In this document: piece after piece, positions 1-64,000 of the stretch
How positions within the stretch are numbered: the first letter of the stretch is position 1
How the letters are laid out: every line of letters starts with the position of its first letter
Sequence record: PP496438.1
Reading direction: 5' to 3' (one strand)
Length of the DNA: 64,000 nucleotides
Notes under the pieces: generated by a model
The model's input: only the letters and a program-made list of their open reading frames with translations
Databases searched by the model: none
Told to the model about the DNA's origin: nothing
Position numbers and translations under genes: made by a program

Positions 1-834
1 GTCCATCTCGTATATAGACTTCTTGCGGCGGTCCAACAGGTACTCGGTCAGCTCATTGACATCCAGTCGCGGTACCTTCTTGACCGTGGGGATCAGGAAA
101 CCCATTGCCTTAAGTTTGGCGAACTGCTTGTCTACGTCCATAGCAGGCTTGACGATCTGATACATGACAACTTTGATCTTCTTGCCCTTGAACACCGGCG
201 GAATGATCTTGCTGTTCGCGGCACCGGCCACCAGATTGCGGGGGTTGGCGAAGTCGTCCTTGAACTGCTCGAAGGTGGCCACCGGCATGATCAGCTCACC
301 ACGGCCTTGCCAACCGTTGGGGATTGGCGGTAGTTCCAGATACGGTGCCACGTGGCTGATGTCCAAGCCTTGGTCCCCGTCGCCACGGGTGTACAGCTCC
401 GGCTTCTTGGGATTGGTAGTACCTTTGATACCGATGGAGATCCCGTCCAGTTTGTCCGACAGCACATAGGGACCTGGGTTCGCCCCGGACCAGCGCATGA
501 TGGACTTCTCATCCAGATACTTATTCATGCTGCCCATGCCGAACGGAAGCGAAGTCTTATTCAGCTCGTTGGACTTTGAACCCACCTGATACAGTTTCTT
601 GTCCACGGTGAGGATGACGGTCTCATACTTGTCGAACTCCGCATCCGTCACGACAGGCACACCAGCGTAGTAGGCGTCTTTCAGCAGTAGGTAGGCGTCG
701 GCTAACTGCTTCTTTGGCACTTCTTTAGCCGCTTCCACCTGCATGGCTTTGCTCAAACTGGAGATGATACCGAACACGAAGTCTTTCAGTTCTTGGCGAC
801 CTTTCTTGGTGCCTATGGTGAACTTGGTCGCCAT
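1..834 (-). CDS. ligA: NAD-dependent DNA ligase, N-terminal part (runs off the left edge)
   Basis: Manual translation from ATG at 834: ...LKDAYYAGVPVVTDAEFDKYE...SMNK...LSDKLDGISI...LYTRGDGDQGLDIS...RGELIM...PRNLVAGAAN...YEMD. Adenylation motif KLDG and LigA motifs are intact; AAGGA RBS. Not in the ORF track because it is truncated. Confidence 0.9.
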   Translation of the reverse strand, partial: MATKFTIGTKKGRQELKDFVFGIISSLSKAMQVEAAKEVPKKQLADAYLLLKDAYYAGVPVVTDAEFDKYETVILTVDKKLYQVGSKSNELNKTSLPFGMGSMNKYLDEKSIMRWSGANPGPYVLSDKLDGISIGIKGTTNPKKPELYTRGDGDQGLDISHVAPYLELPPIPNGWQGRGELIMPVATFEQFKDDFANPRNLVAGAANSKIIPPVFKGKKIKVVMYQIVKPAMDVDKQFAKLKAMGFLIPTVKKVPRLDVNELTEYLLDRRKKSIYEMD

Positions 835-845
835 CTGGATCGTCC

Positions 846-1430
846 TTATATGGGAATGGTGTCTATGTCAGCGAACCGCTGCATGCACCACTTGACGTAG
901 GGTTTTACCTGCTCTGGCCATCGCTTCGTATACCCACGGGCGTACAACTCTACCATGCCGGGCACAGCTTCATAGTAGTTGCCGAAGGGATACACATCGA
1001 AGTTCTTGAGTTTTAAGCCGAGCAGCTGCATCAGTAATTTACCGTTCTGGATAGTCGTAGCATACGCCGGATTATCATAGGTAAACCCCTTACGCCACTC
1101 GTTGAACTTCGGGTCTTGCGGGTTCTGGCCGAGCAAGGACAGCAGCAGGTCCCCGCTACGCAGTTGTTGCAGTGTCGTCCCTTCCTTCTCCAGCAGTGCG
1201 TGCGTACACTCATGCAGCAAGGTGGCCCACGCTTTCGGCTCGGTGAAGAAGGAGTCCCGGAGTAGACAGGTGCCGCCGGTGAATGAAGCAGTAGGCTGGC
1301 CGTTGCCCGGAATCAACGTGAAGGTGTGAGTCCGTGCATAACCGTAGACGGGCGCCCGCATGTTCTGCGGCATCTTGTCGATGATCTTCAGTAACGCCGA
1401 ATTGTCAACCTCTTTCCCACTTCGATCCAC
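846..1430 (-). CDS. hypothetical protein with HExxH motif (possible zinc metallopeptidase)
   Basis: LLHECTHALL zincin-like motif; co-directional with its neighbours. Confidence 0.6.
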   Translation of the reverse strand: MDRSGKEVDNSALLKIIDKMPQNMRAPVYGYARTHTFTLIPGNGQPTASFTGGTCLLRDSFFTEPKAWATLLHECTHALLEKEGTTLQQLRSGDLLLSLLGQNPQDPKFNEWRKGFTYDNPAYATTIQNGKLLMQLLGLKLKNFDVYPFGNYYEAVPGMVELYARGYTKRWPEQVKPYVKWCMQRFADIDTIPI

Positions 1431-1435
1431 CGTTG

Positions 1436-2002
1436 TTACTTTGGGACCTCGGCAACCTCCATCAGATGGGCCACTTCCGCAAAGAGTTCAGCACTGGACA
1501 GCGCCGACATGCGTTCCCGGTACAGCTGAATCTCGATGGGTTCCTCCAGCTCTTTCAGGAACTTTTCCAGCTTGGTCTTGAACCGATCAGTGTACGGCTT
1601 CTGAATGGTGATGTGTGCCTTGTAGTCGGGGAACGTCGGTGCCGCACCAATGCCCAGTAGCTGGTTGTGCAGGTCAGTCAGCTCCTTGCAGTTGACCAGC
1701 AGGACCAGAGTGTCATCCTTGGGGCCGAAAACATCAACACCTGTCACCTCCGCGGTGTACTTGTGCGACGGGTTGAGAACGCCACGGGCTGCTACGTCGT
1801 CGATGGTTGACGAAGAGTACATCACGGTGCAGTGCAGTTCAGACATCGGCATCACGTCTGGCTCACGGTCGTAGCCGGACTTACTCAGCGTCAGCAACAT
1901 CTTGGCGAGGGTCAGTTTGGAGTCCGGGTGGATCTTGACATCTACGTAAGAACCTTCCTTGATCAACGACCGGGCCGTCTCCATTACCTTAACTGTTTTC
2001 AT
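1436..2002 (-). CDS. acb1: 2H phosphoesterase, T4 gp57B/Acb1-like (anti-CBASS nuclease family)
   Basis: Two HxT motifs (LHCTVMYS, YKAHITI), plus GSYV at the N-terminus, TLVLLV and LYRERM, matching the Acb1 layout as I recall it. Confidence 0.75.
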   Translation of the reverse strand: MKTVKVMETARSLIKEGSYVDVKIHPDSKLTLAKMLLTLSKSGYDREPDVMPMSELHCTVMYSSSTIDDVAARGVLNPSHKYTAEVTGVDVFGPKDDTLVLLVNCKELTDLHNQLLGIGAAPTFPDYKAHITIQKPYTDRFKTKLEKFLKELEEPIEIQLYRERMSALSSAELFAEVAHLMEVAEVPK

Positions 2003-2543
2003 TGGTGAACCCCTCGAGTGGGAATAGCGTAGCCGTGGACTTGTCCGGGTTGATCTGAATACTCGCCGGGTTGACTTTCAGGTACTGCTTCAAGATCTTT
2101 TCGATCCGCAGCAAGTCAACGTTCTCTCCTTCCTTTTTCTCTACCCACGGCAGCATCACGTAGGAGTACAGAGCGGGATTGATCAGGACTACGTTGAAGA
2201 ATGCAGTGATGGCGTGGATCAAGGTGTTGCCATCGTGTTTGGTACTGGTCGGGTCTCCTTCCTTACTCCGGAGGATCACCCGAGGTTGGATAGTGTCGTA
2301 GGTGATAATCACCCCGAAACTGTCCGCAAGATTCGCTGGCACATTAACGCCTGCCGGGGCGCCGCGTGTCCAGAACGTAACGCGTGACTTGGTTCCGTCT
2401 GGGCGGTGGATTGTTGCCTTGGTGCAGTATTCCGAGGAAGTCCATAAGACCGGATAGGTCGGGAGGATATCCACCTGGGGGATAGACTTTATCATGGTTG
2501 CCTCTAAGCCAACGGGGCCTTTCGACCCCGTGCCATTGTTCAC
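1989..2543 (-). CDS. hypothetical protein
   Basis: 184-aa ORF; GTGA start/stop overlap with the upstream gene; true start could be the M at about 2494. Confidence 0.6.
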   Translation of the reverse strand: MNNGTGSKGPVGLEATMIKSIPQVDILPTYPVLWTSSEYCTKATIHRPDGTKSRVTFWTRGAPAGVNVPANLADSFGVIITYDTIQPRVILRSKEGDPTSTKHDGNTLIHAITAFFNVVLINPALYSYVMLPWVEKKEGENVDLLRIEKILKQYLKVNPASIQINPDKSTATLFPLEGFTNENS

Positions 2544-3703
2544 TGGGGAACCAGAGGACTCAGTTTGGTCATGGTTTCCGACAGCTCTTTCAGGACGAAT
2601 GCACGCTTGTCCTCCGGCAACTTCTTCATGCTGGATTGAAGCGAGGCGATCACCGCGATTGCCATCCCCAGTTCTTCCTGATACCGGCCCGTCCGGCCTT
2701 GGCGTGCACCGGACGTTTCGGTCTCGCCGTCGTCCACAATCAGACGTTCACCACAACGCTTACACCACCGAGAGTCATCAGCGTTGTTCGCACCGCAGCG
2801 TGGACACTCGATTTCGTCGTCTTTAGGCGGGCCATCCAAGTCATCGCCTTCTTCTTCGAGTTCCTCATCGGTCATCCGTGCCGGGGCGTCGGGATCCTCT
2901 TCGCTTTCCGGTTCCGCCGAATCTTCATCCTCCGTGGTTTCATCTTCGGTGTCGGGATCCTCTTCAGGATCAACTTCAGCCTCCGGGTCTTCCTCGGTTT
3001 CGGTGTCCGCTTCCGGATCATCCTCTTCCATTTCGGCGTCCGGATCCTCTTCTTCGGTGGACGCTTCATCCTCGTCCGGTACTTCCGTTTCCTCTTCCTT
3101 CGCCTTTTTGTCCTTGGCTTTGGTCAGATTCTTGGAAGCTTCCTGCTCTTCATCCGTCGGGCGGAACGTAGGATCTTCCGCGTCGTCGGTGAGGTCAGGA
3201 ACGTCGGTGTCCATTGCGATTGGACGTTCCACGAAGAACGGGGAGTCCTCAGAGTTGCCGTAGGACCGCCCGTACCATGGGCTGGCCTCGTCAAGGATGT
3301 CCGGGATAAGCGACAGCTCGATCTCGCCCGTGCCTTTCAGGTTACCCCGTGCACGACCGATGATACCCACGCCAGACTTGGTTGGGCGGAAGCTCTGAAC
3401 CGAACCCGTGTCATCCAAGACTACAGAGGTCATGTCAGCGGCAACCCGAGTAACCGTGCCGAGGTAGAACTCGGGGTTGGCCCAAGACTTGCCCATGTTT
3501 ACCAGCACACGCTCGCCTTTGTTATAGCGAACGTAGTAGCCAACCTCCATGTGACGAATGGACGCAGCCAGCGTATGCACCTTGGTCCAAAAGCTCTTTC
3601 TCTCCTTGACCGGAACCTTGACGGCGGCGGTTACTTTGTATTGCGTCGAGACGCGATCCAGCGCTTGGCGGAAGGCCGCGTCCGAGGGATTGGCCATGGT
3701 CAT
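2540..3703 (-). CDS. acidic protein with zinc ribbon (probable virion/assembly protein)
   Basis: About 130-aa D/E-rich tract followed by CPRCGANNADDSRWCKRCGE; lies in the structural operon. Confidence 0.7.
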   Translation of the reverse strand: MTMANPSDAAFRQALDRVSTQYKVTAAVKVPVKERKSFWTKVHTLAASIRHMEVGYYVRYNKGERVLVNMGKSWANPEFYLGTVTRVAADMTSVVLDDTGSVQSFRPTKSGVGIIGRARGNLKGTGEIELSLIPDILDEASPWYGRSYGNSEDSPFFVERPIAMDTDVPDLTDDAEDPTFRPTDEEQEASKNLTKAKDKKAKEEETEVPDEDEASTEEEDPDAEMEEDDPEADTETEEDPEAEVDPEEDPDTEDETTEDEDSAEPESEEDPDAPARMTDEELEEEGDDLDGPPKDDEIECPRCGANNADDSRWCKRCGERLIVDDGETETSGARQGRTGRYQEELGMAIAVIASLQSSMKKLPEDKRAFVLKELSETMTKLSPLVPQ

Positions 3704-3704
3704 C

Positions 3705-4535
3705 TTAAGCCACCGTCTGTTCGCTCAGCTGGTTATCCAGGTCCATGTAGAACTGGGGGTTGGCCTTGCAGAGTTCGCTGTAGTATTCCACAACGTCGCC
3801 CGATTGATCTTCAACCGGCATCGGGATGTTAGCCAGCGAATCTGCACCAGCCAGTTGCACGACGGAGATCAGCTGACCCCGGTGCACGGACTCGGTCTGC
3901 ATGGTGTCAGTCGAGTAGATCGTGTCGGCGGTGACCACGTAGCCGTAGTTAACCGAATCGGTCTCGGTGGAGAAGAACGAAGCGTATACGGCGTTACGTG
4001 GATCAGGCATAACGTCGAGCAGAGGCATAACGTCTGCCACGTGCTTGGCGCCCCGGTCTTCTACCGCAGCCATGCTGACCAGATCGGCCAGTTGGTGGTT
4101 GGACGCACGGGACAGGGTGTGCGCACCGGACTCGGCGATGGTCAGGTCCCACAAGGTGTGGTCCACGTTGTCCATCATCACGTTACCCGCCATCTCGCGA
4201 TAACGAGCGGTCTCGGCGTTGGTGCCGATTTCGTTCTTGTCGATGCCACGGATCTCGCGGTTCAGGGCGAGGAAGCCGCTGACTTCGATAGCCGAAGAGT
4301 GAGCACCGCGACCGATCACGGTGAAAGACTCAGTGACCGGGCTGATGCGATTGTCGAAAGCCTTGGCGATGGCTACGCGAGCCTCTTCAACGGACTTCGG
4401 TGCCTTGCTGAACTTGCCGACGACGCGAGCCGTGGAATCGTTGATCACCAGAGCACTGGTCACACTGAAAACTGGAGCCATACCAGTCTTCATCTTAACG
4501 TGGTCGGTGACTTTATTCATATCAAGACGTGCCAT
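3705..4535 (-). CDS. putative virion structural protein
   Basis: 276-aa ORF, strong codon bias, GGAG RBS, structural operon context. Confidence 0.65.
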   Translation of the reverse strand: MARLDMNKVTDHVKMKTGMAPVFSVTSALVINDSTARVVGKFSKAPKSVEEARVAIAKAFDNRISPVTESFTVIGRGAHSSAIEVSGFLALNREIRGIDKNEIGTNAETARYREMAGNVMMDNVDHTLWDLTIAESGAHTLSRASNHQLADLVSMAAVEDRGAKHVADVMPLLDVMPDPRNAVYASFFSTETDSVNYGYVVTADTIYSTDTMQTESVHRGQLISVVQLAGADSLANIPMPVEDQSGDVVEYYSELCKANPQFYMDLDNQLSEQTVA

Positions 4536-4554
4536 TTGTGTATCTCCTAGGGAG

Positions 4555-5277
4555 TTATCGAGGGAAGTTGTTCAGTCGGGAATCCAGAGCGCCCCAGTAG
4601 GAACTCAAGGGACCAGCAGATACACCAGTTGCGCCGGGCACATGCTTGCGCCGACCTTTACCGTTGCCACCTGCCTCACTTCCGTCACCTTTGGTAATCC
4701 CTACCCGGTTCAAGAAGGTCTTGATGCTCTCGACGTTCGCTTGAATGTAATCCATTACACTCTGATCCTGCGACTCGAGGTATTGCGTCATGTCCATGGT
4801 CAACTGGACCGCCGCGCCTTGGTAATCGAACTGGGTTCGACCTTCGTCCATGTACATCGTTCTCAGGGCGACGTGCTCGGCGTATTTGATCCACAGAGCG
4901 TAGATAGCGCCTTGAGCATTGATCATCGAGAACCCAGTAGGAATGACCGCACCGTTGAACATGTCCCGGCCTGCTTTGAGGCAGTTCAGGTAGTCCTCAT
5001 CGGTGAACGCCAAGTCATCCAGACGAAGCTTGCTGTTGATCCGATTGGTGAACTGTCGCAGCTCATCTATCGCCGTCAACATCGACGGATTGATCATATA
5101 CAGTCTCTGTGTACTGTAATTAGTGCTGCCTTGCTGCTTGTACACCACCTGATAGGGCTCGAAGTTGGGCAGCAGGGTATTGGCGGGCAGCACAGCTGAC
5201 ACCTTACCATTCGCCGCGACATCGGCCACCAGTGAAGACCTCAGCAAGTTGTCGAAGTAAACCTCGATGCTGATCAT
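4555..5277 (-). CDS. putative head-tail connector/neck protein
   Basis: 240 aa; helical adaptor-like segment followed by a YQGAAVQL-type motif; function inferred mainly from context. Confidence 0.5.
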   Translation of the reverse strand: MISIEVYFDNLLRSSLVADVAANGKVSAVLPANTLLPNFEPYQVVYKQQGSTNYSTQRLYMINPSMLTAIDELRQFTNRINSKLRLDDLAFTDEDYLNCLKAGRDMFNGAVIPTGFSMINAQGAIYALWIKYAEHVALRTMYMDEGRTQFDYQGAAVQLTMDMTQYLESQDQSVMDYIQANVESIKTFLNRVGITKGDGSEAGGNGKGRRKHVPGATGVSAGPLSSYWGALDSRLNNFPR

Positions 5278-6428
5278 ACGGGAACCTCCGGAAGTGCCGT
5301 GGTCAGTTCGATCACCTTGACCGGAGTGAGTGGTTGCACATCCTGACCGGATAGGGGTGGACTCTCGATCGTCAGATAAGCTTCGGCGAAAGGTCCCAGC
5401 GGATACGCGGTGAAGTACAGCGGAAGGGTGAACTCCGAGCTGGCAGACCCAATGACCACGGAGAACATCTGATCCGTGAAGTCGATGCCCGCATGCCCGG
5501 AACCACCTGGGGTATTACGCAAGTGCAAGCCGAGGGTGTAGGGTTCGATCAGTCCTTGCCCTGCAGAGTCCAGTACGGTCACCTTGAGCACTTCATCGCC
5601 GGGCGACAGCTTGCCAAAAGACACGGACAAGTAGCGCGGAACCTCTTCGTCCTCATGGGGTTGTCGGGCGATAAGACGGGTGCGTTCGTCCGGGATACCC
5701 GTACCCACCGGTGCCTTGAATGTAAGCATCGCATGGTCTACGATGCCGCTGGTGCCAGGCGAACTTAGGTCAATGCTCTGACTCGGAAGGATCAAGGTGG
5801 TAGTGAGTTTGAACGCCGGAATGGTCACACTGCCTTGGATCGACTCGATGTACCCCGGATCTACCGATACGTCACCGGCCAACACGGGCGGCAGCTGTCT
5901 GGTGGTATAGTTCAGGACAAGATCCTTCGCATACACCTGGGACAGCGCCAGCGTCAACTGGAACGGTTGACCTCGAATGACTTCCTGAGACGCGGGAGCA
6001 ATGACCCGCAGGTTGGTAGTGTTGGCATCTTGGTCACTGGCGAACGCCAGCGTGGTGGACAGCTCCACGTCTTGGTTGAACAATGCCACCAGTACGGAAG
6101 ATCCACCCTGTTCCAGATCGACGGTCACTTGAATATCGGTGGATCCGTCTTCATCGATGCCGACCAGTTCATCCTTGAGGAAGAAGTCAATCGTCAGCGA
6201 GTCATAGCTGGTATCTGGCACCACGATGTTGGCCGTCACCTTGACCCGGTAGCGGTTACCCGACGGTAACTTCTTGACGGATGTTACCAGTGCGGGTTCT
6301 TCCCCGGCCAGCAGTGCACCAACCTCATCGCTCACCGCGTAGTGCACGTGTAGGTTGTCGCTGGGTTGCTTGTCGATCAGGAAGGTGTAGCTAAGGGGCA
6401 CGGTGTCCCCAACGGTGTAGGTTGTCAT
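5274..6428 (-). CDS. putative virion protein (beta-rich)
   Basis: 384 aa, V/T/P-rich beta-strand pattern; ATGA coupling to both neighbours. Confidence 0.6.
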   Translation of the reverse strand: MTTYTVGDTVPLSYTFLIDKQPSDNLHVHYAVSDEVGALLAGEEPALVTSVKKLPSGNRYRVKVTANIVVPDTSYDSLTIDFFLKDELVGIDEDGSTDIQVTVDLEQGGSSVLVALFNQDVELSTTLAFASDQDANTTNLRVIAPASQEVIRGQPFQLTLALSQVYAKDLVLNYTTRQLPPVLAGDVSVDPGYIESIQGSVTIPAFKLTTTLILPSQSIDLSSPGTSGIVDHAMLTFKAPVGTGIPDERTRLIARQPHEDEEVPRYLSVSFGKLSPGDEVLKVTVLDSAGQGLIEPYTLGLHLRNTPGGSGHAGIDFTDQMFSVVIGSASSEFTLPLYFTAYPLGPFAEAYLTIESPPLSGQDVQPLTPVKVIELTTALPEVPV

Positions 6429-6862
6429 TGGCCTGACTCCGGTAGGGCGAAGACAATTGGAACCTCATGTTCCTCGGACAGGTCATTCAACGAGTAACGC
6501 ACCAGTTCCTTGAGCCAGCGATAGGTCTTGCCGTTGAAGTACCGGTATCGGCCTTCGATCAGGGTGGGTGTGTAATCGGAATTCAGGTCAGCGATGATGG
6601 TGTCCGCCATGTCGCCGTTGTCTTCCCGCACTTGCCGCACTAGAATGCTGTGCAGAACCCACACGTTGTTACTGTTCTTGTTGTCCCCCAGTAGGACTAA
6701 CTCATCTGTGGGTAGTGCCAGCCCCTGCGCCAGATAAGTGGACACTGGGGCATGCGTGGGGGATTTGGTAAACGTCTGGCCGGGTAACCCGAACGACAAG
6801 GTTGTCGTTAAACGCCTCAAGTACTGAGGGCGGGTCAACGGCTGCGGGGCGATCTTGATCAT
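6425..6862 (-). CDS. hypothetical protein (145 aa; start corrected to MIKIAPQ)
   Basis: ATGA overlap with the upstream stop at 6859-6862; the track's longer start overlaps the upstream gene by about 370 nt. Confidence 0.65.
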   Translation of the reverse strand: MIKIAPQPLTRPQYLRRLTTTLSFGLPGQTFTKSPTHAPVSTYLAQGLALPTDELVLLGDNKNSNNVWVLHSILVRQVREDNGDMADTIIADLNSDYTPTLIEGRYRYFNGKTYRWLKELVRYSLNDLSEEHEVPIVFALPESGQ

Positions 6863-7614
6863 ACTAAATCGTACCTCGACAGTTGATGAACCACCGACGC
6901 ACCGATGCTGTTCAGGTTGATACGATCCCCCGGATGGAAGGCACCTGCGTGGGTGTACACGGGCAACAGGTTGAGCCATGCGTGGCCCATCTCCGGTACA
7001 TACGTCAGCACCAGTACTACCTGATTGAACGTGTGCGTGCCAGAGGCTTCTTCGGGGAAGTTGATCTGATAAAACATGGTGAAGCGCGTGTGGTTGCGAT
7101 TGTTCAGCAGGTGATCCACGCTGCCGTCCACACTGATCGAGGTGAAGTGCTGGTTCAGATACCCGAGTACTTCCTCGTTCAATCTGGCCAGCTCCGCGTT
7201 TTCCTCGTTCAGCAGATTGGTGTAGCAATCGGCGATGGTGTCGATGATGTGTTTGCGCGTTGCACGCAATCCCTTCTCGATAGTTTCCACCACCTTCTCA
7301 TTGTCGAGCCCGGTGTACACGGAGTTCTCGGGAAGGTGCTTGCGAACGTGGTTACGCAGCTGGGTCAGCAAGGTGAACGCGGATGTCATCGAGGCCAGTT
7401 GAATGAACGCGGCATCGGTGTTGTGCGTTGAACCTTCATCCAGCGTAGAGTCAATCACCTGGGTGTTGTGCCCCGGTTCCTCCACGTACGCCTGCAGCAG
7501 CGGATTGATTACGTCTTTGGTGATCGGATACTTCAACAACCCCTCAACCACGCCCAGTGCTTCGGGCAAGGTACGGATGTTGCCGATGCTCTCCATATCT
7601 ACATGCTTAGTCAT
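6859..7614 (-). CDS. putative virion structural protein
   Basis: 251-aa ORF coupled within the structural operon. Confidence 0.6.
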   Translation of the reverse strand: MTKHVDMESIGNIRTLPEALGVVEGLLKYPITKDVINPLLQAYVEEPGHNTQVIDSTLDEGSTHNTDAAFIQLASMTSAFTLLTQLRNHVRKHLPENSVYTGLDNEKVVETIEKGLRATRKHIIDTIADCYTNLLNEENAELARLNEEVLGYLNQHFTSISVDGSVDHLLNNRNHTRFTMFYQINFPEEASGTHTFNQVVLVLTYVPEMGHAWLNLLPVYTHAGAFHPGDRINLNSIGASVVHQLSRYDLV

Positions 7615-7615
7615 A

Positions 7616-8782
7616 TCACAGGATTCCGTTGAACACTTCCTGAGGTTGGATCAACCGGGCCGTCAGCTCGATGAAGATCACGGTATCCCCTTTGGAGTTG
7701 AGCTGGGGACGAGAGCTGGTTACGTACCACACTCTGTTGTATTTGAAGTCCCGGATCAGCGAGTGCTTGCCGATGTTCGAGACGTAGGAAGGAACGCTAA
7801 CCTCGATGTCCGGGCTGTCGTCACCGGTGAGAGATTTGCTGAACGTCGCCACGTCAACCTGCGGGAAGTCGATACGGACCCGCACGCCTTGGCAGTCGAA
7901 GTTGGCTTCGAAGTGCGTGAACTCTTCGTCGCATGTTACCCGGAGGATGTGGGGAAGACCATCTGCCAAGTCGGCCAGTGATGCCACGGGGGTTGTCACG
8001 TCTGTAACCACGGTTGCCAAGGTGAAGCCCTTGATCTCCTCCGTATTGTTCATCAGACGATAGCTGAACAGGTTGCCGCCTTTCGGCACGATCATGTTGA
8101 AGTCCACGTAACCACCGTCAACGTCTGTCGAAGCCAGCGCGAAAGAGTAAGGGCTGGCAATGGTGTTGACGCGGAAGTCCGACATGCCTACCTGATCACC
8201 CACGGTAAGCAGTAGGTGATACCCGCGATAGATCGAATAACCTTTGATGTAGCCCGTGCTAAGGCAAACGCCGCACGTGTTACCACCTGACTCAAGGAAG
8301 TCGTCGCCCATGAACTCTTCATCGAACCGGAGTTCATCGTCGTCATCGATGTCAGTCTCGTCTTCATCCGTGAGCGGATCATCTACTACCATGGTCTGAT
8401 CGAAGTCAACATCCCCTGCGCGGAACGACTTGCGCCTTTTCAGGTCGTTAGCAGAGCCCCGGCCAACGGGTTCCACTGCTCTGGACTCAAGTTCCTCTTC
8501 TTCCTTGTCCAGTTCGTCGGCGTTGTTGAAGAAGTTGTTGAGCTGATCGTTGCTCAGGTTGCCCTTCTTGTCCAGCAGTGGGGCACCTGATTGGCACGTG
8601 CACCGGCGACCGGCACGGATGAACGGATAGAGGATAGCGTCGATGCCAGATGCTTCAATGGCAATGTCCGTCTCCTTCCGTTTACGCTCTTCATAGTAGG
8701 CCACGCCTTGTTCCACGGGTGTCCGTAATCGTTGATTTCGGGCAGTGGAGACTTGCCGGGGCGAGGGTGTGTATCTAGGCAT
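7616..8782 (-). CDS. putative virion (head-closure/neck-like) protein with Cys motifs
   Basis: RRCTCQ and CGVCLSTGYIKGY motifs, acidic linker; first gene of the operon, GAGG RBS. Confidence 0.55.
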   Translation of the reverse strand: MPRYTPSPRQVSTARNQRLRTPVEQGVAYYEERKRKETDIAIEASGIDAILYPFIRAGRRCTCQSGAPLLDKKGNLSNDQLNNFFNNADELDKEEEELESRAVEPVGRGSANDLKRRKSFRAGDVDFDQTMVVDDPLTDEDETDIDDDDELRFDEEFMGDDFLESGGNTCGVCLSTGYIKGYSIYRGYHLLLTVGDQVGMSDFRVNTIASPYSFALASTDVDGGYVDFNMIVPKGGNLFSYRLMNNTEEIKGFTLATVVTDVTTPVASLADLADGLPHILRVTCDEEFTHFEANFDCQGVRVRIDFPQVDVATFSKSLTGDDSPDIEVSVPSYVSNIGKHSLIRDFKYNRVWYVTSSRPQLNSKGDTVIFIELTARLIQPQEVFNGIL

Positions 8783-8796
8783 GAAAACCTCACACT

Positions 8797-8806
8797 AATT
8801 ACATAC
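8797..8806 (-). promoter_or_regulatory. candidate late promoter GTATGTAATT
   Basis: The same 10-mer precedes both minus-strand structural operons (also at 19102-19111). Confidence 0.4.
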
Positions 8807-8822
8807 ATACCGGAAAATCAAC

Positions 8823-8835
8823 GGTAAATGATGGG
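8823..8835 (+). promoter_or_regulatory. candidate phage promoter GGTAAATGATGGG
   Basis: Intergenic, upstream of the RuvC-like gene; member of the recurrent KGTAAATG family. Confidence 0.5.
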
Positions 8836-8907
8836 TATAACGTCATATTCCGAATTAGCATCTTTTGTCCGGTTTCCTTACTACTCAAAAATCTAGGATC
8901 GGTCACT

Positions 8908-9648
8908 ATGCACAGTCAAATAACGGAGGTTTATTCGCTAGGATTTGACCCCGGAAAGAACAACTTTGCTTGGACCTTCACGCTGACTACCAACGTCGGC
9001 GGCAAGCTGGTGCCAGAGATCCTTGAAATGGGATACGTCCTCAGTCCTTTGAAGAACCTGACCGAAGACAACCTGATGGAAGGCACCGAGCATTTCTTCT
9101 TCGACATGCGTATCCTCCTGCTCATGCTCCTGCAGAAGTATGGCCGCATCGATATCGTCGTAGCGGAAAGGTTTCAGGCTCGCGGCCAGAAGACCGGCAC
9201 TACCAGTGAGGTGGTCAGCATGATGATCGGCTTACTGATCCGCTGCATCCGAGAGTGTCACATCAGTCCAGATGTTCGGTTGGTTATTGCCAGCAGCTGG
9301 AAGAACAGTTACAACCGCTGCCTAGATGACAAGGAAGCTTTGCGTAATGCATACAAGCTGTGCCGTGCTGAGGCGCATGAACTCGACGCCAGCTTGATCT
9401 CCCTGTACGGAGCCAACAAGGTAATACAGCGATCCCTTGAATCATCTGGGTCCAAACGAATCGTAGCGTCTACCGCCCCGAACGTGTTCAAGCATTTCGT
9501 CAGTGAGGTAGCCCGCGACTTGTGGCTGTCCATCGTGGAATGCAAGACCGGGGGCCAATTGGTTAACCGAAAGGCCAAGCGCAAATATCACGCTGAGGCA
9601 CCGAATGAGCAAAGCCGAAAGAAGGCCGCAAGCCATAGTCCAGCTTGA
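8908..9648 (+). CDS. ruvC: RuvC-like Holliday junction resolvase
   Basis: RNase H-fold motifs SLGFDPGKNNFAW, IVVAERFQ and HELDASLI. Confidence 0.75.
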   Translation: MHSQITEVYSLGFDPGKNNFAWTFTLTTNVGGKLVPEILEMGYVLSPLKNLTEDNLMEGTEHFFFDMRILLLMLLQKYGRIDIVVAERFQARGQKTGTTSEVVSMMIGLLIRCIRECHISPDVRLVIASSWKNSYNRCLDDKEALRNAYKLCRAEAHELDASLISLYGANKVIQRSLESSGSKRIVASTAPNVFKHFVSEVARDLWLSIVECKTGGQLVNRKAKRKYHAEAPNEQSRKKAASHSPA

Positions 9649-10039
9649 TCAGGAACATGCCGTCCGAGATAGCATTCCTGAGAAGCTGGCTGTACAACGC
9701 CGACTGGAAGGTGAGTTCCGCATCACCCACATCCTGATCCTTGACCGGTACCTGGAGTGGTTGAAGGATCGAAACCTTCCAGTGTATTCCGACGAAGATC
9801 TACGTCCACTGGATAATCTGTTCCACGAATACCCGTTCAATGGGGGTCACTTCCCTCAGAACTATAGTTTATTAATTGCAGCGTTCAGTAGAGAGTACTG
9901 GCGCTTGTTCGTAGCAGAAACCGACATCGAAGCTGACCTGACTTCGGTGCTGGGGATCCCGCCGAGATTGTTTCAGCAACTCAGCACACTCAGGTTACAG
10001 CTAGTCCGCAGACACCACACTCCGAATTACCGCAAATGA
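9605..10039 (+). CDS. hypothetical protein
   Basis: 144-aa ORF filling the gap between neighbours; ATGA coupling downstream. Confidence 0.55.
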   Translation: MSKAERRPQAIVQLDQEHAVRDSIPEKLAVQRRLEGEFRITHILILDRYLEWLKDRNLPVYSDEDLRPLDNLFHEYPFNGGHFPQNYSLLIAAFSREYWRLFVAETDIEADLTSVLGIPPRLFQQLSTLRLQLVRRHHTPNYRK

Positions 10040-10722
10040 GGTTGACCATGAAATTTGTACCTAAAGCCATTGAACACCGCGACATCGATCCCACCGCACG
10101 AGAGTTGTGGGTTCTCAACACCACCAAGAAGCCAGCGTCGGGTGACGTGTTCTTCACCGTGCCACGTATCCGAGGCAATGGCATGGATGACGTGCAGGTG
10201 ATCAAGAGCTGGGCACCGCAGAACCTGTGTGACCAAGCGTCCGCCGGTCAGCTCATGGACTCCACCGAGTTCCGTAAGATGATGACCTACGGGAACATCA
10301 TCGTCATCAGCCCGGAGGATGCGCAGAAGATCATCAGCAAGCGCCCAAGCGAGTTTCAGGAAGAAGTCAAGCGCATCCTGAACCGTCGTCAGCGTCAGAT
10401 CGATGTACAAGACGCAGGTGGCCGTGTAGCTGCACCTGCGTACAGCAGCGGCCACGATCACATCAACGAACAAGCGGCCGACGACCTGGACATGAAAGTT
10501 CAGAGCCTGATGCAGCCGATGGAAGAAGGGGAAACAATCAGCGCCGAGGAAGAGACGAGACTGATCAACACCCTGCGCACCATGGAAGATGATGATGAGC
10601 TGGGTCCAGTTGAGACCAAGTTCATTCAGAAAATAGCCAAGAAGGCGGGCAAGAAGAAACTCCTGCGCTACATCAACGAAGTCATTCGTCAGAGCGTTGA
10701 CGACGAAGAAGACGATGACTGA
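10036..10722 (+). CDS. hypothetical protein
   Basis: 228 aa, strong codon bias, followed by a terminator. Confidence 0.75.
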   Translation: MRLTMKFVPKAIEHRDIDPTARELWVLNTTKKPASGDVFFTVPRIRGNGMDDVQVIKSWAPQNLCDQASAGQLMDSTEFRKMMTYGNIIVISPEDAQKIISKRPSEFQEEVKRILNRRQRQIDVQDAGGRVAAPAYSSGHDHINEQAADDLDMKVQSLMQPMEEGETISAEEETRLINTLRTMEDDDELGPVETKFIQKIAKKAGKKKLLRYINEVIRQSVDDEEDDD

Positions 10723-10742
10723 TACGCAGCGGCAGTAAGTTA

Positions 10743-10767
10743 GGGGTGCCGAGAGGTGCCCCTTTTT
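10743..10767 (+). terminator. intrinsic terminator
   Basis: GGGGTGCC-GAGA-GGTGCCCC stem (two G.U pairs) followed by TTTTT. Confidence 0.7.
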
Positions 10768-10785
10768 ATTCATCTGGAGAAAGCT

Positions 10786-10980
10786 ATGAGCAGGTATGAA
10801 CTGACTACTGCGCAGTATCGCCGGGTAGTTGCCCACCTGATGTACTGGCAGCGGGGACTTAATGAGGCCATGGATGATTGTGGTCTACCGCGTAGTGAAC
10901 GGGAAGATGTAATCGGAGCACTCGCTAGCGCCGGGTATACCTACAACGAAGACTCGGACACGCTTGTCTATTCGTGTTAG
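10786..10980 (+). CDS. small hypothetical protein (64 aa)
   Basis: GGAG RBS before ATG 10786 (MSRYELTT...). Confidence 0.6.
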   Translation: MSRYELTTAQYRRVVAHLMYWQRGLNEAMDDCGLPRSEREDVIGALASAGYTYNEDSDTLVYSC

Positions 10981-11091
10981 TACGGGGTGCCGTAGGATCG
11001 CGCAGGCGCCACGATGCTCCATGGACCGCTACACTGACCAATGGAACCCCGGAAAACCCGGCCTGCAGCGGCTGGCGCGGATTCCGCCCAC

Positions 11092-11128
11092 AAAAAAAGC
11101 CCCGTCCAATACCGGCACGGGGCTTTTT
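11092..11128. terminator. bidirectional intrinsic terminator
   Basis: A7-GCCCCGT...ACGGGGC-T5 between convergent genes. Confidence 0.8.
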
Positions 11129-11152
11129 CACCTCACTACGTTACCGGATGCC

Positions 11153-11668
11153 TTACAGCGGCGATTCGGTGAACGTGTCGATAGAGAGGGTGAGCGAGGG
11201 TCGAACGATGTCCGAGTTCTCACCATCCAGCTGGCCGCCTGCAGGATCGTAATCCTCCAAGAAGCAACCTTTGATGATGTACACGTACACCGGGATATCC
11301 TGACGGTTCTTACGAACCAACTGGAAGATCGCCTTCACGTCAGCGTTACGCGCTTGAACACCGTTCTGGATGTTGAAGCACTGTTGACGCCACTGAGCAA
11401 GCGCCTGGAGGAAGCGATAATCCGCAGTCTCCGCAGCGATCATGTTCAGGTTGGGGGTAGCCGCCATGATGCCTGGCTGGCGGATACGAATACCGCGAAT
11501 CCAGACATCGGTGGTTTGCCCTGCGTCGGTCTTGGGAACGTCGGTAGCCAGCAGCCGAATGTTCAGGTCGGTAGGCATGTCAACACCTACCGGGGACTTG
11601 AGGCATGTCAAGTCCCATTTGTGCATGGGGGCGAAGTCCCCCAACGCATTGATCTGTTCATATTGCAT
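11153..11668 (-). CDS. tail tube protein (T4 gp19-like)
   Basis: 171 aa directly downstream of the sheath; QWRQQC...IKGCFLEDYD...LTLSIDTF pattern. Confidence 0.85.
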   Translation of the reverse strand: MQYEQINALGDFAPMHKWDLTCLKSPVGVDMPTDLNIRLLATDVPKTDAGQTTDVWIRGIRIRQPGIMAATPNLNMIAAETADYRFLQALAQWRQQCFNIQNGVQARNADVKAIFQLVRKNRQDIPVYVYIIKGCFLEDYDPAGGQLDGENSDIVRPSLTLSIDTFTESPL

Positions 11669-11680
11669 GGTCAGCCCTCC

Positions 11681-14524
11681 TTACACACGGCCGAAAGCAT
11701 CGTCGAAAGACATGCCGTAGCGGGTAACGACAGTCTTGAATCGGATGAACTCAGCGTCGAGGGTTGGCTTAACGAACAGCCACACGTTGATCGTCTGATT
11801 CTCGATATCGTTGTCGCCGTTGTTGGACGTGTCGCAGACGGTGTAGTAATCGTACACACCTTTCCGCGCTTTGATCCCGTCCATGTAATCGTCGATCAGG
11901 ACCTTGATCTCGTTCCGCACTTCCGGCGTGTTCAGTTCGAACACGTAATCTTCGAGTGCTTCCTTGATGGCAGGTTCGATCACGATCAGCAACAGCCGAA
12001 CGTTCAGACTGCGAGTTGCGGATTGAGTTGGGGACAGAGTCCGTTGACCCCAGACCACGATGCCTTTCCCTTTGGCGAACCAAATCGGGTTGACCTCGAT
12101 GTCGTAGAGGAAGTCCATCTCCCCTTCGGTGAAGCGGATCAGCGTGTCGAGTACGTTCAGAACGCCACGACGGAAACCGGCTGGTGGATACCAGAGCTCG
12201 GAGTTCGCGCCAGTCTTGCTGATCACCGCGCCGACGAAACCATCCGGCGACACGAAGATGTCGCGGTTGTTGTACTTGTCAGTAACCTTGACGTGCGGTG
12301 CATACAGCGCAGCGTACGAAGTGTTCGCGTTCAGAACCGACTGGCGGTAGTTCGCGATCTGATTCAAGTAGTCCGAGGACGCCTCAGCAGCGTACGGGCA
12401 AGACAGGATAGCTACGCAGTCCATGCGCTGTTCTGCCAGTGCGATCAATGCCTTGGCATACGCTGCCGTAGCGCGGCCACCATCCAGAAGGAGGGTGATT
12501 GGCAGACCTTGCAGTTTGCCCAGTGCCTTGATCATCTCGGAGTCGGTCACCGCAGTGCCGTCATCGCCGCCGCCTACGTAGATACCGTAAGGAGCGGAGC
12601 CGTCGTCTTTGGTGATCAGGGAAGCATCACCTGCGTCCACGGTGAACGTGATGGTCACCTTGGCAGCGGCAGCAGTAACGGTGTCTACCGTCGCAACGCT
12701 GTCGTACGAAGCAGCACCCAGAAGGGCAGCAACCTCGGCAGCGGTATCCGCGCTGTACGGAATGGTAACCTTGACGCCAGCCAGCTCGACAACCTCGTCA
12801 TTGCCGGAAGTGTTACCCGACAGAACGATGAAGGATTGTTGCTCTGCTACTGCGTCCACGCCTGCCACGAAGCGGCGGACAATGGAGCAAGACGTGGTGC
12901 TGATCGACGAAGGGGCGGTCTTGACCGGCAGGTTCGCGTCGTGGGCAGTGGTCTTGTAGGTGACCAATACCTTGGCACCATCAGCGGCTACTGAGGCGAA
13001 GTCCGCTACAGTGCTGTAGTTGCTGTTCGCGATGGATGCAGCAACGTCTGCCAAGTTGGTGCTGGCAGCAGTAACCTGAGTGACGACACCGTTCAGAGTG
13101 AAGTCTTCGACCGCGCCCGAGTTGTTAGCGGCGTTGACGTTGAACGACACGATCTTGGGTTTCTCAGCCTGCGGTGCCACGTACGGCTGGGTTACAGCAG
13201 GTGCGCCGAAAGTGGTGGTATTGCCACCTGGGTTGGTCAGGCTGGTAGCCGCGTTCTCAGCAGCCACTTTGTACGTCACCTTGACCGTGGTGTTGTTGAC
13301 CACAGACACGGACTGGATCAGCGTGTCAGCAGCATACGACGCCGAGGCAATCGCAGCAGCTACCGCAGCAGCAGTGGTCGCGGCCAGAGGCACGGTGACC
13401 GTGGTGCTACCCAGAGTGAACTGTTCGTCCGCACCCGAGCTGTTGCCCGAGTTGACCAAGAAGGTCCACGTCTTACCAACACCTTGAACCGCAGGGGCGT
13501 AAGCCTGAACCACGGTGAAGCCGCTGGTACGAACACTCTCTGGCTTGCCAACGGTGAACGTCGCTACCGAGGCCGCGCTCTCTTTCATGGTCAGGGTGAC
13601 CACGGCGCCGGAAGCCTCGACACGATCCACTGCCGGAATGTTGTTCCACTCTGGCGACGTAGCAATGACCGAAGCCAATGCAGACGTGGTAGTGGCATTC
13701 GCCGGGACGTCGATGTTGATGGTCTGGCCAGCGCCGGTGACCTTCAGCTTGAGCACTTGACCCGTGCTGTTACCAGATTGCACGGTGAACGACTGTTGTT
13801 GAACGGTCGCAGCCTTGCTGGCAACGAAGTCGCGGGTTTGAGTCAGGTCGCCGAACGACACCGTGGTAACCTTGGTGTTTTTCGGGAACAGCTTCTCGTC
13901 CGCGATTGGGTTGGAGACCCAACGGATGTAAGCCGACGACTGCAGAGCGGTTTCGACGTACATCGATTGGCCCAAGCCGTTGACCGCGCCTTGCAAGCGG
14001 GACACCTCGAACGACTCGACCAGCGCGCCGTAGAAGTACACACGAATGCGGAACGGGTTGTACGAAGCAGTCTGCTTGGTGATACGGTCAATGATCACCG
14101 AGATGTTCGACGACCATACACCTGGGCTCGATGCGTAGATCAAACCAGCATCATCCGCAGTGAACGGATACGACTCTGGGTCGTCCAGGTCTTGGCTCGG
14201 AACGCGAACGTCCTGATCCGAAGTGGAGACCGGGATGATCAAGCCGCCAGCCAGCGTCTGTGAACCGGCGCGGATTACCCACAGCTTGTTGGAAGCCTGA
14301 AGGAATGTCGCGGCGGAATACATGGCCAGGTCGGCACCAATACGGATACTGGAGTTCTCCGTATAACTTTGAATCAGATCCTGCTCGGAAGTCGTCAACT
14401 TCGCTTCTTCCTGCGACCCTCGCGGGGCACCTGGAAGTACGATTGCGCCGTAAACGCCCGGCGAACTCGCAACCGAAGTCGCGAGATTGATTTCCGAGAG
14501 GGTTACCTTTGCTGCACCACTCAT
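11681..14524 (-). CDS. contractile tail sheath protein with large repeat insertion
   Basis: C-terminal sheath motifs YAPHVKV, SPDGFVG, WYPPAGFRRG, VVWGQRTL, LNVRLLL and FELNTPEVR. Confidence 0.92.
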   Translation of the reverse strand: MSGAAKVTLSEINLATSVASSPGVYGAIVLPGAPRGSQEEAKLTTSEQDLIQSYTENSSIRIGADLAMYSAATFLQASNKLWVIRAGSQTLAGGLIIPVSTSDQDVRVPSQDLDDPESYPFTADDAGLIYASSPGVWSSNISVIIDRITKQTASYNPFRIRVYFYGALVESFEVSRLQGAVNGLGQSMYVETALQSSAYIRWVSNPIADEKLFPKNTKVTTVSFGDLTQTRDFVASKAATVQQQSFTVQSGNSTGQVLKLKVTGAGQTINIDVPANATTTSALASVIATSPEWNNIPAVDRVEASGAVVTLTMKESAASVATFTVGKPESVRTSGFTVVQAYAPAVQGVGKTWTFLVNSGNSSGADEQFTLGSTTVTVPLAATTAAAVAAAIASASYAADTLIQSVSVVNNTTVKVTYKVAAENAATSLTNPGGNTTTFGAPAVTQPYVAPQAEKPKIVSFNVNAANNSGAVEDFTLNGVVTQVTAASTNLADVAASIANSNYSTVADFASVAADGAKVLVTYKTTAHDANLPVKTAPSSISTTSCSIVRRFVAGVDAVAEQQSFIVLSGNTSGNDEVVELAGVKVTIPYSADTAAEVAALLGAASYDSVATVDTVTAAAAKVTITFTVDAGDASLITKDDGSAPYGIYVGGGDDGTAVTDSEMIKALGKLQGLPITLLLDGGRATAAYAKALIALAEQRMDCVAILSCPYAAEASSDYLNQIANYRQSVLNANTSYAALYAPHVKVTDKYNNRDIFVSPDGFVGAVISKTGANSELWYPPAGFRRGVLNVLDTLIRFTEGEMDFLYDIEVNPIWFAKGKGIVVWGQRTLSPTQSATRSLNVRLLLIVIEPAIKEALEDYVFELNTPEVRNEIKVLIDDYMDGIKARKGVYDYYTVCDTSNNGDNDIENQTINVWLFVKPTLDAEFIRFKTVVTRYGMSFDDAFGRV

Positions 14525-14545
14525 AGTGATTCCCTCGATGGAGTG

Positions 14546-14734
14546 TTAAGCCTGAACTTGTTCAGTAACCTTGCCCGGCAACGGGTAGGTCAACTGATCA
14601 CGATCCAGACGTTTCAGGACGCCGAGCGGCGGCAGGGTAACGGAATCTTTTCCCTCTGGACCATAGGCCAGCTGGATGGGGTGCTTCGCCGTCGAATACA
14701 GATTGACGTAAACTTTTTCTTGATCAGACATCAC
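14546..14734 (-). CDS. small hypothetical protein
   Basis: 62 aa with GGAG RBS, in the structural operon. Confidence 0.6.
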   Translation of the reverse strand: MMSDQEKVYVNLYSTAKHPIQLAYGPEGKDSVTLPPLGVLKRLDRDQLTYPLPGKVTEQVQA

Positions 14735-14749
14735 ATCGTCTCCTAACCG

Positions 14750-15436
14750 TTATGGCGTCGGGGTCAGATCTATTTCCTTGCGGAACAGTACCTCGCCCTT
14801 ACCGTTTTCACCTTCATCAAGCTGGGCAACGAAGATAATCTTCGAGCTGTTCTTGAGCTTCGTGTCGTACTTGCCCCCATCACTGGAGACATAACCGTGG
14901 ACAGTGATGTCTACGTTGAACACGAACGCCGATACGTCCTGACCCGCCTTCGACTTGGGAGGCAATGTCAGGTCACCGCCGACTTGAGACTCAATCGTGA
15001 ACGGGATACCTCGGTACTCCAGCGTGAAATCCAGCAGGCTTAAATGCTGCATGAACTTCGCGTCACTGATGAACTTTAGCGCCTTCAGGTAATCGTCGGT
15101 AGCGAACTCCAGAACCATACCCATTGTAACCGGGATGATACTGATTGCGTACTCTCGATCCCCCTCGTTGATGGCAAAGCGATTAACAATCCCTCGCGCT
15201 GTCACATTGGGGCGGTGTCGATTGGAATCACCTACGGTGCCGTAAGTCAGATAAGCGAAAGGGAACGTGGGTGCCTTTTCCTTTTTCTGAACGAACACAT
15301 CGTAAGCTTCTTCCCGCGTTCGAATCATGACGCTGCCTTTAGCTAGGTCCAGCCCTTCTTCGACACGACGGCATACACCCGCCAAGACGAACACCTCGAT
15401 GGGCTTGATCCTTGTACTTGCTGAAGACTTAGCCAT
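14750..15436 (-). CDS. putative tail completion/terminator protein
   Basis: 228 aa between capsid and sheath genes; FPFAYL motif; function inferred from position. Confidence 0.5.
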   Translation of the reverse strand: MAKSSASTRIKPIEVFVLAGVCRRVEEGLDLAKGSVMIRTREEAYDVFVQKKEKAPTFPFAYLTYGTVGDSNRHRPNVTARGIVNRFAINEGDREYAISIIPVTMGMVLEFATDDYLKALKFISDAKFMQHLSLLDFTLEYRGIPFTIESQVGGDLTLPPKSKAGQDVSAFVFNVDITVHGYVSSDGGKYDTKLKNSSKIIFVAQLDEGENGKGEVLFRKEIDLTPTP

Positions 15437-15447
15437 TTTCTACCTCG

Positions 15448-15483
15448 AAAAAAGGGTGGGTGGGCGGTAACACCCACCCACCC
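15448..15483 (-). terminator. intrinsic terminator after the major capsid gene
   Basis: On the minus strand: GGGTGGGTGGGTG...CGCCCACCCACCC-TTTTTT. Confidence 0.8.
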
Positions 15484-15505
15484 TATATCACCTGACGTGC
15501 TGTGG

Positions 15506-16594
15506 TTACTGGCGGATAGCCTTAGTCACAGTGCGAGAGTTGATGATGGACATCGCGGTCAGCTGGCTCATGGTCCAACCACGACCTGGGAAGCGCTCGG
15601 TGGTCTCGTCGATAGGGCGAGCCTCGATGCCATCACGGTCGGAGTACACACCATGGTTCTCTGGCGAGGAAACCACGTACATCTCGCCACGGCCCAGCAC
15701 CTTGTGCTGCGAATGACGGAACTGGTCAGTGATCACTTCCAGGCCGTACACGTTGCCGATGTTGCCGGTTTGAATCAGCTCTTCGGCGTACGAGGTGGCG
15801 TTGAAAGTGTTGACCCAGCTTTCTTCGCTGATGATGTCGGTCAGGATGTCCGACGAGATCAACCAGAATGCCGCTGGCAGGCCCCACTGGGTGATGTTAC
15901 TCACCATGTTGGCCAGAGCGCGGGTGGTCACTTGACCGGCGAGGATGGTCTGCTCGTTGGCTACGCCGACCGACGCATCGGCCAGACGTTTCCACAGGCG
16001 GTCTTCCGCAACCATGAACGCTTCCAGCGTGGAGATGTACGTACGGTCGAGCAGAGTGGCCGGGCCGCGAGCCAGGTCTTTCTGTTCGATGTACGGACGC
16101 GCTTGGAGGTAAAACTCTTGCGGGTAGTACACGTTGTCGCGAACCAGGTGGGTCGCAACTTGGGCAGGACCAGTCGAGAGGACCGCGACGGACTGCTTCA
16201 TGTCCACGGTGACTTTCGGCTCTTGGCCTTGTTCCAGTTCCATGCGTTGCAGCAGACGACGTGCGAAGCCGTCACGGTTGCCGGTCACTTGCATCTCGGC
16301 GGCGAACACTTCGCCCAGTGCAACCAGCTCTTCCTTGCTGGCGAATGCGGCTTCAACCATCTCACGCTTGCGAGCGGCAGCAGCCGAAGCAGTTTCAACC
16401 TGCTTCTCGGTGGTCAGCTGGTGGCCGCTCTTGGCCGCAGCTGCGAGGGTCTGGAGCATGCCGAACAGTTCTTTGTTCGAACTGGCGTTGAACTCGCCGT
16501 TCTGGCCAACCAGCTTACCGCCGCCTGCCATGGACAGTTCGGTGATGATGCTCGGACGGCTGACGGACAGCCCTTTAAGTTGCAATGCTTTCAT
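15506..16594 (-). CDS. major capsid protein (HK97 fold; RSL1/PaBG-like from memory)
   Basis: 362 aa, extreme codon bias, own terminator; AFMVAEDRLWKRLAD and VVSSPENHGVYS segments recalled from this phage group. Confidence 0.8.
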   Translation of the reverse strand: MKALQLKGLSVSRPSIITELSMAGGGKLVGQNGEFNASSNKELFGMLQTLAAAAKSGHQLTTEKQVETASAAAARKREMVEAAFASKEELVALGEVFAAEMQVTGNRDGFARRLLQRMELEQGQEPKVTVDMKQSVAVLSTGPAQVATHLVRDNVYYPQEFYLQARPYIEQKDLARGPATLLDRTYISTLEAFMVAEDRLWKRLADASVGVANEQTILAGQVTTRALANMVSNITQWGLPAAFWLISSDILTDIISEESWVNTFNATSYAEELIQTGNIGNVYGLEVITDQFRHSQHKVLGRGEMYVVSSPENHGVYSDRDGIEARPIDETTERFPGRGWTMSQLTAMSIINSRTVTKAIRQ

Positions 16595-16657
16595 GAGGTT
16601 TTAATCCTGTGCAGGAAAATCAGAAGACCTTGTCTGTATTGATAAGGCTAACTAGCC

Positions 16658-17365
16658 TTACAGCAGGACCAGTTTCAGGAACGGATAGCCTTCATCCGGG
16701 CCTTTCAGAACAGCGACGCCTTGCAGCACGGTGCCGTTGCCACCGCTGGTGAACAGGCCGTTCGCGCCGAGGGTGACCACGGTCTCAGGGGACCAGTCAA
16801 CGTTGGTGTCGAATTCGGAAGTCGCCAGCTCGCCTTTGGTGATGGCGGTGGTAATACCGAGGAAAGCAGCGGCGGTACGACCGGCAGACTGTTCGCCTTG
16901 CAGCGAGGCAGCTTCTACGACGGTCGGGGTGTAGCGATAGCCAGCCTGAATCGCTTGGTCTTTCTGTGCAGCGTTCAGCGTGACGGTCTTGCCGTCCGAC
17001 GCGAGGCTGAACTTGCCAGCGGTGGCAGCATCACCAGCGGCCAGCGTGGTCTTCTGACCGTTGGCGGCGGTAGCTACCAGACGCAGCGAACCGGCGTCGG
17101 CGACAGCCTTGTCCAGCACAAGAGTAGTGCTGTTACGGTTGGCTTCGAAACCTTGCAGCTTCGGCAGGAAGTCCGGGAACTGGGTCTGGTTGATGTTGAT
17201 GCCGAAGAAGCGCTCACCGGCAACACCAGTGGAGGGCTTGACTGCCAACTCACCGTCAGCGCCGGTAGTGATAACCAGAGCGCAACCTTCGTTGGTCAAT
17301 TCGATCCCTTCCGCCACTTGGACAGGTTGGGATTCGCGCAGATGAACGACGTCGAAACTGAGCAT
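16658..17365 (-). CDS. putative head decoration/structural protein
   Basis: 235 aa, A/G/T-rich, highly biased codons, immediately upstream of the capsid gene. Confidence 0.6.
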   Translation of the reverse strand: MLSFDVVHLRESQPVQVAEGIELTNEGCALVITTGADGELAVKPSTGVAGERFFGININQTQFPDFLPKLQGFEANRNSTTLVLDKAVADAGSLRLVATAANGQKTTLAAGDAATAGKFSLASDGKTVTLNAAQKDQAIQAGYRYTPTVVEAASLQGEQSAGRTAAAFLGITTAITKGELATSEFDTNVDWSPETVVTLGANGLFTSGGNGTVLQGVAVLKGPDEGYPFLKLVLL

Positions 17366-17426
17366 GGTACGTTCCTCAAAGGAAGGATAGATAAAAACGG
17401 ATGACTGTCTCGGGTTTAATCAACCC

Positions 17427-18959
17427 TTAACTGATGCGGAACAGTCCGCCTTGAGCGAGTTCACGCACACGCGAGTTGCCCTTCTGAACAGGTTCATTCA
17501 GGAAGGATGCGGTGCTTACCTGGCGCAACGGGGTCTCGAGTTGGGTTTCCAGCTGCGCAGTAGAAGCCTGACGGCCAGTGCTGCGAGTCGAGGAACCTAC
17601 CGGAGTAGTGGACGCGATGGTTTCCGCCAGATCATTCAGGCTGCTCGGATCACGGGCTGCCAGTGTCTGAGCCAGCGCGAGGACGTTTTGGTTATGTTCG
17701 TCTTCGGTTTCGGCCAAAGCGCTCTCAACCATGGCTTGCGCGTTCTGTACACCGGCGGTGGTCAGATCGGCAATCAGGCGTTCCTTCACTTTGTGTGGGG
17801 TGTTACGGAAGAACCCACGGGTCATACCAGCTGTCGCCAGCTGAAGGCCATGCAGCAGTCGTTCGGTCTGATCGCCAACGGTGTCGGCGACTTCGGCGGC
17901 AGCGACAGCCTTAGCCTTTTCTTGCACGAATGCCATCGCCATCGCGGCAGGGGCCTTGAAGCTGTTACGCTGGAAGCCGTAGCTAGCCAGAGTTGCGTCC
18001 AAGCCGTCCTTGTTGAACGTCTGGGCGATTGCTTCCATGTAAGCTGGCTCGCCGAAGATATCGGCGTTGGCGGTTTCTGCGGTCTTGTGCAGGACAGCCA
18101 CGGTCTGATCGTTGACGTTAGCCAAGATCTTGCCGTTCAGCGGGATGAATTCAGCAGTCGCGTTTTCACTCAGGCCAACCGAGGACAGCGCTTCGAGAAC
18201 GTCGATGTTCATATCTTCGGGCTCGTCACATTGGTCGGGGTTCTGCGTGGACTGGATGACTTCGGCTTCTTCAACCGGTTCGTCGTCCGACTCCTCTTCT
18301 TCTTCCTCGTCGTCAGCTTCGGCGGACGCAACCACCGGCTTCTGCTTCGGCATGATGATCATCGGATTGTCCTCGGCGGAAGCTTCTTCCTCCAAGTCCT
18401 CGTCAGACTCATTCGATTCGTCGTCTTCCAGTTCTTCGTCGTCGGCGCTGGTGTCGTCATCGCTTAGATCCGAATCGTCTTCCGACTCTTCTTCATCATC
18501 AGCGCTGGCTTCTTCGGCGGGTTGATCGCCGTCCCATGCCCAATCGGCGTTCGCGTCTTCTTCGTCGGTAGCAGTGGTATCATCCTCTGCACCAGCGAGA
18601 GTTACGCTGGGGTTCAGTACCATCCCCGTACCGCATTCAACACAGCAGATCTCTACGTGGCCTTCTTTGTTCACTGGCATTTGCGCCAGCTCTTCATCGA
18701 ACATCACGTTAGCCACGGTGCACTGACGGCACTGCGCGCTGGTAAGGCTATCTTCTTCCGACTGGTTAAAGACGGAAGCAGTGATTGCCTCAGCACGCTG
18801 TTTCATGGCTGGACTGCCGCAGTGACCGCAGAACGGATCGCACCCCGCCAACGCTACCGTTTCCTCTTTGCAGTGACTGCACTGGTATGAAGCCAGTACA
18901 GCTTGCTTGAGGCTACGCATGGTTGGGGCGTGAGAAGCGATCATGGTGAGCTTCGGCAT
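17427..18959 (-). CDS. putative prohead scaffold/core protein (CxxC-rich N-terminus, acidic linker)
   Basis: GAGGAG RBS before ATG 18959; four CxxC pairs, a long D/E tract and a helical C-terminus; first gene of the head operon. Confidence 0.55.
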   Translation of the reverse strand: MPKLTMIASHAPTMRSLKQAVLASYQCSHCKEETVALAGCDPFCGHCGSPAMKQRAEAITASVFNQSEEDSLTSAQCRQCTVANVMFDEELAQMPVNKEGHVEICCVECGTGMVLNPSVTLAGAEDDTTATDEEDANADWAWDGDQPAEEASADDEEESEDDSDLSDDDTSADDEELEDDESNESDEDLEEEASAEDNPMIIMPKQKPVVASAEADDEEEEEESDDEPVEEAEVIQSTQNPDQCDEPEDMNIDVLEALSSVGLSENATAEFIPLNGKILANVNDQTVAVLHKTAETANADIFGEPAYMEAIAQTFNKDGLDATLASYGFQRNSFKAPAAMAMAFVQEKAKAVAAAEVADTVGDQTERLLHGLQLATAGMTRGFFRNTPHKVKERLIADLTTAGVQNAQAMVESALAETEDEHNQNVLALAQTLAARDPSSLNDLAETIASTTPVGSSTRSTGRQASTAQLETQLETPLRQVSTASFLNEPVQKGNSRVRELAQGGLFRIS

Positions 18960-19101
18960 GCGAAGTGCTCCTCTTGCTGTCAATGGGCTGCTACATACTA
19001 TAAGCATGAGCAGATCTTCGAGCAGGCCACCTCGACGGTCCCTGCTACGGTAAACTCGGATTCACCCCTCCACGCGTATATAACGTTTTGGGAACAATTC
19101 A

Positions 19102-19111
19102 AATTACATAC
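19102..19111 (-). promoter_or_regulatory. candidate late promoter GTATGTAATT
   Basis: Identical to 8797-8806; upstream of the head/tail operon. Confidence 0.4.
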
Positions 19112-19286
19112 GACCAGAGTGCCATGGTGTCCATACCTGCGTCAAAACGCCCGTTTGCCATCATGTCGGGATATGCCCAGCCATATGAGTGCTAAGTCAT
19201 TGATTACCTTGACAATTTATTAGGGGGTATGTGGCCCCCTAATTCATGGAAATTAAGGTATTTTGGCTATATCTGCGTCAAAGTGC

Positions 19287-19315
19287 TTGACAAACGCTGC
19301 CGGGCACCGTATACT
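19287..19315 (+). promoter_or_regulatory. sigma70-type promoter
   Basis: TTGACA-17 nt-TATACT. Confidence 0.8.
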
Positions 19316-19378
19316 TCACGGGCGGGCTACTATTCCAGCCCGCTACGTCCATGCCCACCGGGGCACCAAGGAACCAAC

Positions 19379-19855
19379 ATGAAGAGTATGATTCGCCGCA
19401 AAGATGGGTTTTACACGGAGTTGTTAGCCGGTGCAAAAGACCCTGTTGCCCTGTCCAAGACTGCATTCAACCGTGGACTGACCCGGATCGTTGCATCTAT
19501 TACGAGCAGTGTGAAGCTGCGGTACGTAGTAGATTCCGAAACCGGTGATGCGGAATACCGGGTACGAGTGAAGTTCCAGAAAAGCCAATTGACCCGCAAG
19601 GGTACTCCGGCTATCAAGGTAGGAAGGGTACTGGTTCCCGTTGATCTCGACAGCATTGCAGTACATTGCACGTGTCAGGACTTTCGATTCACCTGGTACA
19701 CCTATTTGAAGAACGCTGGGCACGCTGCCGGTTGGTTCAAGCAGGTGGAGTTGAAAGGTTCTGGCCGTACTCGGGAAGCTGACCACGCAGGTTGCTGCAA
19801 GCACATCGCCGGTGTACTGGCAATGGTTGAGCAGAACGTTATCGTCAAGCTGTGA
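19379..19855 (+). CDS. SWIM-type zinc finger protein
   Basis: HCTCQDF...GCCKHI; ATG 19379 after AAGG RBS. Confidence 0.75.
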   Translation: MKSMIRRKDGFYTELLAGAKDPVALSKTAFNRGLTRIVASITSSVKLRYVVDSETGDAEYRVRVKFQKSQLTRKGTPAIKVGRVLVPVDLDSIAVHCTCQDFRFTWYTYLKNAGHAAGWFKQVELKGSGRTREADHAGCCKHIAGVLAMVEQNVIVKL

Positions 19856-19890
19856 CCCAGATGCAGTGAGTAGTACATGATAGAGAAAAT

Positions 19891-19925
19891 AAAACCCCAC
19901 CGGTTTGCGCCGTGTGGGGTTTTTT
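19891..19925. terminator. bidirectional intrinsic terminator
   Basis: AAAA-CCCCAC...GTGGGG-TTTTTT between convergent genes. Confidence 0.75.
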
Positions 19926-19942
19926 GTGTCTGCGATTCAATC

Positions 19943-22729
19943 TTAGGCAAAGTCTTTCTGTGCCAGCACCAGTGGGACGCCGACAGTATCCAGTGATATC
20001 TGGGTGAACTCCTTCAATTCTGATCTGGTCAGCTTCCGGCTCAGCATCACCCCATCGTGCTCTTGTGCCACCACGATGTCTTTGTGTCGCATGTTGAACT
20101 CTATCATCACCGCTTGCTCCATACCGCAGGTGATGAAGTGCAGCAGCTTCGACTTCTCCTTTTGTGTCGTCCACCCATTTAGCATCTTGTCCGTATAGAA
20201 GAAGGCCACTGACCCCAGCGCATTGCGAACGCTCACTGCGCTGGCGGTAGCATTGTCTGGATCAAGTCCAGCATCTTTGATTGATCTGGACAGCGACTTG
20301 TACAGGAAGTAGTTCTGCTTGGCGATCAGATCTCGATTGACCGGCAGCTTGACGTGTTCAGTTACCTTGTAGTCAGGGTGCGCAAGGATCATGCTGGGCA
20401 ATGCCTGCATCGTCCTAATCACGGGGAAGATCAACCGGTTGGTGGTGTAGATCAAAGCGATTGCCAGTTCCATCATCTTAATCTTGAGGGCTTGCACGTG
20501 GCTCTCATTCAACTCCAGTTCAATCGGTGCAACCAGACCCCGGATCAGCTTGTCGATGGTGTCGGGCACCACGGAAGATTTCAGGATGGACTCATACGAT
20601 GTCTTGAGGCTGGACCCGTACATGACGGACAGGAACATCAGCTTGCAGACTCCGTCGATAACCCGGATGAACTCCTTCTCCTTGCGCCACGTTTGACCAG
20701 GCGTTTCCCCTGCGCTTTTCCATACCTGATGCAGCGCCAGCCGATCATTCCGCCTTGACTCACTTCCAGACCACTTGGGTGATCCGTATACACCAGCTCT
20801 CCATGGGTTCCGTACCATGACCAGCGCCGACTCCAGCAAGCCCTTGAACCCAGAATCCTCCATCTCAGTCAGCACGTGCTCCGTCCACGTCTTGGATTCG
20901 TACATGCCGAAGATGGTCAACGCGCTATCCACATCCCGGTCCGTGAGGAACACCTTGCCGTATTCGTCTATCGTCTCGACCAGTTCCTTGCGATACTTCT
21001 TGATCAGTCCGCCGATCAGCATAGGGTGGCAAGACTTGACGTCGTAGTTGACGTACCCACTCTTGGTGAGGATCACCTGCTTGAGTTGGTTGGGCAATGA
21101 GCCAAAACCCACCGGAGAGTTTATCCGGGGCGAGCGCAAGGTGGTGAAGTGATGTGCACGGTGCATGACTACCTGGTTGTGGCGGTCGCTGCTCCCTTGC
21201 TGGCACCCCAAGTTCTCCGGGTTGATCATGCGGGCCAGCGTACGGAAGGCACCGGAGGATATAGCGTCACCCGAGGTGTGGTGCATCCAGCTCAGCTCCG
21301 CAAGCAGGTCGTTGACGGGTAAGCGCACGCTCTTGGTGGACAGCATGCGGATATAGGCCTTAACGTTGACCGGGACAACGGGCCGGGTCGAAAGGTTTAT
21401 GTTGTCGCTGATCTCCTTGTACGTCGGGTTGTTCACCACACAAGACTGAACCATTGAGACGCGACGTAACATCGTGCATGCCTTGATCGGCACCTTCTTG
21501 TCATGGAACATGTACAGCTTGCCCGGCTGGCCGGACAGATTGTCGTTCGCCACCAGCGACTCACCGTAGGGCAGCTGAGAACTGAATACCATGACCGCCT
21601 GCCCACGTTCGGCGAACGCGTAGATGGCATTAGGTAGTACTCGGTTGCTACCCTTCAGATTGGTCAGCCAGCGGCCCAGCGGTTTCACGTCACGAGGCCG
21701 GCCCATCAAACGCCCATGCAAGTAGGCGTCAACCTTATCCATGTACGAGTCAACGAACTGTGTGACCACGGGACCAGGTTCAAAGGTGAACGTCTTGTGC
21801 TTCCAGTAGTCTGCTTCCGTGGTCACAGCCATCAGCCCCATGCTCTCCAGCACAGCGCGCACGGTATCCCAGTGATACGTCATCTGACCTTTCTTCGATC
21901 CTTCGATGTTCCGCCAGTTGATCAGGTTGTTGAACCGCTTTTCACCTTGATGCGAACCAAGACCATAACCTTCGCGCACCTGATCCTTCTTGATCGCGAA
22001 CTGGGTATCGTGGCTGTGATCCAGGTCAATGTGTAGGAACCGGGACACAGACCGAGCGTGGTTCAGGTCCATGGGGAATGCCAGCTTGTTGGTCAGGTCC
22101 TTGGGGTTGAACGCAGGGTTCCATTGAAAGCCGTCCTTCGAGGTTCCCTTGTGCACGGCGGACACCAGATGTCGGGCCATCGAGTCGCGGGAGTCGAAGT
22201 GGCCTTTGTCATTCACCTTGTCCAGCAGCATGGGATATGCCACGACAAGTCGGGCAATCAGGAAGGCGAAGCAGTAGGCGGCAGACGGGCCGGGCGCACA
22301 GTTGCGTTCCGCCATCTTCTGGAGGAACGTCTCATACTGATCAAGGATGAAATAGCCCAGACCGGGCGTGACCGCTACCGGCAGGCCAACGACGCGGCTG
22401 TCCAGCCAGCTCTTACCACTGGGGTACAGGTTGTGCTTGGGGTTCAACGAAGGTTCAACCACCATCATCCGCACATAGGGGATGTGGGCCTGCACCCATT
22501 CAACATTGGCTTGGTCTTTAGCTTCGGGGAAGTCACGGGTAGCTTCGCCCACCTTGGCAATGAGATCAGTATTGAAGCGCCCTACATCCTTGACCTCGGG
22601 GGCCAGTGCTGGGTTTAGTCGAGCAGTAGCCTTGATGATGGGTACTTGGTCATACACGGGATACAAGTCTAGGGGCTTGGACAGTATGCCTGCATACTCC
22701 TTTTCCGAGAGTGGGGTGTAATCAGCCAT
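19943..22729 (-). CDS. 928-aa protein with C-terminal PolA/TV-Pol-like polymerase domain
   Basis: YVNYDVKSCHP (motif A-like), KLMFLSVMYG (motif B-like), EQAVM...QEHDGVML (motif C-like); the N-terminal ~500 aa are unrecognised. Confidence 0.6.
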   Translation of the reverse strand: MADYTPLSEKEYAGILSKPLDLYPVYDQVPIIKATARLNPALAPEVKDVGRFNTDLIAKVGEATRDFPEAKDQANVEWVQAHIPYVRMMVVEPSLNPKHNLYPSGKSWLDSRVVGLPVAVTPGLGYFILDQYETFLQKMAERNCAPGPSAAYCFAFLIARLVVAYPMLLDKVNDKGHFDSRDSMARHLVSAVHKGTSKDGFQWNPAFNPKDLTNKLAFPMDLNHARSVSRFLHIDLDHSHDTQFAIKKDQVREGYGLGSHQGEKRFNNLINWRNIEGSKKGQMTYHWDTVRAVLESMGLMAVTTEADYWKHKTFTFEPGPVVTQFVDSYMDKVDAYLHGRLMGRPRDVKPLGRWLTNLKGSNRVLPNAIYAFAERGQAVMVFSSQLPYGESLVANDNLSGQPGKLYMFHDKKVPIKACTMLRRVSMVQSCVVNNPTYKEISDNINLSTRPVVPVNVKAYIRMLSTKSVRLPVNDLLAELSWMHHTSGDAISSGAFRTLARMINPENLGCQQGSSDRHNQVVMHRAHHFTTLRSPRINSPVGFGSLPNQLKQVILTKSGYVNYDVKSCHPMLIGGLIKKYRKELVETIDEYGKVFLTDRDVDSALTIFGMYESKTWTEHVLTEMEDSGFKGLLESALVMVRNPWRAGVYGSPKWSGSESRRNDRLALHQVWKSAGETPGQTWRKEKEFIRVIDGVCKLMFLSVMYGSSLKTSYESILKSSVVPDTIDKLIRGLVAPIELELNESHVQALKIKMMELAIALIYTTNRLIFPVIRTMQALPSMILAHPDYKVTEHVKLPVNRDLIAKQNYFLYKSLSRSIKDAGLDPDNATASAVSVRNALGSVAFFYTDKMLNGWTTQKEKSKLLHFITCGMEQAVMIEFNMRHKDIVVAQEHDGVMLSRKLTRSELKEFTQISLDTVGVPLVLAQKDFA

Positions 22730-22778
22730 TGGATAGCTCGCGTATTACCGGAGTGAATGGAATTGGACGTTATCAGCC

Positions 22779-22786
22779 CATTTACC
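22779..22786 (-). promoter_or_regulatory. candidate phage promoter GGTAAATG
   Basis: About 50 nt upstream of the 928-aa gene, same orientation. Confidence 0.5.
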
Positions 22787-22789
22787 AGA

Positions 22790-23505
22790 CTATATACAGA
22801 GTATCTTATGGGGGTTAAAAAGGACCATCTTGCAATTATTTGGGTCATTAATTCCCTTTCATACCCTAAACCTCTATCTGTGAATACGGGGGTAGTTATC
22901 CCTAGATACATCCCTATTACCTGTGTCTATTGACCATGTAGACTCTATTCCCCTATCGGGGACTATAACCTCGAAAAAGGTTCCTAGCTTGCATGGGCTG
23001 GCCCACCCACCCCCGTGGCCCCACCCGACCGCCCGGTTAAGGCCATACCTAGGGATTCCTTTCTCCCAGAGGGACCCCCAGCCGCCCATCCTTCCCCTGC
23101 TCCTCCCTTTCCTTCATCATCTACACCCACCCAGCTATTGACTTACCATCTAGTGATCCTCCTTCCTCCAGCTTCTACATAGGCAGTTAGTTTCCCCATG
23201 CCTCTAAGTCCCTACGCTTCATCATGCACTTATGCTCTGTAGTACTGATTCCCCCACATGCCCGTGACTTATGCTCTGGTGTCAGTATTCCCAGCCTCCC
23301 AGGTGAAAAGGGTGTCCATGTGCCGTGTGGGTTGTCCGGGGAATAGCGCCCGTGGATAGGGCTTCCAGGCGTGCGATATGGGGAGTTTTTCGGGGATGGG
23401 TAAGTCAGTATGGCTGGGAATGGGGAATGAAGCGCCTGCGAGCTTGTAGGAGCCCGTGGTTATTGGCGGGATATGCAGGACTGGGACGGGGGTTTCCTGC
23501 GGAGG
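22790..23505. other. long non-coding region, candidate replication origin
   Basis: No credible ORF; AT-rich left part; abrupt switch from C-rich to G-rich near 23310; ACTTATGCTCTG direct repeat (23228, 23267); inverted ATTCCCAGCC/GGCTGGGAAT. Confidence 0.4.
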
Positions 23506-23507
23506 TG

Positions 23508-23541
23508 AAAAAGCCCGCACGGCTTGGGACCGATACGGGCT
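23508..23541 (-). terminator. intrinsic terminator
   Basis: On the minus strand: AGCCCG...CGGGCTTTTT downstream of the 23548 gene. Confidence 0.7.
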
Positions 23542-23547
23542 CTGGTA

Positions 23548-23838
23548 TTACTTGACGTACTCGGGATGTCTCACTTGCGGGTGACACACGAAGTCAATGG
23601 ACTGCACGGGTAAGATGAGTGGCACCGTGCCCTTATACTTGCGGATCAGCTGGGCGTATATCTCACCGTCCCACTTGCCCAGCTCATTCGCTTGACTAAC
23701 TCTCTCATCTAGGGAGAGCCGGGTTGCCGCTGACCAGCAGTCTGACTTGGCTGTGGGTCCGTCGAACGTCTGGATCGGCGTGTAGCCGTTGTGCAACGCG
23801 GTGAAGACCGCGAGCATCAGGAAGTAACCCGTGTTCAT
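23548..23838 (-). CDS. hypothetical protein (hydrophobic N-terminus)
   Basis: 96 aa; ATGA-type overlap with the upstream gene. Confidence 0.6.
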   Translation of the reverse strand: MNTGYFLMLAVFTALHNGYTPIQTFDGPTAKSDCWSAATRLSLDERVSQANELGKWDGEIYAQLIRKYKGTVPLILPVQSIDFVCHPQVRHPEYVK

Positions 23839-24674
23839 TTTAGTATCTCGATAGGTGGCTTCTTGGCGTTGGGGTTCGGACGGGGTTTACTGTCAGGGTT
23901 CAGGGTCGCCGGTTCCCTCCATTCGTACCTCGCCGGTCTTTCCTCTGTGCCCACGGTGTCGTCACCCGGCAATTCATCTATCAGCTTGTAGTAGCCAGTG
24001 GCCTGATCAATCGTGGGTTCCACATAGATCTTGGTGTGGATGGCCCCTTGCCTACTGACACATAACCTGCGAATGACCGGGTGTTCCTTAGTGCCGAACC
24101 TCGGCCCTCCAACCAGACTGGCTGTGTAATACGTCGGCCCCTCCGGTGGAATCTCTACGTATGTGCCGGGTACGTTCCCGTGATATAGCGGGGGATTAGT
24201 CTGCGTGCTGCCCGGCGTCACCGCATCTGGTCCGTCCGGCGTGCCTTTCATCTTCATGCGATACACGCGGATCATCTCATGCAGTTCGCCGCCCGGCTTT
24301 AACGCGTCTGGGTCATCCGCGTGAATGAAGGCCAGCATGTCGATAGCGTCTACTTCAAAGCCTATCGCCTCAAACGGGATCAGCTGGAACTCCTGATACA
24401 CGCCGGGGATCGGATCTTGCGGTCGGTACAACGCGACCACTCTTCCTTTGCCCGGCTCGACGCCGAGTACGCTTTCGTCTCGACCCACCCACATCTCACG
24501 TGATCCCGGCACACTAGCTGGCACGTGTTCGATAGTACCTTTCGGGTAGTGCGCGTTGAACGTGGCAGTGAAGCACCGCAGGTTGCCCTTGTAGCAGCGG
24601 AACGGTTTGGTCTCTCTGGCGTGACGGGTCAGTGGGTTGTTCATCGGTGTAGAGTGTTCGACGATCAAGCTCAT
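23835..24674 (-). CDS. hypothetical protein
   Basis: 279 aa, GAGG RBS. Confidence 0.7.
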   Translation of the reverse strand: MSLIVEHSTPMNNPLTRHARETKPFRCYKGNLRCFTATFNAHYPKGTIEHVPASVPGSREMWVGRDESVLGVEPGKGRVVALYRPQDPIPGVYQEFQLIPFEAIGFEVDAIDMLAFIHADDPDALKPGGELHEMIRVYRMKMKGTPDGPDAVTPGSTQTNPPLYHGNVPGTYVEIPPEGPTYYTASLVGGPRFGTKEHPVIRRLCVSRQGAIHTKIYVEPTIDQATGYYKLIDELPGDDTVGTEERPARYEWREPATLNPDSKPRPNPNAKKPPIEILK

Positions 24675-24709
24675 GTTGCATTCCTCTTAGGGGTAGTGGG
24701 GTGTTGCGG

Positions 24710-25030
24710 TTAGTCGTTGAACTCTGCTGGATCGAAGCCGTGCTGCTCGCACCAGTCCCGGCGGCGCTCTACAATTTCACGTGCCTGCTCTTTGGAGTAG
24801 ATGGCACAGCGGATCAGATCACGGATATCCCCCATGCGCTTCCACATGTGGAACCCTTGATAGAAATCATCAAGTGCCTGTGTGTGTTCCTTGATCAGCG
24901 ACGTGATGTGGAAAGACGGTTGGGTCAGCTTCATCAGCTCGGCGTGGTCTTTCGCGAACTGGGCCAGCTTGTTGCTCACCCAGATGTCGGCTTTGACTTG
25001 CAGCAGGGCGTAGTTGGTGTCAGTGTTCAT
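24710..25030 (-). CDS. hypothetical protein
   Basis: GAGGT RBS favours ATG 25030. Confidence 0.65.
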   Translation of the reverse strand: MNTDTNYALLQVKADIWVSNKLAQFAKDHAELMKLTQPSFHITSLIKEHTQALDDFYQGFHMWKRMGDIRDLIRCAIYSKEQAREIVERRRDWCEQHGFDPAEFND

Positions 25031-25054
25031 GGTGTACCTCATTGGGGTAGTGGA

Positions 25055-25588
25055 TTATTTCTTCATGCCTTGGCGCACGAACGTGAGTGGTTCGAAGGGT
25101 GGTCTCTCAAACCACGATACGGGGTTTGCTCTCTCCAATCCGGCACGCCACCCCAGATAAAAACTGGCGGTGACGATGGACTGACGACGGTTAGTTATCT
25201 CGATCCTTCCAGTTGCCATCAGCGTCTTGATGTCCACGAAACCCGTACGCTCGACCTCGATGTCAACTTTGCTCCAGTGCTCCTTCGTCTTAGCGAAGTC
25301 GGATACAGCTTTCGGTTTGAACAATTTCTTGTCGGTGAAATACACGACGGGGTTGGTGATCTTACCCAGTGCACGATCTGAGCGGCTGGTGTGATACCAA
25401 GCCTCATGAACTACGCTGGCAATGTCTCCCACCCCGATACGCGCAGCCAGGCATTGCCATACGGTCGGGGCAAAGCACACACGCAGCGTCTCAGCGCATT
25501 CGTCGCGGTTCCTGCCGATTGGCACCTTGGCCTTCAGGATGACGTGCTTGCCTAGATCTTTCACGGACACGTGATAAAAGCGGGGCAT
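25055..25588 (-). CDS. hypothetical protein
   Basis: 177 aa, AGGA RBS, downstream of a sigma70-type promoter. Confidence 0.7.
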   Translation of the reverse strand: MPRFYHVSVKDLGKHVILKAKVPIGRNRDECAETLRVCFAPTVWQCLAARIGVGDIASVVHEAWYHTSRSDRALGKITNPVVYFTDKKLFKPKAVSDFAKTKEHWSKVDIEVERTGFVDIKTLMATGRIEITNRRQSIVTASFYLGWRAGLERANPVSWFERPPFEPLTFVRQGMKK

Positions 25589-25635
25589 GGTGTGGCTTCC
25601 TATTGGACAGTGGGGCGGCAGTGTGCCGCACGTGC

Positions 25636-25665
25636 ATGATATCAGATGGGAACCATGGGTGTCAA
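25636..25665 (-). promoter_or_regulatory. sigma70-type promoter
   Basis: On the minus strand: TTGACA-18 nt-TATCAT with extended TG. Confidence 0.65.
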
Positions 25666-25684
25666 CACCCGACCGACGCAGGTG

Positions 25685-25718
25685 AAAAAGCCCACGCAGC
25701 GGCTAGGCAGGTGGGCTT
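25685..25718 (-). terminator. intrinsic terminator
   Basis: On the minus strand: AAGCCCAC...GTGGGCTTTTT. Confidence 0.7.
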
Positions 25719-25722
25719 GAGG

Positions 25723-26013
25723 TCAAACGAGCTTCAATACTGGCCTTGGTTTTTCACCTACGTCAACGGACGCATGTAGTTCCAGATCAAGTGCGAGCCG
25801 TATTAAGTCCGAGTAGGGCTCTCGTGAGTGTGCCCAAACGTCTGGCAGTGTCGTGCGGTAGACGTGGACAACCGTGTGCAGCTCTTCCTTGGCGTAAACA
25901 CCTGCCCGCATCAACTGAGTAACCCGTGCACGCACCTTGGGTGTGATCCACGTGATCAGATCCTCATACGTTCCGGTCCAGATCATCACCTGATGATTAA
26001 CGCGCTTCGCCAC
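25723..26013 (-). CDS. hypothetical protein
   Basis: 96-aa ORF with GAGG RBS. Confidence 0.6.
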   Translation of the reverse strand: MAKRVNHQVMIWTGTYEDLITWITPKVRARVTQLMRAGVYAKEELHTVVHVYRTTLPDVWAHSREPYSDLIRLALDLELHASVDVGEKPRPVLKLV

Positions 26014-26338
26014 TGGACACCTCTTTGTTGGTCAGTATCCAGCCGATGCTCAGGACCAGACGTGGCCCATGGCACATAACCCTGTGTCGGTTGATGTCAG
26101 GACGGAACAGGTTGAAGCGACCCTTGATCTTGGCGTCCGGGCACTGGAACGCTGTAGTCGAACCTCGAAGCACGATGTTAAACCGCCAGTGTCTCTTGCC
26201 GGGAACTGGATCGGTATGCCATGAGATTCCTTGTTTGTCCATGAACCGGATCAGGTACAGGTCACCATATCGGCACTGGAACAGCAGCATCTTGAGGTAC
26301 TCCCCGCCACGACCTTGAACCCACGTGAACCATTTCAC
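25997..26338 (-). CDS. putative 2OG-Fe(II) oxygenase (small)
   Basis: WHTD...NRHRV...RLVLSIG gives an HxD...H...R arrangement. Confidence 0.55.
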   Translation of the reverse strand: MKWFTWVQGRGGEYLKMLLFQCRYGDLYLIRFMDKQGISWHTDPVPGKRHWRFNIVLRGSTTAFQCPDAKIKGRFNLFRPDINRHRVMCHGPRLVLSIGWILTNKEVSSGEAR

Positions 26339-26634
26339 GCTTCACGCTCGAACGACTGGGCCGGGCGAGTCTTAGGCAAGGATGTCCGCTTGCCCTTGGA
26401 CACACGGTTGATGAAGGTGGAGTAACGCACAGTACCCCTTGGGTCCCACCCCGCGTCCTTGGCCTTCTTGGTCACGGCACGGAACTCTTCCATTTCCTTT
26501 TCCGTAACCTCGACGTAGCCGTCGCGCTTGGCGTCACGAATGTTCTTCATATGGTCCTCACCGTCTTCAGGGCCGGACAACATTTGAACCATGCGGGTCT
26601 TGTGGTTGACGAAGTAACGTATCTTGGCGGGCAT
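26335..26634 (-). CDS. hypothetical protein (99 aa; start MPAKIRY)
   Basis: TAATG coupling with the upstream stop. Confidence 0.65.
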   Translation of the reverse strand: MPAKIRYFVNHKTRMVQMLSGPEDGEDHMKNIRDAKRDGYVEVTEKEMEEFRAVTKKAKDAGWDPRGTVRYSTFINRVSKGKRTSLPKTRPAQSFEREA

Positions 26635-26963
26635 TATTTGGTTTCTCCTGCTACTGACTCGATGGCAATGATCTCTGCACCGATGAGCAGGCTCTTCAGC
26701 CATTCCTCACCACGTTCTTCTTCGTCCTCGATTCGGACGTCTCCCATCATAATGAATGGGCAGTCATTGTGCGTCTCGAGCTTGTCAAAGACTGTGTTTA
26801 CGGCGGCGTCGATAACATCCCAGCCGGTGCAGTTGCCCCCGATCTTTACTTGCATCTCGGCGCGAAGCAATCCCGATGCGAAGGTCAATATAACGGTTTG
26901 GGTAACCTTGCCGCCGAACATTGCGAGAAAAGATCCGAGCTGTTCGTGATCATAGTTCAACAT
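26634..26963 (-). CDS. hypothetical protein
   Basis: 109 aa, TAATG-coupled. Confidence 0.65.
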   Translation of the reverse strand: MLNYDHEQLGSFLAMFGGKVTQTVILTFASGLLRAEMQVKIGGNCTGWDVIDAAVNTVFDKLETHNDCPFIMMGDVRIEDEEERGEEWLKSLLIGAEIIAIESVAGETK

Positions 26964-27787
26964 TAGTCTGTCCTCTTGATATTACCGGGTAGGGTGTAGG
27001 ACCACGGCTTGACATAATCTGCCGGGCGGGTGTAGCCTATCAGGTCTTCACCTTCGTAGGGGCCGTGCTTCCACGGGTCAGTAATCTCTGCGCGTTCAAA
27101 CCCGATGGACTCGTATAGCTTGATCGCACCTTCGTTGTCCGGGTCCACGTTGAGATGGTGGGGCAAACCTTGGGTCAGTTCCCAAGACAGCAGGAATTCC
27201 AGCATGCCTGTGGCAACCCCGCGACGGCGGTAGTCTGGATCAACACTGATCTCCTTGACGAAGCACGCGTCCACCTTCTCGCTGTCTTCGTCTTCTTTGA
27301 ACATCACAACGTCCATCAGCCCAACGACCTTGTTGTGCGCGGTCACGGTCACCCGTATCTCCTCCTGATCCGGTATATCTCCGCTCCAGCCATTCCATCT
27401 GGCCATGGTCACGGTGTACAGATTGTGTTGCCCGTCGTGCTTGGGACTGTGCACCTGATGCAGTGCCCGTGCATTCTTCAACTCCATCTTGGCGCCGGGC
27501 TTGATGACCGGGAATTCCAGATGCTTGATTTCCTTTTCAAGCATGATACCAATCTCGGAGTCTTTCGCTTTCTTGTCTTTGATGGTGGCTCGGTACACTG
27601 TGTCTGTGTCCGTGTTGTAAACACCCACCTTATCCGTCATCACCGTAATAGACGGCACAGCGGACCAGATGTACTCTTTGCAATGAGCTTTATCCGGGAA
27701 TGCGAAGCCAACGGACTTGCCGTCTACAATGACCAGCCACGGGCAATGGCCGGGATGCGGAAACCGAAGGATCTTTTGTGTGGGCAT
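26963..27787 (-). CDS. GNAT acetyltransferase (RimI-like C-terminal domain)
   Basis: ISVDPDYRRRGVATGML (motif A) and NEGAIKLYESIGF (motif B). Confidence 0.85.
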   Translation of the reverse strand: MPTQKILRFPHPGHCPWLVIVDGKSVGFAFPDKAHCKEYIWSAVPSITVMTDKVGVYNTDTDTVYRATIKDKKAKDSEIGIMLEKEIKHLEFPVIKPGAKMELKNARALHQVHSPKHDGQHNLYTVTMARWNGWSGDIPDQEEIRVTVTAHNKVVGLMDVVMFKEDEDSEKVDACFVKEISVDPDYRRRGVATGMLEFLLSWELTQGLPHHLNVDPDNEGAIKLYESIGFERAEITDPWKHGPYEGEDLIGYTRPADYVKPWSYTLPGNIKRTD

Positions 27788-27792
27788 GACAC

Positions 27793-28125
27793 TTACCTCG
27801 AAGGGGCAGGGGATTTGATTGGTGTCACCAGCTTAAGACCGGTCGAACTGGCATTAAGACGTGGGACCGGGTTGATGGTCATCTTGGTCAACGGTGTCAA
27901 TCCCAGCACACGGACTACTTCTTCCGGTAGCTCGGCACGCGTCCACACAACTACGTCTGGAGACACAGTGGACATCACGTAGATGGGCAAGTCATTGATC
28001 GCCCGTGCTTCCACTCGGTGCACGGTCTTCAGCCGGTCCAGTGCTTCTTTGGTCAGAAAGGTGGTGAGTGACTCGACGCTACCCATCCAGGTCATGATGG
28101 GGATGTTGCGACTAGTAGAATTCAT
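27793..28125 (-). CDS. hypothetical protein
   Basis: 110 aa, coupled to the upstream gene. Confidence 0.6.
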   Translation of the reverse strand: MNSTSRNIPIMTWMGSVESLTTFLTKEALDRLKTVHRVEARAINDLPIYVMSTVSPDVVVWTRAELPEEVVRVLGLTPLTKMTINPVPRLNASSTGLKLVTPIKSPAPSR

Positions 28126-28331
28126 TGTTCAATCCCTTGATCGAGTGGAGTTTCAAGTCTGGCGATAACCGAGTTCAACCAGATGATGCGGTTGTTGTAG
28201 CGCTGTTTCAGACGGCCTACCGGTGGATTATTCCCTTGCAGCACCCCGCACATTCTTTGCAGCTCAAGGCGAAGGGAAGCAATAGCCTGCTCGACGTGAT
28301 TGCGGTCAGGATTAGAGTTCTCAGTGCTCAT
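28122..28331 (-). CDS. hypothetical protein
   Basis: 69 aa, AAGG RBS. Confidence 0.55.
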   Translation of the reverse strand: MSTENSNPDRNHVEQAIASLRLELQRMCGVLQGNNPPVGRLKQRYNNRIIWLNSVIARLETPLDQGIEQ

Positions 28332-28345
28332 GTATCTTTCCTTTA

Positions 28346-28672
28346 TTACGGTTGGGTCAATGCAGATTCAAGTTTCTTGTAGCATGCTGCGACGATGCCT
28401 CTGGACATGCGGTCAGCCGCCCAAGAGTTTTGTAGCAGCAAGTGACTGTAGTGGAACAGATCACCTTGGAGCAACAAGTCGGACAGCTCCATCCGGTTGG
28501 CCAGATGAATAGAATAGTCCTCGTCTGCCAGATCCGCCACCTTCGGACCCCACGTGGCAATCACAGCATCGAGATTGGTTGGAACGACGGCCAGTGTCAG
28601 CACCGTCTCTCCCTTCACAACACGCAGTCCCGCCAGCGTCTTGCTCACATACCGTTCAATGGTGATGCTCAT
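28346..28672 (-). CDS. hypothetical protein
   Basis: ATG 28672 (MSITIERY) follows the upstream stop. Confidence 0.6.
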   Translation of the reverse strand: MSITIERYVSKTLAGLRVVKGETVLTLAVVPTNLDAVIATWGPKVADLADEDYSIHLANRMELSDLLLQGDLFHYSHLLLQNSWAADRMSRGIVAACYKKLESALTQP

Positions 28673-28673
28673 A

Positions 28674-29303
28674 TCAGATGTCCGCAATGATCTTCAGGAT
28701 GAACGAACGTGCTGCTTCGTTCAGTGTCTCGATACCCTCCAGTGCTTTCTTCTTGGCTGGCTTATACGGTGACAGACGTTGCTCGTCTACGTGTTCTATT
28801 GCACCGTCATAGTCGAAGTCGATGAACTCTGCTGACAGCAACCAATAGGCACACGCACGAGACGCAGCGAAGTGGAACTCCAAGAGTCCAGCAGGGTATT
28901 CTCTCATAACACCCTGACCCTCATCATCGTGAAGACAGTACAGAGTATTGTAATCTTTGGGGCCGCCGGTGGTGAACTGGAAGGTGCGTTCCCCGATGTC
29001 CATCTTTTCGAACTCGGCAAAATCTGCTTCGTTGAACGGCCAGTCAACGGCCTCGATGGATTGAACGACGCCACCTATAGTCCAAGTATAGGTTATTATT
29101 GGCGAGTCACCCATCTTATTTATGCTGCCCTTGGAAACGGTCAGGACAGATACGTCTGGGTGCTGCATGGTCAGGAACAGGTTGCCGGTTTGCACATGAG
29201 ACGGAACAAGTCCGATCTGCATGGCACGCTGATATTCGTGGCGGCAGTCCAACCTGATGTGCAGTTTCGGTTTGGGTTTGCGTACCGGGGCCTTAGGTGG
29301 CAT
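28674..29303 (-). CDS. hypothetical protein
   Basis: 209 aa, GAGGA RBS, own promoter region. Confidence 0.7.
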   Translation of the reverse strand: MPPKAPVRKPKPKLHIRLDCRHEYQRAMQIGLVPSHVQTGNLFLTMQHPDVSVLTVSKGSINKMGDSPIITYTWTIGGVVQSIEAVDWPFNEADFAEFEKMDIGERTFQFTTGGPKDYNTLYCLHDDEGQGVMREYPAGLLEFHFAASRACAYWLLSAEFIDFDYDGAIEHVDEQRLSPYKPAKKKALEGIETLNEAARSFILKIIADI

Positions 29304-29355
29304 GGTGTCTTCCTCGTTGGGTCAGTGGGCGGCGGCTTAGTGGCGCCGTGCTACC

Positions 29356-29384
29356 AGTATGGACTCATTTACCCAGTCTGTCAA
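29356..29384 (-). promoter_or_regulatory. sigma70-type promoter with embedded GGTAAATG motif
   Basis: On the minus strand: TTGACA-17 nt-CATACT; the spacer contains GGTAAATG (29366-29373). Confidence 0.6.
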
Positions 29385-29391
29385 GTCCAAC

Positions 29392-29424
29392 AAAAAGCCC
29401 ACCGCCGGTTAGGGTCAGTGGGCT
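29392..29424 (-). terminator. intrinsic terminator after RNase H
   Basis: On the minus strand: AGCCCAC...GTGGGCTTTTT. Confidence 0.65.
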
Positions 29425-29428
29425 CAGG

Positions 29429-30091
29429 TCAAAACAAACTGTTCTTCGGTACACGTTGCGTCAATGCCTGCAATTCATCAAACGTAAATTGGAACCACTC
29501 ATGATCTCCGGATACCAGACTATCCGTGGGCTTGGCCTTCTTAGCCTGCTTCAAGATCAGCTTTCGCTGTTCCCCGGCCAGCACATCTGCCCGTTCATTC
29601 CCTACGTTGCCTTTGTGACCACGCACCCATGACACCTTGGCATTGGTCTTCTCTTTCAACGCTTTGGCACATAACCATAGGTCGAAGTTGGCGACTGCCT
29701 CTCCATTAGCTTTGAGCCCACCTCGACGCATCCAGCCATCCAGATGATCAGTGAATCCCTTCTGCACGTATTGGCTGTCGGTTATCACCTGAACGGGTCG
29801 TGGCACTTGCCCGAAGATCTGTCGGTGCAGCATGTTGTAGCGGAAGGCGTCAGCCATGGCTGCAATAACACCTGACAGTTCCATGCGTGAGATCGTGGTG
29901 TCGTTGTATCCGGCGGCACGGTGACTGACCTCCAATACGTTAGTCAGGTCATTGAACTGTGCACGCAGTGGAGATAACACGGGGGCATTCAGGTCCACCA
30001 TGCGGACAGCAGCCCAACCGCCAATACGGTCTTTCGATCCACAAGACCCATCGGTGTAGTACGTCAACGGTATGTTCTTCTTGCCACGCAT
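29429..30091 (-). CDS. rnhA: ribonuclease HI
   Basis: YTDGSC, TISRMEL, TDSQYV and WVRGHKGNVGNERADVLA motifs. Confidence 0.92.
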   Translation of the reverse strand: MRGKKNIPLTYYTDGSCGSKDRIGGWAAVRMVDLNAPVLSPLRAQFNDLTNVLEVSHRAAGYNDTTISRMELSGVIAAMADAFRYNMLHRQIFGQVPRPVQVITDSQYVQKGFTDHLDGWMRRGGLKANGEAVANFDLWLCAKALKEKTNAKVSWVRGHKGNVGNERADVLAGEQRKLILKQAKKAKPTDSLVSGDHEWFQFTFDELQALTQRVPKNSLF

Positions 30092-30100
30092 GGTAGGACC

Positions 30101-30835
30101 TTACTTGGTGATTATCTTGTAGGTGAACAGTGCATCGGACAAGATGCGATGAACCCCGTCGGCTTTGTTTACGAACAGGTCAGCGATAGCTTCCGCATTG
30201 AGTGCCGGGTCGATCTGCCGAACGGCGCCATCACCCATCACGTAGCCTTGATCCTGATCGCGGGTGCGTTCCTTGTCTTTCAGGATAGACAGGTGGATCA
30301 CGCTACCGTAACGGAACATGATCTGTGCACGTCCGTGCGCGGTGCTCTGGATACGATCAACGCTGTCCACTACCACCTGACCGTACGTCTGTGCGGCTTC
30401 CATAACGTGAGCAATCATCGGAGACGCATAACCGGGAGTGCACGCGTAACTAGAGCACTTCTGACCCAAGGTATGTTTCAGTGGATTGAACAACTGGAAG
30501 GCGGGCAAAGTCTTACCCATCGAATGTAGGCCGTTGTGAACATCAGTCTTGTCCGCCATCACGTGCCAGTTGCGCAGGAAGATCTGGCTACTGGAATGGA
30601 CAAGATACGGGAGTCGCATCAGATCCTCCATCCGGTCCACGAACAAGTGAACGTCGATGATGAACTTGTTCTCCACCTTAGTCCACCGACCGGGATTGGT
30701 ACGCTCGATCTCGAGGAACCCGGTTAGGGTCAGGGCCTCTAGAATTACACCCTTGGCAAGCAGTGCGTCCCGGTCGGTCAGGTTGAACAGGGATTCGGAA
30801 TGATCCCGGTCGGTGATTAAGGTAATGTAATTCAT
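30101..30835 (-). CDS. hypothetical protein
   Basis: 244-aa ORF in the operon. Confidence 0.7.
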   Translation of the reverse strand: MNYITLITDRDHSESLFNLTDRDALLAKGVILEALTLTGFLEIERTNPGRWTKVENKFIIDVHLFVDRMEDLMRLPYLVHSSSQIFLRNWHVMADKTDVHNGLHSMGKTLPAFQLFNPLKHTLGQKCSSYACTPGYASPMIAHVMEAAQTYGQVVVDSVDRIQSTAHGRAQIMFRYGSVIHLSILKDKERTRDQDQGYVMGDGAVRQIDPALNAEAIADLFVNKADGVHRILSDALFTYKIITK

Positions 30836-30853
30836 GGTAGGGTACCTGGGTGC

Positions 30854-31162
30854 TTACAACTTCTGAGGACTGACGGTGACAACGCGGATGTCGGCGACGC
30901 CCGCACTGATCTGTAGTTCGACTTTGATGAACAGGCTCTTGTCCTCGTTGGTGTAGTAATACACCGCGTTGGTACGCTTGAGGAAGAACTTTCCTTTGTT
31001 CTCACTGCGGTACACAGTGAAGTCTTCCATGTTGTCTTTCTTGAACGTGGTGAAGATCAGTTCACTGGTGATCTTGGCGACGGCTTTGGTGCCGAGGTCA
31101 TCCAAGTCCCACTTTATCCCTACACCGGTGGACTGTTGCACGAAGCTCGCGAGGGTAGTCAT
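30854..31162 (-). CDS. hypothetical protein
   Basis: 102 aa, ATGA-coupled. Confidence 0.65.
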   Translation of the reverse strand: MTTLASFVQQSTGVGIKWDLDDLGTKAVAKITSELIFTTFKKDNMEDFTVYRSENKGKFFLKRTNAVYYYTNEDKSLFIKVELQISAGVADIRVVTVSPQKL

Positions 31163-31635
31163 TTGGTCTCCAACACCCGAATGAAGTCGAGTGGATCTTT
31201 AATGATGGGGAAGAAGCAGTGTATTACCTTTTCTAATCCGGTCTGTGACGGGTGAGGATCATGGATAATCTTGCCGTCGTACATCACGACCATGTGCTGG
31301 CATCCACGCTTCGACGGCCCACCGGCTAGGTACAACGTAGGGAGTGCCAGATGAGTATCCCGCTGGGACAGGTGCATGCCACGGGATTCAAATGCCTCCT
31401 CCAAGTTGCACCAGAACGAATAGGAGCGTTCATCCTCGGCCACCGTTGTATCATCTACACTCGGGTAGAACTTACCTATCTGTTCCAGTGACAGACCGAA
31501 CAAAGTAGCCACACAGGCCTCTGTGCAGTTACCCGAACCGGGACTACTGGAATCGAAGAGGGTAGTCTGATTGACCCGGCGGGCCATGGGCAGCAAAGCC
31601 ACCGCGTCTTCCTTGCAATAGAAATCTACGCTCAT
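31159..31635 (-). CDS. putative papain-like (C39-type) peptidase-fold protein
   Basis: QTTL...GNCTEACVA...HMVVMYDGKIIHDPHP gives Q/C/H/D residues; start corrected by ATGA coupling. Confidence 0.5.
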   Translation of the reverse strand: MSVDFYCKEDAVALLPMARRVNQTTLFDSSSPGSGNCTEACVATLFGLSLEQIGKFYPSVDDTTVAEDERSYSFWCNLEEAFESRGMHLSQRDTHLALPTLYLAGGPSKRGCQHMVVMYDGKIIHDPHPSQTGLEKVIHCFFPIIKDPLDFIRVLETK

Positions 31636-31784
31636 CGCACCAACATCCATAGGCAGGTTGAAAAGCTGAATGTATCCCGGCAGTCAGACCACGTGAAGTA
31701 TTCCCAGGTGAAAGCTGCAATGATGATTGCGGCGATTGCGAGTAACCCCAGATTAGTAGTTAGCGCTGTATCCTTCTTACTCAT
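31632..31784 (-). CDS. small membrane protein (50 aa; below the track cutoff)
   Basis: MSKKDTALTTNLGLLAIAAIIIAAFTWEYFTWSDCRDTFSFSTCLWMLVR; overlaps both neighbours at start and stop. Confidence 0.6.
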   Translation of the reverse strand: MSKKDTALTTNLGLLAIAAIIIAAFTWEYFTWSDCRDTFSFSTCLWMLVR

Positions 31785-31971
31785 GGTTGCCTCCCGCGTT
31801 GGCCGCGTCCAGAATGCGGCGGGCGAAACCTTTGCGCTCTGCCATGCGCTTCATAGCTTTGCCGATGGCACGACCGAACAGGGTTAATCCAATACGGCTA
31901 CGCATCTCTGCCCGTAGCCGGGGTGTGGCACGCTGTGGAATCTTCAAACCCCACCGATCTACCTTAGTCAT
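31777..31971 (-). CDS. small basic hypothetical protein
   Basis: 64 aa, GGAG RBS. Confidence 0.55.
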   Translation of the reverse strand: MTKVDRWGLKIPQRATPRLRAEMRSRIGLTLFGRAIGKAMKRMAERKGFARRILDAANAGGNHE

Positions 31972-32186
31972 GACTTATCTCCAGTCAGGGGTGTGACTCC
32001 CAGGTAATTGCCGATGCGCGGAATGAACAATGGGCAGGCAGTTACACAGACCCAAGCAACGGACATGGGGAACACTACCCCTTGCAACATCGACCAGCCA
32101 CATGCAAACAGGATGATCAGACTAAGTACTGCGTAGTACGCGGACCAGATGATCAACCACCAAGCCTTACGGGACACGTTCTTCAT
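31968..32186 (-). CDS. small membrane protein (72 aa)
   Basis: ATGA-coupled to the helicase stop; two hydrophobic segments. Confidence 0.6.
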   Translation of the reverse strand: MKNVSRKAWWLIIWSAYYAVLSLIILFACGWSMLQGVVFPMSVAWVCVTACPLFIPRIGNYLGVTPLTGDKS

Positions 32187-33790
32187 TTGTTCCACTCCTT
32201 GCGAGCCTTTAGCTGGGCTTCGGTAGGGGCCACCCGGAATCGTGTGTTCTGGGGCGACAAGTTCTTGAGCAGTGTGGTGGTCACACATTCGTGCGGCGTG
32301 ATATGCAGCAGCAGGTCACTGGCTCGGGTATACGACACGTATTGAACGTGGGGCAGCTGGCCGTCTTCACAGTCGAACCAGTCGTCGATCACCGCGACTC
32401 GTTCACTCTCCATCCCCTTCGCACCCCATGAGGTGTTAAGTTCCACACCTTTGCCGTGGTCATTGGCAATGATCTTGGTGATGAACGTCTTCACTTCGGC
32501 AGCGCTACCAAGGTCCCAGTTGGTGACGATGTACAACGCAGCGTCTGCGGCATCCTTGATCAGTGGTTCCTTTGCCTCCTTACGCAAATCATCCAACGCC
32601 TTAACGAAGTCAAGAGTGGACTTGCGACCACAACGCATGGCGACACCAATCACCTGCTCAAGCACTTTGGCTTTCTTGAAGGTAACCTCCAGTCCGCGAT
32701 CCATGTACTCCAGCGCGATGCGGATCAGATGCTTGTTGCGGGCGCTGACCACACGCTGCACGTCGAACTTGATCATGCTCTTGATGCGGTACGGGTCCTT
32801 CTTGGTGTGCGCCGTCAGCATCTTGACTTGCCCACCCTCGGCGAAGGCTTCAAGCGGCACATCGGGGAATCGACCCTTGACGAACTCGACGATCTTCGAT
32901 TTGGACCGGTACGTGGTGGTAGACGGCAATCTCTTAGCGTTGAACTCCTTGAACATGTCAGCCATGCCCGCGCTCAACCCACCTCGGAACGCATAGATGG
33001 CCTGCCATGGATCACCGACGAAGACGAACAACATGCCCGGCTTCAACCGGCGGAACAGGCGAAGCGTGTCGTGCTGCACAAGGTTGAAGTCTTGGAACTC
33101 ATCGACGAACAACACGTCCGGCAGGATCTTCGCCAGCGTGGCGTACTGCGTGCGGATAAAGCTGTTGGCCAGAACCATGCGGCTCATGTCGTTGAAGTCT
33201 ACCGACGACGTGGTCTCATCACTGGCTTCCAGCGCCTCACATATTTCAGGAAGCAGTGGCACCACCTTCTCATGGGGAATCAAGAAGCGGTACTTGCCGG
33301 TGATCAGTTCCTTGATCTGCTTGGGGTCGCTGTAGGGAATGCCCAATTCACGGATACGCTCTCCGTGCCAGCGGATGTCCTTGTTCACACGAGGCCCGTC
33401 TTGGGGGAACAGTGCGTCCACCACCTGGAACCACTTGTCGAACATGATCGGTACGGCCTTGGCACCCGTCAACGTCTTGAACAACTCCAGCCCGTAGCTG
33501 TGCATGGTGGAACTGGAGACCGCCCGATCCTTAATACGCCGATCGAACACCTTGGCGTTGTCCGTGTTGAACACGATGGCGCGCATGGTCAGCTTCGGGC
33601 ACTCTTTACGAATGCGGCGGATAGTCTCGATGATCAGGGTGGTCTTACCCGATCCGGCACCGGCGTCGATGCCCACTGCGTCTTGTGGCTTGCCGGTGTA
33701 CAAGTCTTTAGGCATCGACTTGGCTTTCTTCAAGATCTCGTTGAAGATGTCATTCTGTTGCTTGGACCAAACTCTTTCAGTAGTGGACAT
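32183..33790 (-). CDS. UvrD/Rep-like superfamily 1 helicase
   Basis: GAGSGKTT, VDEFQD, VGDPWQAIYAFRG, TYRS and KGMES motifs. Confidence 0.9.
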   Translation of the reverse strand: MSTTERVWSKQQNDIFNEILKKAKSMPKDLYTGKPQDAVGIDAGAGSGKTTLIIETIRRIRKECPKLTMRAIVFNTDNAKVFDRRIKDRAVSSSTMHSYGLELFKTLTGAKAVPIMFDKWFQVVDALFPQDGPRVNKDIRWHGERIRELGIPYSDPKQIKELITGKYRFLIPHEKVVPLLPEICEALEASDETTSSVDFNDMSRMVLANSFIRTQYATLAKILPDVLFVDEFQDFNLVQHDTLRLFRRLKPGMLFVFVGDPWQAIYAFRGGLSAGMADMFKEFNAKRLPSTTTYRSKSKIVEFVKGRFPDVPLEAFAEGGQVKMLTAHTKKDPYRIKSMIKFDVQRVVSARNKHLIRIALEYMDRGLEVTFKKAKVLEQVIGVAMRCGRKSTLDFVKALDDLRKEAKEPLIKDAADAALYIVTNWDLGSAAEVKTFITKIIANDHGKGVELNTSWGAKGMESERVAVIDDWFDCEDGQLPHVQYVSYTRASDLLLHITPHECVTTTLLKNLSPQNTRFRVAPTEAQLKARKEWNK

Positions 33791-33821
33791 GGGTTTACCT
33801 TAACGCTTCACGGTTTCCATC

Positions 33822-33855
33822 CATTTACACGAGGCCTATGCGCGTGGGGTAAATG
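33822..33855. promoter_or_regulatory. divergent pair of KGTAAATG motifs
   Basis: CATTTACA at 33822-33829 (minus) and GGTAAATG at 33848-33855 (plus) between divergent genes. Confidence 0.55.
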
Positions 33856-33917
33856 AGCGTATAGCAATCGAATACGTGGAATTAGCCCTTAACGGCGTCC
33901 CCACTAGCGGAGAACAC

Positions 33918-35396
33918 ATGAAATCTGTAGCCGTTGACTACCAAAAGATAGCCAAGGAATGCCAGTGTACCGAGCTGCCTTCTAAGGTAAGAGTTACGCG
34001 TGCACGGGTCTATCCAAACTTGAGGACGTGCCTACTCTTCCTCAAGTACGATGCCAAAGGCGATCTGGTGCAAGCCGAGATCACTGCGCCGTACGACACT
34101 TCCACCGAGCCAAAGGTGCGTGTGCTCAAGCACCCGGACAAGAAGTCCGACTTCCTTTCATTATATAGAGCGCTGATCCGCCATCAGATCATACCCGAGT
34201 CTATTCCGAAGAAAGGTAACGGGATTGCACCGACGCTGGAGGTAATCGGCACACTGGTGAGCCTGCTGCCGGAACGGGATGTCGAAACCTTCCGAACCCT
34301 GACCCCGGCCATCCAGACTGGCAGCGTCATGTACGTCCCTCTGGTTACGTCCCGGCCAATGCCCATGGTGCAACACTGGATACCCGTTGACCAGCATTCA
34401 GAGCTGGGCATGATCGAGCTGGTCGATACGGATAGCAAGCCTTTCCTTAATCAGTGGGTCAACAGGTTGAGCAACACCGCCACCGGTTATGTGATCTACA
34501 CCCCGGAAGGCTCACACGGTCAGGAACTCGCCTGCTTCCGTGTGCCCAATGTGCAAGGAGAGGAACTGTGCGTGGTCAAGAAGGTGGACTTCACCCTTAC
34601 CGTTGCTCGCACCCTCAAGCCGGTACTGACCGTCTCCACCAAGAGTACGCGTGCCGTATCCCGCATTCCCCTACCCCACTATCTGATGCTGCGCAATCAC
34701 CACATCAAGGTGGGCACGGTTATTTCCCTGCGGCGTAACGACCGAGGTGGGTTGGTGTACCATGAGACGGTGGCAGAGGAAGGGATGACACCTCTGCCAC
34801 TGTGCCCACATTGCCATAGTGGATCTGTGCTGCGAAGTAGTAGCAATGACGTGTACTGCAATAACGATTCATGCCGAGGCCTAGCCATCGTGCGACTTCG
34901 CTACATCTTGAACAACAAGCTGGACGTCAAGTACCTGAGTCAGAACAAGGTGACGGCGTTGGTCAACGACAAGCAGGACCTGTTCAGCTTGCTCAAGACA
35001 CCGACTCACCTATTGCGGCACAGAGCGGGCTTCGGTGCACGTACGGTGGATGCGCTGGAAGAGAAGCTGAACACTATCGCCGGTCTTCCACTGCACACGC
35101 TGGCCGAGATGTCCTGCGCTTTCTACAACGTGGGTGTGCCCCCGCTGGATGAGATGGTGTTCAAGAAGATCTTTTCCGTGATGTCGCTTGACCACCTGAA
35201 AGCACTGCCCTCCACCGGTAAGATGTACAGCCAGTTGCTCGACATCGAAGGTATCCGCAACAACCGCGCAGTGGCTTTCCTCGCTGGTTGGCCTGCATTT
35301 CAACAGTGGATGATAGATCTTAACGCTGCCCTACAGTCTCGTAGCGCAATCTCCTCCACGGTAAATAACCCGAAACAAATTCGAGGTGTTAAATGA
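33918..35396 (+). CDS. degenerate NAD-ligase-like protein (OB, zinc finger, HhH; no catalytic KxDG)
   Basis: ACFRVP...VKKVDFTLTVARTLKPVL...VSRIPL...IKVGTVISLRR, CPHC...YCNNDSC and GFGARTVDAL follow the LigA C-terminal order; GGAG RBS before ATG 33918. Confidence 0.7.
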   Translation: MKSVAVDYQKIAKECQCTELPSKVRVTRARVYPNLRTCLLFLKYDAKGDLVQAEITAPYDTSTEPKVRVLKHPDKKSDFLSLYRALIRHQIIPESIPKKGNGIAPTLEVIGTLVSLLPERDVETFRTLTPAIQTGSVMYVPLVTSRPMPMVQHWIPVDQHSELGMIELVDTDSKPFLNQWVNRLSNTATGYVIYTPEGSHGQELACFRVPNVQGEELCVVKKVDFTLTVARTLKPVLTVSTKSTRAVSRIPLPHYLMLRNHHIKVGTVISLRRNDRGGLVYHETVAEEGMTPLPLCPHCHSGSVLRSSSNDVYCNNDSCRGLAIVRLRYILNNKLDVKYLSQNKVTALVNDKQDLFSLLKTPTHLLRHRAGFGARTVDALEEKLNTIAGLPLHTLAEMSCAFYNVGVPPLDEMVFKKIFSVMSLDHLKALPSTGKMYSQLLDIEGIRNNRAVAFLAGWPAFQQWMIDLNAALQSRSAISSTVNNPKQIRGVK

Positions 35397-36157
35397 ACAA
35401 TCAAAACAGAACTCGTATCGCTGTGCTTGTCGGCGGCGGTCTGGACTCACATGCGTACATGGTGTTGAAAGCCGACCAGCCTCAGACAGACTTCATTCAT
35501 GTGGACTACGGCCAGCGGGTTGCAGTAGCCGAGAGAAACGCCGTGTTGCAAATGGCTGAGAAGCTGGGCATTGCCCGCAGCCGGGTGTACACGCTGATCT
35601 GCAACAAGAAGAATCACATGCGCAAGGTCAATGACGGTGTGGGTGTGTTGTTTGGCACCGGCCCGGTCGAGATGGACAATGCGTTTGTTAAGGGGCGTAA
35701 CCTGTTCCTGATTCAGAAGGCCATCGAGCTGGGCTACGGTCACGTGCACCTGACGCTGACCCAAGAGCGTGGCCGGATGTTCCCCGATGCCGATCTGGCA
35801 TTCGTCCAGCTGGTGGACAACCTGATGCACCGCAGTTATGACGTGAGGGTGTCCGCACCCTACATCATGGAAGACAAACACCGGGTGATGTTCAAGGCGT
35901 ATCGGCACTGTCCCGAGTTCATCGATATGTCTTTCACGTGCTGGGTAGGTCCTTATGTGGAATGCGGAACGTGCCCGCACTGCTACAAGAAGGAAAAGAT
36001 TCGAGCCGAGATGATCGTTGAGAAGATTGAATACGATCTCAGCAAGGATGAACGTGAGGCGCAGTGGGAGCAAGTCAAGGCAGGCTACGGCGACGCGTTG
36101 AAGCCCGCTGAGACCATCAACATGAACATTCAGGTTGTTGACGGGGAAATGAAATGA
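35393..36157 (+). CDS. queC: QueC-like PP-loop ATPase (paralog 1)
   Basis: GGGLDS, DYGQR, KGRNL, FPDA and SFTCW...CGTCPHC zinc motif. Confidence 0.85.
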   Translation: MNNQNRTRIAVLVGGGLDSHAYMVLKADQPQTDFIHVDYGQRVAVAERNAVLQMAEKLGIARSRVYTLICNKKNHMRKVNDGVGVLFGTGPVEMDNAFVKGRNLFLIQKAIELGYGHVHLTLTQERGRMFPDADLAFVQLVDNLMHRSYDVRVSAPYIMEDKHRVMFKAYRHCPEFIDMSFTCWVGPYVECGTCPHCYKKEKIRAEMIVEKIEYDLSKDEREAQWEQVKAGYGDALKPAETINMNIQVVDGEMK

Positions 36158-36915
36158 ACAAGTTCTTAGGTTGGTTCAAGCGTCTGCTGGGTAAGGAGCA
36201 AAAGGCGGTAACGATGACAATGACCGACGCCAGTGGCAAGTTGGTCACCATTCATATACCTAAAGGTGCTGGGGTTGAGTACACCTTGTCGAAGTCGGGT
36301 GCCCACTTGAACGTCTCGGTCAAGGACGACATCTTCGTATTGAGCACGAACGGTGCTGGAGGCGGTGGGGGTGGCCGCGGTAGATCCAAACCTGGTGGCC
36401 CCGTCCATCCGCCCGTGCATCCGCGCCAAACCGTCCCAGTGGGTCCAGGCGCCCCGAACATGGGTTGCGCTGGGGACGCACCGAGTGGAGCAGGTGTAAC
36501 GTCGCCAGTGGGCGCTCAAGCTTCGTTCCCTATCGGTGCCCGAGCCACTGTTTCTGGTGGTGGCCGCGTTGGTGGTCTGGCGGGTGACGGACGGGAACAC
36601 AGAGAACTCGGAGGTGCACCCGGTCCCGGCGGAGATAGCTTCGTGCCCTCTCCAATCCGTAGTAGTGACCGAGCCTATCGCATCCGCGGTCTGTACTACG
36701 TCATTACGACTCGAAAGCTTACAGGTGAGGAGTACCCGACCCACGAACTTCTGCACTGGGGCCTTCGAGACATAGAACTCATGGGCAAGTTCTCAACGGT
36801 CCGTGAAGCTATCGACGAACTCAAGAGTAAGCTGGGTATCGTGTTAGACGATATTACGGACTATCAGGTTGACTCCATTCCCAAACGAATGTGCAAACCA
36901 CCGCACAAATCTTGA
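36154..36915 (+). CDS. Gly/Pro-rich hypothetical protein
   Basis: 253 aa, ATGA-coupled to QueC-1; GGGGGGRGRS run and a G/P-rich middle. Confidence 0.65.
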   Translation: MNKFLGWFKRLLGKEQKAVTMTMTDASGKLVTIHIPKGAGVEYTLSKSGAHLNVSVKDDIFVLSTNGAGGGGGGRGRSKPGGPVHPPVHPRQTVPVGPGAPNMGCAGDAPSGAGVTSPVGAQASFPIGARATVSGGGRVGGLAGDGREHRELGGAPGPGGDSFVPSPIRSSDRAYRIRGLYYVITTRKLTGEEYPTHELLHWGLRDIELMGKFSTVREAIDELKSKLGIVLDDITDYQVDSIPKRMCKPPHKS

Positions 36916-36918
36916 GCG

Positions 36919-36926
36919 GGTAAATG
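36919..36926 (+). promoter_or_regulatory. candidate phage promoter GGTAAATG
   Basis: Intergenic, 28 nt before QueC-2. Confidence 0.5.
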
Positions 36927-36953
36927 GCTCGCAACTAATCCGGAGACACTAGC

Positions 36954-37772
36954 ATGACCACTACACCCCCTAAGATTATCGTCGCATTCAGCGCTGGCAC
37001 AGATTCAACCACAGCGGCCTATTACTATCGCAAGCTCGGGTATCAGGTTACGCTGGCTGTCTTCGATGATGGCCCCTGCAACGATCCAAAGGATCCTCTG
37101 TACGATCCTAACAAGCCGGAAGATCTTACCAATTTCTCCGACGAGTTCTACGATTACGTACGAATCCATCAAGAACACACTGAGGGTCACCTGCAGTTCG
37201 ACTTTGTGGAGATCCGTTACCCACAGCTCCCGTTGTTGGAAGCCAACAAGACGGCTAAACCTGGTCGGGACAACGCGGCGGCAGCCGAAGCTGACGGCTT
37301 GGGGTTCTGGGTAGGCTTCAAAGGCCTGATGGCGATGATGCTGATGAGCCACGGCGCGGCCAACGGTTACGAGGCTGTAGTCTTCGGCCACATGCCGTAC
37401 AACAACCATTACGAAGATGAGCTGCCGCAGAACTTCGAGCTGCTGCGCCAGTACATGGTTACGGCCTATGGTAGCCGGGTGACTATTCCTCAGGTCTATC
37501 ACCCGTTCTACCGACCCAACTTTGATACCAAAGAAAAGGTTATCCAGCTGGCGTTGAACATCGGTGTGCCACTGGGAGATACTTATTCGTGCCGCCGAGG
37601 TGAAGCGGAAACCCGAGGCGTCCTCCTGCCACTTCTGCGCGGCGGTAAATCCAACTACGTGATGCCCACCTACCGCTGGAAGCATTGCGGAACGTGTGAG
37701 AACTGTGTAGAACGCAAGCGAGCTTTCGCCGCGCTGGGCATGAAAGACCCAGCCCCTTATATGGAACATTGA
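36954..37772 (+). CDS. QueC-like PP-loop ATPase (paralog 2)
   Basis: AFSAGTDS, TKEKVIQLALNIGVPLGDTYSC and CGTCENCVERKRAF. Confidence 0.85.
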   Translation: MTTTPPKIIVAFSAGTDSTTAAYYYRKLGYQVTLAVFDDGPCNDPKDPLYDPNKPEDLTNFSDEFYDYVRIHQEHTEGHLQFDFVEIRYPQLPLLEANKTAKPGRDNAAAAEADGLGFWVGFKGLMAMMLMSHGAANGYEAVVFGHMPYNNHYEDELPQNFELLRQYMVTAYGSRVTIPQVYHPFYRPNFDTKEKVIQLALNIGVPLGDTYSCRRGEAETRGVLLPLLRGGKSNYVMPTYRWKHCGTCENCVERKRAFAALGMKDPAPYMEH

Positions 37773-37773
37773 T

Positions 37774-38763
37774 ATGGCCCTTTCAATCTGGCCGCTGACC
37801 GAAGGTGAACTCGGTCAGGGCCTCGTCAACGAACTGAATCGTACCAGCAAGGCGCTGGTGAACCGGAGTATGTGGTCTTTGCCATTGCTCCGGCGTTTGT
37901 TTTATCGGCGCACCGAGATTGGTGTCCCGGAGCTACTCCACGTCTGTACCAGCATTCATCGGGGCAAGACTTACTTCTGCCTGTTGGTGAACTTCCGAGA
38001 CGTGGTGATGGGCAATCCCGACCAGTATGGCTGGGATCTGGCGGGCCGCTGGTTGTTCTACGACGTTGATCTGCTGGACACCCCGCCGTTCAAAGCGGTG
38101 AAGAAGTCCGTTGAGTCCCGTGCTACCAAGACCGAAGTGTCGTACGGTCAGGCTTTCCTCCCTTACGAGAAGAGCGATGAGGAATACGTCAAGTCCCTCA
38201 AGGGCAACTACAAGCCCCACATCTTCGGCGAGAAGTCCAAGCAGTATCGCATCTCATCGTACTTCGGACTGGCAGCGGTAGCCCCCTTCGCTCAAGCTCT
38301 GATGTGCTTCGGCATTCAGCGCGCCGAAAGGTTTATGGCCGAAGGGCAGAACGATGTCCTCCCCGAATTGTACGACCTGCCACTGCAACTGGCTGGTCTT
38401 GGTAACATCTCGAACACCCGCATCGGCTGTGTGACCATTGAAGTAGAAGGTACGATGGTAGGTGCTATCAGCATGTATGCTCAAGGTGCACTTGGTGATG
38501 CTGACATGCTGTATCTGCATGAAATCCTCATCGACCCGGACCCCAAGTGGAAGAGCTTGTCACTGGCTACTCTGCTGCACATTCATGCCGTCCTGTACTA
38601 TCGCCGATCCCTCCAGAAAGACGTAGTGTTCAATCTGGGCTACAACTTCGCCGACGGATATCAAGGTTACAAGGATGTCTTCCGGCCCAACGCCAATAGC
38701 TTCAACGTGTACACCGAGATGGACACCGAGCCCGGCGTACCACTGTCCTGTTTCAAGGGGTAA
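37774..38763 (+). CDS. GNAT/Fem-like (Acetyltransf_6-type) acyl/aminoacyl transferase
   Basis: LPYEKSDEEYVKSL...VEGTMVGAI...SLATLL...FNLG...GYKDVF pattern. Confidence 0.6.
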   Translation: MALSIWPLTEGELGQGLVNELNRTSKALVNRSMWSLPLLRRLFYRRTEIGVPELLHVCTSIHRGKTYFCLLVNFRDVVMGNPDQYGWDLAGRWLFYDVDLLDTPPFKAVKKSVESRATKTEVSYGQAFLPYEKSDEEYVKSLKGNYKPHIFGEKSKQYRISSYFGLAAVAPFAQALMCFGIQRAERFMAEGQNDVLPELYDLPLQLAGLGNISNTRIGCVTIEVEGTMVGAISMYAQGALGDADMLYLHEILIDPDPKWKSLSLATLLHIHAVLYYRRSLQKDVVFNLGYNFADGYQGYKDVFRPNANSFNVYTEMDTEPGVPLSCFKG

Positions 38764-38766
38764 GAC

Positions 38767-39768
38767 ATGTACACTCCGTATTCCCAAAACAGCCTTATGC
38801 AGTCGATCCCTCTGGATGACCAAGGTACATTCGCCCATCCACCGTACACGATGGAAGGAGAGTTCACCGACGTGTGGACGAATCCCAGCCTGTACGGGTT
38901 TGTTAGCTTGTTGAACGGTCAGAGCAATAGCCGGGCATATCGAGACTGGATGACCACCCACAATCTTCCAGCCCTGTTCCTCGGTCCGCACCATGAAGAC
39001 AACTTCTGGTTTGAATTCAGCACTGGTCTCGATTCCAACTGCACGCTGGATTACAACGAGATCAACGTCCAAGGCAACCTGCAGGACTTCCTTGGGAGAT
39101 TGACGTCATCTCGCCGTCGCTCCGTGCTCAAGGCAAAGGAAACGGATACAATGATCCACAAGGCAGGCTCGGTAGCCAACTTCAACCTGTATCATCCGGT
39201 AGAGGGTAGGCTGTATAGTCTGACCGTGATTCACGAACGCCGGGTGATGAAAGATATTTCCGAGTTTATCGAATCGAAACTCTGGAGTATGAAGCATACG
39301 CCTACTGACCTCACGTACGGTGCATTCACCACTCTGATGGACTACATCCGGTTGAAGCAGCGAGATGACACGCCGCTGGGCCACCGGTTGCGCAACGTAC
39401 AGCTCTTGGTTATCCGAGATGAACGCTCCGGGTTTATCGTGTCGGTACACCTGGTGGCGATCACCACGTTGAAAGATGAGTCCATGAACCCCATCAAGAC
39501 GTACATGCACTCCTTCGCACGCATCACTGTTCTCCCTGCACGCATCGCCTTACTTGCGTTGATCAAGGCGGTTCAAGAGTTAAACGTCACCAGTCAGTAT
39601 GCGTCCCGTGCACTGGCGAAGATCGACTATCTTGATGTGAGCAACGTGGTGCTGTCCGAGCGAGAGCAGTACAAGTCGGACTTCTTCACCGGCAAATGCC
39701 AAGTGCGTGCGTGGGCATCCCCGGCGCTGCTGGAACGGCAGTTACCTTTCGTCACGCCGATCCCGTAA
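38767..39768 (+). CDS. GNAT/Fem-like transferase
   Basis: QDFLGRLTSSRRRSVLKA and C-terminal YLDV...QYKSDF. Confidence 0.55.
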   Translation: MYTPYSQNSLMQSIPLDDQGTFAHPPYTMEGEFTDVWTNPSLYGFVSLLNGQSNSRAYRDWMTTHNLPALFLGPHHEDNFWFEFSTGLDSNCTLDYNEINVQGNLQDFLGRLTSSRRRSVLKAKETDTMIHKAGSVANFNLYHPVEGRLYSLTVIHERRVMKDISEFIESKLWSMKHTPTDLTYGAFTTLMDYIRLKQRDDTPLGHRLRNVQLLVIRDERSGFIVSVHLVAITTLKDESMNPIKTYMHSFARITVLPARIALLALIKAVQELNVTSQYASRALAKIDYLDVSNVVLSEREQYKSDFFTGKCQVRAWASPALLERQLPFVTPIP

Positions 39769-39771
39769 CTC

Positions 39772-39784
39772 TGTAAATGATGGG
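39772..39784 (+). promoter_or_regulatory. candidate phage promoter TGTAAATGATGGG
   Basis: Intergenic; 12-nt identity to the 8824-8835 site. Confidence 0.55.
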
Positions 39785-39822
39785 AACAGCCCCACCATCA
39801 CTTCATCTCTAGGGTAGTTCCC

Positions 39823-40875
39823 ATGCAAGACTTCGATAAGATAATGATCGATAGTAGTTTGACATCCAATCTGGTGTACGCAGGGTTGGGTAACTTGATC
39901 ACGCCCCGCGCACTTGACCTGCTGATCGAACATCAGGCTGCACTGGAAAACGTATACGCCAATCTGGAAACGGCCTATCAGATTACCCCACCCTTCCCCT
40001 GTGAAGCTGCATTCAATTCCCCTGACAAAGATCCTGTGCTGGTCGCCGACTATCTGAATGCTACTCCCGCCATCCGTTGCGGAGAGCTGTCTGGATTCGA
40101 GGCAAAGCCCGGCAGTTACTACCATGCGCCCGCCGCTGGTATCTCCCCGGAACATCGCATTGACGTACGTGGTATGTCTTTGCGTGAGTTCGACCACTAT
40201 CTGGTTGAGCGTAAGGAAGTATCCCGTATCACTACCAATCTGGTGGCCGACAAGTTCCGCTGTGAGACGCATGTGTACAAAGTGGATGAAGATCATATCC
40301 TGATCCATGACGCCGAACGAGTTGGGATCAGCCAGACGGACTTCCGCCGCATGTGGGCGCAGACCCGCCGCCGGGAAATCGCTGAAAACTATCTGCAGTA
40401 CATGCCCATCGAAGATTCCGCCAAGGATGATCAGGTGGTGCGACTGATCAACGAAGACGTAGCACGGGTGTTCGCCCAGAACGTCGACTACGACCGCATG
40501 ATTCCGCCCGAGCTGATCTTCGATGGTCAGGGCAAGCCGGTGCTGACCGTGCTGAAAGATTGCAACGCCAAGGTATTGGGCATTGGTGTGTACGTCATCT
40601 ACAAGTCAGCTGACCCAGAGCATGACAGCGAACTGCACTGGCGTGGCGCTTTCTACGATCACGAAGATCCTCGCGTAGCATCCATGGGCATTGAACACGC
40701 TCTGGTTGCCAGCGCACTGCACACAGCGTACGCCTGCAACGCGGTCCTCTATCTGACCAAGGCACCTAAGTCCGTGTGCGACGCATGGAAGACGGAAGTG
40801 CACCAAGGTTACGGTCTGGTCCGTAATGCGATGCCGGAACTGTCTGACACCCCTTACATTCTGGCTATCCAGTAA
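39823..40875 (+). CDS. GNAT-fold protein, ATE/Bpt-like aminoacyl transferase candidate
   Basis: C-terminal KVLGIGVY...GAFYD...SMGIEHAL resembles the FYDP...SLG motif of Arg/Leu-tRNA protein transferases. Confidence 0.45.
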   Translation: MQDFDKIMIDSSLTSNLVYAGLGNLITPRALDLLIEHQAALENVYANLETAYQITPPFPCEAAFNSPDKDPVLVADYLNATPAIRCGELSGFEAKPGSYYHAPAAGISPEHRIDVRGMSLREFDHYLVERKEVSRITTNLVADKFRCETHVYKVDEDHILIHDAERVGISQTDFRRMWAQTRRREIAENYLQYMPIEDSAKDDQVVRLINEDVARVFAQNVDYDRMIPPELIFDGQGKPVLTVLKDCNAKVLGIGVYVIYKSADPEHDSELHWRGAFYDHEDPRVASMGIEHALVASALHTAYACNAVLYLTKAPKSVCDAWKTEVHQGYGLVRNAMPELSDTPYILAIQ

Positions 40876-40908
40876 ATAGCCGGTAACTCCATCCATTGAG
40901 GTACTTCC

Positions 40909-42993
40909 ATGAAATCCGTGAACCCCATCTTCAAACACGTTCCCCAGTTCGACTGGCCTGTCATTCCCCGTGCGCAGTGGGAAGAGATCATCAAGGGAAA
41001 AGAGCATGTGATGTTCGACTCCTTCTCGCAGCTCGCTCAGGTGCTGGCTATCCCGGTGAGCAGTTACCAGTTCTACTTCGAAGATGGGTCCACGTTGTTC
41101 GCCGGTCCCGAAGCAACCTTCACCGCCGCCCCCTATCCGTTGTATCAGGATCTGGAATTCGTCCTGACCCCGGATGAGACGTTGGTGCCGGGTCTTGCAC
41201 TGGATACCAAACCGTGGGGCCTGTACACCGACGAATGGGTGGACAACTACGAAGGTGCGGACAAGGAAGACATCGGCAACAAGACCGGGTTCGAATTCAT
41301 TCCGCTGTCGGACGCTTTGAAACTGGTGGTCCTCAACACGGAGACCATGCAGCTCCAGTACACTGCAATCGAGAGCTTCACGTACGACGGCGTGACTTAC
41401 GTATACCTGCTGGCCGATGGCGTGTGCTGGGTACTGGCGGGCAAGTCCGGTGGTCTGGTTGCCAGCGAGCATGACAAAGGCGCGGCGTTCATCATGGTGT
41501 CCCATCCCGAGTTCGCCGGGTGCAGCGTAGACAACATGTACCCAAGTGAGTTCGGTGAAGCGGAAGCGACGTTCTACGTTCAAGACGAGGAACACAATTA
41601 CCTGGACGCGGCTAACCGCATCTTCGAGGAAGCCAAGGACGTAGGCGCTGGCACGTTCCTGACCATTGAGACCGGTGATGGATTGCCGACCGCGCTGGCG
41701 TACAACCTGCGGTACAGTGATGTGGCCCACGTTAATCTGCCGATGCACAACATCCACCAGTTCACTTCTCTTCACGTACGACTGGGTGAGACGCCTAACT
41801 TCTCCGAGGCCCCGGAAGCGTGCCGCATGAAAGAGGTGATGGAGTATCTGGCGGACCCTGAGTCCCCGGTAGATCATTACTGGTCGGCCATCATGGTACT
41901 GGAGAAGAACTTCCCCGGTTTCGCCGACGCCCTGAAAGACTCCAGTGTCCCGACCCGTGACATCGTGCACTCCAAACAGGCGTTCAGCTTGGAGATCGAT
42001 CGCCAGTTCGGCAAGGAAGTGGCAAGCAAGATCGGGCTGAACACTGGCGTATTCGCTCAAGTGAAAGACCGTGATGAATGGCTGGTACGCAAACACGAGT
42101 TCCCTACCGATAAGGTGGCCGTCAAGTACAACACCAAACACTTCATCGGCATCTTCGACAAGGACGAGGTATCGAAGTCCATCAACATGTGGCTGGCTGG
42201 TCAACCCGGAGAGTCGCTGATGATCGAAGAGTACTTCGGTGAGGGCAATCAGGAATTCAACCTGTGCTACGTGATCAACGAAGATTTCGTGCAGCCGACG
42301 CTGTTCCTGTGCGAAGTCAACAAGATCCTCAGCAATGACACCGGCGGCAAAGGTGGCAACACGCTGGCCTGCCATGATGCTCGTATTAACAAGTACCCTG
42401 AGTTCTTCGAGCCGGTCAATAATGCGCTTGCTAACCTGCATGAGCACGTGGAAGGTGTGAAGGGCTGGGTTGACCTGAGCTTCATGGTTCGCGACGGTAT
42501 CCCATACTTCACAGAGTGGTGCATTCGCATCGGCTGCTCCAACAACGCCACCATCGTGCGCCAGATGGAGACCCCGCTCGACGTCCTGTTGACTAACGTG
42601 GTCAACAAGGTGCATACCGAGCTGTCTTGGAAACACTCCATGTCTGTCAGCGTGGACATCTACAGCATGCCGCTATCCGCAGGCAACGACGCCAACATGC
42701 AGTTCACCGACTCGCTGACCACTCCGGTAGAGATGGTGTCCCCGCTCAATCTGGAACTGGCGGCGGAGAGTTTCTTCGACCCGATTGATTCGGCCTGGAA
42801 CGCGGTGTACGACGGCTACATCGTCGAGGCGTATAATCGCTATGGCACCGTCTCGGGGTACTCCACCAACTGGAACTTCGCCTGCAATGCGGCGTATAAT
42901 CACTTGAAAGATCAGTCGGTGTTGTACGGAGCGTACCGCGAAGCGCCTGCCCACCATGACCCACTGACTCTGTTCCCTTTCCTCAAGGCGTAA
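40909..42993 (+). CDS. PurD (GAR synthetase)-like ATP-grasp ligase with ~270-aa N-terminal extension
   Basis: SKQAFSLEIDRQFGKE, VAVK, MIEEYF, NDTGGKGGN, GWVDLSFM and FTEWCIRIG follow the PurD motif order. Confidence 0.75.
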   Translation: MKSVNPIFKHVPQFDWPVIPRAQWEEIIKGKEHVMFDSFSQLAQVLAIPVSSYQFYFEDGSTLFAGPEATFTAAPYPLYQDLEFVLTPDETLVPGLALDTKPWGLYTDEWVDNYEGADKEDIGNKTGFEFIPLSDALKLVVLNTETMQLQYTAIESFTYDGVTYVYLLADGVCWVLAGKSGGLVASEHDKGAAFIMVSHPEFAGCSVDNMYPSEFGEAEATFYVQDEEHNYLDAANRIFEEAKDVGAGTFLTIETGDGLPTALAYNLRYSDVAHVNLPMHNIHQFTSLHVRLGETPNFSEAPEACRMKEVMEYLADPESPVDHYWSAIMVLEKNFPGFADALKDSSVPTRDIVHSKQAFSLEIDRQFGKEVASKIGLNTGVFAQVKDRDEWLVRKHEFPTDKVAVKYNTKHFIGIFDKDEVSKSINMWLAGQPGESLMIEEYFGEGNQEFNLCYVINEDFVQPTLFLCEVNKILSNDTGGKGGNTLACHDARINKYPEFFEPVNNALANLHEHVEGVKGWVDLSFMVRDGIPYFTEWCIRIGCSNNATIVRQMETPLDVLLTNVVNKVHTELSWKHSMSVSVDIYSMPLSAGNDANMQFTDSLTTPVEMVSPLNLELAAESFFDPIDSAWNAVYDGYIVEAYNRYGTVSGYSTNWNFACNAAYNHLKDQSVLYGAYREAPAHHDPLTLFPFLKA

Positions 42994-42996
42994 TCC

Positions 42997-44157
42997 ATGA
43001 GCACTCCATTCCAAGAGTTCACCCTAGAGGGGTGGATTCAACATATGAATCAGGATCAAATCTGGAAGCGGTACGCCAACGATCATCCTAACAGGGTTGA
43101 GTTCAGCCCTGTTTGGCGTGACGAGATGTATCGGTTGATGGTACAGTTCAAAGAGCTGCTGCCGATGTCGTTCTCCAATCCGGTGTACGGCTTCACCGAA
43201 GGCTATCTGGAAGGGTTCGGACTCCAGCCTTTCTACGGCGATGATCCTTTCAATCCGATGGTTCAGCCTCTTAGCCATCCTCTGGTTCACGTGGGCTTCC
43301 CACTCACACTGGACGAGATCGTAGCGAGCGTGCGGGACTGGCAGTCCCTGAGCGATCACCTGGGGCGTCCGCAACTGGTCGATACATTCGAGCCGGTTTC
43401 ACTGCTAGCGCGCAACCTGTACGAGCCTAACGCGCTGCTGGCCGTACGGAACAAGGAAGAGATCGTGATGAACGGGGGCACGCCCGCGAACTACTTCCTC
43501 TGGCTGAATAGCCCGGTCACCGAACTCAAAGACGACTTCGACGTTTATCTGGCCAGCCTGACCAAGAAGCGCCGCTACAAAGTGAAGCAGGCGTTGGCGA
43601 CGGTAGGCACCGAAGAGAATCCCCGGATCAGCGTCAGCACCGGGTCTCGTTTCGGCGAAGGGCTGTTGTCCGATCAGGTGGACAGCATCCTTGCTACGTT
43701 CGAAGATCCAGTGGACATCGAGTGCATGCTTCTTCAGTTGCTATTCGGGGTTGCAACCTGCAATACCCATCCGCATCTTGTCGATCTGGTGTGTGCAGAC
43801 CAGCAGTTGGGGATCTTCATCAAGCGTAACGGCCACACGATGAACTTCCTCTACAACCGCGACCCGGACAACCGCGCTGATTCAGGCATAAACCTGCTTA
43901 CCCAGTACGTGCGCCATCTGCACATGAACCGACCGGAAGGTGTTATGTACGTGGACCCGACATGCCGATATCGGCCTGACGAGGACAGTATGAACACCTA
44001 CAAGCGGGTGATCACCAACGAGAACCGGTATCACCCAATGCCGTTCGTCTCGGCTGACCCTGCGCACATCGAAGGTGTGCTTACCCCGGCGTTCATTGCA
44101 GGCCATTGGCAGATGTCGGCGTCCAACGGACCGGCCAACCCCGAGATGATGGAGTAA
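42997..44157 (+). CDS. GNAT/Fem-like transferase
   Basis: FDVYLASLTKKRRYKVKQA, GINLL and TYKRV. Confidence 0.65.
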   Translation: MSTPFQEFTLEGWIQHMNQDQIWKRYANDHPNRVEFSPVWRDEMYRLMVQFKELLPMSFSNPVYGFTEGYLEGFGLQPFYGDDPFNPMVQPLSHPLVHVGFPLTLDEIVASVRDWQSLSDHLGRPQLVDTFEPVSLLARNLYEPNALLAVRNKEEIVMNGGTPANYFLWLNSPVTELKDDFDVYLASLTKKRRYKVKQALATVGTEENPRISVSTGSRFGEGLLSDQVDSILATFEDPVDIECMLLQLLFGVATCNTHPHLVDLVCADQQLGIFIKRNGHTMNFLYNRDPDNRADSGINLLTQYVRHLHMNRPEGVMYVDPTCRYRPDEDSMNTYKRVITNENRYHPMPFVSADPAHIEGVLTPAFIAGHWQMSASNGPANPEMME

Positions 44158-44159
44158 CC

Positions 44160-45107
44160 ATGGCAAAGTCCAAAATGAGACGGTTGGCGATCAACCACAT
44201 CTATGACTTCTACCCGTTGTATCAGGTGATGTACGGGCGTGGCATGGAGACCAAAGCGTTCGAGGTATCCAAGTTCGCCAAGATGGTTATGGACTTCGAA
44301 GCCTCGACCAGTACTCGCCGGAAGTGGGACGTGCTGGAGCCCTTCAGCGGTATCAGTGAACACGAACACTTCTTCGCTGCGACCGGCCTGAACATCGAGC
44401 ACTACACCGGCATGGACATTGTGGTTCCAGATGGGGCCACGAACGTCATTCAAGGGGACATCATCACCGACACCCTTCCGTTTCACGTCAACGCAGTGTT
44501 CGCCTTCTACTACAGCTTGCAGAATGTACGGGACGCGGCGACCGGCATGCACACGCGGGCCAAGCTGGTGGAGTTCTTCGACAACATCATTGGTCATCTG
44601 CAAGTAAATGCGAACAAGAGCCGTATGCCCGCAGTGTTCGCGTTCCACCTTGACCAGCCTGAAGATCCTAATTACTATCTGACGTCCCGTGCCGACGTTG
44701 GAGGTGAACAGTCATGGACTGCACCCGCGTGTGGTCTGCTCGGGCAGTGGGTCAAGTGCAAGCCGACTGACACTCTGGAAGTCAAGTGCAATCTGGATAC
44801 CTGGTACAACCGCGTGCAGTGCACAGCGTATGATCAGGCAGAGGACATTCAGATTCTGGTAAATGGGAAAGTAACCGCTGTCGTAGACATCGAGCAGCCG
44901 TTCACCCATCGGGTCTGGACCGAGCATGAGGTCATCGATATCCTGCGGGGTCTGGACTACAATCTGCACTTCCACATGTACAACGGCACCCTCTCCAATT
45001 ACGACTTCTTGATGACCCGGCTGGACGACAAGCCCGTTCCCGGCGATGAAGAGTCTAATACTAATCAGATGACAACTGATATGTTGGTTGTCGTTAATCC
45101 GAGGTAA
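44160..45107 (+). CDS. class I SAM-dependent methyltransferase
   Basis: VLEPFSG (motif I variant), GMDI, IQGDI, NAVFAFYYSL; GGAG RBS before ATG 44160. Confidence 0.6.
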   Translation: MAKSKMRRLAINHIYDFYPLYQVMYGRGMETKAFEVSKFAKMVMDFEASTSTRRKWDVLEPFSGISEHEHFFAATGLNIEHYTGMDIVVPDGATNVIQGDIITDTLPFHVNAVFAFYYSLQNVRDAATGMHTRAKLVEFFDNIIGHLQVNANKSRMPAVFAFHLDQPEDPNYYLTSRADVGGEQSWTAPACGLLGQWVKCKPTDTLEVKCNLDTWYNRVQCTAYDQAEDIQILVNGKVTAVVDIEQPFTHRVWTEHEVIDILRGLDYNLHFHMYNGTLSNYDFLMTRLDDKPVPGDEESNTNQMTTDMLVVVNPR

Positions 45108-45109
45108 GC

Positions 45110-46027
45110 ATGGCTAAGCCCAAGGTTCCAACCAAGACGATCCCCACGTTGTACCAAGACTGGGGATTGTACAGCGCCATCTGCGAACTGCCGCAGGAGA
45201 CGATGCTGATGATGTCGCGCTTCGTGGCAGACCGAACCATTGAGCACGCTGAGCGTATCGATCAGGTAATGGTCGAGATCATGGAACCCTTCAGCGGCCC
45301 AATCCCGTATTACGAGCCAGACATCCGCAGCTTCCTGACCCGCGCTAAGCTTGATCTGTACACGTACGATCACGTCGAATACCTGGATCACGGCAAACTG
45401 TCGGAAGACAACGGCATCATCATCGGTGACATTACCACCATCGATCTGAAGCAGAAGTACGACGTCATCTACGGCAGTTACGGCAGCTTGGCCTGCCTGC
45501 TGCTGGATCAGACGCACAACAAAGCGTACGAAAAGTCGCACGCGGCGCTGGTCAACATCCGCAACCACCTGAAACCCAACGGCATCTTCATCCTGAACGC
45601 CAACGGGTCCAGTGAGAGCCTACTGAACAACCTGCTGAACTCCGATGAGCCGGATCAGGAGATTCGCGTTCGTCCGGGATCGCAGCTTGGCAAGAAGTTC
45701 GGCATCAAGCCGGACAGCAACGCGCTGCTTCGCTTCACCTATCACGTGGAGTACGACCGACGCACCACCTGCACCATGTGCCACTACAGCGATATGGTGC
45801 TGTCTGTAAATGGGGTTGACATCCAGCGCTGGGAGGTGGAATCCCCGACGTATCTTGCTCCGCTGGACGAACCCGAACTAATTCGAATGGCAGGTATGGC
45901 TGGTTTCAATCTGGACAACACTGAGTTCTACGGATTGGACACCACCGGTTATCCTGCCTTCTTCAAAATGGATACGGTCTGCGACGGGTCATGGTCACCC
46001 GCCGAGTTCGTAGTCTTTCGCACCTAA
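45110..46027 (+). CDS. class I SAM-dependent methyltransferase
   Basis: MEPFSG, IGDI, YDVIYGSYGSL and HLKPNGIFIL. Confidence 0.8.
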   Translation: MAKPKVPTKTIPTLYQDWGLYSAICELPQETMLMMSRFVADRTIEHAERIDQVMVEIMEPFSGPIPYYEPDIRSFLTRAKLDLYTYDHVEYLDHGKLSEDNGIIIGDITTIDLKQKYDVIYGSYGSLACLLLDQTHNKAYEKSHAALVNIRNHLKPNGIFILNANGSSESLLNNLLNSDEPDQEIRVRPGSQLGKKFGIKPDSNALLRFTYHVEYDRRTTCTMCHYSDMVLSVNGVDIQRWEVESPTYLAPLDEPELIRMAGMAGFNLDNTEFYGLDTTGYPAFFKMDTVCDGSWSPAEFVVFRT

Positions 46028-46037
46028 CGAGGTTCCT

Positions 46038-47273
46038 ATGAGCGTTATCATCCCCACCGTAGCGATGGAGAGTGGTCAGCCAGACATGATCATTCAAGGC
46101 TGTTCCACTGGTCGCGTCTCTATGGCCGAGCCTAACGAGAGCGCCAAACCCAAGTCTTCCAAGAAGCTGTACGAACGTGAAGACCTGATGGCGTACGACA
46201 GCGAGTCGGAGCACTGGCAGAAGCAGTTGGCCCGCCGCTACGCTCACCATGGTGAGATGGTCGGTGTGTTGAACAACGTCGAGGTGGTGCCGGAAGCCAC
46301 CTACCAGAACTTCGACATGAAGATCACTCCGTACACCGCGCAGTTGATGGATCAGAACGACCCCAACTGCCCGATTCGTCTGCAGTACATGCCGACCAAC
46401 AAAGAGCTGGAGTCGATTCAGCGTGAAGAGACCATGCACAACGAGCTGGGCGAGGAAGAGGACACCGTCCCCGGTACCTCGGTCGTGCACCGCTACCCGC
46501 GCCGCGTCTTGTTCCTGACCACCACCCAGTGCGCTAGCTTCTGCCGTTACTGCACCCGTGCACGCATCGTCTCTCACGGCGGTGAAGCGGCTATCACCAA
46601 GAAGCACCTGGACGCCAGCATCGACTACATCGCCTCGAACAAGGACATAGAAGACGTGTTGCTGTCCGGCGGTGACCCGTTCATCCTGCCAGACAACAAG
46701 CTCGACGAGATCCTCGGTCGTATCCGCGCCGAAGCACCTCACGTTCGCTTCCTGCGTATTGGTAGCCGACTGCCGGTACAGATGCCGACTCGTATCACTC
46801 CAGAGCTGTGCGAGATTCTGGAACGCCACAACGTCAACATGGTCAACATCCATGTGAACCACCCGAAAGAGGTCACCCCACTGCTGGCCTCCCGGATGAA
46901 GATGTTGCGCAAAGCTGGCGTGATGATCGGTAATCAGGCGGTCCTCCTGAAAGGCGTGAACGACTCCATCGAGGTGATGACCGAGCTGTGCTTGCGCATG
47001 GTCGAGATGGGTGTGCGTCCGTACTACGTCTACTCCAACGATCCGGTTGCGCAGGCCGCACACTTCACCGTCTCGCTCCGTGATATGCTGGACATCAACG
47101 AAGGCATGCGTGGCTTCCTGTCCGGCCCGGCAATGCCCACCTTCGTGGTGGACGGCGTGGGTGGCTTGGGCAAGATGCCCGTGCAGAAAGAGTATGTGAC
47201 AGTACTGGGGAGTGGTAAGATCTGGGCCACCAACTTCGAAGGAATGACCACTCGCATGCCCCATCTGGAGTAA
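46038..47273 (+). CDS. kamA: lysine 2,3-aminomutase (KamA/EpmB family radical SAM)
   Basis: HRYPRRVL, CASFCRYC (CxxxCxxC), SGGDPF, HVNHPKE, NQAVLLKGVND, PYY and GGLGKMP (PLP lysine). Confidence 0.93.
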   Translation: MSVIIPTVAMESGQPDMIIQGCSTGRVSMAEPNESAKPKSSKKLYEREDLMAYDSESEHWQKQLARRYAHHGEMVGVLNNVEVVPEATYQNFDMKITPYTAQLMDQNDPNCPIRLQYMPTNKELESIQREETMHNELGEEEDTVPGTSVVHRYPRRVLFLTTTQCASFCRYCTRARIVSHGGEAAITKKHLDASIDYIASNKDIEDVLLSGGDPFILPDNKLDEILGRIRAEAPHVRFLRIGSRLPVQMPTRITPELCEILERHNVNMVNIHVNHPKEVTPLLASRMKMLRKAGVMIGNQAVLLKGVNDSIEVMTELCLRMVEMGVRPYYVYSNDPVAQAAHFTVSLRDMLDINEGMRGFLSGPAMPTFVVDGVGGLGKMPVQKEYVTVLGSGKIWATNFEGMTTRMPHLE

Positions 47274-47335
47274 GCGGCACAGACACTCCCTAGTTCCAGT
47301 GTACAAGCTTCAAACGCCCCATTTGCGCTAGGTCC

Positions 47336-47349
47336 TGTAAATGGGGTTG
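47336..47349 (+). promoter_or_regulatory. candidate phage promoter TGTAAATGGGGTTG
   Basis: Intergenic; 15-nt identity with 45804-45818; right arm of a CCCCATTTGC...GTAAATGGGG inverted repeat. Confidence 0.55.
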
Positions 47350-47423
47350 CTTATCAGCGTTGCAATGTGTTACGCTGGATTGGACCCATATTATTCCGAT
47401 AACCGAACCACCGAGGTATCACC

Positions 47424-47855
47424 ATGAGCTTCTCCGTAACCGTAGCTGCACAGACCATCGCTGCCCCCGAGTCGCTGGGTAGCCCGAAAGGCATCAGCGT
47501 CCTCGAAGCCAACGAAGGCTTTGCTGTCATCGAATTCCAACGTCCTCGCGCCTCGAAGCGTGACCAGATCGCCGTCCCTCGCGTCCAGATCCTTTCCCTG
47601 AGCCACGGCAGCGCCGACGGCGACAGCGGTTACCTGATCGCTCAAGGCATGGCCGGTGTGGCCGACGAATTCGAAGCCGCAAGCTTCACCATCGAAGGCA
47701 ACGTTGCCACTTTCGTGACCGCTGAAGGCGCCACCATCGAAACCGACGCACGTCTGACCCGTATCCTCGCTTACGGCGTGGAAGAGGGAGAAAACAGCCT
47801 GCTGGGTAAGCCGGAAAAGAAAGTAAAACCGAAAGCAAGCACCAAGAAGAAGTAA
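47424..47855 (+). CDS. abundant hypothetical protein with Lys-rich tail
   Basis: Strong codon bias, GAGG RBS, own terminator. Confidence 0.75.
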   Translation: MSFSVTVAAQTIAAPESLGSPKGISVLEANEGFAVIEFQRPRASKRDQIAVPRVQILSLSHGSADGDSGYLIAQGMAGVADEFEAASFTIEGNVATFVTAEGATIETDARLTRILAYGVEEGENSLLGKPEKKVKPKASTKKK

Positions 47856-47884
47856 TCAACACGGCCCGCGCCGGTTGAACTAAG

Positions 47885-47916
47885 AAAAAGCCCCTTCCGT
47901 TTGGTTGGGGCTTTTT
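47885..47916 (+). terminator. intrinsic terminator
   Basis: AAAAAGCCCC...GGGGCTTTTT. Confidence 0.8.
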
Positions 47917-47935
47917 CGTTATACCGAGGTGTCCC

Positions 47936-48256
47936 ATGGCTAAAGACAGATTCCTGATCTACTCCAAAAACTGCTTAGGGTGTAAACACCTCGTTGATGG
48001 AGCCAAGAAGACCTACACTGCGTGTCACTACAGTGAAGGCAACGAACGCTGCCCCGCGCAGTACGTCCAGATTATTACGGGTGTGGATATCCATGCCTTG
48101 GCTACTGAGTTGGCAGACGCCATCAGGGCTAACAATTCCAAGAAGTACGATCGGGTGAATGCCAAGATCGGTAAATTGGACACTGTGATTGCCAGTAGTG
48201 TGAAGCTGGCCGCAGATAACCTAATAGTAGGGGCCGGTGATGGCGAAGGTAAATAG
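47936..48256 (+). CDS. hypothetical Cys-containing protein
   Basis: 106 aa; CLGCKH, CHY and RCP; GAGG RBS. Confidence 0.65.
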   Translation: MAKDRFLIYSKNCLGCKHLVDGAKKTYTACHYSEGNERCPAQYVQIITGVDIHALATELADAIRANNSKKYDRVNAKIGKLDTVIASSVKLAADNLIVGAGDGEGK

Positions 48257-50210
48257 TAAGCAGGAAGGTTACAGCGCCGACAGCGTTCGGGCATTGACCG
48301 GTCTGGAAGTAATCCGCAACAACATCTCTATGTACATCGGGTCTACTGACTCTGACGCACTGTTCACTCTGGCTCGCGAACCGTTGGATAACGCGGTGGA
48401 TGAGGCGCTGGCTGGTCGTAACGATGAAGTGTTCTTCCGTGCACACGGCACATGGAAAGGTTCAGCGTTCACGCCGACCGTCATGCTGATCGCAGACAAC
48501 GGCACCGGCATCCCGATTGAGAAGCCGAAGGGTGAGACGCGTTCCGCACTGGAGATCGTGACCAGTCACGTGCACGGTGGCGGCAAGTTCAAAGATGCGG
48601 GCGCCTACGCTGCATCGATTGGTACGCACGGGGTGGGTATCAAGGCAACCAACGCCCTGTCCTCCTCGTTCTCCGCGTACACGTTCCGTAATAAGAAGTG
48701 GCACGTGATCCACTACAAAGATTCCAAGCTGGTTAAGCCTCCAGCGGAAGCCAGCGCAGTAGAGTTGAAATCCCTGTGGGGTGAACTGGGGGAGACCCGG
48801 AAGCGCGGCACCGTCATTCGCTTCTGCCCGGACTACAGCTTCCTCGACAAAGGTTCGGCACTTTCCATCGCTGACCTGACCCACTGGTTCGAGCTGCGCG
48901 CCTACTTCAACTCAGGCATCAGGTTCCGCATGGAGTACGCCCAAGCCAAGAAGGAAGACTTCAAGGCGTTGGAATTCTACCACGATGATGGTCTGAACGA
49001 CTACATGAAAATGCGCTTGAAAGAACTCAAGTGCGAGCTGATGACTGACAGTCACTTCTCTATCCACACGCCACATCTGGACGTGATCCTCGCATTCAGT
49101 GATACCGACGGCTGCAAGGTGGACAGCTACACCAACACCATGTACAACTCTGTTGGCGGCAACCATCAGCGTTCCACGTTCACCCTGATCTCCGACGCGC
49201 TGGCCCCGTACGCAGGCAAGCTAGAATTCCACAAGGACGACATTCGTGAAGGCGTGGTCGGCCTGATCAACTTCAAGATCGATACGCCGAAGTTCGCCAG
49301 CCAGACCAAAGAACGCTTGGCTGACCCCCGCTTTGAGATCCTGTGCACTGAGGAACTGGAAGAGGCGCTCTCCAAGTTCTTCAAGAAGAACAAGGATCTG
49401 GCAAAGCAGCTTTGCGAGCGGGCAGCTCGACTGCGTGACCTAAAGGACAAGTTCAGCCTGACCAAGAAGGCGGCAACTGCCCTCAAGAAGTTGCGTTCAG
49501 GCGGATCTCTGCTGCCGGGCAAGCTGACCGAGGTTAAGGACTGCTCCGTAGAAGAGCGTGAGCTGTTCACGGTGGAAGGTGACTCGGCGGGCGGTACGGC
49601 CAAAGGCGCTCGTATGCAGGAACCGTACCGCTATCAGGAAACGCTGGCCCTCAAGGGTAAGATCCTGAACGTGATCAAGGAAGTGGAAAAGGGCAAAGGC
49701 GACGCCATCTGGGACTCCCACGAAGTGCAATGCATCTTGACTTCCCTCGGCTACAAGCCCGAAGCCAAAGACCCACTCAAGGAACTGCGCGTGGGAAAGA
49801 TGATCCTTATGGCCGATGCCGACGATGACGGTGCCCACATCGCCATGCTGCAGATCGCGTTGATCGCCAAGTTCCTCCCAGGCATGTTCGACATGGGCAT
49901 GGTGTATATCGCCGACCTGCCCAAGCGTATGTGCACGGTCAAGGAGAAGGGCCGGAACAAGATGTACTTCGGCAACACGGTCGATGAGATCAAAGCCCAG
50001 ATCCCACACGTCAAGGAACCGCCGATTGTTTATCTGAAAGGGCTGGGTGAGATGAACGCTGACGCATTGCGTTACACCGCCTTCGATCCGACCACCCGCA
50101 AGTTGATCAAGATCATGCCGCCGTCCGCCGCTGACTTGCTGGACATCGACCGGCTTATGGGTGTGTCCACGGCTGAGCGTAAGCGCTTGCTGGGCATCGA
50201 GACCGAGTAA
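48240..50210 (+). CDS. type IIA DNA topoisomerase subunit B (GyrB/ParE-like)
   Basis: EPLDNAVDE, DNGTGIP, HGGGKF, GTHGVG, VEGDSAGG and DADDDGAHI. Confidence 0.95.
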   Translation: MAKVNSKQEGYSADSVRALTGLEVIRNNISMYIGSTDSDALFTLAREPLDNAVDEALAGRNDEVFFRAHGTWKGSAFTPTVMLIADNGTGIPIEKPKGETRSALEIVTSHVHGGGKFKDAGAYAASIGTHGVGIKATNALSSSFSAYTFRNKKWHVIHYKDSKLVKPPAEASAVELKSLWGELGETRKRGTVIRFCPDYSFLDKGSALSIADLTHWFELRAYFNSGIRFRMEYAQAKKEDFKALEFYHDDGLNDYMKMRLKELKCELMTDSHFSIHTPHLDVILAFSDTDGCKVDSYTNTMYNSVGGNHQRSTFTLISDALAPYAGKLEFHKDDIREGVVGLINFKIDTPKFASQTKERLADPRFEILCTEELEEALSKFFKKNKDLAKQLCERAARLRDLKDKFSLTKKAATALKKLRSGGSLLPGKLTEVKDCSVEERELFTVEGDSAGGTAKGARMQEPYRYQETLALKGKILNVIKEVEKGKGDAIWDSHEVQCILTSLGYKPEAKDPLKELRVGKMILMADADDDGAHIAMLQIALIAKFLPGMFDMGMVYIADLPKRMCTVKEKGRNKMYFGNTVDEIKAQIPHVKEPPIVYLKGLGEMNADALRYTAFDPTTRKLIKIMPPSAADLLDIDRLMGVSTAERKRLLGIETE

Positions 50211-50268
50211 TCCACCCCATTGCATACCCCGATCCGTTGCGCACCGCCTGGAGCGTTATACGCGGTCG

Positions 50269-50281
50269 GGTAAATGCTGGG
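50269..50281 (+). promoter_or_regulatory. candidate phage promoter GGTAAATGCTGGG
   Basis: Intergenic, upstream of the 50296 gene. Confidence 0.5.
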
Positions 50282-50295
50282 TAGTGAGGTGATTC

Positions 50296-50511
50296 ATGCG
50301 CAACACAACGATGAAGGCGGTCAAGTGCACGACATGCCGAGGTCAGGGATTCACTGTGGATACGTCTAGGTCCAAAGGATCGATGGACGAACAGATAGAC
50401 CGATGCTATATGTGCAAAGGAACGCAGACAGTAATCGTCAAGATAGCTGATCCTTCCCCGGAAGACCAAGCTGATCCGTACGCTGCCCTATACGAACAGG
50501 ATAAGAAGTAA
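50296..50511 (+). CDS. small DnaJ-type zinc finger protein
   Basis: CTTCRGQG...CYMCKGT (CxxCxGxG pair); TAATG-coupled to the topoisomerase A subunit. Confidence 0.6.
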   Translation: MRNTTMKAVKCTTCRGQGFTVDTSRSKGSMDEQIDRCYMCKGTQTVIVKIADPSPEDQADPYAALYEQDKK

Positions 50512-52019
50512 TGGCGAAGCCAACGAGCAAGACCCGAGCTGCCAAAGTTAAAGCGGGAATCGCAGCAGACGTAAACATCCGGGAAGTTCCCATCCTGGAA
50601 TGGTCTATCGAGGCGTACATCGATACATACGCTAAGATGACTCTGGAAGACCGGGCCATCCCCGACGTGATCGACGGACTGATGCCTTCTGAGCGCCGTA
50701 CTATCTGGGCAGCTCACGTCCTGAATGCCCACCACGAAGGCAAGTTCTACAAAGCCGCCCGTATCGTCGGTGACGTGATCGGCAAGTTCCACCCTCATGG
50801 TGACACGTCGGCGTATGGTACGCTGGTTAAGAGCGTGATGCATCTGTGCCACCCATATTTCCTCGGGCAAGGTAACTGGGGTACGGTCGAGGAGCCCAAG
50901 AAGTTCGCGGCCATGCGGTACACTGAGACGAAGCTGTCCAAATACAGCGGACTGGTCTTGCTGGACAAGGACTACTTGGCCGTGACCGAGATGGTGCCCA
51001 CGTACGACGGATCGTTGCGAGAGCCCTTCGTGCTTCCGGCGCTGCTCCCCAACCTGCTGATCAACGGCACGTATGGAGTGGCGACCGGCGCGACCACGTA
51101 TTGCCCGTCGTTCAAGATCGAAGGGGTTATTGCGCTGGTACAGAAGGCCCTGAAAGGTTCGAAGCTCCGTGCACGTGACTGCCATAACCTGCTGGAGTTC
51201 AACACCCCGTACGGCGGCTATGCTGTCGTAGACGAGGACGATGAAGAAGAGGTGGCGGAACTCACCAGCATCTTCGAGACGGGGGTGGGTCGAGTCTACT
51301 ATGCCTGCGACTACGAGCTACTGGAAGACAAGCATGCGGCATTAGTGACGGGGTTTGTACCTTATCAGTCGGTGACCGCAGCTGTACTCAAGATCGGTGA
51401 AGACGAGCGCGTCGCCGAAGTAAAAGACGTGTCGGGTATCAATGACGCAGGTGATGTTGAAATCGCCTACCAGATCACGTTCAAGCGCAGCGTCAGCAAG
51501 ATGATGTTGCAGGAAGTGGCCGACGAAGTACTGTCTGCGTTCGACCGGGTTCAGAACTTCAAGATGAACGTCAACCAGCGCCGCTGGAACGAGATGGACG
51601 GTAAAGCTAACTCGACGTTTGGTAGCACCGGCGTGCTCGGCGTAGTCGAGACGTGGGTGGCATGGCGGCTGGCGCTGGAACAACGGTACCTGGAGTACAA
51701 GAACTCGAAGCTGGAGCAACGCAACTGGGCCATCAATACCCTGCTGCTTGCGGCCAACGCGCTGGATGTCATCATGGCAGGCTTGAAGCGGGATGACACT
51801 GAGTCCTACATAAAGTCCAAGCTCAAGATCACTGATGAGCAGGTCGAGTATATCCTTGACCGTCAAGTGCGGTCCCTGAAGAAGCTGAATCAGGATCGGC
51901 TCAAGTCTGAGCTGAAAGAAAACCTGGCGACCATCAAACACCACAAGGAAATGATCAAGACTCCAGAGGTTCCTGTGGCGGCACAACTAAAAGACTTCGC
52001 CAAGACACTGGCTGAGTAA
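50511..52019 (+). CDS. type IIA DNA topoisomerase subunit A (GyrA/ParC-like, no CTD)
   Basis: DRAIPDVIDGL, GKFHPHGD, GQGNWG, AAMRYTE (catalytic Tyr) and PNLLING. Confidence 0.95.
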   Translation: MAKPTSKTRAAKVKAGIAADVNIREVPILEWSIEAYIDTYAKMTLEDRAIPDVIDGLMPSERRTIWAAHVLNAHHEGKFYKAARIVGDVIGKFHPHGDTSAYGTLVKSVMHLCHPYFLGQGNWGTVEEPKKFAAMRYTETKLSKYSGLVLLDKDYLAVTEMVPTYDGSLREPFVLPALLPNLLINGTYGVATGATTYCPSFKIEGVIALVQKALKGSKLRARDCHNLLEFNTPYGGYAVVDEDDEEEVAELTSIFETGVGRVYYACDYELLEDKHAALVTGFVPYQSVTAAVLKIGEDERVAEVKDVSGINDAGDVEIAYQITFKRSVSKMMLQEVADEVLSAFDRVQNFKMNVNQRRWNEMDGKANSTFGSTGVLGVVETWVAWRLALEQRYLEYKNSKLEQRNWAINTLLLAANALDVIMAGLKRDDTESYIKSKLKITDEQVEYILDRQVRSLKKLNQDRLKSELKENLATIKHHKEMIKTPEVPVAAQLKDFAKTLAE

Positions 52020-52046
52020 CCCAATCCGAAACATGAGGCACATCCC

Positions 52047-52739
52047 ATGGCGAGCACGCTGGGCATTAAAGAAGCACAAGACATACTGGGGCTGGAACCG
52101 GGCGCTGACCTTGCCGATGTCAAAAAGGCCGTACGCAAGCTGTGCCAGAAGTTCCACCCGGACAAGGAAGGCGGTGACCCTGAGATGTTCCGGCGTGTGC
52201 GGGAAGCCGGGGAAATGCTGGAGGAAATTCTGGCGGATCACGACATCATCCCGAACGAGGAATATCTGGACGCGCTCAACTACGTCATCACCATGCTCGG
52301 CCAGAAGTACGTGGAGGCTGAGATGAACGGGATGAACGCCCGACGCCGGGTCGCGATCAAGATGACCAACGACGTTTTCAGCTTCCACAATCTGCAGCAA
52401 GCGGCATTCGCAGCGGCAGCACCGCCTAGCGCAGAGTCCTACGTGCTGAACGAACTTGAACAGGAGATCAACGTCAACATCGATGAGTTCAAGTCATCTA
52501 TCGACCGTCACTCCGTTCAAGGTAAAGGGCTGCGCATGTTGATGCAGAACATGAAGGCGCCGAAGATGGCCTACTCCGTGTGGCAAGACGCTCGGGATTC
52601 CTTGGCGCAGGCTATTCGCCAGCAACGCAACAACATCCGCATGGCTAAGATACGGATGCAAGCACTGGAAGAGTTCGAAGCCATCCAGCACAAGCGCAAG
52701 CAGGAAGCCATTCGTCTGGCCCATGGGGTGCGCTCATGA
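52047..52739 (+). CDS. J-domain (DnaJ-like) protein
   Basis: ILGLEPGA...KKAVRKLCQKFHPDKEGG with the HPD motif; helical C-terminus. Confidence 0.85.
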   Translation: MASTLGIKEAQDILGLEPGADLADVKKAVRKLCQKFHPDKEGGDPEMFRRVREAGEMLEEILADHDIIPNEEYLDALNYVITMLGQKYVEAEMNGMNARRRVAIKMTNDVFSFHNLQQAAFAAAAPPSAESYVLNELEQEINVNIDEFKSSIDRHSVQGKGLRMLMQNMKAPKMAYSVWQDARDSLAQAIRQQRNNIRMAKIRMQALEEFEAIQHKRKQEAIRLAHGVRS

Positions 52740-53347
52740 TCTCGGAGCAAATGTTGCACTGGTTGAAGACCGCAGCTCCGTGGAAGCCCGTGCTGATCGT
52801 GGATATCGACGGTGTGATCTTGAACAACGAACATCGCCTGCATCACATCGTGCACACGGTGGACGGCGTTCAGGTGAACCGTACGGATGCGGACTGGGAG
52901 GCCTTCCATGCCAAAGGGTCCATGGATACGCCGGGCGCGGCAGCAGCGTTCATTGAGGCAGCTTACAACACGTTCACTCCGATCTTCGTTACGGCCCGTG
53001 TCGCCTTTGGTGAGCAGCGCAAGCACGTGCACGATATGCTGGTTAAGACGTTGCCCAAGATCAAGGACATCAACTGGCGTACAGGTTGCCCGTCCAAGGA
53101 TGAGATATTTCCATTGTTCATGCGCGCGCCCAACGAGAACTGGGACACACAGAAGGTGGGCGGTGGGGACGCCATCGTGCACCACTCTGATTACAAGCGG
53201 GTGGCGATCCAGTGGCTTCGGGCTCAAGGGATCAAACCCATGGCCGGTCTGGATGACTCCCTGACCATTTGCAAGATGTTTGCGGAGGAAGGCCTCCTGA
53301 GCTTGCGAGTGCACAATCACGTAGCAGATGCGGCGCTGATGCGCTGA
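52736..53347 (+). CDS. HAD-family phosphatase (PseT/PNKP 3'-phosphatase-like)
   Basis: VDIDGVI, FVTAR, YK and LDDS. Confidence 0.8.
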   Translation: MISEQMLHWLKTAAPWKPVLIVDIDGVILNNEHRLHHIVHTVDGVQVNRTDADWEAFHAKGSMDTPGAAAAFIEAAYNTFTPIFVTARVAFGEQRKHVHDMLVKTLPKIKDINWRTGCPSKDEIFPLFMRAPNENWDTQKVGGGDAIVHHSDYKRVAIQWLRAQGIKPMAGLDDSLTICKMFAEEGLLSLRVHNHVADAALMR

Positions 53348-53357
53348 GGATAAGAAC

Positions 53358-53738
53358 ATGAAGACTGAACAAGAAATGCAGCGCGCCAAGGTTTCCCAAT
53401 CGATGGCCGCGCTTCTTAACGATGCCGTCGGTGGATCGATAGGACCTTCGTTGCGTGACCTGGGCAATGCGGTCATGGGTAAACCTGAAGCAGCTCACGA
53501 AGGTGGTATGTCCGCCACCATGCGACAGGAGAAAGAGTCGCTGGAAAAGTTCGGTGATAACTACCTCACCATGATGAGCAGACCTAAACACAAGCGCAAG
53601 GTGGTGAACCGAGCGATCAAGCGGGTCAATGCCATCGTCTCCAAACACGGCGTGTGCCCAAAGGTTCTGGCGCCGGTCCGCTTCGTGTCGTCCAAGAAGG
53701 ACGTGTTCAAACTGGCTAAGATCAAATCGATCTGCTAA
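53358..53738 (+). CDS. hypothetical protein
   Basis: 126 aa, GAGGA RBS. Confidence 0.7.
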   Translation: MKTEQEMQRAKVSQSMAALLNDAVGGSIGPSLRDLGNAVMGKPEAAHEGGMSATMRQEKESLEKFGDNYLTMMSRPKHKRKVVNRAIKRVNAIVSKHGVCPKVLAPVRFVSSKKDVFKLAKIKSIC

Positions 53739-53752
53739 TCGAGGGCAAGACC

Positions 53753-53893
53753 ATGAATGACTATCCCGTGTATCCGTACCACTCTGCACAGGCAAAAGAT
53801 TTTCGTAAGAACTTCGCAGAGGCACGTGCCGCTGGACTCCCTGAGTTCACGTGGGAAGGTCGACGTTACACCACCAAACGAGCAGACGATTAA
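53753..53893 (+). CDS. small protein (46 aa; below the track cutoff)
   Basis: MNDYPVYPYHSAQAKDFRKNFAEARAAGLPEFTWEGRRYTTKRADD; GAGG RBS. Confidence 0.65.
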   Translation: MNDYPVYPYHSAQAKDFRKNFAEARAAGLPEFTWEGRRYTTKRADD

Positions 53894-54029
53894 ACCAATG
53901 CCCGGCCTAACCGTCGGGCATTGTCGCCTGTTGACATCCCGCTTCGACGTGTGGCATACTGGCACCATGGGGCTACCATGGCCCCGGAAATGCTGGACCG
54001 ACCAGCCACTGTCCTAAGAGGAATGCACC

Positions 54030-54452
54030 ATGTCCAAGCCCGTACCGACCCTGTTCATGAAGGCCCCGTTCGAACTCGTCTGGGGTAAACCGGAGGATGG
54101 CAACGAACTGCCGGGATCTCCGTTTGACGGCATCAACGTCAAAGGCAATGACTACGCTGCCAGCGCACAAGATCTGATGCTGCTGCACACGATGGTCGAT
54201 GACTGGGCCTTCGTTCGCTTCACCGTGTTCGGCTTCGAGTTGACTCTGGATCAGATGCTGATGCTTTGCTGGTGGGAAGACAAGTGCCCGGCACACTGGT
54301 CAATGGCAGAGCATGTGGACAATCCCCAGGTTAATACTGCCAGTCATAATGAGGCAACTCTCGCCCAGCGCTGTGCCCAGATTCTTTCAGTGGCATTGGG
54401 TAGCGCGGGAAATTGCATTCTTGATATCGAGTCAAATCCCAGCAAGGTCTAA
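54030..54452 (+). CDS. hypothetical protein
   Basis: 140 aa, GAGGA RBS. Confidence 0.65.
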   Translation: MSKPVPTLFMKAPFELVWGKPEDGNELPGSPFDGINVKGNDYAASAQDLMLLHTMVDDWAFVRFTVFGFELTLDQMLMLCWWEDKCPAHWSMAEHVDNPQVNTASHNEATLAQRCAQILSVALGSAGNCILDIESNPSKV

Positions 54453-54508
54453 TTCACACACGGACCTTTCGGGGTCCGTTCACTTTCTGTCCCAAAGAGG
54501 AATGTAAC

Positions 54509-54862
54509 ATGAGCCGTGCACCCGTCCGCAACCAGGTCTACACCTATGGCGAAATCATCGACGATCTGTTCCTGCGTGACACCCCGTGTCTGATGGTGTA
54601 CGTCGGTGATGGGGGTAGCCCGATCAAGAGCTACTATCCCGTCAACTCTGATCTCACTTACGAGGAACTGCGTAAGCTGCCGGGCTGGGAAGACAGCCGC
54701 TGGACGTTCGTTCGTGAGACCAGTGAATGGATTCCAGTCTTCCACTGGGACAATGATCAAGGTAGCCCGACGCAACTGGTGCAGGTGAACCGTAGTGAGT
54801 ACTACGATCTGGAGCACACGTCCATGGATCGTCTTATCGTAACACCGAAAGAGGTAGTCTGA
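54509..54862 (+). CDS. hypothetical protein
   Basis: 117 aa, GAGGA RBS. Confidence 0.7.
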   Translation: MSRAPVRNQVYTYGEIIDDLFLRDTPCLMVYVGDGGSPIKSYYPVNSDLTYEELRKLPGWEDSRWTFVRETSEWIPVFHWDNDQGSPTQLVQVNRSEYYDLEHTSMDRLIVTPKEVV

Positions 54863-54863
54863 A

Positions 54864-55328
54864 ATGATCCAGATGGCACGTGACATTGACTTTTCCCTTC
54901 CGCACTCCAGCTCCAACTCGGTCAATTTTATCTTGCGTGTGGGCAAGATAAAGAACGGTGAGCGTGTGGATTCCTTCGCGTCAGACGAGTTGAAGCTTAC
55001 ACTCGAATCCACCAATCTAGAAGGGGTGCTTATCAGCCTGTTGGCTAAAGCGTCCAACTTAGAGCTACCTACCGTTGCGTGGGCCGGACTTGAGTATCTT
55101 ATCGAGCGTGTCCAGCGGCAGTACGATTATGCTGTTATCGAGAACAGCTTCTACCGAACCATTCAAGGCTCTGATAGTAAGGGTACGGGTATTCGCCGTA
55201 ATAAGCAGGTGACCGGCAACCGGGAGTACACGTTGAAAGAGTGGGCAGCGTGCTTCCTCCGGGGCCAAGGTGCCTACCCTGAGTACGAGCGTGAGTTCTT
55301 GTCGAGCCCTTGCCCACCCCAATTCTGA
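54864..55328 (+). CDS. hypothetical protein
   Basis: 154 aa, in operon. Confidence 0.65.
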   Translation: MIQMARDIDFSLPHSSSNSVNFILRVGKIKNGERVDSFASDELKLTLESTNLEGVLISLLAKASNLELPTVAWAGLEYLIERVQRQYDYAVIENSFYRTIQGSDSKGTGIRRNKQVTGNREYTLKEWAACFLRGQGAYPEYEREFLSSPCPPQF

Positions 55329-55337
55329 GTAACCGAT

Positions 55338-55832
55338 ATGAAGATCCAACGGATTGAAAAGACCACGATAACTGATCTGATGCTTCGGGCATTGAGTCAG
55401 GGCTTCTTAGTCAACGCGTACCACGACAATAAGAAAAGACCAGTGGTCATGGTGGTGCGTATCCATGAAGACAAGGTGAAGCTGGTCAGCCATACGACCG
55501 GTAAGAAGTACGTCCACATGCTGGCTCAATCTCTTGCCGATGCCCACGCATTGTTCCCCGGAGTTCGTGCCGTAGACGAACCAGTGGCAAAGAAAGACCT
55601 TACTCCCTTGCTAGTGCAGGCAATGGAACGCGGGTTCCGTATCCATGGAAGCGGGCCAAGAGAGAAGGGAGAGACTACTCACTCGGTGATGATCTCAAAG
55701 GACACCGACACTGAAATACTGGTGCTGGGCGCAGCCACCGAAGAAGATCACTGTGATGCACTGGAGAAGGTGTTGAAACTGGCGCTGGAGCGCTTCGGCC
55801 AGGTAGTCCCGATCACCAAAAATAAAGTTTGA
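55338..55832 (+). CDS. hypothetical protein
   Basis: 164 aa, in operon. Confidence 0.65.
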   Translation: MKIQRIEKTTITDLMLRALSQGFLVNAYHDNKKRPVVMVVRIHEDKVKLVSHTTGKKYVHMLAQSLADAHALFPGVRAVDEPVAKKDLTPLLVQAMERGFRIHGSGPREKGETTHSVMISKDTDTEILVLGAATEEDHCDALEKVLKLALERFGQVVPITKNKV

Positions 55833-55857
55833 CAGCCAAAACTGGCTCTGATACAAT
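55829..55857 (+). promoter_or_regulatory. sigma70-type promoter
   Basis: TTGACA-17 nt-TACAAT. Confidence 0.8.
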
Positions 55858-55908
55858 GTATGTGCCGCGCCGTAAAGCGGCACACTACCCGAAGTGAAAG
55901 GAACCGAG

Positions 55909-56811
55909 ATGACCAAAACATTAGCGCTGGCTCCTATGGAGAAAGCAAACCTGATACAGGACGCTGAGTTCGCCGCGACCGCCATCAAAGAGTTGCTCAC
56001 CCTGCTGATCGAGACCACTACCGAGTTGAAGAAAGAGCACGAAGACCCAATGTCTGCGGCCAAAGCTCGGTGTGATGAGTTGAATAAGACGGTGACCAAG
56101 ATTGTGTCGTCGCACAACGCCAAGAACCCTGAATTCATGTTGGCTATCGAGTCTGTGACCCGAGTGATCAACCATACCGTCTCAATCATGGACTTGACCA
56201 AACGTCGAGGATTGAGAGTCGGTAAACCCTATCTCCTAAGCTACAAGAAAGAGCTGGCTGACAAGCTGGTTCAACTCGTAGACTTTCATCAGTTCTCAAA
56301 AGGACTGCCTGTAAAAGGGACGAAAGACGCCTTGTCTGATACCGTGGTAGCACTCGCCGCCGATGCCGACAGCATCGATGCAAAGGTGAAAGCTAGCTCG
56401 GACAACTCCAAGAACCCTGTGTTCATGATGGAGATGAATATCGTCCCGCCGTTCAACTACTTCTACGTACAACCCCGCAAGTTCCTGCTCCACAAGCTCG
56501 CCTTCGACCGCATCGGCAAAGGTGACAACAGCGACTTCATCGTGCTGAAGAAGCAAAAGGTTCTGGTGGTGGACAACGTTGCCGCCGAGAACTACAAGAT
56601 GGAACCGCTGGAGCTGGCCGCTACGCTGATCGAAGCCATCAATCTGAAACGCCCCGCTGGCACATCAGAGCTGGCGATGGTGATGGAAGAGCATGCGTCA
56701 CTCAAAGGCAGTTCAGGCTACACGTTCTACTGGGTGGTTCCTCTGCCCACGCTTCACGTGCTGCAACCCATAATCGGCCAAGGTACCCTCGCTTGGGGCT
56801 TGGCAGTCTAA
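55909..56811 (+). CDS. hypothetical protein (300 aa)
   Basis: AAGGA RBS before ATG 55909. Confidence 0.75.
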   Translation: MTKTLALAPMEKANLIQDAEFAATAIKELLTLLIETTTELKKEHEDPMSAAKARCDELNKTVTKIVSSHNAKNPEFMLAIESVTRVINHTVSIMDLTKRRGLRVGKPYLLSYKKELADKLVQLVDFHQFSKGLPVKGTKDALSDTVVALAADADSIDAKVKASSDNSKNPVFMMEMNIVPPFNYFYVQPRKFLLHKLAFDRIGKGDNSDFIVLKKQKVLVVDNVAAENYKMEPLELAATLIEAINLKRPAGTSELAMVMEEHASLKGSSGYTFYWVVPLPTLHVLQPIIGQGTLAWGLAV

Positions 56812-56841
56812 TCCGTTCACCCACCATAAAGAGTAATTGAA

Positions 56842-57267
56842 ATGGCAAAAGGTAAAACCCCGCTGTATCTGAGCTACATTGACACCATCAATGGTCTGCT
56901 CAACTCCATCAAGTTCTCCGCTGAACTGCCGGTGCACAAGAAGTCCATCGACCGCTCGGGCCGTAACGTCGAGTGGTTGCGCAAGGGGATCAAGCGTGGT
57001 AAGCTGACCATTCCCGGCGTCGATATCGGCAACGAGTTCTGGAAGCTGGCCCAATTGCTGGAGGTGGAAGCACCAAGCGTTGAATTGTCTAGTAAGGTAG
57101 AGATGATTAATGTCAAGCCCGGCGAGACGGTTACCCTGAACGTTCAAGGTAGTACTCCTGCGCATAAGCGTCAGATCAGCAAGAACCGTCACTTCGCCGA
57201 GAACTACGGCACCAACGCAGACGTGACGGCCAGCACCAAGACGCTCGACAAGTATGAAACCCGCTAA
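56842..57267 (+). CDS. hypothetical protein
   Basis: 141 aa, biased codons. Confidence 0.7.
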   Translation: MAKGKTPLYLSYIDTINGLLNSIKFSAELPVHKKSIDRSGRNVEWLRKGIKRGKLTIPGVDIGNEFWKLAQLLEVEAPSVELSSKVEMINVKPGETVTLNVQGSTPAHKRQISKNRHFAENYGTNADVTASTKTLDKYETR

Positions 57268-57745
57268 TCTCAAAGCTCTCGGGATCGACACCAAACCCGG
57301 AGCGATGAACATTCCAGATGGAAGGTGCTGGGTGTGCCCGGCGGTAGCGGGGCTGGAAGACCATCACATCATCCCGCGACACTGTGGGGGTGAAGGTGGG
57401 CCACAAGTCAGACTGTGCGGCGTGTGCCATACGTCGATCCACAATCTGGCCAACAACAAGAAAGTGCTGGCGCAAGAGATTGAACCGCTGGAGATCCATG
57501 AGTACAACAAGGCTTGGTCCGACGCACTGATGCTGCGCAAAGGTCATGCACTGGCGTATGTCATCGCGAAGTCCAACAAGGTGACGAAGGGGGACGCCAA
57601 CAGGAAGGTTAAGTTCGCCACCACGTTTGACGGACTCACCAGCAGGCAGTTGAAGCAACTCAAGAAGAGCATGGGCTGCACAAGCCTTGACCAAACAATA
57701 GTGACGTTGATAAAACAGGCCCACGGGCGACTGTTTAGGGGATAG
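57254..57745 (+). CDS. HNH endonuclease-domain protein
   Basis: CWVC...EDHHIIPRHCGG...LCGVCHTSIH. Confidence 0.8.
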   Translation: MKPANLKALGIDTKPGAMNIPDGRCWVCPAVAGLEDHHIIPRHCGGEGGPQVRLCGVCHTSIHNLANNKKVLAQEIEPLEIHEYNKAWSDALMLRKGHALAYVIAKSNKVTKGDANRKVKFATTFDGLTSRQLKQLKKSMGCTSLDQTIVTLIKQAHGRLFRG

Positions 57746-57747
57746 AG

Positions 57748-58671
57748 ATGACCAAAAGTACTTCAGCTAACCAGAAGCAATTGAAAGACGTAGTTAGCTC
57801 ACCGAAGCCATTCAATACAAAGCTAGAGCTGTATGTAGAAGATCATTTGTATTTCGATACGAAGAAGCCGTCGATCAAGGCGTCTTTCTCCGAGCTGGGG
57901 TTACAGCCGTTCGCCAAGGCACCGTCCAAAGGGTTCATCCCTAATCTGTCCAAGCTGGCCCGCTCCACCAACGGACCCGAACTGTTCCAGCATCTGGGCT
58001 CCCTCACCCAGAACCTAGATGCCAGCCAACTACGGCTGCTGTCCGTGGTGTTCAACAACATGGCGAAGATGGAAGCCCATGGCTTGAATTTCGGCCAGAA
58101 GGTTTACGTCAACGTCTCAAGCCCGCGCATCGAGTTCGTCGAGTGCTACGTCGAGGCCATCGTGATCGGCGTCGAGTCGGAACATCCAGAGTCCCCGGTG
58201 TTCCTGAGCGTAGCCTTCGAGAAGATGGCGGCAGATGCTCCGATGTGTTGGTCAATGCCCACCAGTTCTTTCCTGACCGAACGCCAGTTCCGGCTGCTGC
58301 GTAAGAGGCTGCGTGCGGAAGGCAAGACCAGTGTACCGGACAAGATTCGCAAGGAACACTTGTGCTGGGAACGCGAGAACTTCGGTAAGCCGTCGAACCG
58401 GTTGTCCGTTGACGAGACTGTTCAAACCATCGACACCGTCTCGGAGGACTGGCTCAACAGCAACGTCCTCTCCCTGCTTGATCCGTATGTGGATCCGACA
58501 GCACTGGAAGAGACCGAAGTGGCCGATGTCGAAGTGGTTGAAGAGAAGAAGACGCGAACCCGTGGTCCACGGAATCGTCGTGCAGAAGATAAGCAGACGC
58601 TTAGCCAAACTAAGGTCAAGTCGTCTGGTTCAGTGAAGATGAGCAACAACAGCATCTCCATCGTTCACTGA
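57748..58671 (+). CDS. hypothetical protein
   Basis: 307 aa, in operon. Confidence 0.7.
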   Translation: MTKSTSANQKQLKDVVSSPKPFNTKLELYVEDHLYFDTKKPSIKASFSELGLQPFAKAPSKGFIPNLSKLARSTNGPELFQHLGSLTQNLDASQLRLLSVVFNNMAKMEAHGLNFGQKVYVNVSSPRIEFVECYVEAIVIGVESEHPESPVFLSVAFEKMAADAPMCWSMPTSSFLTERQFRLLRKRLRAEGKTSVPDKIRKEHLCWERENFGKPSNRLSVDETVQTIDTVSEDWLNSNVLSLLDPYVDPTALEETEVADVEVVEEKKTRTRGPRNRRAEDKQTLSQTKVKSSGSVKMSNNSISIVH

Positions 58672-58735
58672 TACCGATCCGCTGTATACCTTAAGTTGCT
58701 TATACCTTCAATACAACGAACCGAGATTCTGATAC

Positions 58736-59815
58736 ATGAAGATTACAAATGTGCATTCCACCCTACTCAATCTTGGAGTTAACCGATCACTGCTGGAGCA
58801 AGCAGTTCAGGTTACATTGAGTGCGTTGATGCGACTGATCTCAGTTGACGCATACTGTAAGAAGATGAAGAAAGACTTCGGCATCGTGATGAACACTCAA
58901 GTGTTCAACGACACCTTCGACAACGGCTACTATCTGAAACATGTCAAGCTTTATCTGGCGTGGTGTGTCGGCAAGAAGCTGACGGACAGCATCGACATCC
59001 GCCGGGCAGGTCGCCAGTTCGAACTAGATGCCAAAGATCGTCAGCTGGTCAACCTGATGAAACCCGCCGACCGCAAGATGGTACTGAGCAAGATCAATCC
59101 GGAAGTCGAACTGTACGCGTCACCCAAGGTGATGGACATCAAGATTGGTGCCGCCATCGACTCGCTGACAGACCACATCGGCAAGTTCACCAACAAGAAG
59201 TTGACCTTCACCACGAAGGGCACTGGCCGGGACAAGGATGACGTGCACAGTGATCTTCGTATCGCCGCGTTGCGTGCCGCCTACAAGACCTACCCGTTCC
59301 AGCTGTGTGACTTGCATCTCATCAACTCGATGAAGTCTGCCATCCACAACGTCGGCATCAACCTGATCCAGTCCGCCACGACCAAGAGTCGTCAAGTGAT
59401 GGTCAAGGAAGATGATGAGTTCATCATGCTGCGCGAGAACTTCGACTTCTACGGCAGCCATAACGACGTGGCGTCGGTCGTGAGCAGTTGCGGGCTGGAC
59501 GGGGGCGCCGCTATGGGCTCAGGCGGGTGTTCCACCACTGACAGCATTACGTATCAGCAGTTGGTGTCCCAAGTCAAAGGCCGGGCAGCACAGTTCCTCG
59601 TAATGCTGGCCGGTCACTACTCGGAAAGGTTCTCCGCGTACTTGCGACAGATCGGCATCAACAAAGACAATGATGAATGGTCCCAAGCAGTTCTCACCGG
59701 TCGGCGCACGTCCATCCAGCGCTACTGTGAGATCATCGCAGACTATTGCAAAGTCCCCCACGAGATTGCCAACAAACTGCTAGCAGGTTATCGCCAGCAG
59801 ATGGCTGTAATGTAA
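58736..59815 (+). CDS. putative phage-encoded sigma factor
   Basis: Region-2-like DDVHSDLRIAALRAAYK...KSAIHNVGINLIQ...KSR; region-4-like ITYQQLV...RAAQFL...EIIADYCKVPHEIANKLL. Confidence 0.5.
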   Translation: MKITNVHSTLLNLGVNRSLLEQAVQVTLSALMRLISVDAYCKKMKKDFGIVMNTQVFNDTFDNGYYLKHVKLYLAWCVGKKLTDSIDIRRAGRQFELDAKDRQLVNLMKPADRKMVLSKINPEVELYASPKVMDIKIGAAIDSLTDHIGKFTNKKLTFTTKGTGRDKDDVHSDLRIAALRAAYKTYPFQLCDLHLINSMKSAIHNVGINLIQSATTKSRQVMVKEDDEFIMLRENFDFYGSHNDVASVVSSCGLDGGAAMGSGGCSTTDSITYQQLVSQVKGRAAQFLVMLAGHYSERFSAYLRQIGINKDNDEWSQAVLTGRRTSIQRYCEIIADYCKVPHEIANKLLAGYRQQMAVM

Positions 59816-59826
59816 GGAGAGCTGTC

Positions 59827-60042
59827 ATGCCCCGTATCGTATTGCACCCCTCTGCAAGTAGTTGGTTCAACGGTCTGAAGTTCGCTGAGCGTCTGTATAT
59901 CAGCGATGGATATACGCTCGATCAGATCGAGCACCACCTTGCCACAGAGAGAAATATCATCCTGCGGGATGCAGAGTACCTACGGGGCGTTGATGACTAT
60001 CTGGGATACGCCCGTGAAAATCTCCGGGCTGTCCATCACTAA
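59827..60042 (+). CDS. small hypothetical protein (71 aa)
   Basis: AAGGAG RBS before ATG 59827. Confidence 0.65.
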   Translation: MPRIVLHPSASSWFNGLKFAERLYISDGYTLDQIEHHLATERNIILRDAEYLRGVDDYLGYARENLRAVHH

Positions 60043-60059
60043 TCAAAGAGGAAACGACC

Positions 60060-60197
60060 ATGCGTCGAGCCCAACGTACATCTCAAGGCTTCAAGAACGG
60101 TTCCCACAATCGCAAGATGAAGGACCACCGCAAACAACTCAACCAACCTCAAACCGAAGTACCGAAGGTTTGGGAAGCACTGGCGGAACTGGCATGA
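60060..60197 (+). CDS. small basic protein (45 aa; below the track cutoff)
   Basis: MRRAQRTSQGFKNGSHNRKMKDHRKQ...; GAGGA RBS; ATGA overlap with the kinase. Confidence 0.6.
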   Translation: MRRAQRTSQGFKNGSHNRKMKDHRKQLNQPQTEVPKVWEALAELA

Positions 60198-60883
60198 AAG
60201 ACTACACACTGATCGTAATCTCCGGCACGCATCGCACCGGCAAGACCACCATGATGCAGGAGTTCGTCAAACAGAACCCTGAGTTCCAGATACTGCCGTT
60301 CACTGTGACCAAAGTCTGGCACGACGTGTTTGGCGACCGCCCGTACACCATGGATCTTCACCCAGCAGACCGAGTGTTGTTCCAGTACGGGGTGCTCAAT
60401 GCGTGGCATAAGTGTGTAGCAGAACATGTCTTACGCAATGGCAAGTGGGTTGTTGACCGAGGCCCCCTCGACTTCGCCACGTATATGCGCCTTGGACTGA
60501 TCGACTGCATGGATCACGAAGTAAACCTGCAAGCAGAGCATTTCGTGCTCAACTGCATCCAGGCCACGGCGGGGCTTGTCAGTTACGAAATCTTGGTCAG
60601 TCCTGTGCTGCACCGGATCAACGGGGATATGGTAGAGGATGACGTCACGAAGCTCACCGGCAAGGTGGGGTTGATGAACCAGACGGTGTTCCATTCCATC
60701 CTGCGCGACGTGGCCCAAGACACCATCCGGTCCAGCATCTGCAGCGGGTACTCGGTCGGGCAACTGATCAATCTGCAGGAGTTGCCTACCGAGATCATTC
60801 ATCTTGGGGATCGTGTCAATTGGCTGCGGGAGGTGATCGATGCCAAACAAAAAGGAAAGGCCCGCCTACAGCCAACCCGCTAA
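60194..60883 (+). CDS. P-loop nucleotide kinase (dNMP/thymidylate kinase-like)
   Basis: ISGTHRTGKTT and VVDRGPLD; start corrected to ATG 60194. Confidence 0.75.
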   Translation: MKDYTLIVISGTHRTGKTTMMQEFVKQNPEFQILPFTVTKVWHDVFGDRPYTMDLHPADRVLFQYGVLNAWHKCVAEHVLRNGKWVVDRGPLDFATYMRLGLIDCMDHEVNLQAEHFVLNCIQATAGLVSYEILVSPVLHRINGDMVEDDVTKLTGKVGLMNQTVFHSILRDVAQDTIRSSICSGYSVGQLINLQELPTEIIHLGDRVNWLREVIDAKQKGKARLQPTR

Positions 60884-62372
60884 GGCGTTCTCCGTCGGCG
60901 TACGGTTACTGGGGCGCCTGTGGTGGGAGCCTGCCAGCGGCAAGCATCGGCGGTTCGCCACAGTCAATCTGCCCCACGCCGCGCTCACGCTGTACATGGC
61001 AGATAGTGCGGGTGGTACGCAACTGAGTGTGACCACTCGTCTGAGCCGCCGCACATCCAAGAAAGATAAGAAGCCCAAGTCCGCATACATAAATCTTGGC
61101 CATTATCTAGACTACCAACATGCCAGCAAGGCAGCGCTCGGGAAGCTCAAAGAGTTTCTCGACAATAATCCGGAGCACTGTGTCATGCCTGAAGTCAACA
61201 CCGCAACAAAGCTGGACATCACGCTGGATCAGATGAAGTCGTTACTCGACGCTGCCGGGGTTAAAGAACATACTGCTGACACCTTGTGCCGCGTGTTCAT
61301 GCCGGTCCCAATCAAAGGTGATCCTACCGATGGTCAGTCCAAACTCTCCATTGCGCTGGCAAAGCTGACCGACGACATCGACGCGATCTCCGGGATGTTC
61401 GACGCGGCAGAAGGTTTTACCGCCATGGACTTCTGTCAGGCGGACGTGGCCTTCCAGAAGTTAATGCGACTGATCAACATCAAACCCCATGACCTGGACT
61501 CGGGTGGCGAAGAGATCAGCAAGTCGATCAATCGTTTGGTCACCAGCATGTGGCGGTTCAAGATTGATCCGGCACCCTATCTGCTGGAACTGGGTTTGGA
61601 CCCAGATCAGTCCACTGTGCTTGCCATGGAGAAGAAGCTGGTGGAAGTGTACGATGTTGAACCTGAGTTCATGCAGATGATGGAGTCCCAGTTGTCTAAG
61701 GCAGACATAGTTCGGGCTAACCAGCTTCGGTGGGGTTCAACAGACCTGAAACGTTACTTGCGAGACAACGGGTTACATATCCGTATGATCTTTAGCGACC
61801 CCGACAAAACCCCCTACGTAAAACGGTCCGTGTTCGTGTGCGATCTTGATGTCGTCAGCGTGGACGCGTTGGTAGATTCAGGTATTCTTTCGGCTAGTAC
61901 CACTGAGCCTGATCTCATGTACCGAGCTTTCAACAGTCAGACGTGGAACCGTAAGCAAGCTCGTTACCTAGTAATCCAGAAAGAGACGTGGGATTTCCTT
62001 GATGCCAAAGGGTTAGAGTCCTTGGAAATTGAGGTAGCAGGATTACAACCGCATGTACTGGAAGGGTATGTTACACCGGAAAATGGAGAGTGGCCGGAAG
62101 ATGTTGCCAACTATTTGGTAGACCTGGGATTCCGGAAACACGGGCATGCAGGTAGTGAATGTTACGTCATGCGACAACCATCTGGGATTAGCAAGAACGA
62201 TTTCATTCGTAATCTGATCGACGCCCGTATACTTCGGGTCGACGGTACAGGGCACTATGCCAAAGTACGAGCCTTCACCGACGGTTTCAAGTCGAAGATT
62301 TACAAGTCCGACATCGATGAGTATCTGATCCTCCACGTTGACAACTGGCAGACGTCGTCCACGGCGCGCTGA
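60840..62372 (+). CDS. hypothetical protein
   Basis: 510-aa ORF followed by a terminator. Confidence 0.7.
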   Translation: MPNKKERPAYSQPAKAFSVGVRLLGRLWWEPASGKHRRFATVNLPHAALTLYMADSAGGTQLSVTTRLSRRTSKKDKKPKSAYINLGHYLDYQHASKAALGKLKEFLDNNPEHCVMPEVNTATKLDITLDQMKSLLDAAGVKEHTADTLCRVFMPVPIKGDPTDGQSKLSIALAKLTDDIDAISGMFDAAEGFTAMDFCQADVAFQKLMRLINIKPHDLDSGGEEISKSINRLVTSMWRFKIDPAPYLLELGLDPDQSTVLAMEKKLVEVYDVEPEFMQMMESQLSKADIVRANQLRWGSTDLKRYLRDNGLHIRMIFSDPDKTPYVKRSVFVCDLDVVSVDALVDSGILSASTTEPDLMYRAFNSQTWNRKQARYLVIQKETWDFLDAKGLESLEIEVAGLQPHVLEGYVTPENGEWPEDVANYLVDLGFRKHGHAGSECYVMRQPSGISKNDFIRNLIDARILRVDGTGHYAKVRAFTDGFKSKIYKSDIDEYLILHVDNWQTSSTAR

Positions 62373-62385
62373 CCGAGTGACCAAG

Positions 62386-62416
62386 AGCCCTGTGCCAGTA
62401 CGGACGGGGCTTTTTT
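62386..62416 (+). terminator. intrinsic terminator
   Basis: AGCCCTGT...ACGGGGC-TTTTTT. Confidence 0.75.
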
Positions 62417-62433
62417 GCATCTGAAAATAAATG

Positions 62434-62463
62434 TTGCACGCCGTAATGCCCATGTGCTATACT
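62434..62463 (+). promoter_or_regulatory. sigma70-type promoter with UP element
   Basis: AAAATAAAT, then TTGCAC-18 nt-TATACT with extended TG. Confidence 0.65.
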
Positions 62464-62508
62464 GGAATCACGGGAACTCCCCGCTACTATCCCACTGAGG
62501 AAAACGCC

Positions 62509-62772
62509 ATGACTACTACCCAGATGAAAGCCCCAGCCCGCCCGGTCCAGTATCAGGTCGCTGTCGCCATTTTCATTACGTGCACCGCAATCTCCGTCGT
62601 GATCGGTTTGCACCACTTGTTCTGGATGATGGTGTTCGGCTTCACCCCGGCAGGTGTGGTTGACTTTTCTTCACCGATCATCTTCGGCCATGCCAACGTC
62701 ACCGCCCCACTCCTGATCGTCACGGCTCTGGTTGCCGTGTTCACTTGGCAGCTCGTTGACGTGGAGGCTTGA
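62509..62772 (+). CDS. membrane protein (87 aa)
   Basis: GAGGA RBS; two to three hydrophobic segments. Confidence 0.7.
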   Translation: MTTTQMKAPARPVQYQVAVAIFITCTAISVVIGLHHLFWMMVFGFTPAGVVDFSSPIIFGHANVTAPLLIVTALVAVFTWQLVDVEA

Positions 62773-62774
62773 TC

Positions 62775-63116
62775 ATGGGCCATCGTAGCAAGTTCCCATC
62801 GCTGGACAAGCAGGCACGTGAACTGGAAGCCATGCGCAAGTATCTGGGCTTGGGTACATCGGTCGTCACCCCGCTGGTAGAACAGAATCTGGTTCCGGTC
62901 ACCACCGTCAAGCGGGCAGGTTGGAACGTGAGCATGTGGATCATGCCGAAAGATGGATACGTCCCCGAGTTTCTGGAAGTGTTCATTACCCTCATGGACA
63001 GACAGCTCGCTTGGGACTCGGCGATTCAGTCGATCCCTAAGACCCACAAGCTACACTTCGTCGTTGACTGCATCTACGTTTACGAAGTCAGAGAATGGCA
63101 CCCGGAGAACAACTGA
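62775..63116 (+). CDS. hypothetical protein
   Basis: GGAGG RBS before ATG 62775. Confidence 0.7.
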   Translation: MGHRSKFPSLDKQARELEAMRKYLGLGTSVVTPLVEQNLVPVTTVKRAGWNVSMWIMPKDGYVPEFLEVFITLMDRQLAWDSAIQSIPKTHKLHFVVDCIYVYEVREWHPENN

Positions 63117-63373
63117 TGAATGCCCAAGAAAGAGCTGCACCTAAGTTCGTGATCAAGAAAGACGGCAAGTATCACGCCGGTTCTTCTTACGCCACGGGGT
63201 ACGGGTATCGCAACAGCTGGAGCAAGACGATCGAGGGTGCACGAATCTTCGTCCCGGCGAACTCCCGTGTTAACAGTGACGCAGGTGCGCTTGAGAACAT
63301 CGCCGCCCGGCTGAAAGGCAAGATCATTCAAGTTACCCTCAATGCAGCTAACCGATACGTAGAGGTCCTCTAA
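63116..63373 (+). CDS. hypothetical protein
   Basis: TGATG coupling; 85 aa. Confidence 0.65.
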   Translation: MNAQERAAPKFVIKKDGKYHAGSSYATGYGYRNSWSKTIEGARIFVPANSRVNSDAGALENIAARLKGKIIQVTLNAANRYVEVL

Positions 63374-63374
63374 C

Positions 63375-63803
63375 ATGCAACTGACCAATCAGCAACTGAC
63401 TGCCCGTGAAAAAGATTACTGTGTGAACCGCTTGAAAGGTTACCGTAACGAGATCAAGACGCTGCGCAACTGGGAGCATCGGGATAAGGTGAAGCGGCCG
63501 CATCGTGTCCCTAGTCTTCGTGCACAGCGCGTCAATGACATCCGCCGGGCGGTGTTCTACCGAGGCATCCTGCGCGGCACCGTTGAACTGCCGCTTGCCA
63601 ATCTGGGCCACAACCGATTCATCACGCCCGCCGTGCCACTCGGCTACACCATCACCCAGACCAGAGACGGAGTGTGGGGTTGGGAGTCAGCCACCGCCCC
63701 CGAGTCGCATCGCAAGTCAGGCTTCGACATGTATCTAGTGGCGCTGATGGATTGCGTCCGGGCACAAGGCCCGACGTACGCTGCTGCCGCTGTATCGTAC
63801 TAA
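63375..63803 (+). CDS. hypothetical protein
   Basis: 142 aa, GAGG RBS. Confidence 0.7.
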   Translation: MQLTNQQLTAREKDYCVNRLKGYRNEIKTLRNWEHRDKVKRPHRVPSLRAQRVNDIRRAVFYRGILRGTVELPLANLGHNRFITPAVPLGYTITQTRDGVWGWESATAPESHRKSGFDMYLVALMDCVRAQGPTYAAAAVSY

Positions 63804-63808
63804 CAGAC

Positions 63809-63839
63809 AGCCCATGTGGTTTCGGCCCATGGGCTTTTT
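63809..63839 (+). terminator. intrinsic terminator
   Basis: AGCCCATG...CATGGGCTTTTT. Confidence 0.8.
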
Positions 63840-63881
63840 CCTCTTTGTAAATAGTCCGCACAACTCAACGAGGTACCTGCT

Positions 63882-64000
63882 ATGAAATTTCCAACGACTA
63901 ACGATGTAGTCGAGATGATGACCAACTCTGAATGGTATGTGATGACTATCGGATGGGTACTCGTATTCTGGATGTTTTGGATGGTCTCGTGGATCCTCTG
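63882..64000 (+). CDS. membrane protein, partial (runs off the right edge)
   Basis: MKFPTTNDVVEMMTNSEWYVMTIGWVLVFWMFWMVSWIL; GAGG RBS; TGTAAATA motif upstream. Confidence 0.6.
   Translation, partial: MKFPTTNDVVEMMTNSEWYVMTIGWVLVFWMFWMVSWIL

Follow-up and report, generated by a model that had tools for sequence, protein, structure and literature searches.

The window, the whole 64-kb stretch of DNA analysed here, comes from the 202-kb genome of Pseudomonas phage vB_PpuM-SKa-4 (PP496438.1), which infects Pseudomonas putida. Between positions 33918 and 47273, twelve + strand open reading frames form an operon-like block, with intergenic gaps of −4, −4, 38, 1, 3, 54, 33, 3, 2, 2 and 10 bp and a coding share of 99%. 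The block lies within the SKa-4 replication module, flanked by a helicase and topoisomerase II, and comprises the following genes.

33918..35396, + strand: g188 (SKa4_00188, 492 aa), an extra LigA-like protein with an OB fold, a C4 zinc finger and HhH
35393..36157, + strand: g189 (254 aa), a QueC-family PP-loop ATPase, type A
36154..36915, + strand: g190 (253 aa), a Gly/Pro-rich, low-complexity protein confined to the Pseudomonas lineage
36954..37772, + strand: g191 (272 aa), a QueC-family PP-loop ATPase, type B
37774..38763, + strand: g192 (329 aa), in the slot that a conserved family, ‘X’, occupies in other lineages
38767..39768, + strand: g193 (333 aa), possibly Fem-like, with a basic-helix motif common to the g196 family
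39823..40875, + strand: g194 (350 aa), with a single relative found, its metagenomic orthologue M2 (29% identity)
40909..42993, + strand: g195 (694 aa), a PurD-like ATP-grasp ligase (approximately residues 354–585)
42997..44157, + strand: g196 (386 aa), a Fem-type tandem-GNAT protein
44160..45107, + strand: g197 (315 aa), with a class-I SAM-dependent methyltransferase fold
45110..46027, + strand: g198 (305 aa), a g197 paralogue
46038..47273, + strand: g199 (411 aa), a KamA-family radical-SAM/PLP 2,3-aminomutase with Radical_SAM and LAM_C domains

Each of the other eight P. putida G3 phages has all 12 genes intact, with nucleotide identities of 88–99%, and in Peetri, the most distant of these relatives, synonymous codon changes exceed non-synonymous ones in 11 of the 12. 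The core of the block is also syntenic in the Vibrio phages GR7B and GR11A and in metagenomic contigs. This conservation and synteny are far beyond chance. An initial annotation of the window had described twelve tightly packed co-directional genes and proposed conservation in relatives as a check; the packing and the conservation are both borne out.

The two QueC-family proteins match Pfam QueC (5.6e-19 for g189 and 5.5e-12 for g191), and they are the only QueC homologues detected in the SKa-4 genome. Both fall far under the canonical QueC cut-off (g189 scores 62 bits against TIGR00364, for which the cut-off is 150). Motif alignment shows that g189 retains the PP-loop, YxQ, xRN and aromatic-PD motifs and the Zn cysteine cluster, whereas g191 keeps the PP-loop (SAGTDS) and the Zn cysteines and has YxQxHxxE, VPxRN and YPDC replaced. 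Mutagenesis of Escherichia coli QueC identified the YxQ, RN and aromatic-PD residues as required for turnover of 7-carboxy-7-deazaguanine (CDG; PMC13329287). By these motifs g189 is a candidate CDG adenylating/amidating enzyme, and the divergence of g189 and g191 might mean that a different carboxylate is activated instead of CDG. Each has orthologues in the metagenomic contigs L012 and L013: L012_QueC210 (32% identity) and L013_QueC235 for g189, and L012_QueC207 and L013_QueC237 for g191.

At the other end of the block, g199 scores 275 bits against TIGR00238 (cut-off 199) and 320 bits against AblA (cut-off 525), and is 51% identical to a Vibrio phage ‘lysine 2,3-aminomutase’. Aligned with lysine 2,3-aminomutase 2A5H (4.7e-80), it keeps C125/C129/C132, R134, D293, D330 and K337, among them the lysine-binding residues, and its product is probably β-lysine or another basic β-amino acid. 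In g195, the N-terminal ~350 residues, without an assigned family, precede an ATP-grasp region that matches TIGR00877 purD (1.8e-7) and GARS_A (0.031); the only PDB match of the g195 profile is PurD 2xcl (E 0.0025). Pfam GARS_A is found in the short orthologues from L012 and L013, jackhmmer unites g195 with its orthologues and L016_459, and identity to GR11A_00049 is 37%.

Apart from the QueC proteins, g196 is the most broadly conserved protein of the module, with 37 relatives among 1.84 billion representatives; of 36 relatives, two match Acetyltransf_6 and two match FemAB_like. The AlphaFold2 model of g196 (pLDDT 87, pTM 0.88) retrieves in Foldseek the tRNA-dependent peptide synthases Sbb17/Sba18 (3.6e-7; structures bound to streptothrisamine), FemX (2.3e-6) and A-PGS/L-PGS/MprF (1e-5 to 1e-3). 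Sequence identity to Sbb17/Sba18 is just 13–14%, with TM-scores of 0.36–0.49; by its fold, g196 is a probable aminoacyl-tRNA-dependent aminoacyl transferase. The model of g197 (pLDDT 74, pTM 0.73) lies closest to CypM (5.4e-9), followed by CalS10, TylM1, KedS8 and CcbJ, so that its nearest folds are N-methyltransferases of primary amines; a sequence search of the PDB gave no match for g197. Its orthologues occur in L010, L012 and L013. The neighbouring g198 aligns with g197 over 251 columns at 79% probability (hhalign), shares with it the motifs LEPFSG, GDI and YxSL, shows weak Pfam matches to Methyltransf_31 (0.034) and Methyltransf_12, and has an orthologue fragment in L010 (42% identity); it is probably a second methyltransferase.

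The first gene, g188, matches TIGR00575 (1.3e-6), its residues 226–351 match the DNA ligase in PDB 8ak4 (E 0.013), and its orthologue V55 matches DNA_ligase_OB (6.5e-8) and HHH_5. It is without an Ia or BRCT domain and without the conserved KxDG adenylation lysine, and in an alignment with the phage’s own LigA, ligase motifs I, IV and V are unconserved in g188, V55 and lig440. The true LigA, SKa4_00145, is encoded elsewhere in the genome and carries KLDG. We regard g188, whose counterpart likewise heads the block in the Vibrio lineage, as a probable DNA-binding, catalytically disabled subunit.

Four genes remain. Domain and family profile searches found no family match for g190, which Peetri retains intact with 82% identity at the amino-acid level and which is not present in the Vibrio or metagenomic versions of the module. 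The fastest-evolving gene of the block is g192, with 68% identity to its Peetri copy and no match in Pfam, PHROG, NCBIfam, hhalign or jackhmmer. For g193, the assignment as possibly Fem-like comes from the basic helix L..L..(K/R)RR..(L/V)K, from an alignment of residues 99–127 with the g196-family profile at 33% probability (hhalign), and from M1, its metagenomic orthologue, which matches the g196-family HMM with E 0.0041 in an 800-sequence database; a further orthologue is present in L005 (37% identity). Profile searches returned no family or PDB match for g194. The initial annotation had counted ten enzyme genes, and seven of these stand (g189, g191, g195, g196, g197, g198 and g199), covering its two QueC proteins, PurD-like ATP-grasp ligase, two methyltransferases and lysine aminomutase, and its DNA-binding dead ligase agrees with the features of g188. 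Of its four GNAT/Fem genes, g196 is confirmed, while g192 and g194 are unmatched by every method and g193 shares a motif only.

Outside the window, the SKa-4 genome encodes FolE (Pfam 1.7e-37), QueE (phrog_2076, 1e-41), a QueD-like protein (PTPS 2.8e-8, with the CxxxHGH motif) and a DpdA/TGT-family transglycosylase (32.9 bits against Pfam TGT, cut-off 26.3). The last keeps the catalytic DSGGFQ and the Zn-binding CxCPxC..H motifs, and its closest solved sequence relative is an archaeosine tRNA-guanine transglycosylase. DpdA is a signature of 7-deazaguanine in DNA (10.1101/2023.04.13.536721). The gene set had initially been set apart from the dpdA/7-deazaguanine pathway, a distinction that does not survive at the level of the genome: with FolE, QueD-like, QueE and DpdA elsewhere and QueC homologues found only in the block, the block reads as an extension of a 7-deazaguanine system. 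These four genes are scattered, 35–140 kb away from the block, so that the block is linked to deazaguanine by co-occurrence within the genome and by the assignment of g189 and g191 to the QueC family.

Related phages and contigs show the same association. DpdA orthologues in GR7B/GR11A are 51–52% identical to that of SKa-4, and the one encoded by Achromobacter phage Motura is part of a contiguous QueC / AsnB-like / TGT / QueE / FolE operon; searches with g195 and g199 found no match in the Xanthomonas, Erwinia and Motura phages that have an orthologous DpdA. In independent lineages, a g196-family Fem protein and a g195-family ATP-grasp protein recur together beside deazaguanine genes: with a canonical QueC (4.7e-59) and an ArcS-type DUF5591 protein in GR11A/GR7B, with two QueC genes in each of L012 and L013, and with FolE, QueF and QueC in L016. 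In L015, a Fem-like gene directly adjoins a KamA-like gene. All long contigs bearing the module are phage-like.

Described phage 7-deazaguanine systems combine DpdA and FolE/QueD/QueE/QueC, in some cases together with Gat, ArcS, QueF, DpdL, DpdM or DpdN (PMC6884629; 10.1101/2023.04.13.536721). SKa-4 resembles them in its FolE, QueD-like, QueE, QueC-family and DpdA/TGT proteins and in the placement of genes among replication genes, and the Vibrio relatives add their canonical QueC and ArcS-type protein. It differs in that QueC is duplicated and divergent, the pathway genes do not form a single operon, and the eight derivatives on record are all made without an aminomutase, an ATP-grasp ligase, Fem-type transferases or class-I N-methyltransferases; the reported fold of DpdM is different from the latter and unique (PMC6884629; 10.1101/2023.04.13.536721).

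Other pathways offer parallels for single steps. The step proposed below for g189/g191, in which the CDG carboxylate is joined to a non-ammonia amine, is the reaction of Cap9 from type IV CBASS and of QatC from QatABCD; unlike the SKa-4 block, Cap9 and QatC belong to host defence and act on the N-terminus of a partner protein, and no such partner was found here. A lysine–7-deazaguanine conjugate has a precedent in archaea. In the archaeosine pathway, ArcS conjugates lysine to preQ0 within tRNA, and the adduct is subsequently cleaved by the radical-SAM enzyme RaSEA. Similarly, the ArcS-type protein of the Vibrio module (PCxxxKPY motif) adjoins a lysine-type aminomutase; however, the archaeal substrate is tRNA and the adduct transient, the radical-SAM enzyme of the block is a KamA-type aminomutase rather than RaSEA, and SKa-4 is without an ArcS-type gene. 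Streptothricin/BD-12-type pathways, the source of the tRNA-dependent, amide-forming neighbours of g196, also use β-lysine and N-methylation, but they belong to Streptomyces secondary metabolism and have an amino-sugar acceptor. Phage thymidine hypermodification (5-hmdU kinase, aGPT-Pplase, PLP and radical-SAM enzymes) likewise builds amino-acid-derived, positively charged side chains stepwise on a DNA base; in SKa-4 the base and activation chemistry would differ, and the signature kinase and aGPT-Pplase were not detected.

With slightly better than even confidence, we read the block as a module that tailors the base in a phage system for 7-deazaguanine modification of DNA, a reading in which we infer both the chemistry and the acceptor. 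Most likely, the module decorates 7-deazaguanine with a methylated amino-acid side chain of the β-lysine type, and DNA is the best-supported acceptor. FolE, QueD and QueE make CDG, and enzymes of the DpdA/TGT class swap guanine in DNA for 7-deazaguanine. One or both QueC-type enzymes would adenylate the C7 carboxylate of CDG and couple it to a non-ammonia amine, the likeliest being β-lysine from g199, after which g195 would use an amino-acid carboxylate to form another amide. Aminoacyl residues would be moved from aminoacyl-tRNA onto free amines by g196, and perhaps by g192–g194, and g197 and g198 would N-methylate terminal amines. DpdA would insert the base before or after tailoring, with g188 holding the DNA for any on-DNA steps, and in the end a bulky, cationic base would stand in for guanine and protect the phage DNA against host nucleases. 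The sequence of operations first proposed for the locus (β-lysine formation, carboxylate activation, tRNA-type transfer and methylation) is kept for the confirmed genes and stays tentative for g192–g194. To our knowledge, no Fem-type transferase acts on a nucleobase or DNA. On duplex DNA, any step that depends on tRNA would face steric difficulty, and tailoring before insertion would require DpdA to accept a bulky base.

Acceptors other than DNA were also weighed. The QueC-like enzymes could ligate CDG to a phage or host protein, at its N-terminus or at a lysine, in the manner of Cap9 and QatC, with the other enzymes building or capping the adduct; the substrate would be g190, an odd disordered protein encoded between both QueC genes, or a virion protein. 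QueC-family enzymes are proven ATP-dependent protein–nucleobase ligases (PMC13329287), QueC-like and TGT-like proteins cooperate on proteins in type IV CBASS (10.1101/2025.04.06.647259), the TGT-like partner Cap10 binds the modified protein, CypM is a peptide N-terminal methyltransferase, and FemX, MprF and Ate1-type enzymes use peptide or lipid amines. We nevertheless consider protein deazaguanylation unlikely, as the CD-NTase, QatA, QatB and QatD partners are absent, the NCBIfam QatC match is just 0.04 over 30 residues, g190 is missing from all other module-bearing lineages, the SKa-4 TGT-family protein falls in the clade of classical phage deazaguanine operons, and a DNA-binding LigA-like protein opens the block. 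Transfer to tRNA, in which the TGT-family enzyme and the block would equip tRNA of the host or the phage with a hypermodified base resembling queuosine or archaeosine and tune translation, draws on the tRNA ancestry of TGT, QueC and ArcS, the archaeosine relative of the SKa-4 TGT and tRNA binding by Fem-type enzymes. It is very improbable: there are no tRNA genes within the window, the SKa-4 TGT has diverged from tRNA TGTs to the same extent as phage DpdAs (33 bits, Pfam TGT), and in the phages studied so far such gene sets modify DNA.

The block, together with the CDG genes, might instead produce, during infection, a diffusible 7-deazapurine or β-lysine-containing peptidyl compound that could, for instance, poison competitors or reprogram the host. 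KamA and ATP-grasp enzymes are a frequent natural-product pairing, the best structural neighbours of g196 come from streptothricin-type antibiotic pathways and those of g197 are natural-product N-methyltransferases. Such a free product is improbable, however, given that no transporter, phosphoribosyltransferase or glycosyltransferase was seen in the block, that the module sits in the replication region adjoining a DNA-binding protein, that its long contigs are all phage-like and that the genome-encoded DpdA has no role in this route. Equally improbable is a scheme in which the QueC-like enzymes activate another carboxylate and the block acts on a capsid protein or on another base, for instance a derivative of thymidine or cytidine. 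In its favour, the two QueC-family proteins diverge, thymidine hypermodification in phage M6 involves a KamA-like radical-SAM isomerase, and SKa-4 also encodes a long homologue of thymidylate synthase (384 aa), together with an NTP pyrophosphohydrolase and a dNMP phosphatase; against this, the hallmark enzymes of the thymidine pathway were not detected, as noted, and the canonical QueC and ArcS-type domain of the Vibrio version and the FolE or QueF adjoining others tie the module repeatedly to deazaguanine.

Our literature search found no paper describing a tailoring module of this kind for 7-deazaguanine in DNA. If the preferred reading is true, amino-acid-bearing 7-deazaguanine would add a new type to the known hypermodifications of phage DNA.

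Genes g188–g199 (SKa4_00188–SKa4_00199) of Pseudomonas phage vB_PpuM-SKa-4 (PP496438.1), a 202,022-bp myovirus of P. putida KT2440/PaW85 placed in the Estonian CEPEST ‘G3 jumbo’ cluster (10.1101/2024.03.26.586772), form a block of 12 + strand genes at 33918–47273 of the window, which corresponds to record bases 124001–188000. The host KT2440 is a safe laboratory strain. The block is 99% coding, with intergenic gaps of −4 to 54 bp, and lies between a divergent UvrD-like helicase gene upstream and topoisomerase II genes downstream. Conservation across related phages, proposed as a check in the initial annotation, is complete in this cluster: all 12 genes are intact in each of the eight other G3 phages, at 88–99% nucleotide identity (nine isolates in all). 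Against the most distant of these, Peetri, the block proteins are 68–93% identical, and synonymous codon changes exceed non-synonymous ones in every block gene but g192. This intactness, together with the excess of synonymous changes, shows a genuine block that selection maintains. Scans for promoters and terminators gave chance-level hits only, and zero tRNA genes were found in the window. Two small genes, g200 and g201 (47424–47855 and 47936–48256, both +), separate the block from topoisomerase II and have likewise placed orthologues in Vibrio phage GR11A (35–37% identity); further downstream, past the topoisomerase II genes, comes a gene for a DnaJ-domain protein (52047–52739, +; Pfam DnaJ 1.9e-10). 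DNA yields from G3 jumbo phages were extremely low with a standard phage DNA kit, and columns were switched (10.1101/2024.03.26.586772); unusual DNA chemistry may be one explanation, among others, for such poor column binding.

We read the block as the probable tailoring module of a 7-deazaguanine system, one that adds amino acids and has no precedent. Genes for deazaguanine metabolism are also found elsewhere in the genome.

Deazaguanine genes of SKa-4 outside the window (record coordinates).
81638–83008, − strand: SKa4_00105, DpdA/TGT-family protein, deposited as ‘hypothetical’ (Pfam TGT 32.9 bits against a cut-off of 26.3)
17747–18949, + strand: QueD-like protein of 400 aa with CxxxHGH and a long acidic insert (PTPS 2.8e-8; phrog_2389 7.3e-8)
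193833–194804, + strand: QueE-like radical-SAM enzyme (phrog_2076 1e-41)
196770–197492, + strand: FolE (Pfam 1.7e-37)

SKa4_00105 and the QueD-like gene are both unannotated in the GenBank record. SKa4_00105 aligns to the archaeosine tRNA-guanine transglycosylase (1iq8), including the catalytic DSGxFQ and the zinc site CxCPxC..H. Its orthologues in Vibrio phages GR7B and GR11A (51–52% identity) are named ‘TGT domain-containing’, remoter copies are encoded by phages of Xanthomonas, Erwinia, Achromobacter and Burkholderia (~220–230 kb) and by an uncultured phage of 258 kb, NCTB, and in Achromobacter phage Motura the orthologue sits within a contiguous QueC/AsnB-like/TGT/QueE/FolE operon. Cui et al. 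(10.1101/2023.04.13.536721) see in a DpdA-family protein the signature of 7-deazaguanine in viral DNA. With FolE, the QueD-like protein, QueE and two QueC-family genes, SKa-4 carries the synthesis set for 7-carboxy-7-deazaguanine (CDG) and preQ0. Two other candidates were rejected: QueE and FolE are separated by a 407-aa gene that is clamp-like (phrog_947) and not a DpdA, and the neighbouring 129-aa protein, with no conserved HxH or CxxxHGH, is not a QueD. A thymidylate-synthase homologue, also outside the window (record 25970–27124), is unusually long at 384 aa, its Pfam match extending over residues 33–377 against a 266-position model.

Both QueC-family proteins of the block match Pfam QueC (g189, 5.6e-19; g191, 5.5e-12) and score far under the TIGR00364 cut-off of 150 (62 and 23 bits, respectively). 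Measured against the canonical motifs (PP-loop SGGxDS, Cys4 zinc site, YxQxHxxE, VPxRN and YPDC), each retains a PP-loop and zinc cysteines (GGGLDS and C..CGTCPHC in g189; SAGTDS and SC..CGTCENC in g191). The substrate motifs are partly kept in g189, with YGQ, GRN and FPD present and the canonical His and Cys missing, and all three of YxQxHxxE, VPxRN and YPDC are missing from g191. Alignment splits the QueC copies into type A, comprising g189 and its orthologues (V52 included), which keeps YxQ, xRN and aromatic-P/S-D, and type B, comprising g191 and its orthologues, in which all of these are substituted. These motifs are indispensable in E. coli QueC, where they form the lining of the CDG pocket (PMC13329287). 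Given the incomplete or missing substrate motifs and the sub-cut-off TIGR00364 scores, g189 and g191 are assigned to the QueC family but are not demonstrably preQ0 synthases; no QueC homologues besides these two were found in the SKa-4 genome. Wedged between them, g190 (36154–36915, +) encodes 253 aa of Gly/Pro-rich low complexity. It is restricted to the P. putida G3 phages, and it is intact and fast-evolving (82% identity to Peetri; 49 synonymous versus 45 non-synonymous codon changes). A role as substrate or carrier is conceivable for it, as is an origin by recent insertion.

At the two ends of the block stand a LigA-like and a KamA-family gene. The similarity of g188 to NAD-dependent ligases is limited to their OB, Zn-finger and HhH part, and when g188 and its Vibrio-phage orthologues V55 and lig440 are aligned with the phage's own LigA, the KxDG lysine is not conserved and motifs IV and V are absent. 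These losses rule out a working ligase and bear out the initial annotation, which had called the first gene a dead ligase. With the OB, Zn-finger and HhH regions present and the adenylation motifs gone, g188 is, on its motif content, LigA-derived and not a ligase. Since a true full-length NAD-dependent LigA with KLDG is encoded by a gene that covers window positions 1–834 (−) and extends upstream of the window (record 122855–124834), g188 is a second, non-catalytic LigA-derived copy. g199 matches Pfam Radical_SAM and LAM_C and scores 275 bits with TIGR00238, against a cut-off of 199. Its alignment to Clostridium lysine 2,3-aminomutase 2A5H (4.7e-80) shows the equivalents of the radical-SAM CxxxCxxC cluster cysteines C125/C129/C132 and of the PLP lysine K337 in place and R134, D293 and D330 conserved; the last three are reported (Lepore 2005) to bind the lysine carboxylate and epsilon-ammonium. 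Retention of these three residues points to a basic amino acid as substrate, most likely lysine; the AblA equivalog score of 320, under the cut-off of 525, means that the substrate may instead be another basic amino acid.

The remaining enzymes would supply acyl transfer and methylation. g195 matches TIGR00877 (1.8e-7) over about residues 354–585, corresponding to a PurD-like ATP-grasp A domain, which is preceded by an uncharacterised N-terminal half of ~350 residues; PurD 2xcl is the sole PDB match of its profile, and shorter orthologues carry Pfam GARS_A. Scores far under the PurD equivalog cut-off argue that g195 is not PurD itself. Neither g195 nor its alignment found relatives among IMG/VR viral contigs and JGI metagenome contigs. 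g196 had zero sequence matches in Pfam, PHROG, NCBIfam and PDB; scanning 1.84 billion representatives in full with HMMER recovered 37 relatives, from whose alignment AlphaFold2 produced a model with pLDDT 87 and pTM 0.88. In a Foldseek search of the PDB with this model, the best matches were Sbb17 and Sba18, which are aminoacyl-tRNA-dependent peptide synthases, followed by FemX and then by MprF aminoacyl-phosphatidylglycerol synthase domains (E 3.6e-7 to 1e-3; TM-scores 0.35–0.50), with probability 1.00 to Sbb17/Sba18, FemX, A-PGS, L-PGS and MprF. In its model g196 matches the Fem/MprF/Sbb17-type tandem-GNAT fold, and it is predicted to use an aminoacyl-tRNA donor. A model of g197, built with four orthologues/paralogues (pLDDT 74), has a class-I methyltransferase fold: the best 50 of its 76 PDB matches at E<=1e-3 are all methyltransferases, the nearest among the matches listed being the amine N-methyltransferases CypM, CalS10, TylM1 and KedS8. 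g198 is assigned as a putative methyltransferase by paralogy to g197; Pfam scores are sub-threshold.

Among the ten enzymes named in the initial annotation, seven stand. A further one, g193, is weak, having a basic-helix motif in common with the g196 family, and the calls for g192 and g194 are tentative at most: these two had no match by any method, including hhalign and jackhmmer. Iterating jackhmmer in the collected set joined g192–g194 to nothing. Comparison by hhalign of g192, g193, g194, g196, V54, the methyltransferase family and family X (a conserved family of other lineages whose position matches g192) detected paralogy only between g197 and g198, plus the motif-level g193–g196 link, and PDB sequence searches with profiles of g196, g193, g194, g197/g198 and the wider g197 family returned noise only.

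Related modules occur in other lineages. In GR11A and GR7B, the module sits between the same helicase and topoisomerase genes as in SKa-4 and runs small ORF, LigA-like, DUF5591/ArcS-type (3.3e-7, with PCxxxKPY), canonical QueC (4.7e-59), divergent QueC, family X, g196 orthologue, g195 orthologue, KamA (51% identical to g199) and small GNAT; the QueE/clamp-like/FolE arrangement is also common to these phages and SKa-4. SKa-4 encodes a classical GNAT 6 kb upstream of the block (SKa4_00175, 26963–27787, −; Acetyltransf_1 5.3e-14), which was rejected as orthologous to the small GNAT that other lineages have within the module, there being no detectable similarity. Two short Logan contigs repeat g193–g194–g195–g196 and g195–g196–g197–g198. 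A 167-kb NCBI contig (L012) and a Logan contig (L013) combine two QueC genes, family X, a Fem-type gene, a short GARS_A ATP-grasp and a g197-type methyltransferase, and on contig L015 a Fem-type gene directly adjoins a KamA-type gene. In a wood-metagenome scaffold (L016; ENA ERZ28655555, 6070–12440), the ATP-grasp and Fem pair is flanked by FolE on one side and QueF/QueC on the other; the preQ1 aminomethyl group could serve as acceptor amine in this lineage. Two adjoining proteins there, of 403 and 344 aa, are without family. The core that recurs across lineages is one or more QueC-family enzymes, a Fem-type transferase and a PurD-like ATP-grasp, usually together with family X and one of two further proteins, a g197-type methyltransferase or an ArcS-type protein; KamA, the LigA-like gene, g190 and g192–g194 are lineage-specific additions.

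We consider it likely that the block is functionally part of deazaguanine metabolism, and DNA is favoured, by somewhat better than even chances, as the final acceptor. The chemistry that we propose for the block is tentative. FolE, QueD and QueE would yield CDG, whose C7 carboxylate a QueC-type enzyme would adenylate and join to an amine other than ammonia, beta-lysine from g199 being the obvious one. This ligation is proposed on the precedent of the QueC-family defence ligases Cap9 and QatC; the QatC family match of the block is only 0.04, over 30 residues, and no CD-NTase/Cap10 or QatA/B/D partner genes were seen in the block or its flanks. Archaeal ArcS forms an amidine-linked lysine on tRNA, and in the Vibrio version canonical QueC and the ArcS-type protein might alternatively produce an amidine-linked lysine. 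The ATP-grasp and the Fem-type transferase or transferases would lengthen the chain through amide bonds, g197 and g198 would methylate terminal amines, DpdA would put the base in place of guanine in DNA, either before tailoring or after it, and any on-DNA steps would rely on g188 for DNA binding. The product, a possible though rather speculative one, would be phage DNA in which guanine is replaced by a 7-deazaguanine bearing a beta-lysine-containing, N-methylated aminoacyl or peptidyl chain, made partly by aminoacyl-tRNA-dependent Fem-type transferases.

The most serious rival to DNA modification is deazaguanylation of proteins, because in type IV CBASS a QueC-like and a TGT-like protein act jointly on protein substrates (10.1101/2025.04.06.647259). 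However, the block and its flanks showed no partner proteins of such a system, and the sole obvious substrate candidate, g190, occurs in a single lineage. Less well supported than this rival are, each in turn, a free metabolite, a non-deazaguanine acceptor and tRNA modification.

Full-text literature searches with the phage names, and with 7-deazaguanine together with the module enzymes, found no description of the module; the cluster is unmentioned in the CEPEST phage-collection paper (10.1101/2024.03.26.586772), as is such a neighbourhood in a recent QueC-family survey. Eight 7-deazaguanine derivatives have been described in viral DNA, all with small side chains. If the proposal is true, amino-acid addition by QueC-type, ATP-grasp and tRNA-dependent chemistry would constitute a new branch of DNA hypermodification, in which DNA would for the first time be seen to carry a nucleobase–peptide hypermodification and to be modified with the help of charged tRNA. 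Duplicated QueC paralogues would gain new functions, as would a Fem-type family that has 37 representatives among 1.84 billion proteins, and new enzymes would become available for site-specific DNA functionalisation.

Follow-up and report, generated by a model that had tools for sequence, protein, structure and literature searches.

Does the gene SKa4_00188 of the jumbo-type P. putida phage Pseudomonas phage vB_PpuM-SKa-4, annotated in record PP496438.1 as 'hypothetical protein', encode a DNA ligase that has lost its catalytic activity, and, if so, what might such a protein do at the head of a cluster of QueC-like and other enzymes? A first-pass annotation of the window, the whole stretch of 64,000 nucleotides analysed here, had described the product as a catalytically dead paralog of the NAD-dependent DNA ligase (LigA) and had suggested that it might bring modification enzymes to DNA. 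We examined (i) the relationship of SKa4_00188 to true ligases, including the one encoded by the same phage; (ii) the distribution, conservation and surroundings of the gene; and (iii) the roles that these would allow. The features on which the analysis rests are listed in Table 1.

The gene was assigned the annotated ATG start rather than a GTG at 33876 farther upstream, because a GGAGA ribosome-binding site immediately precedes the former, and it ends with a TGA codon at 35394–35396. As had been claimed, SKa4_00188 heads the enzyme cluster, being its first plus-strand gene, and overlaps the first QueC-like gene (QueC-1) through an ATGA stop/start. Its product is basic (pI 9.3 for the whole protein, 10.1 for the OB fold and 9.5 for the HhH domain), and scans of Pfam and PHROG gave no match for the whole protein.

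Table 1. Location of the pseudo-ligase gene, its domains and neighbouring features, numbered from the first nucleotide of the window
Feature	Position	Strand	Basis or remarks
First 278 codons of SKa4_00145, the genuine NAD-dependent DNA ligase	1..834	-	motif I SDKLDG included
UvrD/Rep-like SF1 helicase, divergent	32183..33790	-	adjoins the ligase-like gene in all four lineages
GGAGA ribosome-binding site	33909..33913	+	4 nt before the ATG at 33918; read from sequence
LigA-derived pseudo-ligase gene SKa4_00188	33918..35396	+	492 aa; ORF and annotation
Degenerate adenylation (NTase)-like domain, residues 1-215	33918..34562	+	colinear with E. coli LigA 79-316; no catalytic residues
OB fold, residues 216-290	34563..34787	+	PDB LigA OB profile matches, E 4e-16; pLDDT about 90
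C4 zinc finger, residues 291-322	34788..34883	+	C296, C299, C314, C319
HhH domain, partly degenerate, residues 323-478	34884..35351	+	PDB profile, VIA, pLDDT 80-93
ATGA stop/start overlap, SKa4_00188/QueC-like 1	35393..35396	+	read from sequence
QueC-like PP-loop ATPase 1	35393..36157	+	PF06508 E 5.6e-19; GGGLDS loop, CGTCPHC zinc motif
QueC-like PP-loop ATPase 2	36954..37772	+	PF06508 E 5.5e-12; SAGTDS loop, CGTCENC zinc motif
Remaining enzyme cluster	37774..47273	+	h329, h333, h350, ATP-grasp, h386, h315, h305, KamA

Relationship of SKa4_00188 to NAD-dependent DNA ligases

Full-length hhalign comparison with 18 LigAs aligned SKa4_00188 colinearly, from end to end, with LigA 79–613 (E 3e-33 and 9e-42), the similarity being significant for the C-terminal 60% of the protein. 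The family profile matched the PDB LigA entries 1v9p, 1dgs and 2owo across the OB, zinc finger and HhH regions (E 4e-16 to 1e-11), TIGR00575 matches SKa4_00188 with E 1e-6, and the homolog on metagenome contig L005 has PF03120, an OB assignment, on record. Word-indexed homolog searches with SKa4_00188 returned true LigAs and the query itself, and nothing else.

The expected LigA fold was also found at the level of structure. Residues 28–472 of the AF2 model resemble residues 109–580 of the E. coli LigA chain in its complex with DNA, 2owo (VIA Z 19.8), and VIA scores were best for the closed, DNA-bound forms of the ligase (2owo and 4glx, Z about 20) compared with the open forms (Z about 12). 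The top viral fold match was an independent model, that of a 440-aa protein in BFVD, equal in length to the homologs from Vibrio phage GR7B and from L005, and was followed by true viral LigAs. AF2 reached a pLDDT of 35 on the single sequence of SKa4_00188. The N-domain of the model leans on the LigA rows of the alignment and is of low confidence, with a pLDDT of 55–76 at residues 30–145 and below 50 at residues 144–212.

Consistent with the earlier description, hhalign, the PDB profile and VIA all locate LigA-like OB, C4 zinc finger and HhH regions in the protein, the last of them partly degenerate. The four zinc finger cysteines are invariant in the four lineages that carry the family (see below) and correspond to C408, C411, C426 and C432 of E. 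coli LigA. Among the glycines of the HhH hairpins, the GFG of HhH2 is kept in all lineages, that of HhH3 is lost, and that of HhH4 is present only in the Vibrio phages; two positions that contact DNA in LigA are also changed in SKa4_00188 (R333 to V and T334 to A). Domain Ia is absent, residue 1 of SKa4_00188 aligning to residue 79 of E. coli LigA, as is the BRCT domain: the protein stops about 14 residues past the HhH domain and nothing matches LigA beyond residue 613.

To map the adenylation residues, the family was aligned with the 18 true LigAs, all of which keep them, including the K, D and G of motif I. In the order SKa-4, GR11A, GR7B and L005, the AMP-accepting lysine of motif I (K115) is replaced by N34/G/G/N, D117 by R/L/S/G, R136 by P/A/A/A and D285 of motif IV by T/K/K/E, and E173 of motif III is replaced by N or falls in a gap; K314 of motif V (P/K/K/K) is replaced in SKa-4 only. 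The profile alignment makes N34 the equivalent of K115, and the structural register agrees, as VIA sets residue 37 of the model at position 118 of the 2owo chain. The reported lack of a KxDG adenylation motif is therefore seen at the motif I position itself. All family members share D60, the counterpart of D138 in the TRGDG loop. When the N-domain alone was compared with LigA, the hhalign result was not significant (probability 2%, E 0.02), and 96 of the 100 clusters nearest to it in ESM features belong to PF01653 (score 0.74).

Three candidates for missing ligase parts were rejected. The sequence K43-Y-D-A, considered as a surviving motif I, lies nine residues downstream of the motif I position and reads VYDN, VYEA and TFKK elsewhere in the family. 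The other two, the small ORF that precedes the homologs in the Vibrio phages and L005 and SKa4_00048, a 153-aa 'DNA ligase' that adjoins DHFR, were each considered as a detached domain Ia or a partner fragment, and for neither did the hhalign probability reach 1%.

Judged by its sequence, the SKa4_00188 product is a pseudo-enzyme whose ancestor was an NAD-dependent DNA ligase of the zinc-finger-bearing, bacterial type. Loss of the adenylation residues, together with retention of the OB, zinc finger and HhH regions, bears out its description as a catalytically dead LigA derivative, and the protein would be expected neither to self-adenylate nor to seal nicks.

The phage also encodes a genuine ligase, SKa4_00145, which keeps every catalytic residue and is missing the four zinc cysteines. 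The intact ligase previously noted at the start of the window is thus real, but it runs on the minus strand and only its first 278 residues lie inside the window. Although the two proteins belong to the same superfamily and the same genome, their direct similarity is weak and restricted to the HhH region (BLASTP E 0.003); SKa4_00145 has the Ia and BRCT regions and no zinc cysteines, and SKa4_00188 has the reverse. The idea that SKa4_00188 is a duplicate of the phage's own ligase is not upheld, as that ligase is without the zinc finger that the dead copy keeps, and SKa4_00188 is, on this comparison of sequences, no recent duplicate of SKa4_00145. A genuine LigA is encoded by each phage that has a pseudo-ligase, both Vibrio phages included, and the wider jumbo-phage clade has the same genuine LigA without a pseudo-ligase.

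Distribution, selection and gene neighbourhood

The pseudo-ligase was found in four lineages, namely nine P. putida phages, the Vibrio phages GR11A and GR7B, and contig L005, with about 25% identity between lineages (25–28% for GR11A and GR7B to SKa-4). The family is very rare: an exhaustive HMMER search of 1.84e9 representatives yielded only three clusters of it. Pattern scans of IMG/VR and JGI metagenomes with the family alignment revealed no further members, nor did an IMG/VR pattern scan for the ATP-grasp protein of the cluster, and a second metagenome scan, with the alignment of QueC2, returned generic QueC loci only.

In all four lineages a QueC-like pair lies beside the pseudo-ligase, and every family member that was found heads a cluster of this kind, with none located elsewhere; no ligase-like neighbour was present at 49 unrelated QueC loci. 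All carriers come from a single phage clade (54% identity in the major capsid), so that their co-occurrence amounts roughly to a single evolutionary event, and the cluster is missing from next relatives such as phiRSL1 and PaBG. The IMG/VR contig L018 represents a fifth lineage, with QueC1, QueC2, ATP-grasp and KamA genes, in which no ligase-like gene was detectable within 8 kb upstream or 10 kb downstream. Hence, the expected co-occurrence of pseudo-ligase and cluster holds in all four carrier lineages but not in L018, and the cluster can exist without a pseudo-ligase nearby. An OB-like match at the end of L018, considered as a ligase, was instead identified as an acidic-tailed SSB of the gp32 type.

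All nine P. putida phages, which differ by as many as 0.6 synonymous substitutions per site, have an intact reading frame, and dN/dS among them is 0.04–0.07. In the comparison with Peetri, which differs from SKa-4 at 151 synonymous and 49 non-synonymous positions of the gene, dN/dS is 0.074 overall, 0.062 in the N-domain and 0.008 in the OB fold, the most constrained part. The whole pseudo-ligase, dead domain included, is under strong purifying selection. The combination of lost catalytic residues, purifying selection and presence in four lineages is that of a functional pseudo-enzyme.

From the arrangement of the genes, SKa4_00188 is co-transcribed with the two QueC-like ATPases and, in the P. 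putida phages, translationally coupled. Orthologs of both QueC-like proteins occur in L005 and L018, those of the second being 45% identical. The four carrier lineages have in common just the helicase, the ligase-like gene and the pair of QueC-like genes, the other enzymes forming a mosaic. In SKa-4 these include a 694-aa ATP-grasp protein and a KamA-family radical-SAM aminomutase; h350 appears GNAT-like and h305 appears to be like class I SAM methyltransferases, both as leads. PDB profile searches with four unknown cluster proteins gave no match. RNase H and topoisomerase II flank the region.

The dead ligase had been considered the main hint that the cluster targets DNA, a role better filled by other genes of the phage. 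The SKa-4 genome encodes FolE (PF01227, E 1.7e-37), a QueE-like protein (phrog_2076, E 1e-41), the QueD-like SKa4_00018 (PF01242, E 2.8e-8) and the TGT/DpdA-like SKa4_00105, a protein of 456 aa whose match to PF01702 (E 4.6e-8; 32.9 bits, cutoff 26.3) covers the last 60 profile positions only. The TGT-like and QueD-like genes had escaped single-sequence phmmer searches with Saguaro DpdA, E. coli Tgt and two QueDs, and came to light with Pfam. Together with the two QueC-like PF06508 matches, the FolE, QueD-like, QueE-like and QueC-like components of a phage 7-deazaguanine system are thus all present. FolE, QueD, QueE and QueC with DpdA are the known set that places 7-deazaguanines into phage DNA (PMC10516641), and the role of the deazaguanine gene set in phage DNA is also known from PMC6884629. 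SKa-4 therefore carries an unannotated deazaguanine gene set, in which the DpdA part is TGT/DpdA-like, and the cluster headed by SKa4_00188 probably decorates phage DNA bases.

Possible roles of the pseudo-ligase

Our preferred explanation, to which we assign a probability of roughly 0.4, is that SKa4_00188 is a non-catalytic DNA-binding accessory of a 7-deazaguanine (hyper)modification module. The pseudo-ligase would wrap or bind duplex or nicked DNA in the fashion of LigA and could keep the QueC-like enzymes, perhaps together with later tailoring enzymes, on the DNA, where deazaguanine delivered by the DpdA-like transglycosylase would then be elaborated in place. The protein may resemble the DNA-scanning scaffold proposed earlier, which would deliver modification enzymes to DNA. 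As the L018 cluster has no ligase-like gene nearby, the pseudo-ligase looks accessory rather than essential, and may be helpful to the cluster yet dispensable.

Several observations count against this accessory reading. The normal substrate of QueC is a free base, not DNA. The LigA contacts to DNA at R333 and T334 and the HhH3 glycine are not conserved, the N-domain alone is not significantly LigA-like, the carriers constitute one clade, and the L018 cluster has no such gene nearby. The replication and repair surroundings (UvrD helicase, RNase H, topoisomerase II) fit a role in replication equally well.

Such a role, as an accessory of replication or repair that has nothing to do with the modification enzymes, seems to us somewhat unlikely. 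The protein would then be a non-catalytic sensor of nicks or duplex DNA, partnered by the UvrD-like helicase, RNase H, the genuine zinc-finger-less LigA or topoisomerase II, and might serve to mark nicks or Okazaki junctions or to protect them, or might lend its zinc-finger/HhH clamp to the real ligase. Conservation of the divergent helicase neighbour in all four lineages, the flanking RNase H and topoisomerase II genes, a genuine ligase without the Cys4 finger that the dead copy keeps, the existence of split heterodimeric phage LigAs (PDB 9hu3, 9i5i) and the L018 cluster without a nearby pseudo-ligase would all agree with this role. However, the helicase lies on the opposite strand, the pseudo-ligase sits in the QueC-like operon and is translationally coupled to QueC-1, viral LigAs without a zinc finger are active on their own, and jumbo phages of the wider clade possess the same real LigA but no pseudo-ligase. 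That the remodelled N-domain is still enzymatic, transferring a nucleotide or other group to DNA or to a deazaguanine intermediate through K43 (P. putida phages) or the motif V lysine (Vibrio and L005 homologs), is very improbable: although the N-domain is constrained like the rest of the protein (dN/dS 0.06), D60 is invariant and the motif V lysine is kept in three lineages, no candidate residue occurs in all four (K43 becomes V/V/T, and the motif V lysine is P in SKa-4), motifs I, III and IV are all lost, and domain Ia, needed by LigA for its reaction with NAD+, is absent.

The retained DNA-binding domains and lost catalysis would also suit a counter-defence decoy or shield, a ligase-shaped protein that sits on nicks or ends of the phage DNA, or sequesters a host factor recognising LigA or nicked or modified DNA, and so keeps host nucleases or glycosylases away from DNA that is modified or, for a time, abasic or nicked. 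The gene is rare and clade-specific, like many anti-defence genes, and a host attack on modified phage DNA by means of glycosylases has been reported (10.1101/2025.10.29.685425). However, the gene lies in a mid-genome metabolic operon rather than an early-gene region, and its very strong purifying selection is not arms-race diversification, which makes a decoy quite unlikely. A decaying, functionless remnant of a captured ligase gene would account for the loss of all catalytic motifs and for a protein that finds no Pfam or PHROG match over its whole length, but this reading is effectively refuted by the selection analysis, with the frame intact in nine phages, and the gene is kept in four lineages at low identity with an invariant zinc finger.

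The accessory reading can be extended to a complete pathway, which we consider unlikely: the ligase-derived clamp would be the DNA-docking subunit of a new on-DNA tailoring pathway. In this scheme, the DpdA-like enzyme would insert a 7-deazaguanine precursor, e.g., 7-carboxy-7-deazaguanine; the clamp would position the two QueC-like PP-loop enzymes on the duplex, where the carboxyl of the base would be activated in place; the base would then receive an amino acid produced by the KamA aminomutase; and the ATP-grasp, GNAT-like and methyltransferase-like enzymes would elaborate it further, so that phage DNA would come to contain a deazaguanine bearing an amino acid, a base not seen before. Specificity subunits have repeatedly been built from pseudo-enzymes in which just the substrate-gripping parts of an ancestor survive. 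In the literature searched, we found no report of a ligase-derived pseudo-enzyme tied to base modification, and neither the CEPEST phage paper nor the 2023 deazaguanine paper mentions the SKa4_00188 gene, a ligase or an aminomutase. If correct, docking on DNA would show how free-base enzymes such as QueC get redirected to DNA, and would point to a cluster that probably makes a new hypermodified base, with relevance to restriction escape and to tools for modified DNA.

Comparison with known systems

SKa4_00188 shares with bacterial LigA (E. coli, 2owo) the order of NTase-like, OB, C4 zinc finger and HhH domains. It differs from the bacterial enzyme in having no Ia or BRCT domain, in the replacement of K115, D117, R136, E173 and D285 in the four lineages, and in the loss of two of the four HhH hairpin glycines; because of these losses, we do not regard it as a ligase.

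Two proteins of the Vibrio phages vB_VcorM_GR11A and GR7B that are named 'ligA DNA ligase' (QJT71093.1 and QJT70918.1) are true members of the pseudo-ligase family. Their genes occupy the same position as in SKa-4, preceding two QueC genes, a 686/697-aa ATP-grasp protein and KamA, but encode proteins of 437 and 440 aa and follow an overlapping ORF of 147–151 aa that is absent in SKa-4. As the motif I lysine is missing there too, the name 'DNA ligase' is unjustified for these entries and should not spread further from the databases.

In the T5-like phage PR1, the modules of a heterodimeric LigA are split over separate polypeptides (9hu3, 9i5i), and this ligase matches residues 30–287 of the SKa4_00188 model (Foldseek E 8e-7, VIA Z 8.9). 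The titles of the PR1 entries call the complex a DNA ligase, whereas the NTase-like module of the SKa-4 protein is dead, a complete ligase being the product of another gene.

DpdB, which assists bacterial DpdA in the Dpd system for modifying DNA with 7-deazaguanines, is an ATPase and has no sequence or fold relationship to SKa4_00188. A possible analogy would be one of function: bDpdA works in complex with DpdB (PMC10516641), and SKa4_00188 may likewise be a non-transglycosylase partner for a deazaguanine enzyme on DNA.

The ligase-like gene and its fold

SKa4_00188, the ligase-like gene, opens a long plus-strand block, is divergent from a UvrD/Rep-like helicase gene and, as the first-pass annotation had stated, overlaps the first QueC-like gene. 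Although Pfam and PHROG scans of the whole protein gave no match, more sensitive profile and structure tests agree with one another on its likeness to LigA. Deinococcus LigA was matched weakly (phmmer against PDB), TIGR00575 reached E 1e-6, and HMMER, run exhaustively over 1.84 billion representatives, returned only the protein itself, two relatives of 437–440 aa and 14 true LigAs, the last all matched within residues ~210–470. A profile of the family, built from four lineages (P. putida phages, Vibrio phages GR11A and GR7B, and L005, a 66-kb metagenome contig), had matches among LigA structures with E-values of 4e-16 to 1e-11 and could be aligned over its full length to a profile of 18 LigAs (E 3e-33 and 9e-42), pairing residues 1–492 with E. 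coli LigA 79–613. The AF2 model (mixed alignment) has a pLDDT of 80–93 for residues 215–478, moderate for 30–145 and poor for 144–212; its top structural matches were E. coli LigA, the DNA-bound closed form scoring highest (2owo and 4glx, Z ~20; open forms ~12). The best match in a viral structure library was an independently modelled 440-aa protein, unnamed there and equal in length to the GR7B and L005 homologs, followed by true viral LigAs.

The catalytic and DNA-contact residues that mutational studies by the Shuman lab reportedly identified as key in E. coli LigA were located in the family by way of the profile alignment. K115, D117, G118, R136, E173, R200, D285, G286 and K314 are invariant in 18/18 true LigAs, including SKa4_00145, the genuine ligase of SKa-4. 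In the family (order SKa-4/GR11A/GR7B/L005) these positions read N/G/G/N, R/L/S/G, T/G/G/G, P/A/A/A, N/gap (E173), R/E/K/S, T/K/K/E, G/G/G/N and P/K/K/K, respectively, bearing out the reported loss of the KxDG motif. The K115 position is N34 in SKa4_00188, and the structural register from VIA, which pairs model 37 with chain 118, independently gives the same assignment. A candidate motif I nine residues downstream, K43-Y-D-A, was rejected as a look-alike that is not conserved.

Domain Ia and BRCT are absent from the protein. The OB, C4 zinc-finger and HhH regions are retained, as had been noted, HhH in partly degenerate form: all match LigA by profile, the four zinc cysteines are invariant in the family, and the HhH2 glycine is kept, the remaining HhH glycines only partly. 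The N-domain alone did not match LigA significantly (hhalign probability 2%, E 0.02), its local register agreeing with that of the global alignment, and language-model features placed PF01653 in 96/100 nearest clusters, with a score that makes this no more than a lead; we therefore consider it a probable, unproven, nucleotidyltransferase (NTase) remnant.

Five P. putida phage orthologs, although diverged by as much as 0.6 synonymous substitutions per site, gave dN/dS of 0.04–0.07 overall (N-domain 0.06, OB fold 0.008, HhH ~0.1), and a decaying gene is excluded. The protein is basic (pI 9.3; OB 10.1, HhH 9.5).

Features of the ligase-like gene, the enzyme cluster and related loci (window = bases 124001–188000 of PP496438.1, 100% identity, vB_PpuM-SKa-4, 202 kb, host P. 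putida)
Feature	Location	Strand	Remarks
SKa4_00145, first 278 codons	window 1–834 (left edge); also L004	-	includes SDKLDG
Gene-free (annotation) 400–800 bp stretches	window 10723–11152, 22730–23547, 25589–25996		between minus-strand blocks
UvrD/Rep-like helicase	window 32183–33790	-
GGAGA site	window 33909–33913	+	5' of SKa4_00188 ATG
SKa4_00188	window 33918–35396	+	"hypothetical protein"; ATG at 33918
ATGA overlap	window 35393–35396	+	SKa4_00188 TGA with next gene's ATG
Twelve-gene enzyme block	window 35393–47273	+	two QueC-like genes, ATP-grasp, KamA aminomutase, several unrecognised 250–390-aa proteins, methyltransferase-like and GNAT-like leads
SKa4_00018, QueD/PTPS-like	PP496438.1 17747–18949 (outside window)	+	400 aa, C-terminal domain; "hypothetical"
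SKa4_00048	PP496438.1 40963–41424 (outside window)	+	153 aa; "DNA ligase"
SKa4_00105, TGT/DpdA-like	PP496438.1 81638–83008 (outside window)	-	"hypothetical"; PF01702 E 4.6e-8, above cutoff, C-terminal part only
QueE-like radical-SAM protein	PP496438.1 193833–194804 (outside window)	+
FolE	PP496438.1 196770–197492 (outside window)	+
GR11A homolog	L002 7812–9125		"ligA, DNA ligase"
GR7B homolog	L003 8461–9783		"ligA, DNA ligase"
L018 cluster	IMG/VR contig 3300045988_171246, 8304–16345		QueC1, QueC2 (45% identity), three h329-like paralogs, ATP-grasp, KamA

The enzyme cluster and its distribution

Both QueC-like proteins have PP-loop variants and keep the QueC CGxCxxC zinc motif. An ATP-grasp region similar to PurD is present in a 694-aa protein, the last gene encodes a KamA-family aminomutase (E 1e-95), and h305 and h350 (cluster proteins) resemble class I SAM methyltransferases and GNAT proteins, respectively, both only as leads. 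Together with the TGT/DpdA-like, QueD-like, QueE-like and FolE genes scattered over the genome, the two QueC-like genes are predicted to form a complete 7-deazaguanine-into-DNA gene set; such sets have been linked to 7-deazaguanines put into phage DNA by DpdA transglycosylases (PMC6884629, PMC10516641). This set, rather than the dead ligase that had been taken as the main hint, is the stronger indication of a DNA target. Additional enzymes that handle amino acids suggest tailoring beyond this, and the block looks like a putative pathway joining an amino-acid-derived group to deazaguanine.

Within the phage collection, family members are carried by nine P. putida phages (91–100% identity) and by GR11A and GR7B (25–28%). 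Because the homologs of the two Vibrio phages lack the motif I lysine, among other catalytic residues, their name "DNA ligase" is likely a misannotation. SKa-4 has no counterpart of the overlapping 147–151-aa ORF that precedes each of them. In all four lineages, the ligase-like gene is divergent from a nearby upstream UvrD-like helicase and precedes two QueC-like genes; DHFR and a small ORF lie between helicase and ligase-like gene in the Vibrio and L005 loci. The remaining content of the block is mosaic: h329, h333 and h315 are common to L005 and SKa-4, and the ATP-grasp protein, h386 and KamA to the Vibrio phages and SKa-4.

The ligase-like gene and the ATP-grasp protein occur in an identical set of 11 phage records. 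Since the carriers belong to one clade (capsid 54% identical) and both genes are missing from its next relatives (phiRSL1, PaBG, Lu11 and others), the association is close to a single evolutionary event. Co-occurrence with the cluster holds for every carrier lineage, but a QueC2 alignment scan found a fifth cluster lineage, on a 209-kb contig (L018), with no ligase-like gene in the 8 kb upstream or the 10 kb downstream; a weak OB match at its end is an acidic-tailed, gp32-like SSB, which starts at ~20479. At 49 other QueC loci (683 kb), neither LigA nor a ligase-like gene was found as a neighbour. The pseudo-ligase is thus so far found only heading such a cluster, which can occur without it nearby.

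Beyond its own clade, the SKa-4 helicase has its closest phage homologs in Queuovirinae (NP1, PaMx25, JG012; ~25% identity), and these deazaguanine-modified phages also yield the best outside matches of QueC-like 1, which could reflect shared origin or coincidence.

Possible roles and the genuine ligase

These pseudo-ligases, of which we found no mention in the literature searched, make up a new and very rare family. We consider SKa4_00188 a putative non-catalytic DNA-binding accessory of the modification module, the best-supported reading at a probability of roughly 0.4. The first-pass annotation, which had proposed a dead ligase serving as a DNA-scanning scaffold for the modification enzymes, is confirmed in its observation and partly supported in its interpretation. 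An accessory role in replication or repair, linked with the divergent helicase or the zinc-finger-less resident ligase, is a less likely alternative; a shield or decoy is improbable, and a repurposed enzyme distinctly more so. Least credible is a functionless remnant, which the dN/dS of 0.04–0.07 contradicts. Should the cluster prove to make a new hypermodified base, the pseudo-ligase would gain in interest.

Another gene annotated as a ligase, SKa4_00048, adjoins DHFR; its C-terminus matches only a 67-position PHROG profile (phrog_13916), and hhalign found no relation to LigA.

The intact ligase reported at the left edge of the window is SKa4_00145, in which all catalytic residues are present and L, S, T and G replace the four zinc cysteines. 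GR11A and GR7B, which carry the dead paralog, have orthologs of SKa4_00145 (37% identity), as do more distant jumbo phages without the paralog. Because the genuine ligase has no zinc cysteines and its orthologs occur with or without the paralog, SKa4_00188 is an addition of separate, zinc-finger-bearing origin rather than a duplicate of the resident ligase. SKa4_00145, with active residues but no zinc cysteines, is the mirror image of the dead SKa4_00188.

Follow-up and report, generated by a model that had tools for sequence, protein, structure and literature searches.

What does a ligase built like PurD, an enzyme of purine biosynthesis, do in a phage gene string that also carries a lysine aminomutase and two QueC-like proteins, and is it still PurD at all? 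The question arises from a gene in a window of 64,000 nucleotides of record PP496438.1, the whole stretch of DNA analysed here, which comes from the 202-kb genome of the jumbo Pseudomonas phage vB_PpuM-SKa-4. The gene (40909..42993, on the plus strand, as are all the other genes of the string) encodes a protein of 694 aa, SKa4_00195, labelled 'hypothetical protein'. A sequence-only reading had taken this protein for a repurposed PurD-like ATP-grasp ligase with an added N-terminal domain, and had guessed that β-lysine might be the acid that it ligates. We find that the protein belongs to a new family of PurD-fold ATP-grasp ligases, and we discuss below what such a family may be doing in these phages.

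Results

The gene starts with ATG, and a GAGG lies 9 nt 5' of the start. Comparison with phage Peetri gives a dN/dS of 0.11 for the N-terminal extension and 0.13 for the core, so that both parts are coding and constrained by purifying selection. A 676-aa antisense open reading frame at 40606-42636 was not accepted as a gene, being a mirror of the target's conserved sense frame such as can arise in G+C-rich coding DNA. Neither the target nor any neighbour matched anything in PHROGs, and the target had no match in PADLOC either.

The AF2 model has a pLDDT of about 90 across residues 222-694, and within it residues ~246-694 (41644..42990) are predicted to form a complete PurD fold, with all four domains in the order N, B, A and C. 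A helix specific to the family (aa 225-245, 41581-41643) comes directly before this core, which at about 450-470 aa is longer than the ~420 aa first attributed to it. The best 15 matches in a Foldseek search of the PDB are all PurD (GAR synthetases), with E-values from 7e-19 to 3e-17 and TM scores of 0.67-0.77 (normalised by the target) over about 450 aligned columns; further matches are to biotin carboxylases and L-amino-acid ligases. By sequence, Pfam GARS_A reaches 14.5 bits (E=0.031) against a 27-bit cut-off, GARS_N and GARS_C do not match the target, the NCBIfam purD model TIGR00877 gives 30.3 bits (E=1.8e-7) against a cut-off of 288 bits, and a PDB sequence search finds PurD 1vkz at E=0.02. 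The likeness to PurD is therefore of two kinds, remote in sequence and strong in the predicted fold.

All four signature motifs of PurD are replaced, and the replacements are consistent across the family. GxGGREHA in the N domain, of which GGREHA belongs to the phosphoribosylamine side, has become ETGDGLPTAL. The glycine-rich loop KADGLAAGKGV has become VKYNTKHFIG, in which YNTKHFIG (aa 407-414, 42127..42150), 4 residues shorter than its counterpart, comes right after the invariant ATP-grasp Lys406. DxKRxxDxDxGPNTGGMGA has become ExNKxxxNDTGGKGGN, with NDTGGKGGN (aa 476-484, 42334..42360) in place of DxDxGPNTGGMGA. Finally, TEWCIRIGCSN (aa 535-545, 42511..42543) stands in place of E(F/Y)NxRxGDPE and keeps Glu536 and Arg540 but has lost the Mg-binding Asn of PurD. 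YNTKHFIG and NDTGGKGGN are the two altered motifs that had been picked out from the sequence alone, and both are indeed there. The residues that characterize the ATP-grasp superfamily, namely the phosphate-binding Lys, the hinge Glu, the Mg-binding Glu and the Arg, are present in the target; over 36 sequences, PurDs included, Lys406, Glu440, Glu536 and Arg540 are each either invariant or conserved to at least 90%. A second set of residues, Arg365, Lys481, His489, Trp520, Asp522 and Asn545, is specific to the family and is invariant or nearly so at an overall identity of 20-25%. With a shortened glycine-rich ATP loop and without the Mg-binding Asn, the enzyme may differ from PurD in the details of catalysis.

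Phylogeny against PurD had been proposed as a check with the sequence-only reading, and it places the family outside the PurDs: in a tree of 28 family members and only 8 PurDs, with no outgroup, a 100/100 branch 2.0 substitutions per site long divides the two groups. Since the family cut-offs, the signature motifs and the tree placement all fail, the target is not PurD. It is a PurD-derived ATP-grasp enzyme, which either descends from PurD or is its sister and in which the substrate site has been rebuilt; the idea of a repurposed PurD-like ligase is thus borne out, with the PurD fold predicted.

The N-terminal extension (aa 1-224, 40909..41580) is about 224 aa long, or 245 aa if it is counted to the first strand of the PurD N domain, which is shorter than the ~270 aa claimed for it; the description of the domain as acidic and aromatic-rich stands, with a pI of 4.19 and with D+E and F+W+Y each at 14.7%. 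It is modelled with a pLDDT below 50, and its Atlas scores, about 0.45, are meaningless. Homologues of the extension are detectable only in the nearest relatives of the target, P0001-P0003 and the nine P. putida phages, and Pfam matches none of the N-terminal extensions found in family members. Other subclades of the ligase family have unrelated N-terminal extensions or none, so that the N-terminal domain is not a family-wide feature.

The ligase gene lies in an operon whose intergenic gaps run from -4 to 54 nt. The first gene of the string (33918..35396) encodes a protein of 492 aa and pI 9.3 with a LigA-like OB / Zn-finger / HhH region, in which no adenylation domain is recognisable, and the gene runs 4 nt into the one that follows. 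This second gene (35393..36157) encodes a QueC-like PP-loop enzyme, scoring 68.9 bits, with the near-canonical motifs GGGLDS, YGQx6E, VKGRN, FPDA and Cx7CxxCxxC (reference motifs from PMC13082051), and it keeps nearly all of the residues that define recognition of 7-carboxy-7-deazaguanine. An enzyme so near to canonical QueC may simply be the preQ0 synthase of the phage, adjoining an unrelated pathway. After a 253-aa basic protein of unknown function (36154..36915) comes a second, divergent QueC-like PP-loop enzyme (36954..37772), which has SAGTDS and a long-spaced zinc motif, C...CGTCENC, and is without the canonical QueC substrate motifs. Three proteins of unknown function separate it from the ligase: one of 329 aa (37774..38763) with a relative in locus L011, one of 333 aa (38767..39768), and an acidic one of 350 aa (39823..40875). 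PDB sequence searches with the 36154-36915 and 39823-40875 products returned noise only.

The gene 3 nt 3' of the target (42997..44157) encodes a protein of 386 aa, conserved in loci L002, L006, L009 and L015, which probably has an Acetyltransf_6 / FemAB-like GNAT fold, an assignment that we treat as a lead; a PDB search with a profile of its family found nothing. Profile comparison of this family with the 38767 gene was marginal (E 0.06), reflecting a weak likeness and a common motif, L-x-x-L-[ST]-x-x-R-R, and comparisons with the 37774 and 39823 genes were negative. There follow two paralogous class-I SAM methyltransferase-like proteins (44160..45107 and 45110..46027), the second with weak matches to amine N-methyltransferases (DesVI-type, CypM and daptide MTase), then a KamA-family radical-SAM/PLP aminomutase of the lysine 2,3-aminomutase type (46038..47273), and a 143-aa protein (47424..47855) that comes directly after the aminomutase in L002, L007, L009 and L015 as well. 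Most proteins of the string are acidic, and the ligase and its neighbours have pI values of 4.6-5.2, which argues against direct action on DNA. As had been claimed, the target has no other pur genes for company: none is annotated in the 202-kb genome, and its neighbours are QueC-like, GNAT-like, MTase-like and KamA-like.

The ligase family is rare and unnamed, with about 30 representatives among 1.84 billion proteins, all of them phage or metagenome sequences. A scan of IMG/VR with family patterns found no relatives, and a metagenome scan gained one short locus and no more. Our context counts take in the 8 loci that each have at least 9 kb of context, the contigs of P0013, P0019, P0024 and P0031 being too short. 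A KamA-like gene is present in the ligase's gene string in all 8 of these loci, down to a ligase identity of 23%; these co-occurrences are not independent, as the loci all come from a single syntenic lineage of phages with topoisomerase II conserved next door too, and inherited gene order could account for part of them. In every locus the operon is set among replication genes (helicase and topoisomerase II). Beside one relative of the ligase lies an Amidoligase_2 gene, and beside one relative the subunits of a lysine 5,6-aminomutase are additionally encoded.

In alignment with the lysine 2,3-aminomutase 2A5H (273 bits), the 46038..47273 product has CxxxCxxC and equivalents of Arg134, Asp293, Asp330 and Lys337, and it keeps all of the lysine- and PLP-binding residues. 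It passes the KamA subfamily model (275 bits, cut-off 199), reaches 223 bits with the EpmB model, and does not reach the cut-off of the AblA equivalog model (320 vs 525). The guess that the ligase uses β-lysine fits both the constant presence of a KamA-type aminomutase and its retained lysine-binding residues, from which we infer the substrate.

QueC-like genes are found in the ligase's string in 6 loci, all of one phage lineage (the window, GR11A, L009, L011, L016 and L022), and some QueC-like relatives have QatC-like C-terminal matches. Other genes of a 7-deazaguanine toolkit are scattered through the SKa-4 genome, far from the operon. DpdA is the signature protein of 7-deazaguanine DNA (10.1101/2023.04.13.536721), and a DpdA-like protein is encoded by SKa4_00105 (record 81638-83008), which scores 33.2 bits with Pfam TGT against a 26.3-bit cut-off, aligns with tgt_general over aa 11-303, carries DSGGFQ and CxCxxC motifs, and is 52% identical to the 'TGT domain' proteins of GR7B and GR11A. 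FolE is recognised at 129 bits. The assignments of a QueD-like PTPS protein (34.2 bits) and of a QueE-like radical-SAM protein (Fer4_12, 30.6 bits; homologues are annotated QueE in deazaguanine phages) are weaker than that of FolE. The DpdA-like, QueD-like, QueE-like and FolE genes are common to Vibrio phages that also encode the ligase. An NADPH-motif search of the genome in all six frames found no QueF, and so preQ1, the obvious alkylamine acceptor, would need to be supplied by the host.

Discussion

Our analysis directly supports the PurD fold of the target, its lost PurD identity, its kept ATP-grasp catalytic residues, its conserved neighbourhood and the presence of a deazaguanine toolkit. 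What pathway could bring these together? We propose, with the chances in our estimate evenly balanced, that SKa4_00195 is an amide ligase that uses ATP to couple β-lysine to a 7-deazaguanine intermediate, toward a new hypermodified DNA base; the substrates, the order of the steps and the DNA destination are what we infer. In this scheme the lysine 2,3-aminomutase would work with the ligase in a conserved phage pathway. The ligase would phosphorylate the carboxylate of β-lysine (of 3,5-diaminohexanoate in one relative) and would then couple it, as an amide, to an amine of a 7-deazaguanine-derived intermediate; or else the ligase might extend a β-lysine that a QueC-like enzyme had already attached to 7-carboxy-7-deazaguanine. 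The methyltransferase-like and GNAT/FemAB-like neighbours could tailor the remaining amines, and the DpdA-like transglycosylase would insert the finished base into phage DNA, protecting it against host nucleases. A fuller version of the proposal, which we put forward tentatively and hold to be somewhat improbable as a whole, is that guanine in the DNA of these phages is replaced by a 7-deazaguanine whose side chain is β-lysine-derived, N-methylated and possibly further aminoacylated, the work of a ligase family recruited from purine biosynthesis and of repurposed QueC enzymes.

The sequence-only reading had also raised the possibility of an unusual nucleotide, by analogy with PurZ. That the target has a part in the synthesis of an unusual nucleobase is plausible; but given the two QueC-like genes in the operon and the FolE, QueD-like, QueE-like and DpdA-like genes in the genome, the nearest analogy is 7-deazaguanine tailoring rather than a PurZ-like enzyme of the nucleotide pool. 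Compared with PurD (TIGR00877; Pfam GARS_N/GARS_A/GARS_C), its best structural and sequence match, the target shares the four-domain ATP-grasp architecture and the conserved Lys, Glu and Arg of the ATP/acyl-phosphate site, and the chemistry is presumably the same, from carboxylate to acyl phosphate to amide. Unlike PurD, it has an extra N-terminal 225 aa, forms a separate clade, lacks any purine-pathway context and is constantly linked to a lysine aminomutase.

Tailored derivatives of dPreQ1 exist (10.1101/2023.04.13.536721). Phage 7-deazaguanine systems, in which DpdA occurs with FolE/QueD/QueE/QueC, resemble SKa-4 in that the latter has DpdA-like, FolE, QueD-like, QueE-like and QueC-like genes, and their tailoring enzymes DpdM and DpdN, which give mdPreQ1 and fdPreQ1, set a precedent for decoration of the C7 side chain. 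In contrast, no ATP-grasp ligase, KamA aminomutase or FemAB-like protein is known from any such system, and in SKa-4 the queC genes are grouped with the new enzymes, apart from queD and queE, and QueF is not found. Eight 7-deazaguanine derivatives are known from phage DNA, all with small C7 substituents, and we know of no report of an amino-acid-bearing deazaguanine in DNA. We also found no paper that describes the target or such a combination of genes, on which a survey of the QueC family is silent (PMC13082051).

QueC-family enzymes are able to ligate carboxy-deazaguanine to an amine, including protein N-termini (PMC13082051). In Cap9/QatC the QueC scaffold likewise joins 7-carboxy-7-deazaguanine to an amine other than ammonia, and the second QueC-like protein of SKa-4 is similarly divergent, with a long-spaced zinc motif. 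However, Cap9 and QatC act on proteins in bacterial defence, whereas the SKa-4 genes are phage-borne and adjoin an amino-acid mutase, with no partner protein substrate evident.

In enzyme logic the operon can be likened to the pathway to blasticidin S, where BlsG is an arginine 2,3-aminomutase, BlsI an ATP-grasp ligase, BlsL an N-methyltransferase and BlsK a tRNA-dependent aminoacyl transferase. In each case a KamA-type mutase would provide a β-amino acid, an ATP-grasp enzyme would link it by an amide to an amine derived from a nucleoside, with N-methylation and aminoacyl transfer to follow. Such peptidyl-nucleoside pathways differ in that they are Streptomyces antibiotic clusters acting on cytosine nucleosides, not phage deazaguanine genes. 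Phage thymidine hypermodification also places amino acids, in its case on 5-hmdU, and phage M6 has a radical-SAM isomerase for it, but it works on another base, with other enzymes and by another attachment chemistry, pyrophosphate displacement. We rejected such a pathway for SKa-4, in which the signatures of a 5-hmdU kinase and an aGPT-Pplase were not seen.

A possible though unlikely alternative to a DNA base is that the product of the operon, a small molecule or short peptide containing β-lysine, is not meant for DNA; it could be, for example, a DNA-packaging polycation, a compatible solute, a metabolite with an anti-defence or antibiotic-like role, or a free peptidyl-nucleobase. Of its amide bonds, one would be made by the ATP-grasp enzyme, and the QueC-like proteins would be generic adenylating amide synthetases. 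That most proteins of the string are acidic is expected of enzymes handling cationic small molecules; the company of GNAT, N-methyltransferase-like, aminomutase and ATP-grasp proteins resembles natural-product logic; an Amidoligase_2 gene adjoins one relative; and the DpdA-like, FolE, QueD-like and QueE-like genes are far away. However, the first QueC-like protein retains its 7-carboxy-7-deazaguanine recognition residues nearly complete, and the operon is placed among replication genes in every locus. Moreover, since DpdA could still insert a free-base product into DNA, this alternative overlaps our main reading.

By analogy with EpmA/EpmB, which act on EF-P, and with Cap9/QatC, the pathway might instead modify a phage or host protein by β-lysylation or carboxy-deazaguanylation, with the ATP-grasp enzyme as a peptide-type ligase. 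The attachment of carboxy-deazaguanine to protein N-termini by QueC-family enzymes (PMC13082051), the score of the aminomutase with the EpmB model, the QatC-like C-terminal matches of some QueC-like relatives, and variable N-terminal extensions of the ligase that could be protein-docking modules all point this way. We nevertheless consider it improbable, as the ligase has no conserved neighbour that could serve as the substrate protein, its fold is closer to that of PurD, a small-molecule enzyme, than to those of the RimK or R2K peptide ligases, and the phage encodes a full toolkit for base synthesis and DNA insertion.

The shortened ATP loop, the lost Mg-binding Asn and the large non-catalytic extension might also suggest a scaffold without catalytic activity, around which the operon's other enzymes are organised. 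This we regard as very improbable. PurK- and PurT-type ATP-grasp enzymes are likewise without the PurD Mg-binding Asn, and the near-invariance of Lys406, Glu536, Arg540 and the family-specific residues at 20-25% identity is the pattern of an active site. Finally, that the target is a divergent but genuine GAR synthetase, an auxiliary metabolic gene boosting purine synthesis, is scarcely credible and we reject it, for while the four-domain fold and the catalytic Lys, Glu and Arg are kept, the score (30 bits against the 288-bit cut-off, with GARS_N and GARS_C unmatched), the motifs (GGREHA on the phosphoribosylamine side and the other signatures gone), the tree (PurDs set apart by a 100/100 branch of 2 substitutions per site) and the context (other pur genes absent from the genome, aminomutase linkage invariable) all speak against canonical PurD.

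The reading of the target as a ligase for a β-lysine-bearing deazaguanine is directly testable, since isolates that grow on laboratory strains exist both of the P. putida phages (CEPEST collection) and of the Vibrio phages GR7B and GR11A. If it is true, the product would be the first amino-acid- or peptide-conjugated deazapurine of any genome, and such a β-lysine-bearing cationic base would widen natural DNA chemistry and give phages a new means of escaping restriction and possibly CRISPR. An unnamed ATP-grasp family and several orphan gene families in phages of roughly 200 kb would gain a function, and the ligase would be the second purine-biosynthesis enzyme, after PurZ, to have been recruited for genome chemistry.

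Results

The reading frame at 40909-42993 (+; 694 aa, ATG start, GAGG 9 nt upstream) matches, at 100% identity, SKa4_00195 of Pseudomonas phage vB_PpuM-SKa-4 (PP496438.1, where window position is record position minus 124000), a P. putida myovirus with a 202-kb genome. Its product is an ATP-grasp enzyme of PurD fold whose catalytic core is intact and whose substrate site has been rebuilt. The gene lies in a tight operon with lysine-type 2,3-aminomutase, QueC-like, methyltransferase-like and GNAT-like genes, and the SKa-4 genome holds a complete toolkit for deazaguanine synthesis and insertion. Eight sister phages share the gene at 92-99.9% identity. Among other isolates, a relative occurs only in Vibrio coralliilyticus phages GR7B and GR11A (36-38% identical across aa 227-687), and all these copies are labelled 'hypothetical protein'. 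Compared with phage Peetri, dN/dS is 0.11 in the N-terminal extension and 0.13 in the core, low values indicating that the whole frame is constrained and protein-coding. An antisense frame at 40606-42636 (-, 676 aa) is unsupported as a gene and most plausibly mirrors the conserved sense frame; the window is 55% G+C and has comparable long antisense frames at other places too.

Judged by sequence comparison, likeness to PurD is weak. Pfam GARS_A matches at E=0.031 (14.5 bits, below the 27-bit cut-off), the PDB sequence match is PurD 1vkz at E=0.02, and the NCBIfam purD model aligns aa 354-585 with its positions 94-338 at E=1.8e-7, but at 30 bits falls far short of the 288-bit cut-off. Structural modelling gave a clear PurD fold. 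In the AlphaFold2 model, built on an alignment of 36 sequences, aa 222-694 are mostly above pLDDT 90 and aa 1-217 are poor. Foldseek hits 1-15 in the PDB are all PurD (E 7e-19 to 3e-17; TM 0.67-0.77 by target over ~450 columns), followed by biotin carboxylases and L-amino-acid ligases some five orders of magnitude weaker; all four PurD domains are accordingly present. The core begins near aa 246, preceded by a family-specific helix (aa 225-245).

Only 43 of 1.84 billion representative proteins were hit in an exhaustive profile search. About 30 are the ligase's own family (416-744 aa), all from phages or metagenomes and none with a name, and the weakest, P0033-P0041, are canonical PurDs with GARS_N, GARS_A and GARS_C. 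One further protein matched by the profile (P0032, 4307 aa), with ten matches to profile positions 496-542 (E=4e-10), looks like a repeat protein with a short segment in common with the family. In a joint alignment, family and PurDs have Glu362, Lys406, Gly479, Gly519 and Arg540 in common, and nearly so Glu440, Gly483, Glu536 and Arg644, residues that in ATP-grasp enzymes would be expected to handle ATP and the acyl phosphate. The PurD signatures are all swapped for other motifs, consistently across the family: GxGGREHA of the N domain for an ETGDGLPTAL-like motif, KADGLAAGKGV for VKYNxxHFIG (shorter by four residues), DxKRxxDxDxGPNTGGMGA for ExN(K/R)LxxNxxGGKxGxxxAxH, and E(F/Y)NxRxGDPE for TEW(M/C)xRxGCSN. 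The altered motifs quoted from the sequence alone are indeed there, at aa 407-414 and aa 476-484. In a maximum-likelihood tree of 28 family members and only eight PurDs, with no outgroup, the two sets are split by a branch with 100/100 support and a length of 2.0 substitutions per site, so that the target lies outside canonical PurD within this sampling. It is not PurD.

The N-terminal domain is acidic (pI 4.19) and aromatic-rich as first described, but spans ~224 aa rather than ~270. It gives no signal in Pfam, PHROG or Atlas. Many family members (416-480 aa) have no N-terminal extension, and other subclades have extensions of their own (150-320 aa) unrelated to the target's and to one another; the target's extension is thus not a trait of the whole family, and we take it to be a lineage-specific accessory module, perhaps for docking or substrate presentation.

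The co-directional string containing the target spans 33918-47273; its junctions measure, in order, -4, -4, 38, 1, 3, 54, 33, 3, 2, 2 and 10 nt, and it is flanked by a helicase on one side and topoisomerase II genes on the other. Its first gene (33918-35396, +) encodes a basic LigA-like OB/Zn/HhH protein of 492 aa (TIGR00575 E=1e-6, and an Atlas lead for the OB-fold/Zn-finger/HhH region) with no recognisable adenylation domain, which may be the pathway's DNA-binding partner or a specialised ligase. A full NAD-dependent ligase is also encoded elsewhere in SKa-4, and the GR11A homologue, labelled 'ligA', likewise lies upstream of QueC genes. There follow a QueC-like gene (68.9 bits), a protein of no recognised family, a second, divergent QueC-like gene, three proteins of no recognised family (329-350 aa) and the target. 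Directly after it, a 386-aa protein has weak leads to a GNAT fold (Atlas score 0.94 for Acetyltransf_6/FemAB-like GNAT; one relative matches PF13480 at E=0.021), and two paralogues then give weak but consistent amine N-methyltransferase matches.

The string ends with a KamA-family radical-SAM aminomutase, which scores 320 bits with the lysine, 303 with the glutamate and 293 with the arginine 2,3-aminomutase model, and aligns at 273 bits to the C. subterminale enzyme of known structure (2A5H). It retains the CxxxCxxC cluster motif and the equivalents of 2A5H Arg134, Asp293, Asp330 and Lys337, which we take to be, respectively, the carboxylate-binding residue, the two holding the lysine ε-ammonium, and the PLP lysine. 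Since these lysine-binding residues are kept, lysine is most likely the substrate and β-lysine the product.

How well is this arrangement conserved? A KamA-like gene stands in the ligase's string at every locus with at least ~9 kb around the family member (the window, GR11A (L002), and loci L007, L009, L011, L015, L018 and L022), including L022, of a distant clade whose ligase is just 23% identical. QueC-like genes occur at the window, GR11A, L009 (three copies), L011, L016 and L022, and GNAT genes flank the ligase in L007, L011, L018 and L022. Lysine 5,6-aminomutase subunits (Lys-AminoMut_A and B12-binding) directly follow the ligase in the metagenomic relative L011 (13090-15377), a further pointer to lysine-derived diamino acids; this phage may use 3,5-diaminohexanoate. 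Tandem ligase paralogues on metagenomic contig L010 (192-1628 and 1562-2548) suggest that some relatives carry out two ligations in succession. Immediately 3' of the ligase lie a Tad2-like (anti-Thoeris) gene in L009 (5335-5607) and an Amidoligase_2 gene in L016; the L011 topoisomerase II genes carry intein/Hint signatures. In five loci topoisomerase II follows the module, so all contigs represent a single syntenic lineage of phages. They do not count as independent cases of co-occurrence; they show a module kept across deep divergence.

When 43 SKa-4 proteins lacking annotation were scanned with Pfam, one TGT-family and one PTPS-family protein emerged. The former, DpdA-like SKa4_00105 (record 81638-83008; 31641-33017, -, in L004, a stretch of the record outside the window), is labelled 'hypothetical'; with 33.2 bits it clears the 26.3-bit cut-off, and it aligns with tgt_general over aa 11-303 and has DSGGFQ and CxCxxC motifs and a basic Lys/Arg/Ser-rich C-terminal tail of ~55 aa. 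Its gene adjoins a phage sigma factor gene in SKa-4 and GR11A alike. The latter, QueD-like SKa4_00018 (400 aa; record 17747-18946, in a further such stretch, L003), has its PTPS match split by a long acidic insert (aa 34-74 and aa 305-395); homologues in KVP40-/nt-1-type vibriophages bear conflicting labels (PTPS-like, QueD, even QueF). The final 16 kb of the genome encodes a QueE-like radical-SAM protein as well as FolE (129 bits). DpdA-like, QueD-like and QueE-like proteins are common to SKa-4, GR7B and GR11A, and QueE-like homologues also occur in known deazaguanine phages such as nt-1, Campylobacter phages and haloviruses. No QueF is annotated, and its NADPH motif is missing in all six frames of the SKa-4 genome. 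In the same L003 stretch, an annotated thymidylate synthase (record 25970-27124; Pfam Thymidylat_synt E=4e-54) is long for ThyA at 384 aa, may be either a plain synthase or a hydroxymethylase, and lies near DHFR, dNMP phosphatase and NTP pyrophosphohydrolase genes.

Measured against the canonical motifs (PMC13082051), the first QueC-like protein is nearly intact (GGGLDS, YGQx6E, VKGRN, FPDA, Cx7CxxCxxC) and probably still recognises 7-carboxy-7-deazaguanine; the second has just the PP-loop and a long-spaced zinc motif left.

Discussion

Our analysis makes it very probable that the target is an active amide ligase other than PurD, and fairly likely that it uses the aminomutase product. The ligase would phosphorylate a carboxylate with ATP and then form an amide. 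In the simplest pairing, which keeps PurD polarity, a small amino acid would be activated and attacked by a nucleobase-derived amine, placing β-lysine on aminomethyl-deazaguanine; this route would need host QueF. Alternatively, a QueC-like enzyme would link a β-lysine amine to 7-carboxy-7-deazaguanine, and the ligase would extend or cap the free β-lysine carboxylate. QueC-family Cap9 and QatC join carboxy-deazaguanine to a protein N-terminal amine (PMC13082051; 10.1101/2025.04.06.647259), a precedent for a QueC fold that accepts amines besides ammonia. A pI of 4.6-5.2 for the ligase and its neighbours fits work on a free, cationic base ahead of its insertion by DpdA, rather than on DNA.

DpdA is encoded by every phage known to have 7-deazaguanine DNA, and tailored dPreQ1 forms (methyl, formyl) exist (Cui et al., 10.1101/2023.04.13.536721). 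A standard phage kit gave very low DNA yields from the jumbo phages of the P. putida collection, another column being needed, and DNA modification is not discussed there (10.1101/2024.03.26.586772); the low yield of the G3 jumbo phages is, anecdotally, compatible with unusual DNA chemistry. We give the full deazaguanine-DNA reading of the pathway even odds. A β-lysine-containing metabolite with a destination other than DNA seems to us unlikely. Protein modification, for all the example of Cap9 and QatC, is improbable. That the ligase is a dead scaffold we regard as very improbable, its catalytic core being intact, and a true PurD, which it resembles in fold and not in signatures, can practically be dismissed.

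Our literature search found no paper describing this gene combination, and a jumbo-phage survey (PMC7824862) and a QueC-family survey do not mention it. While 7-deazaguanine modification systems are already known, the new element here would be an ATP-grasp family at the centre of one.
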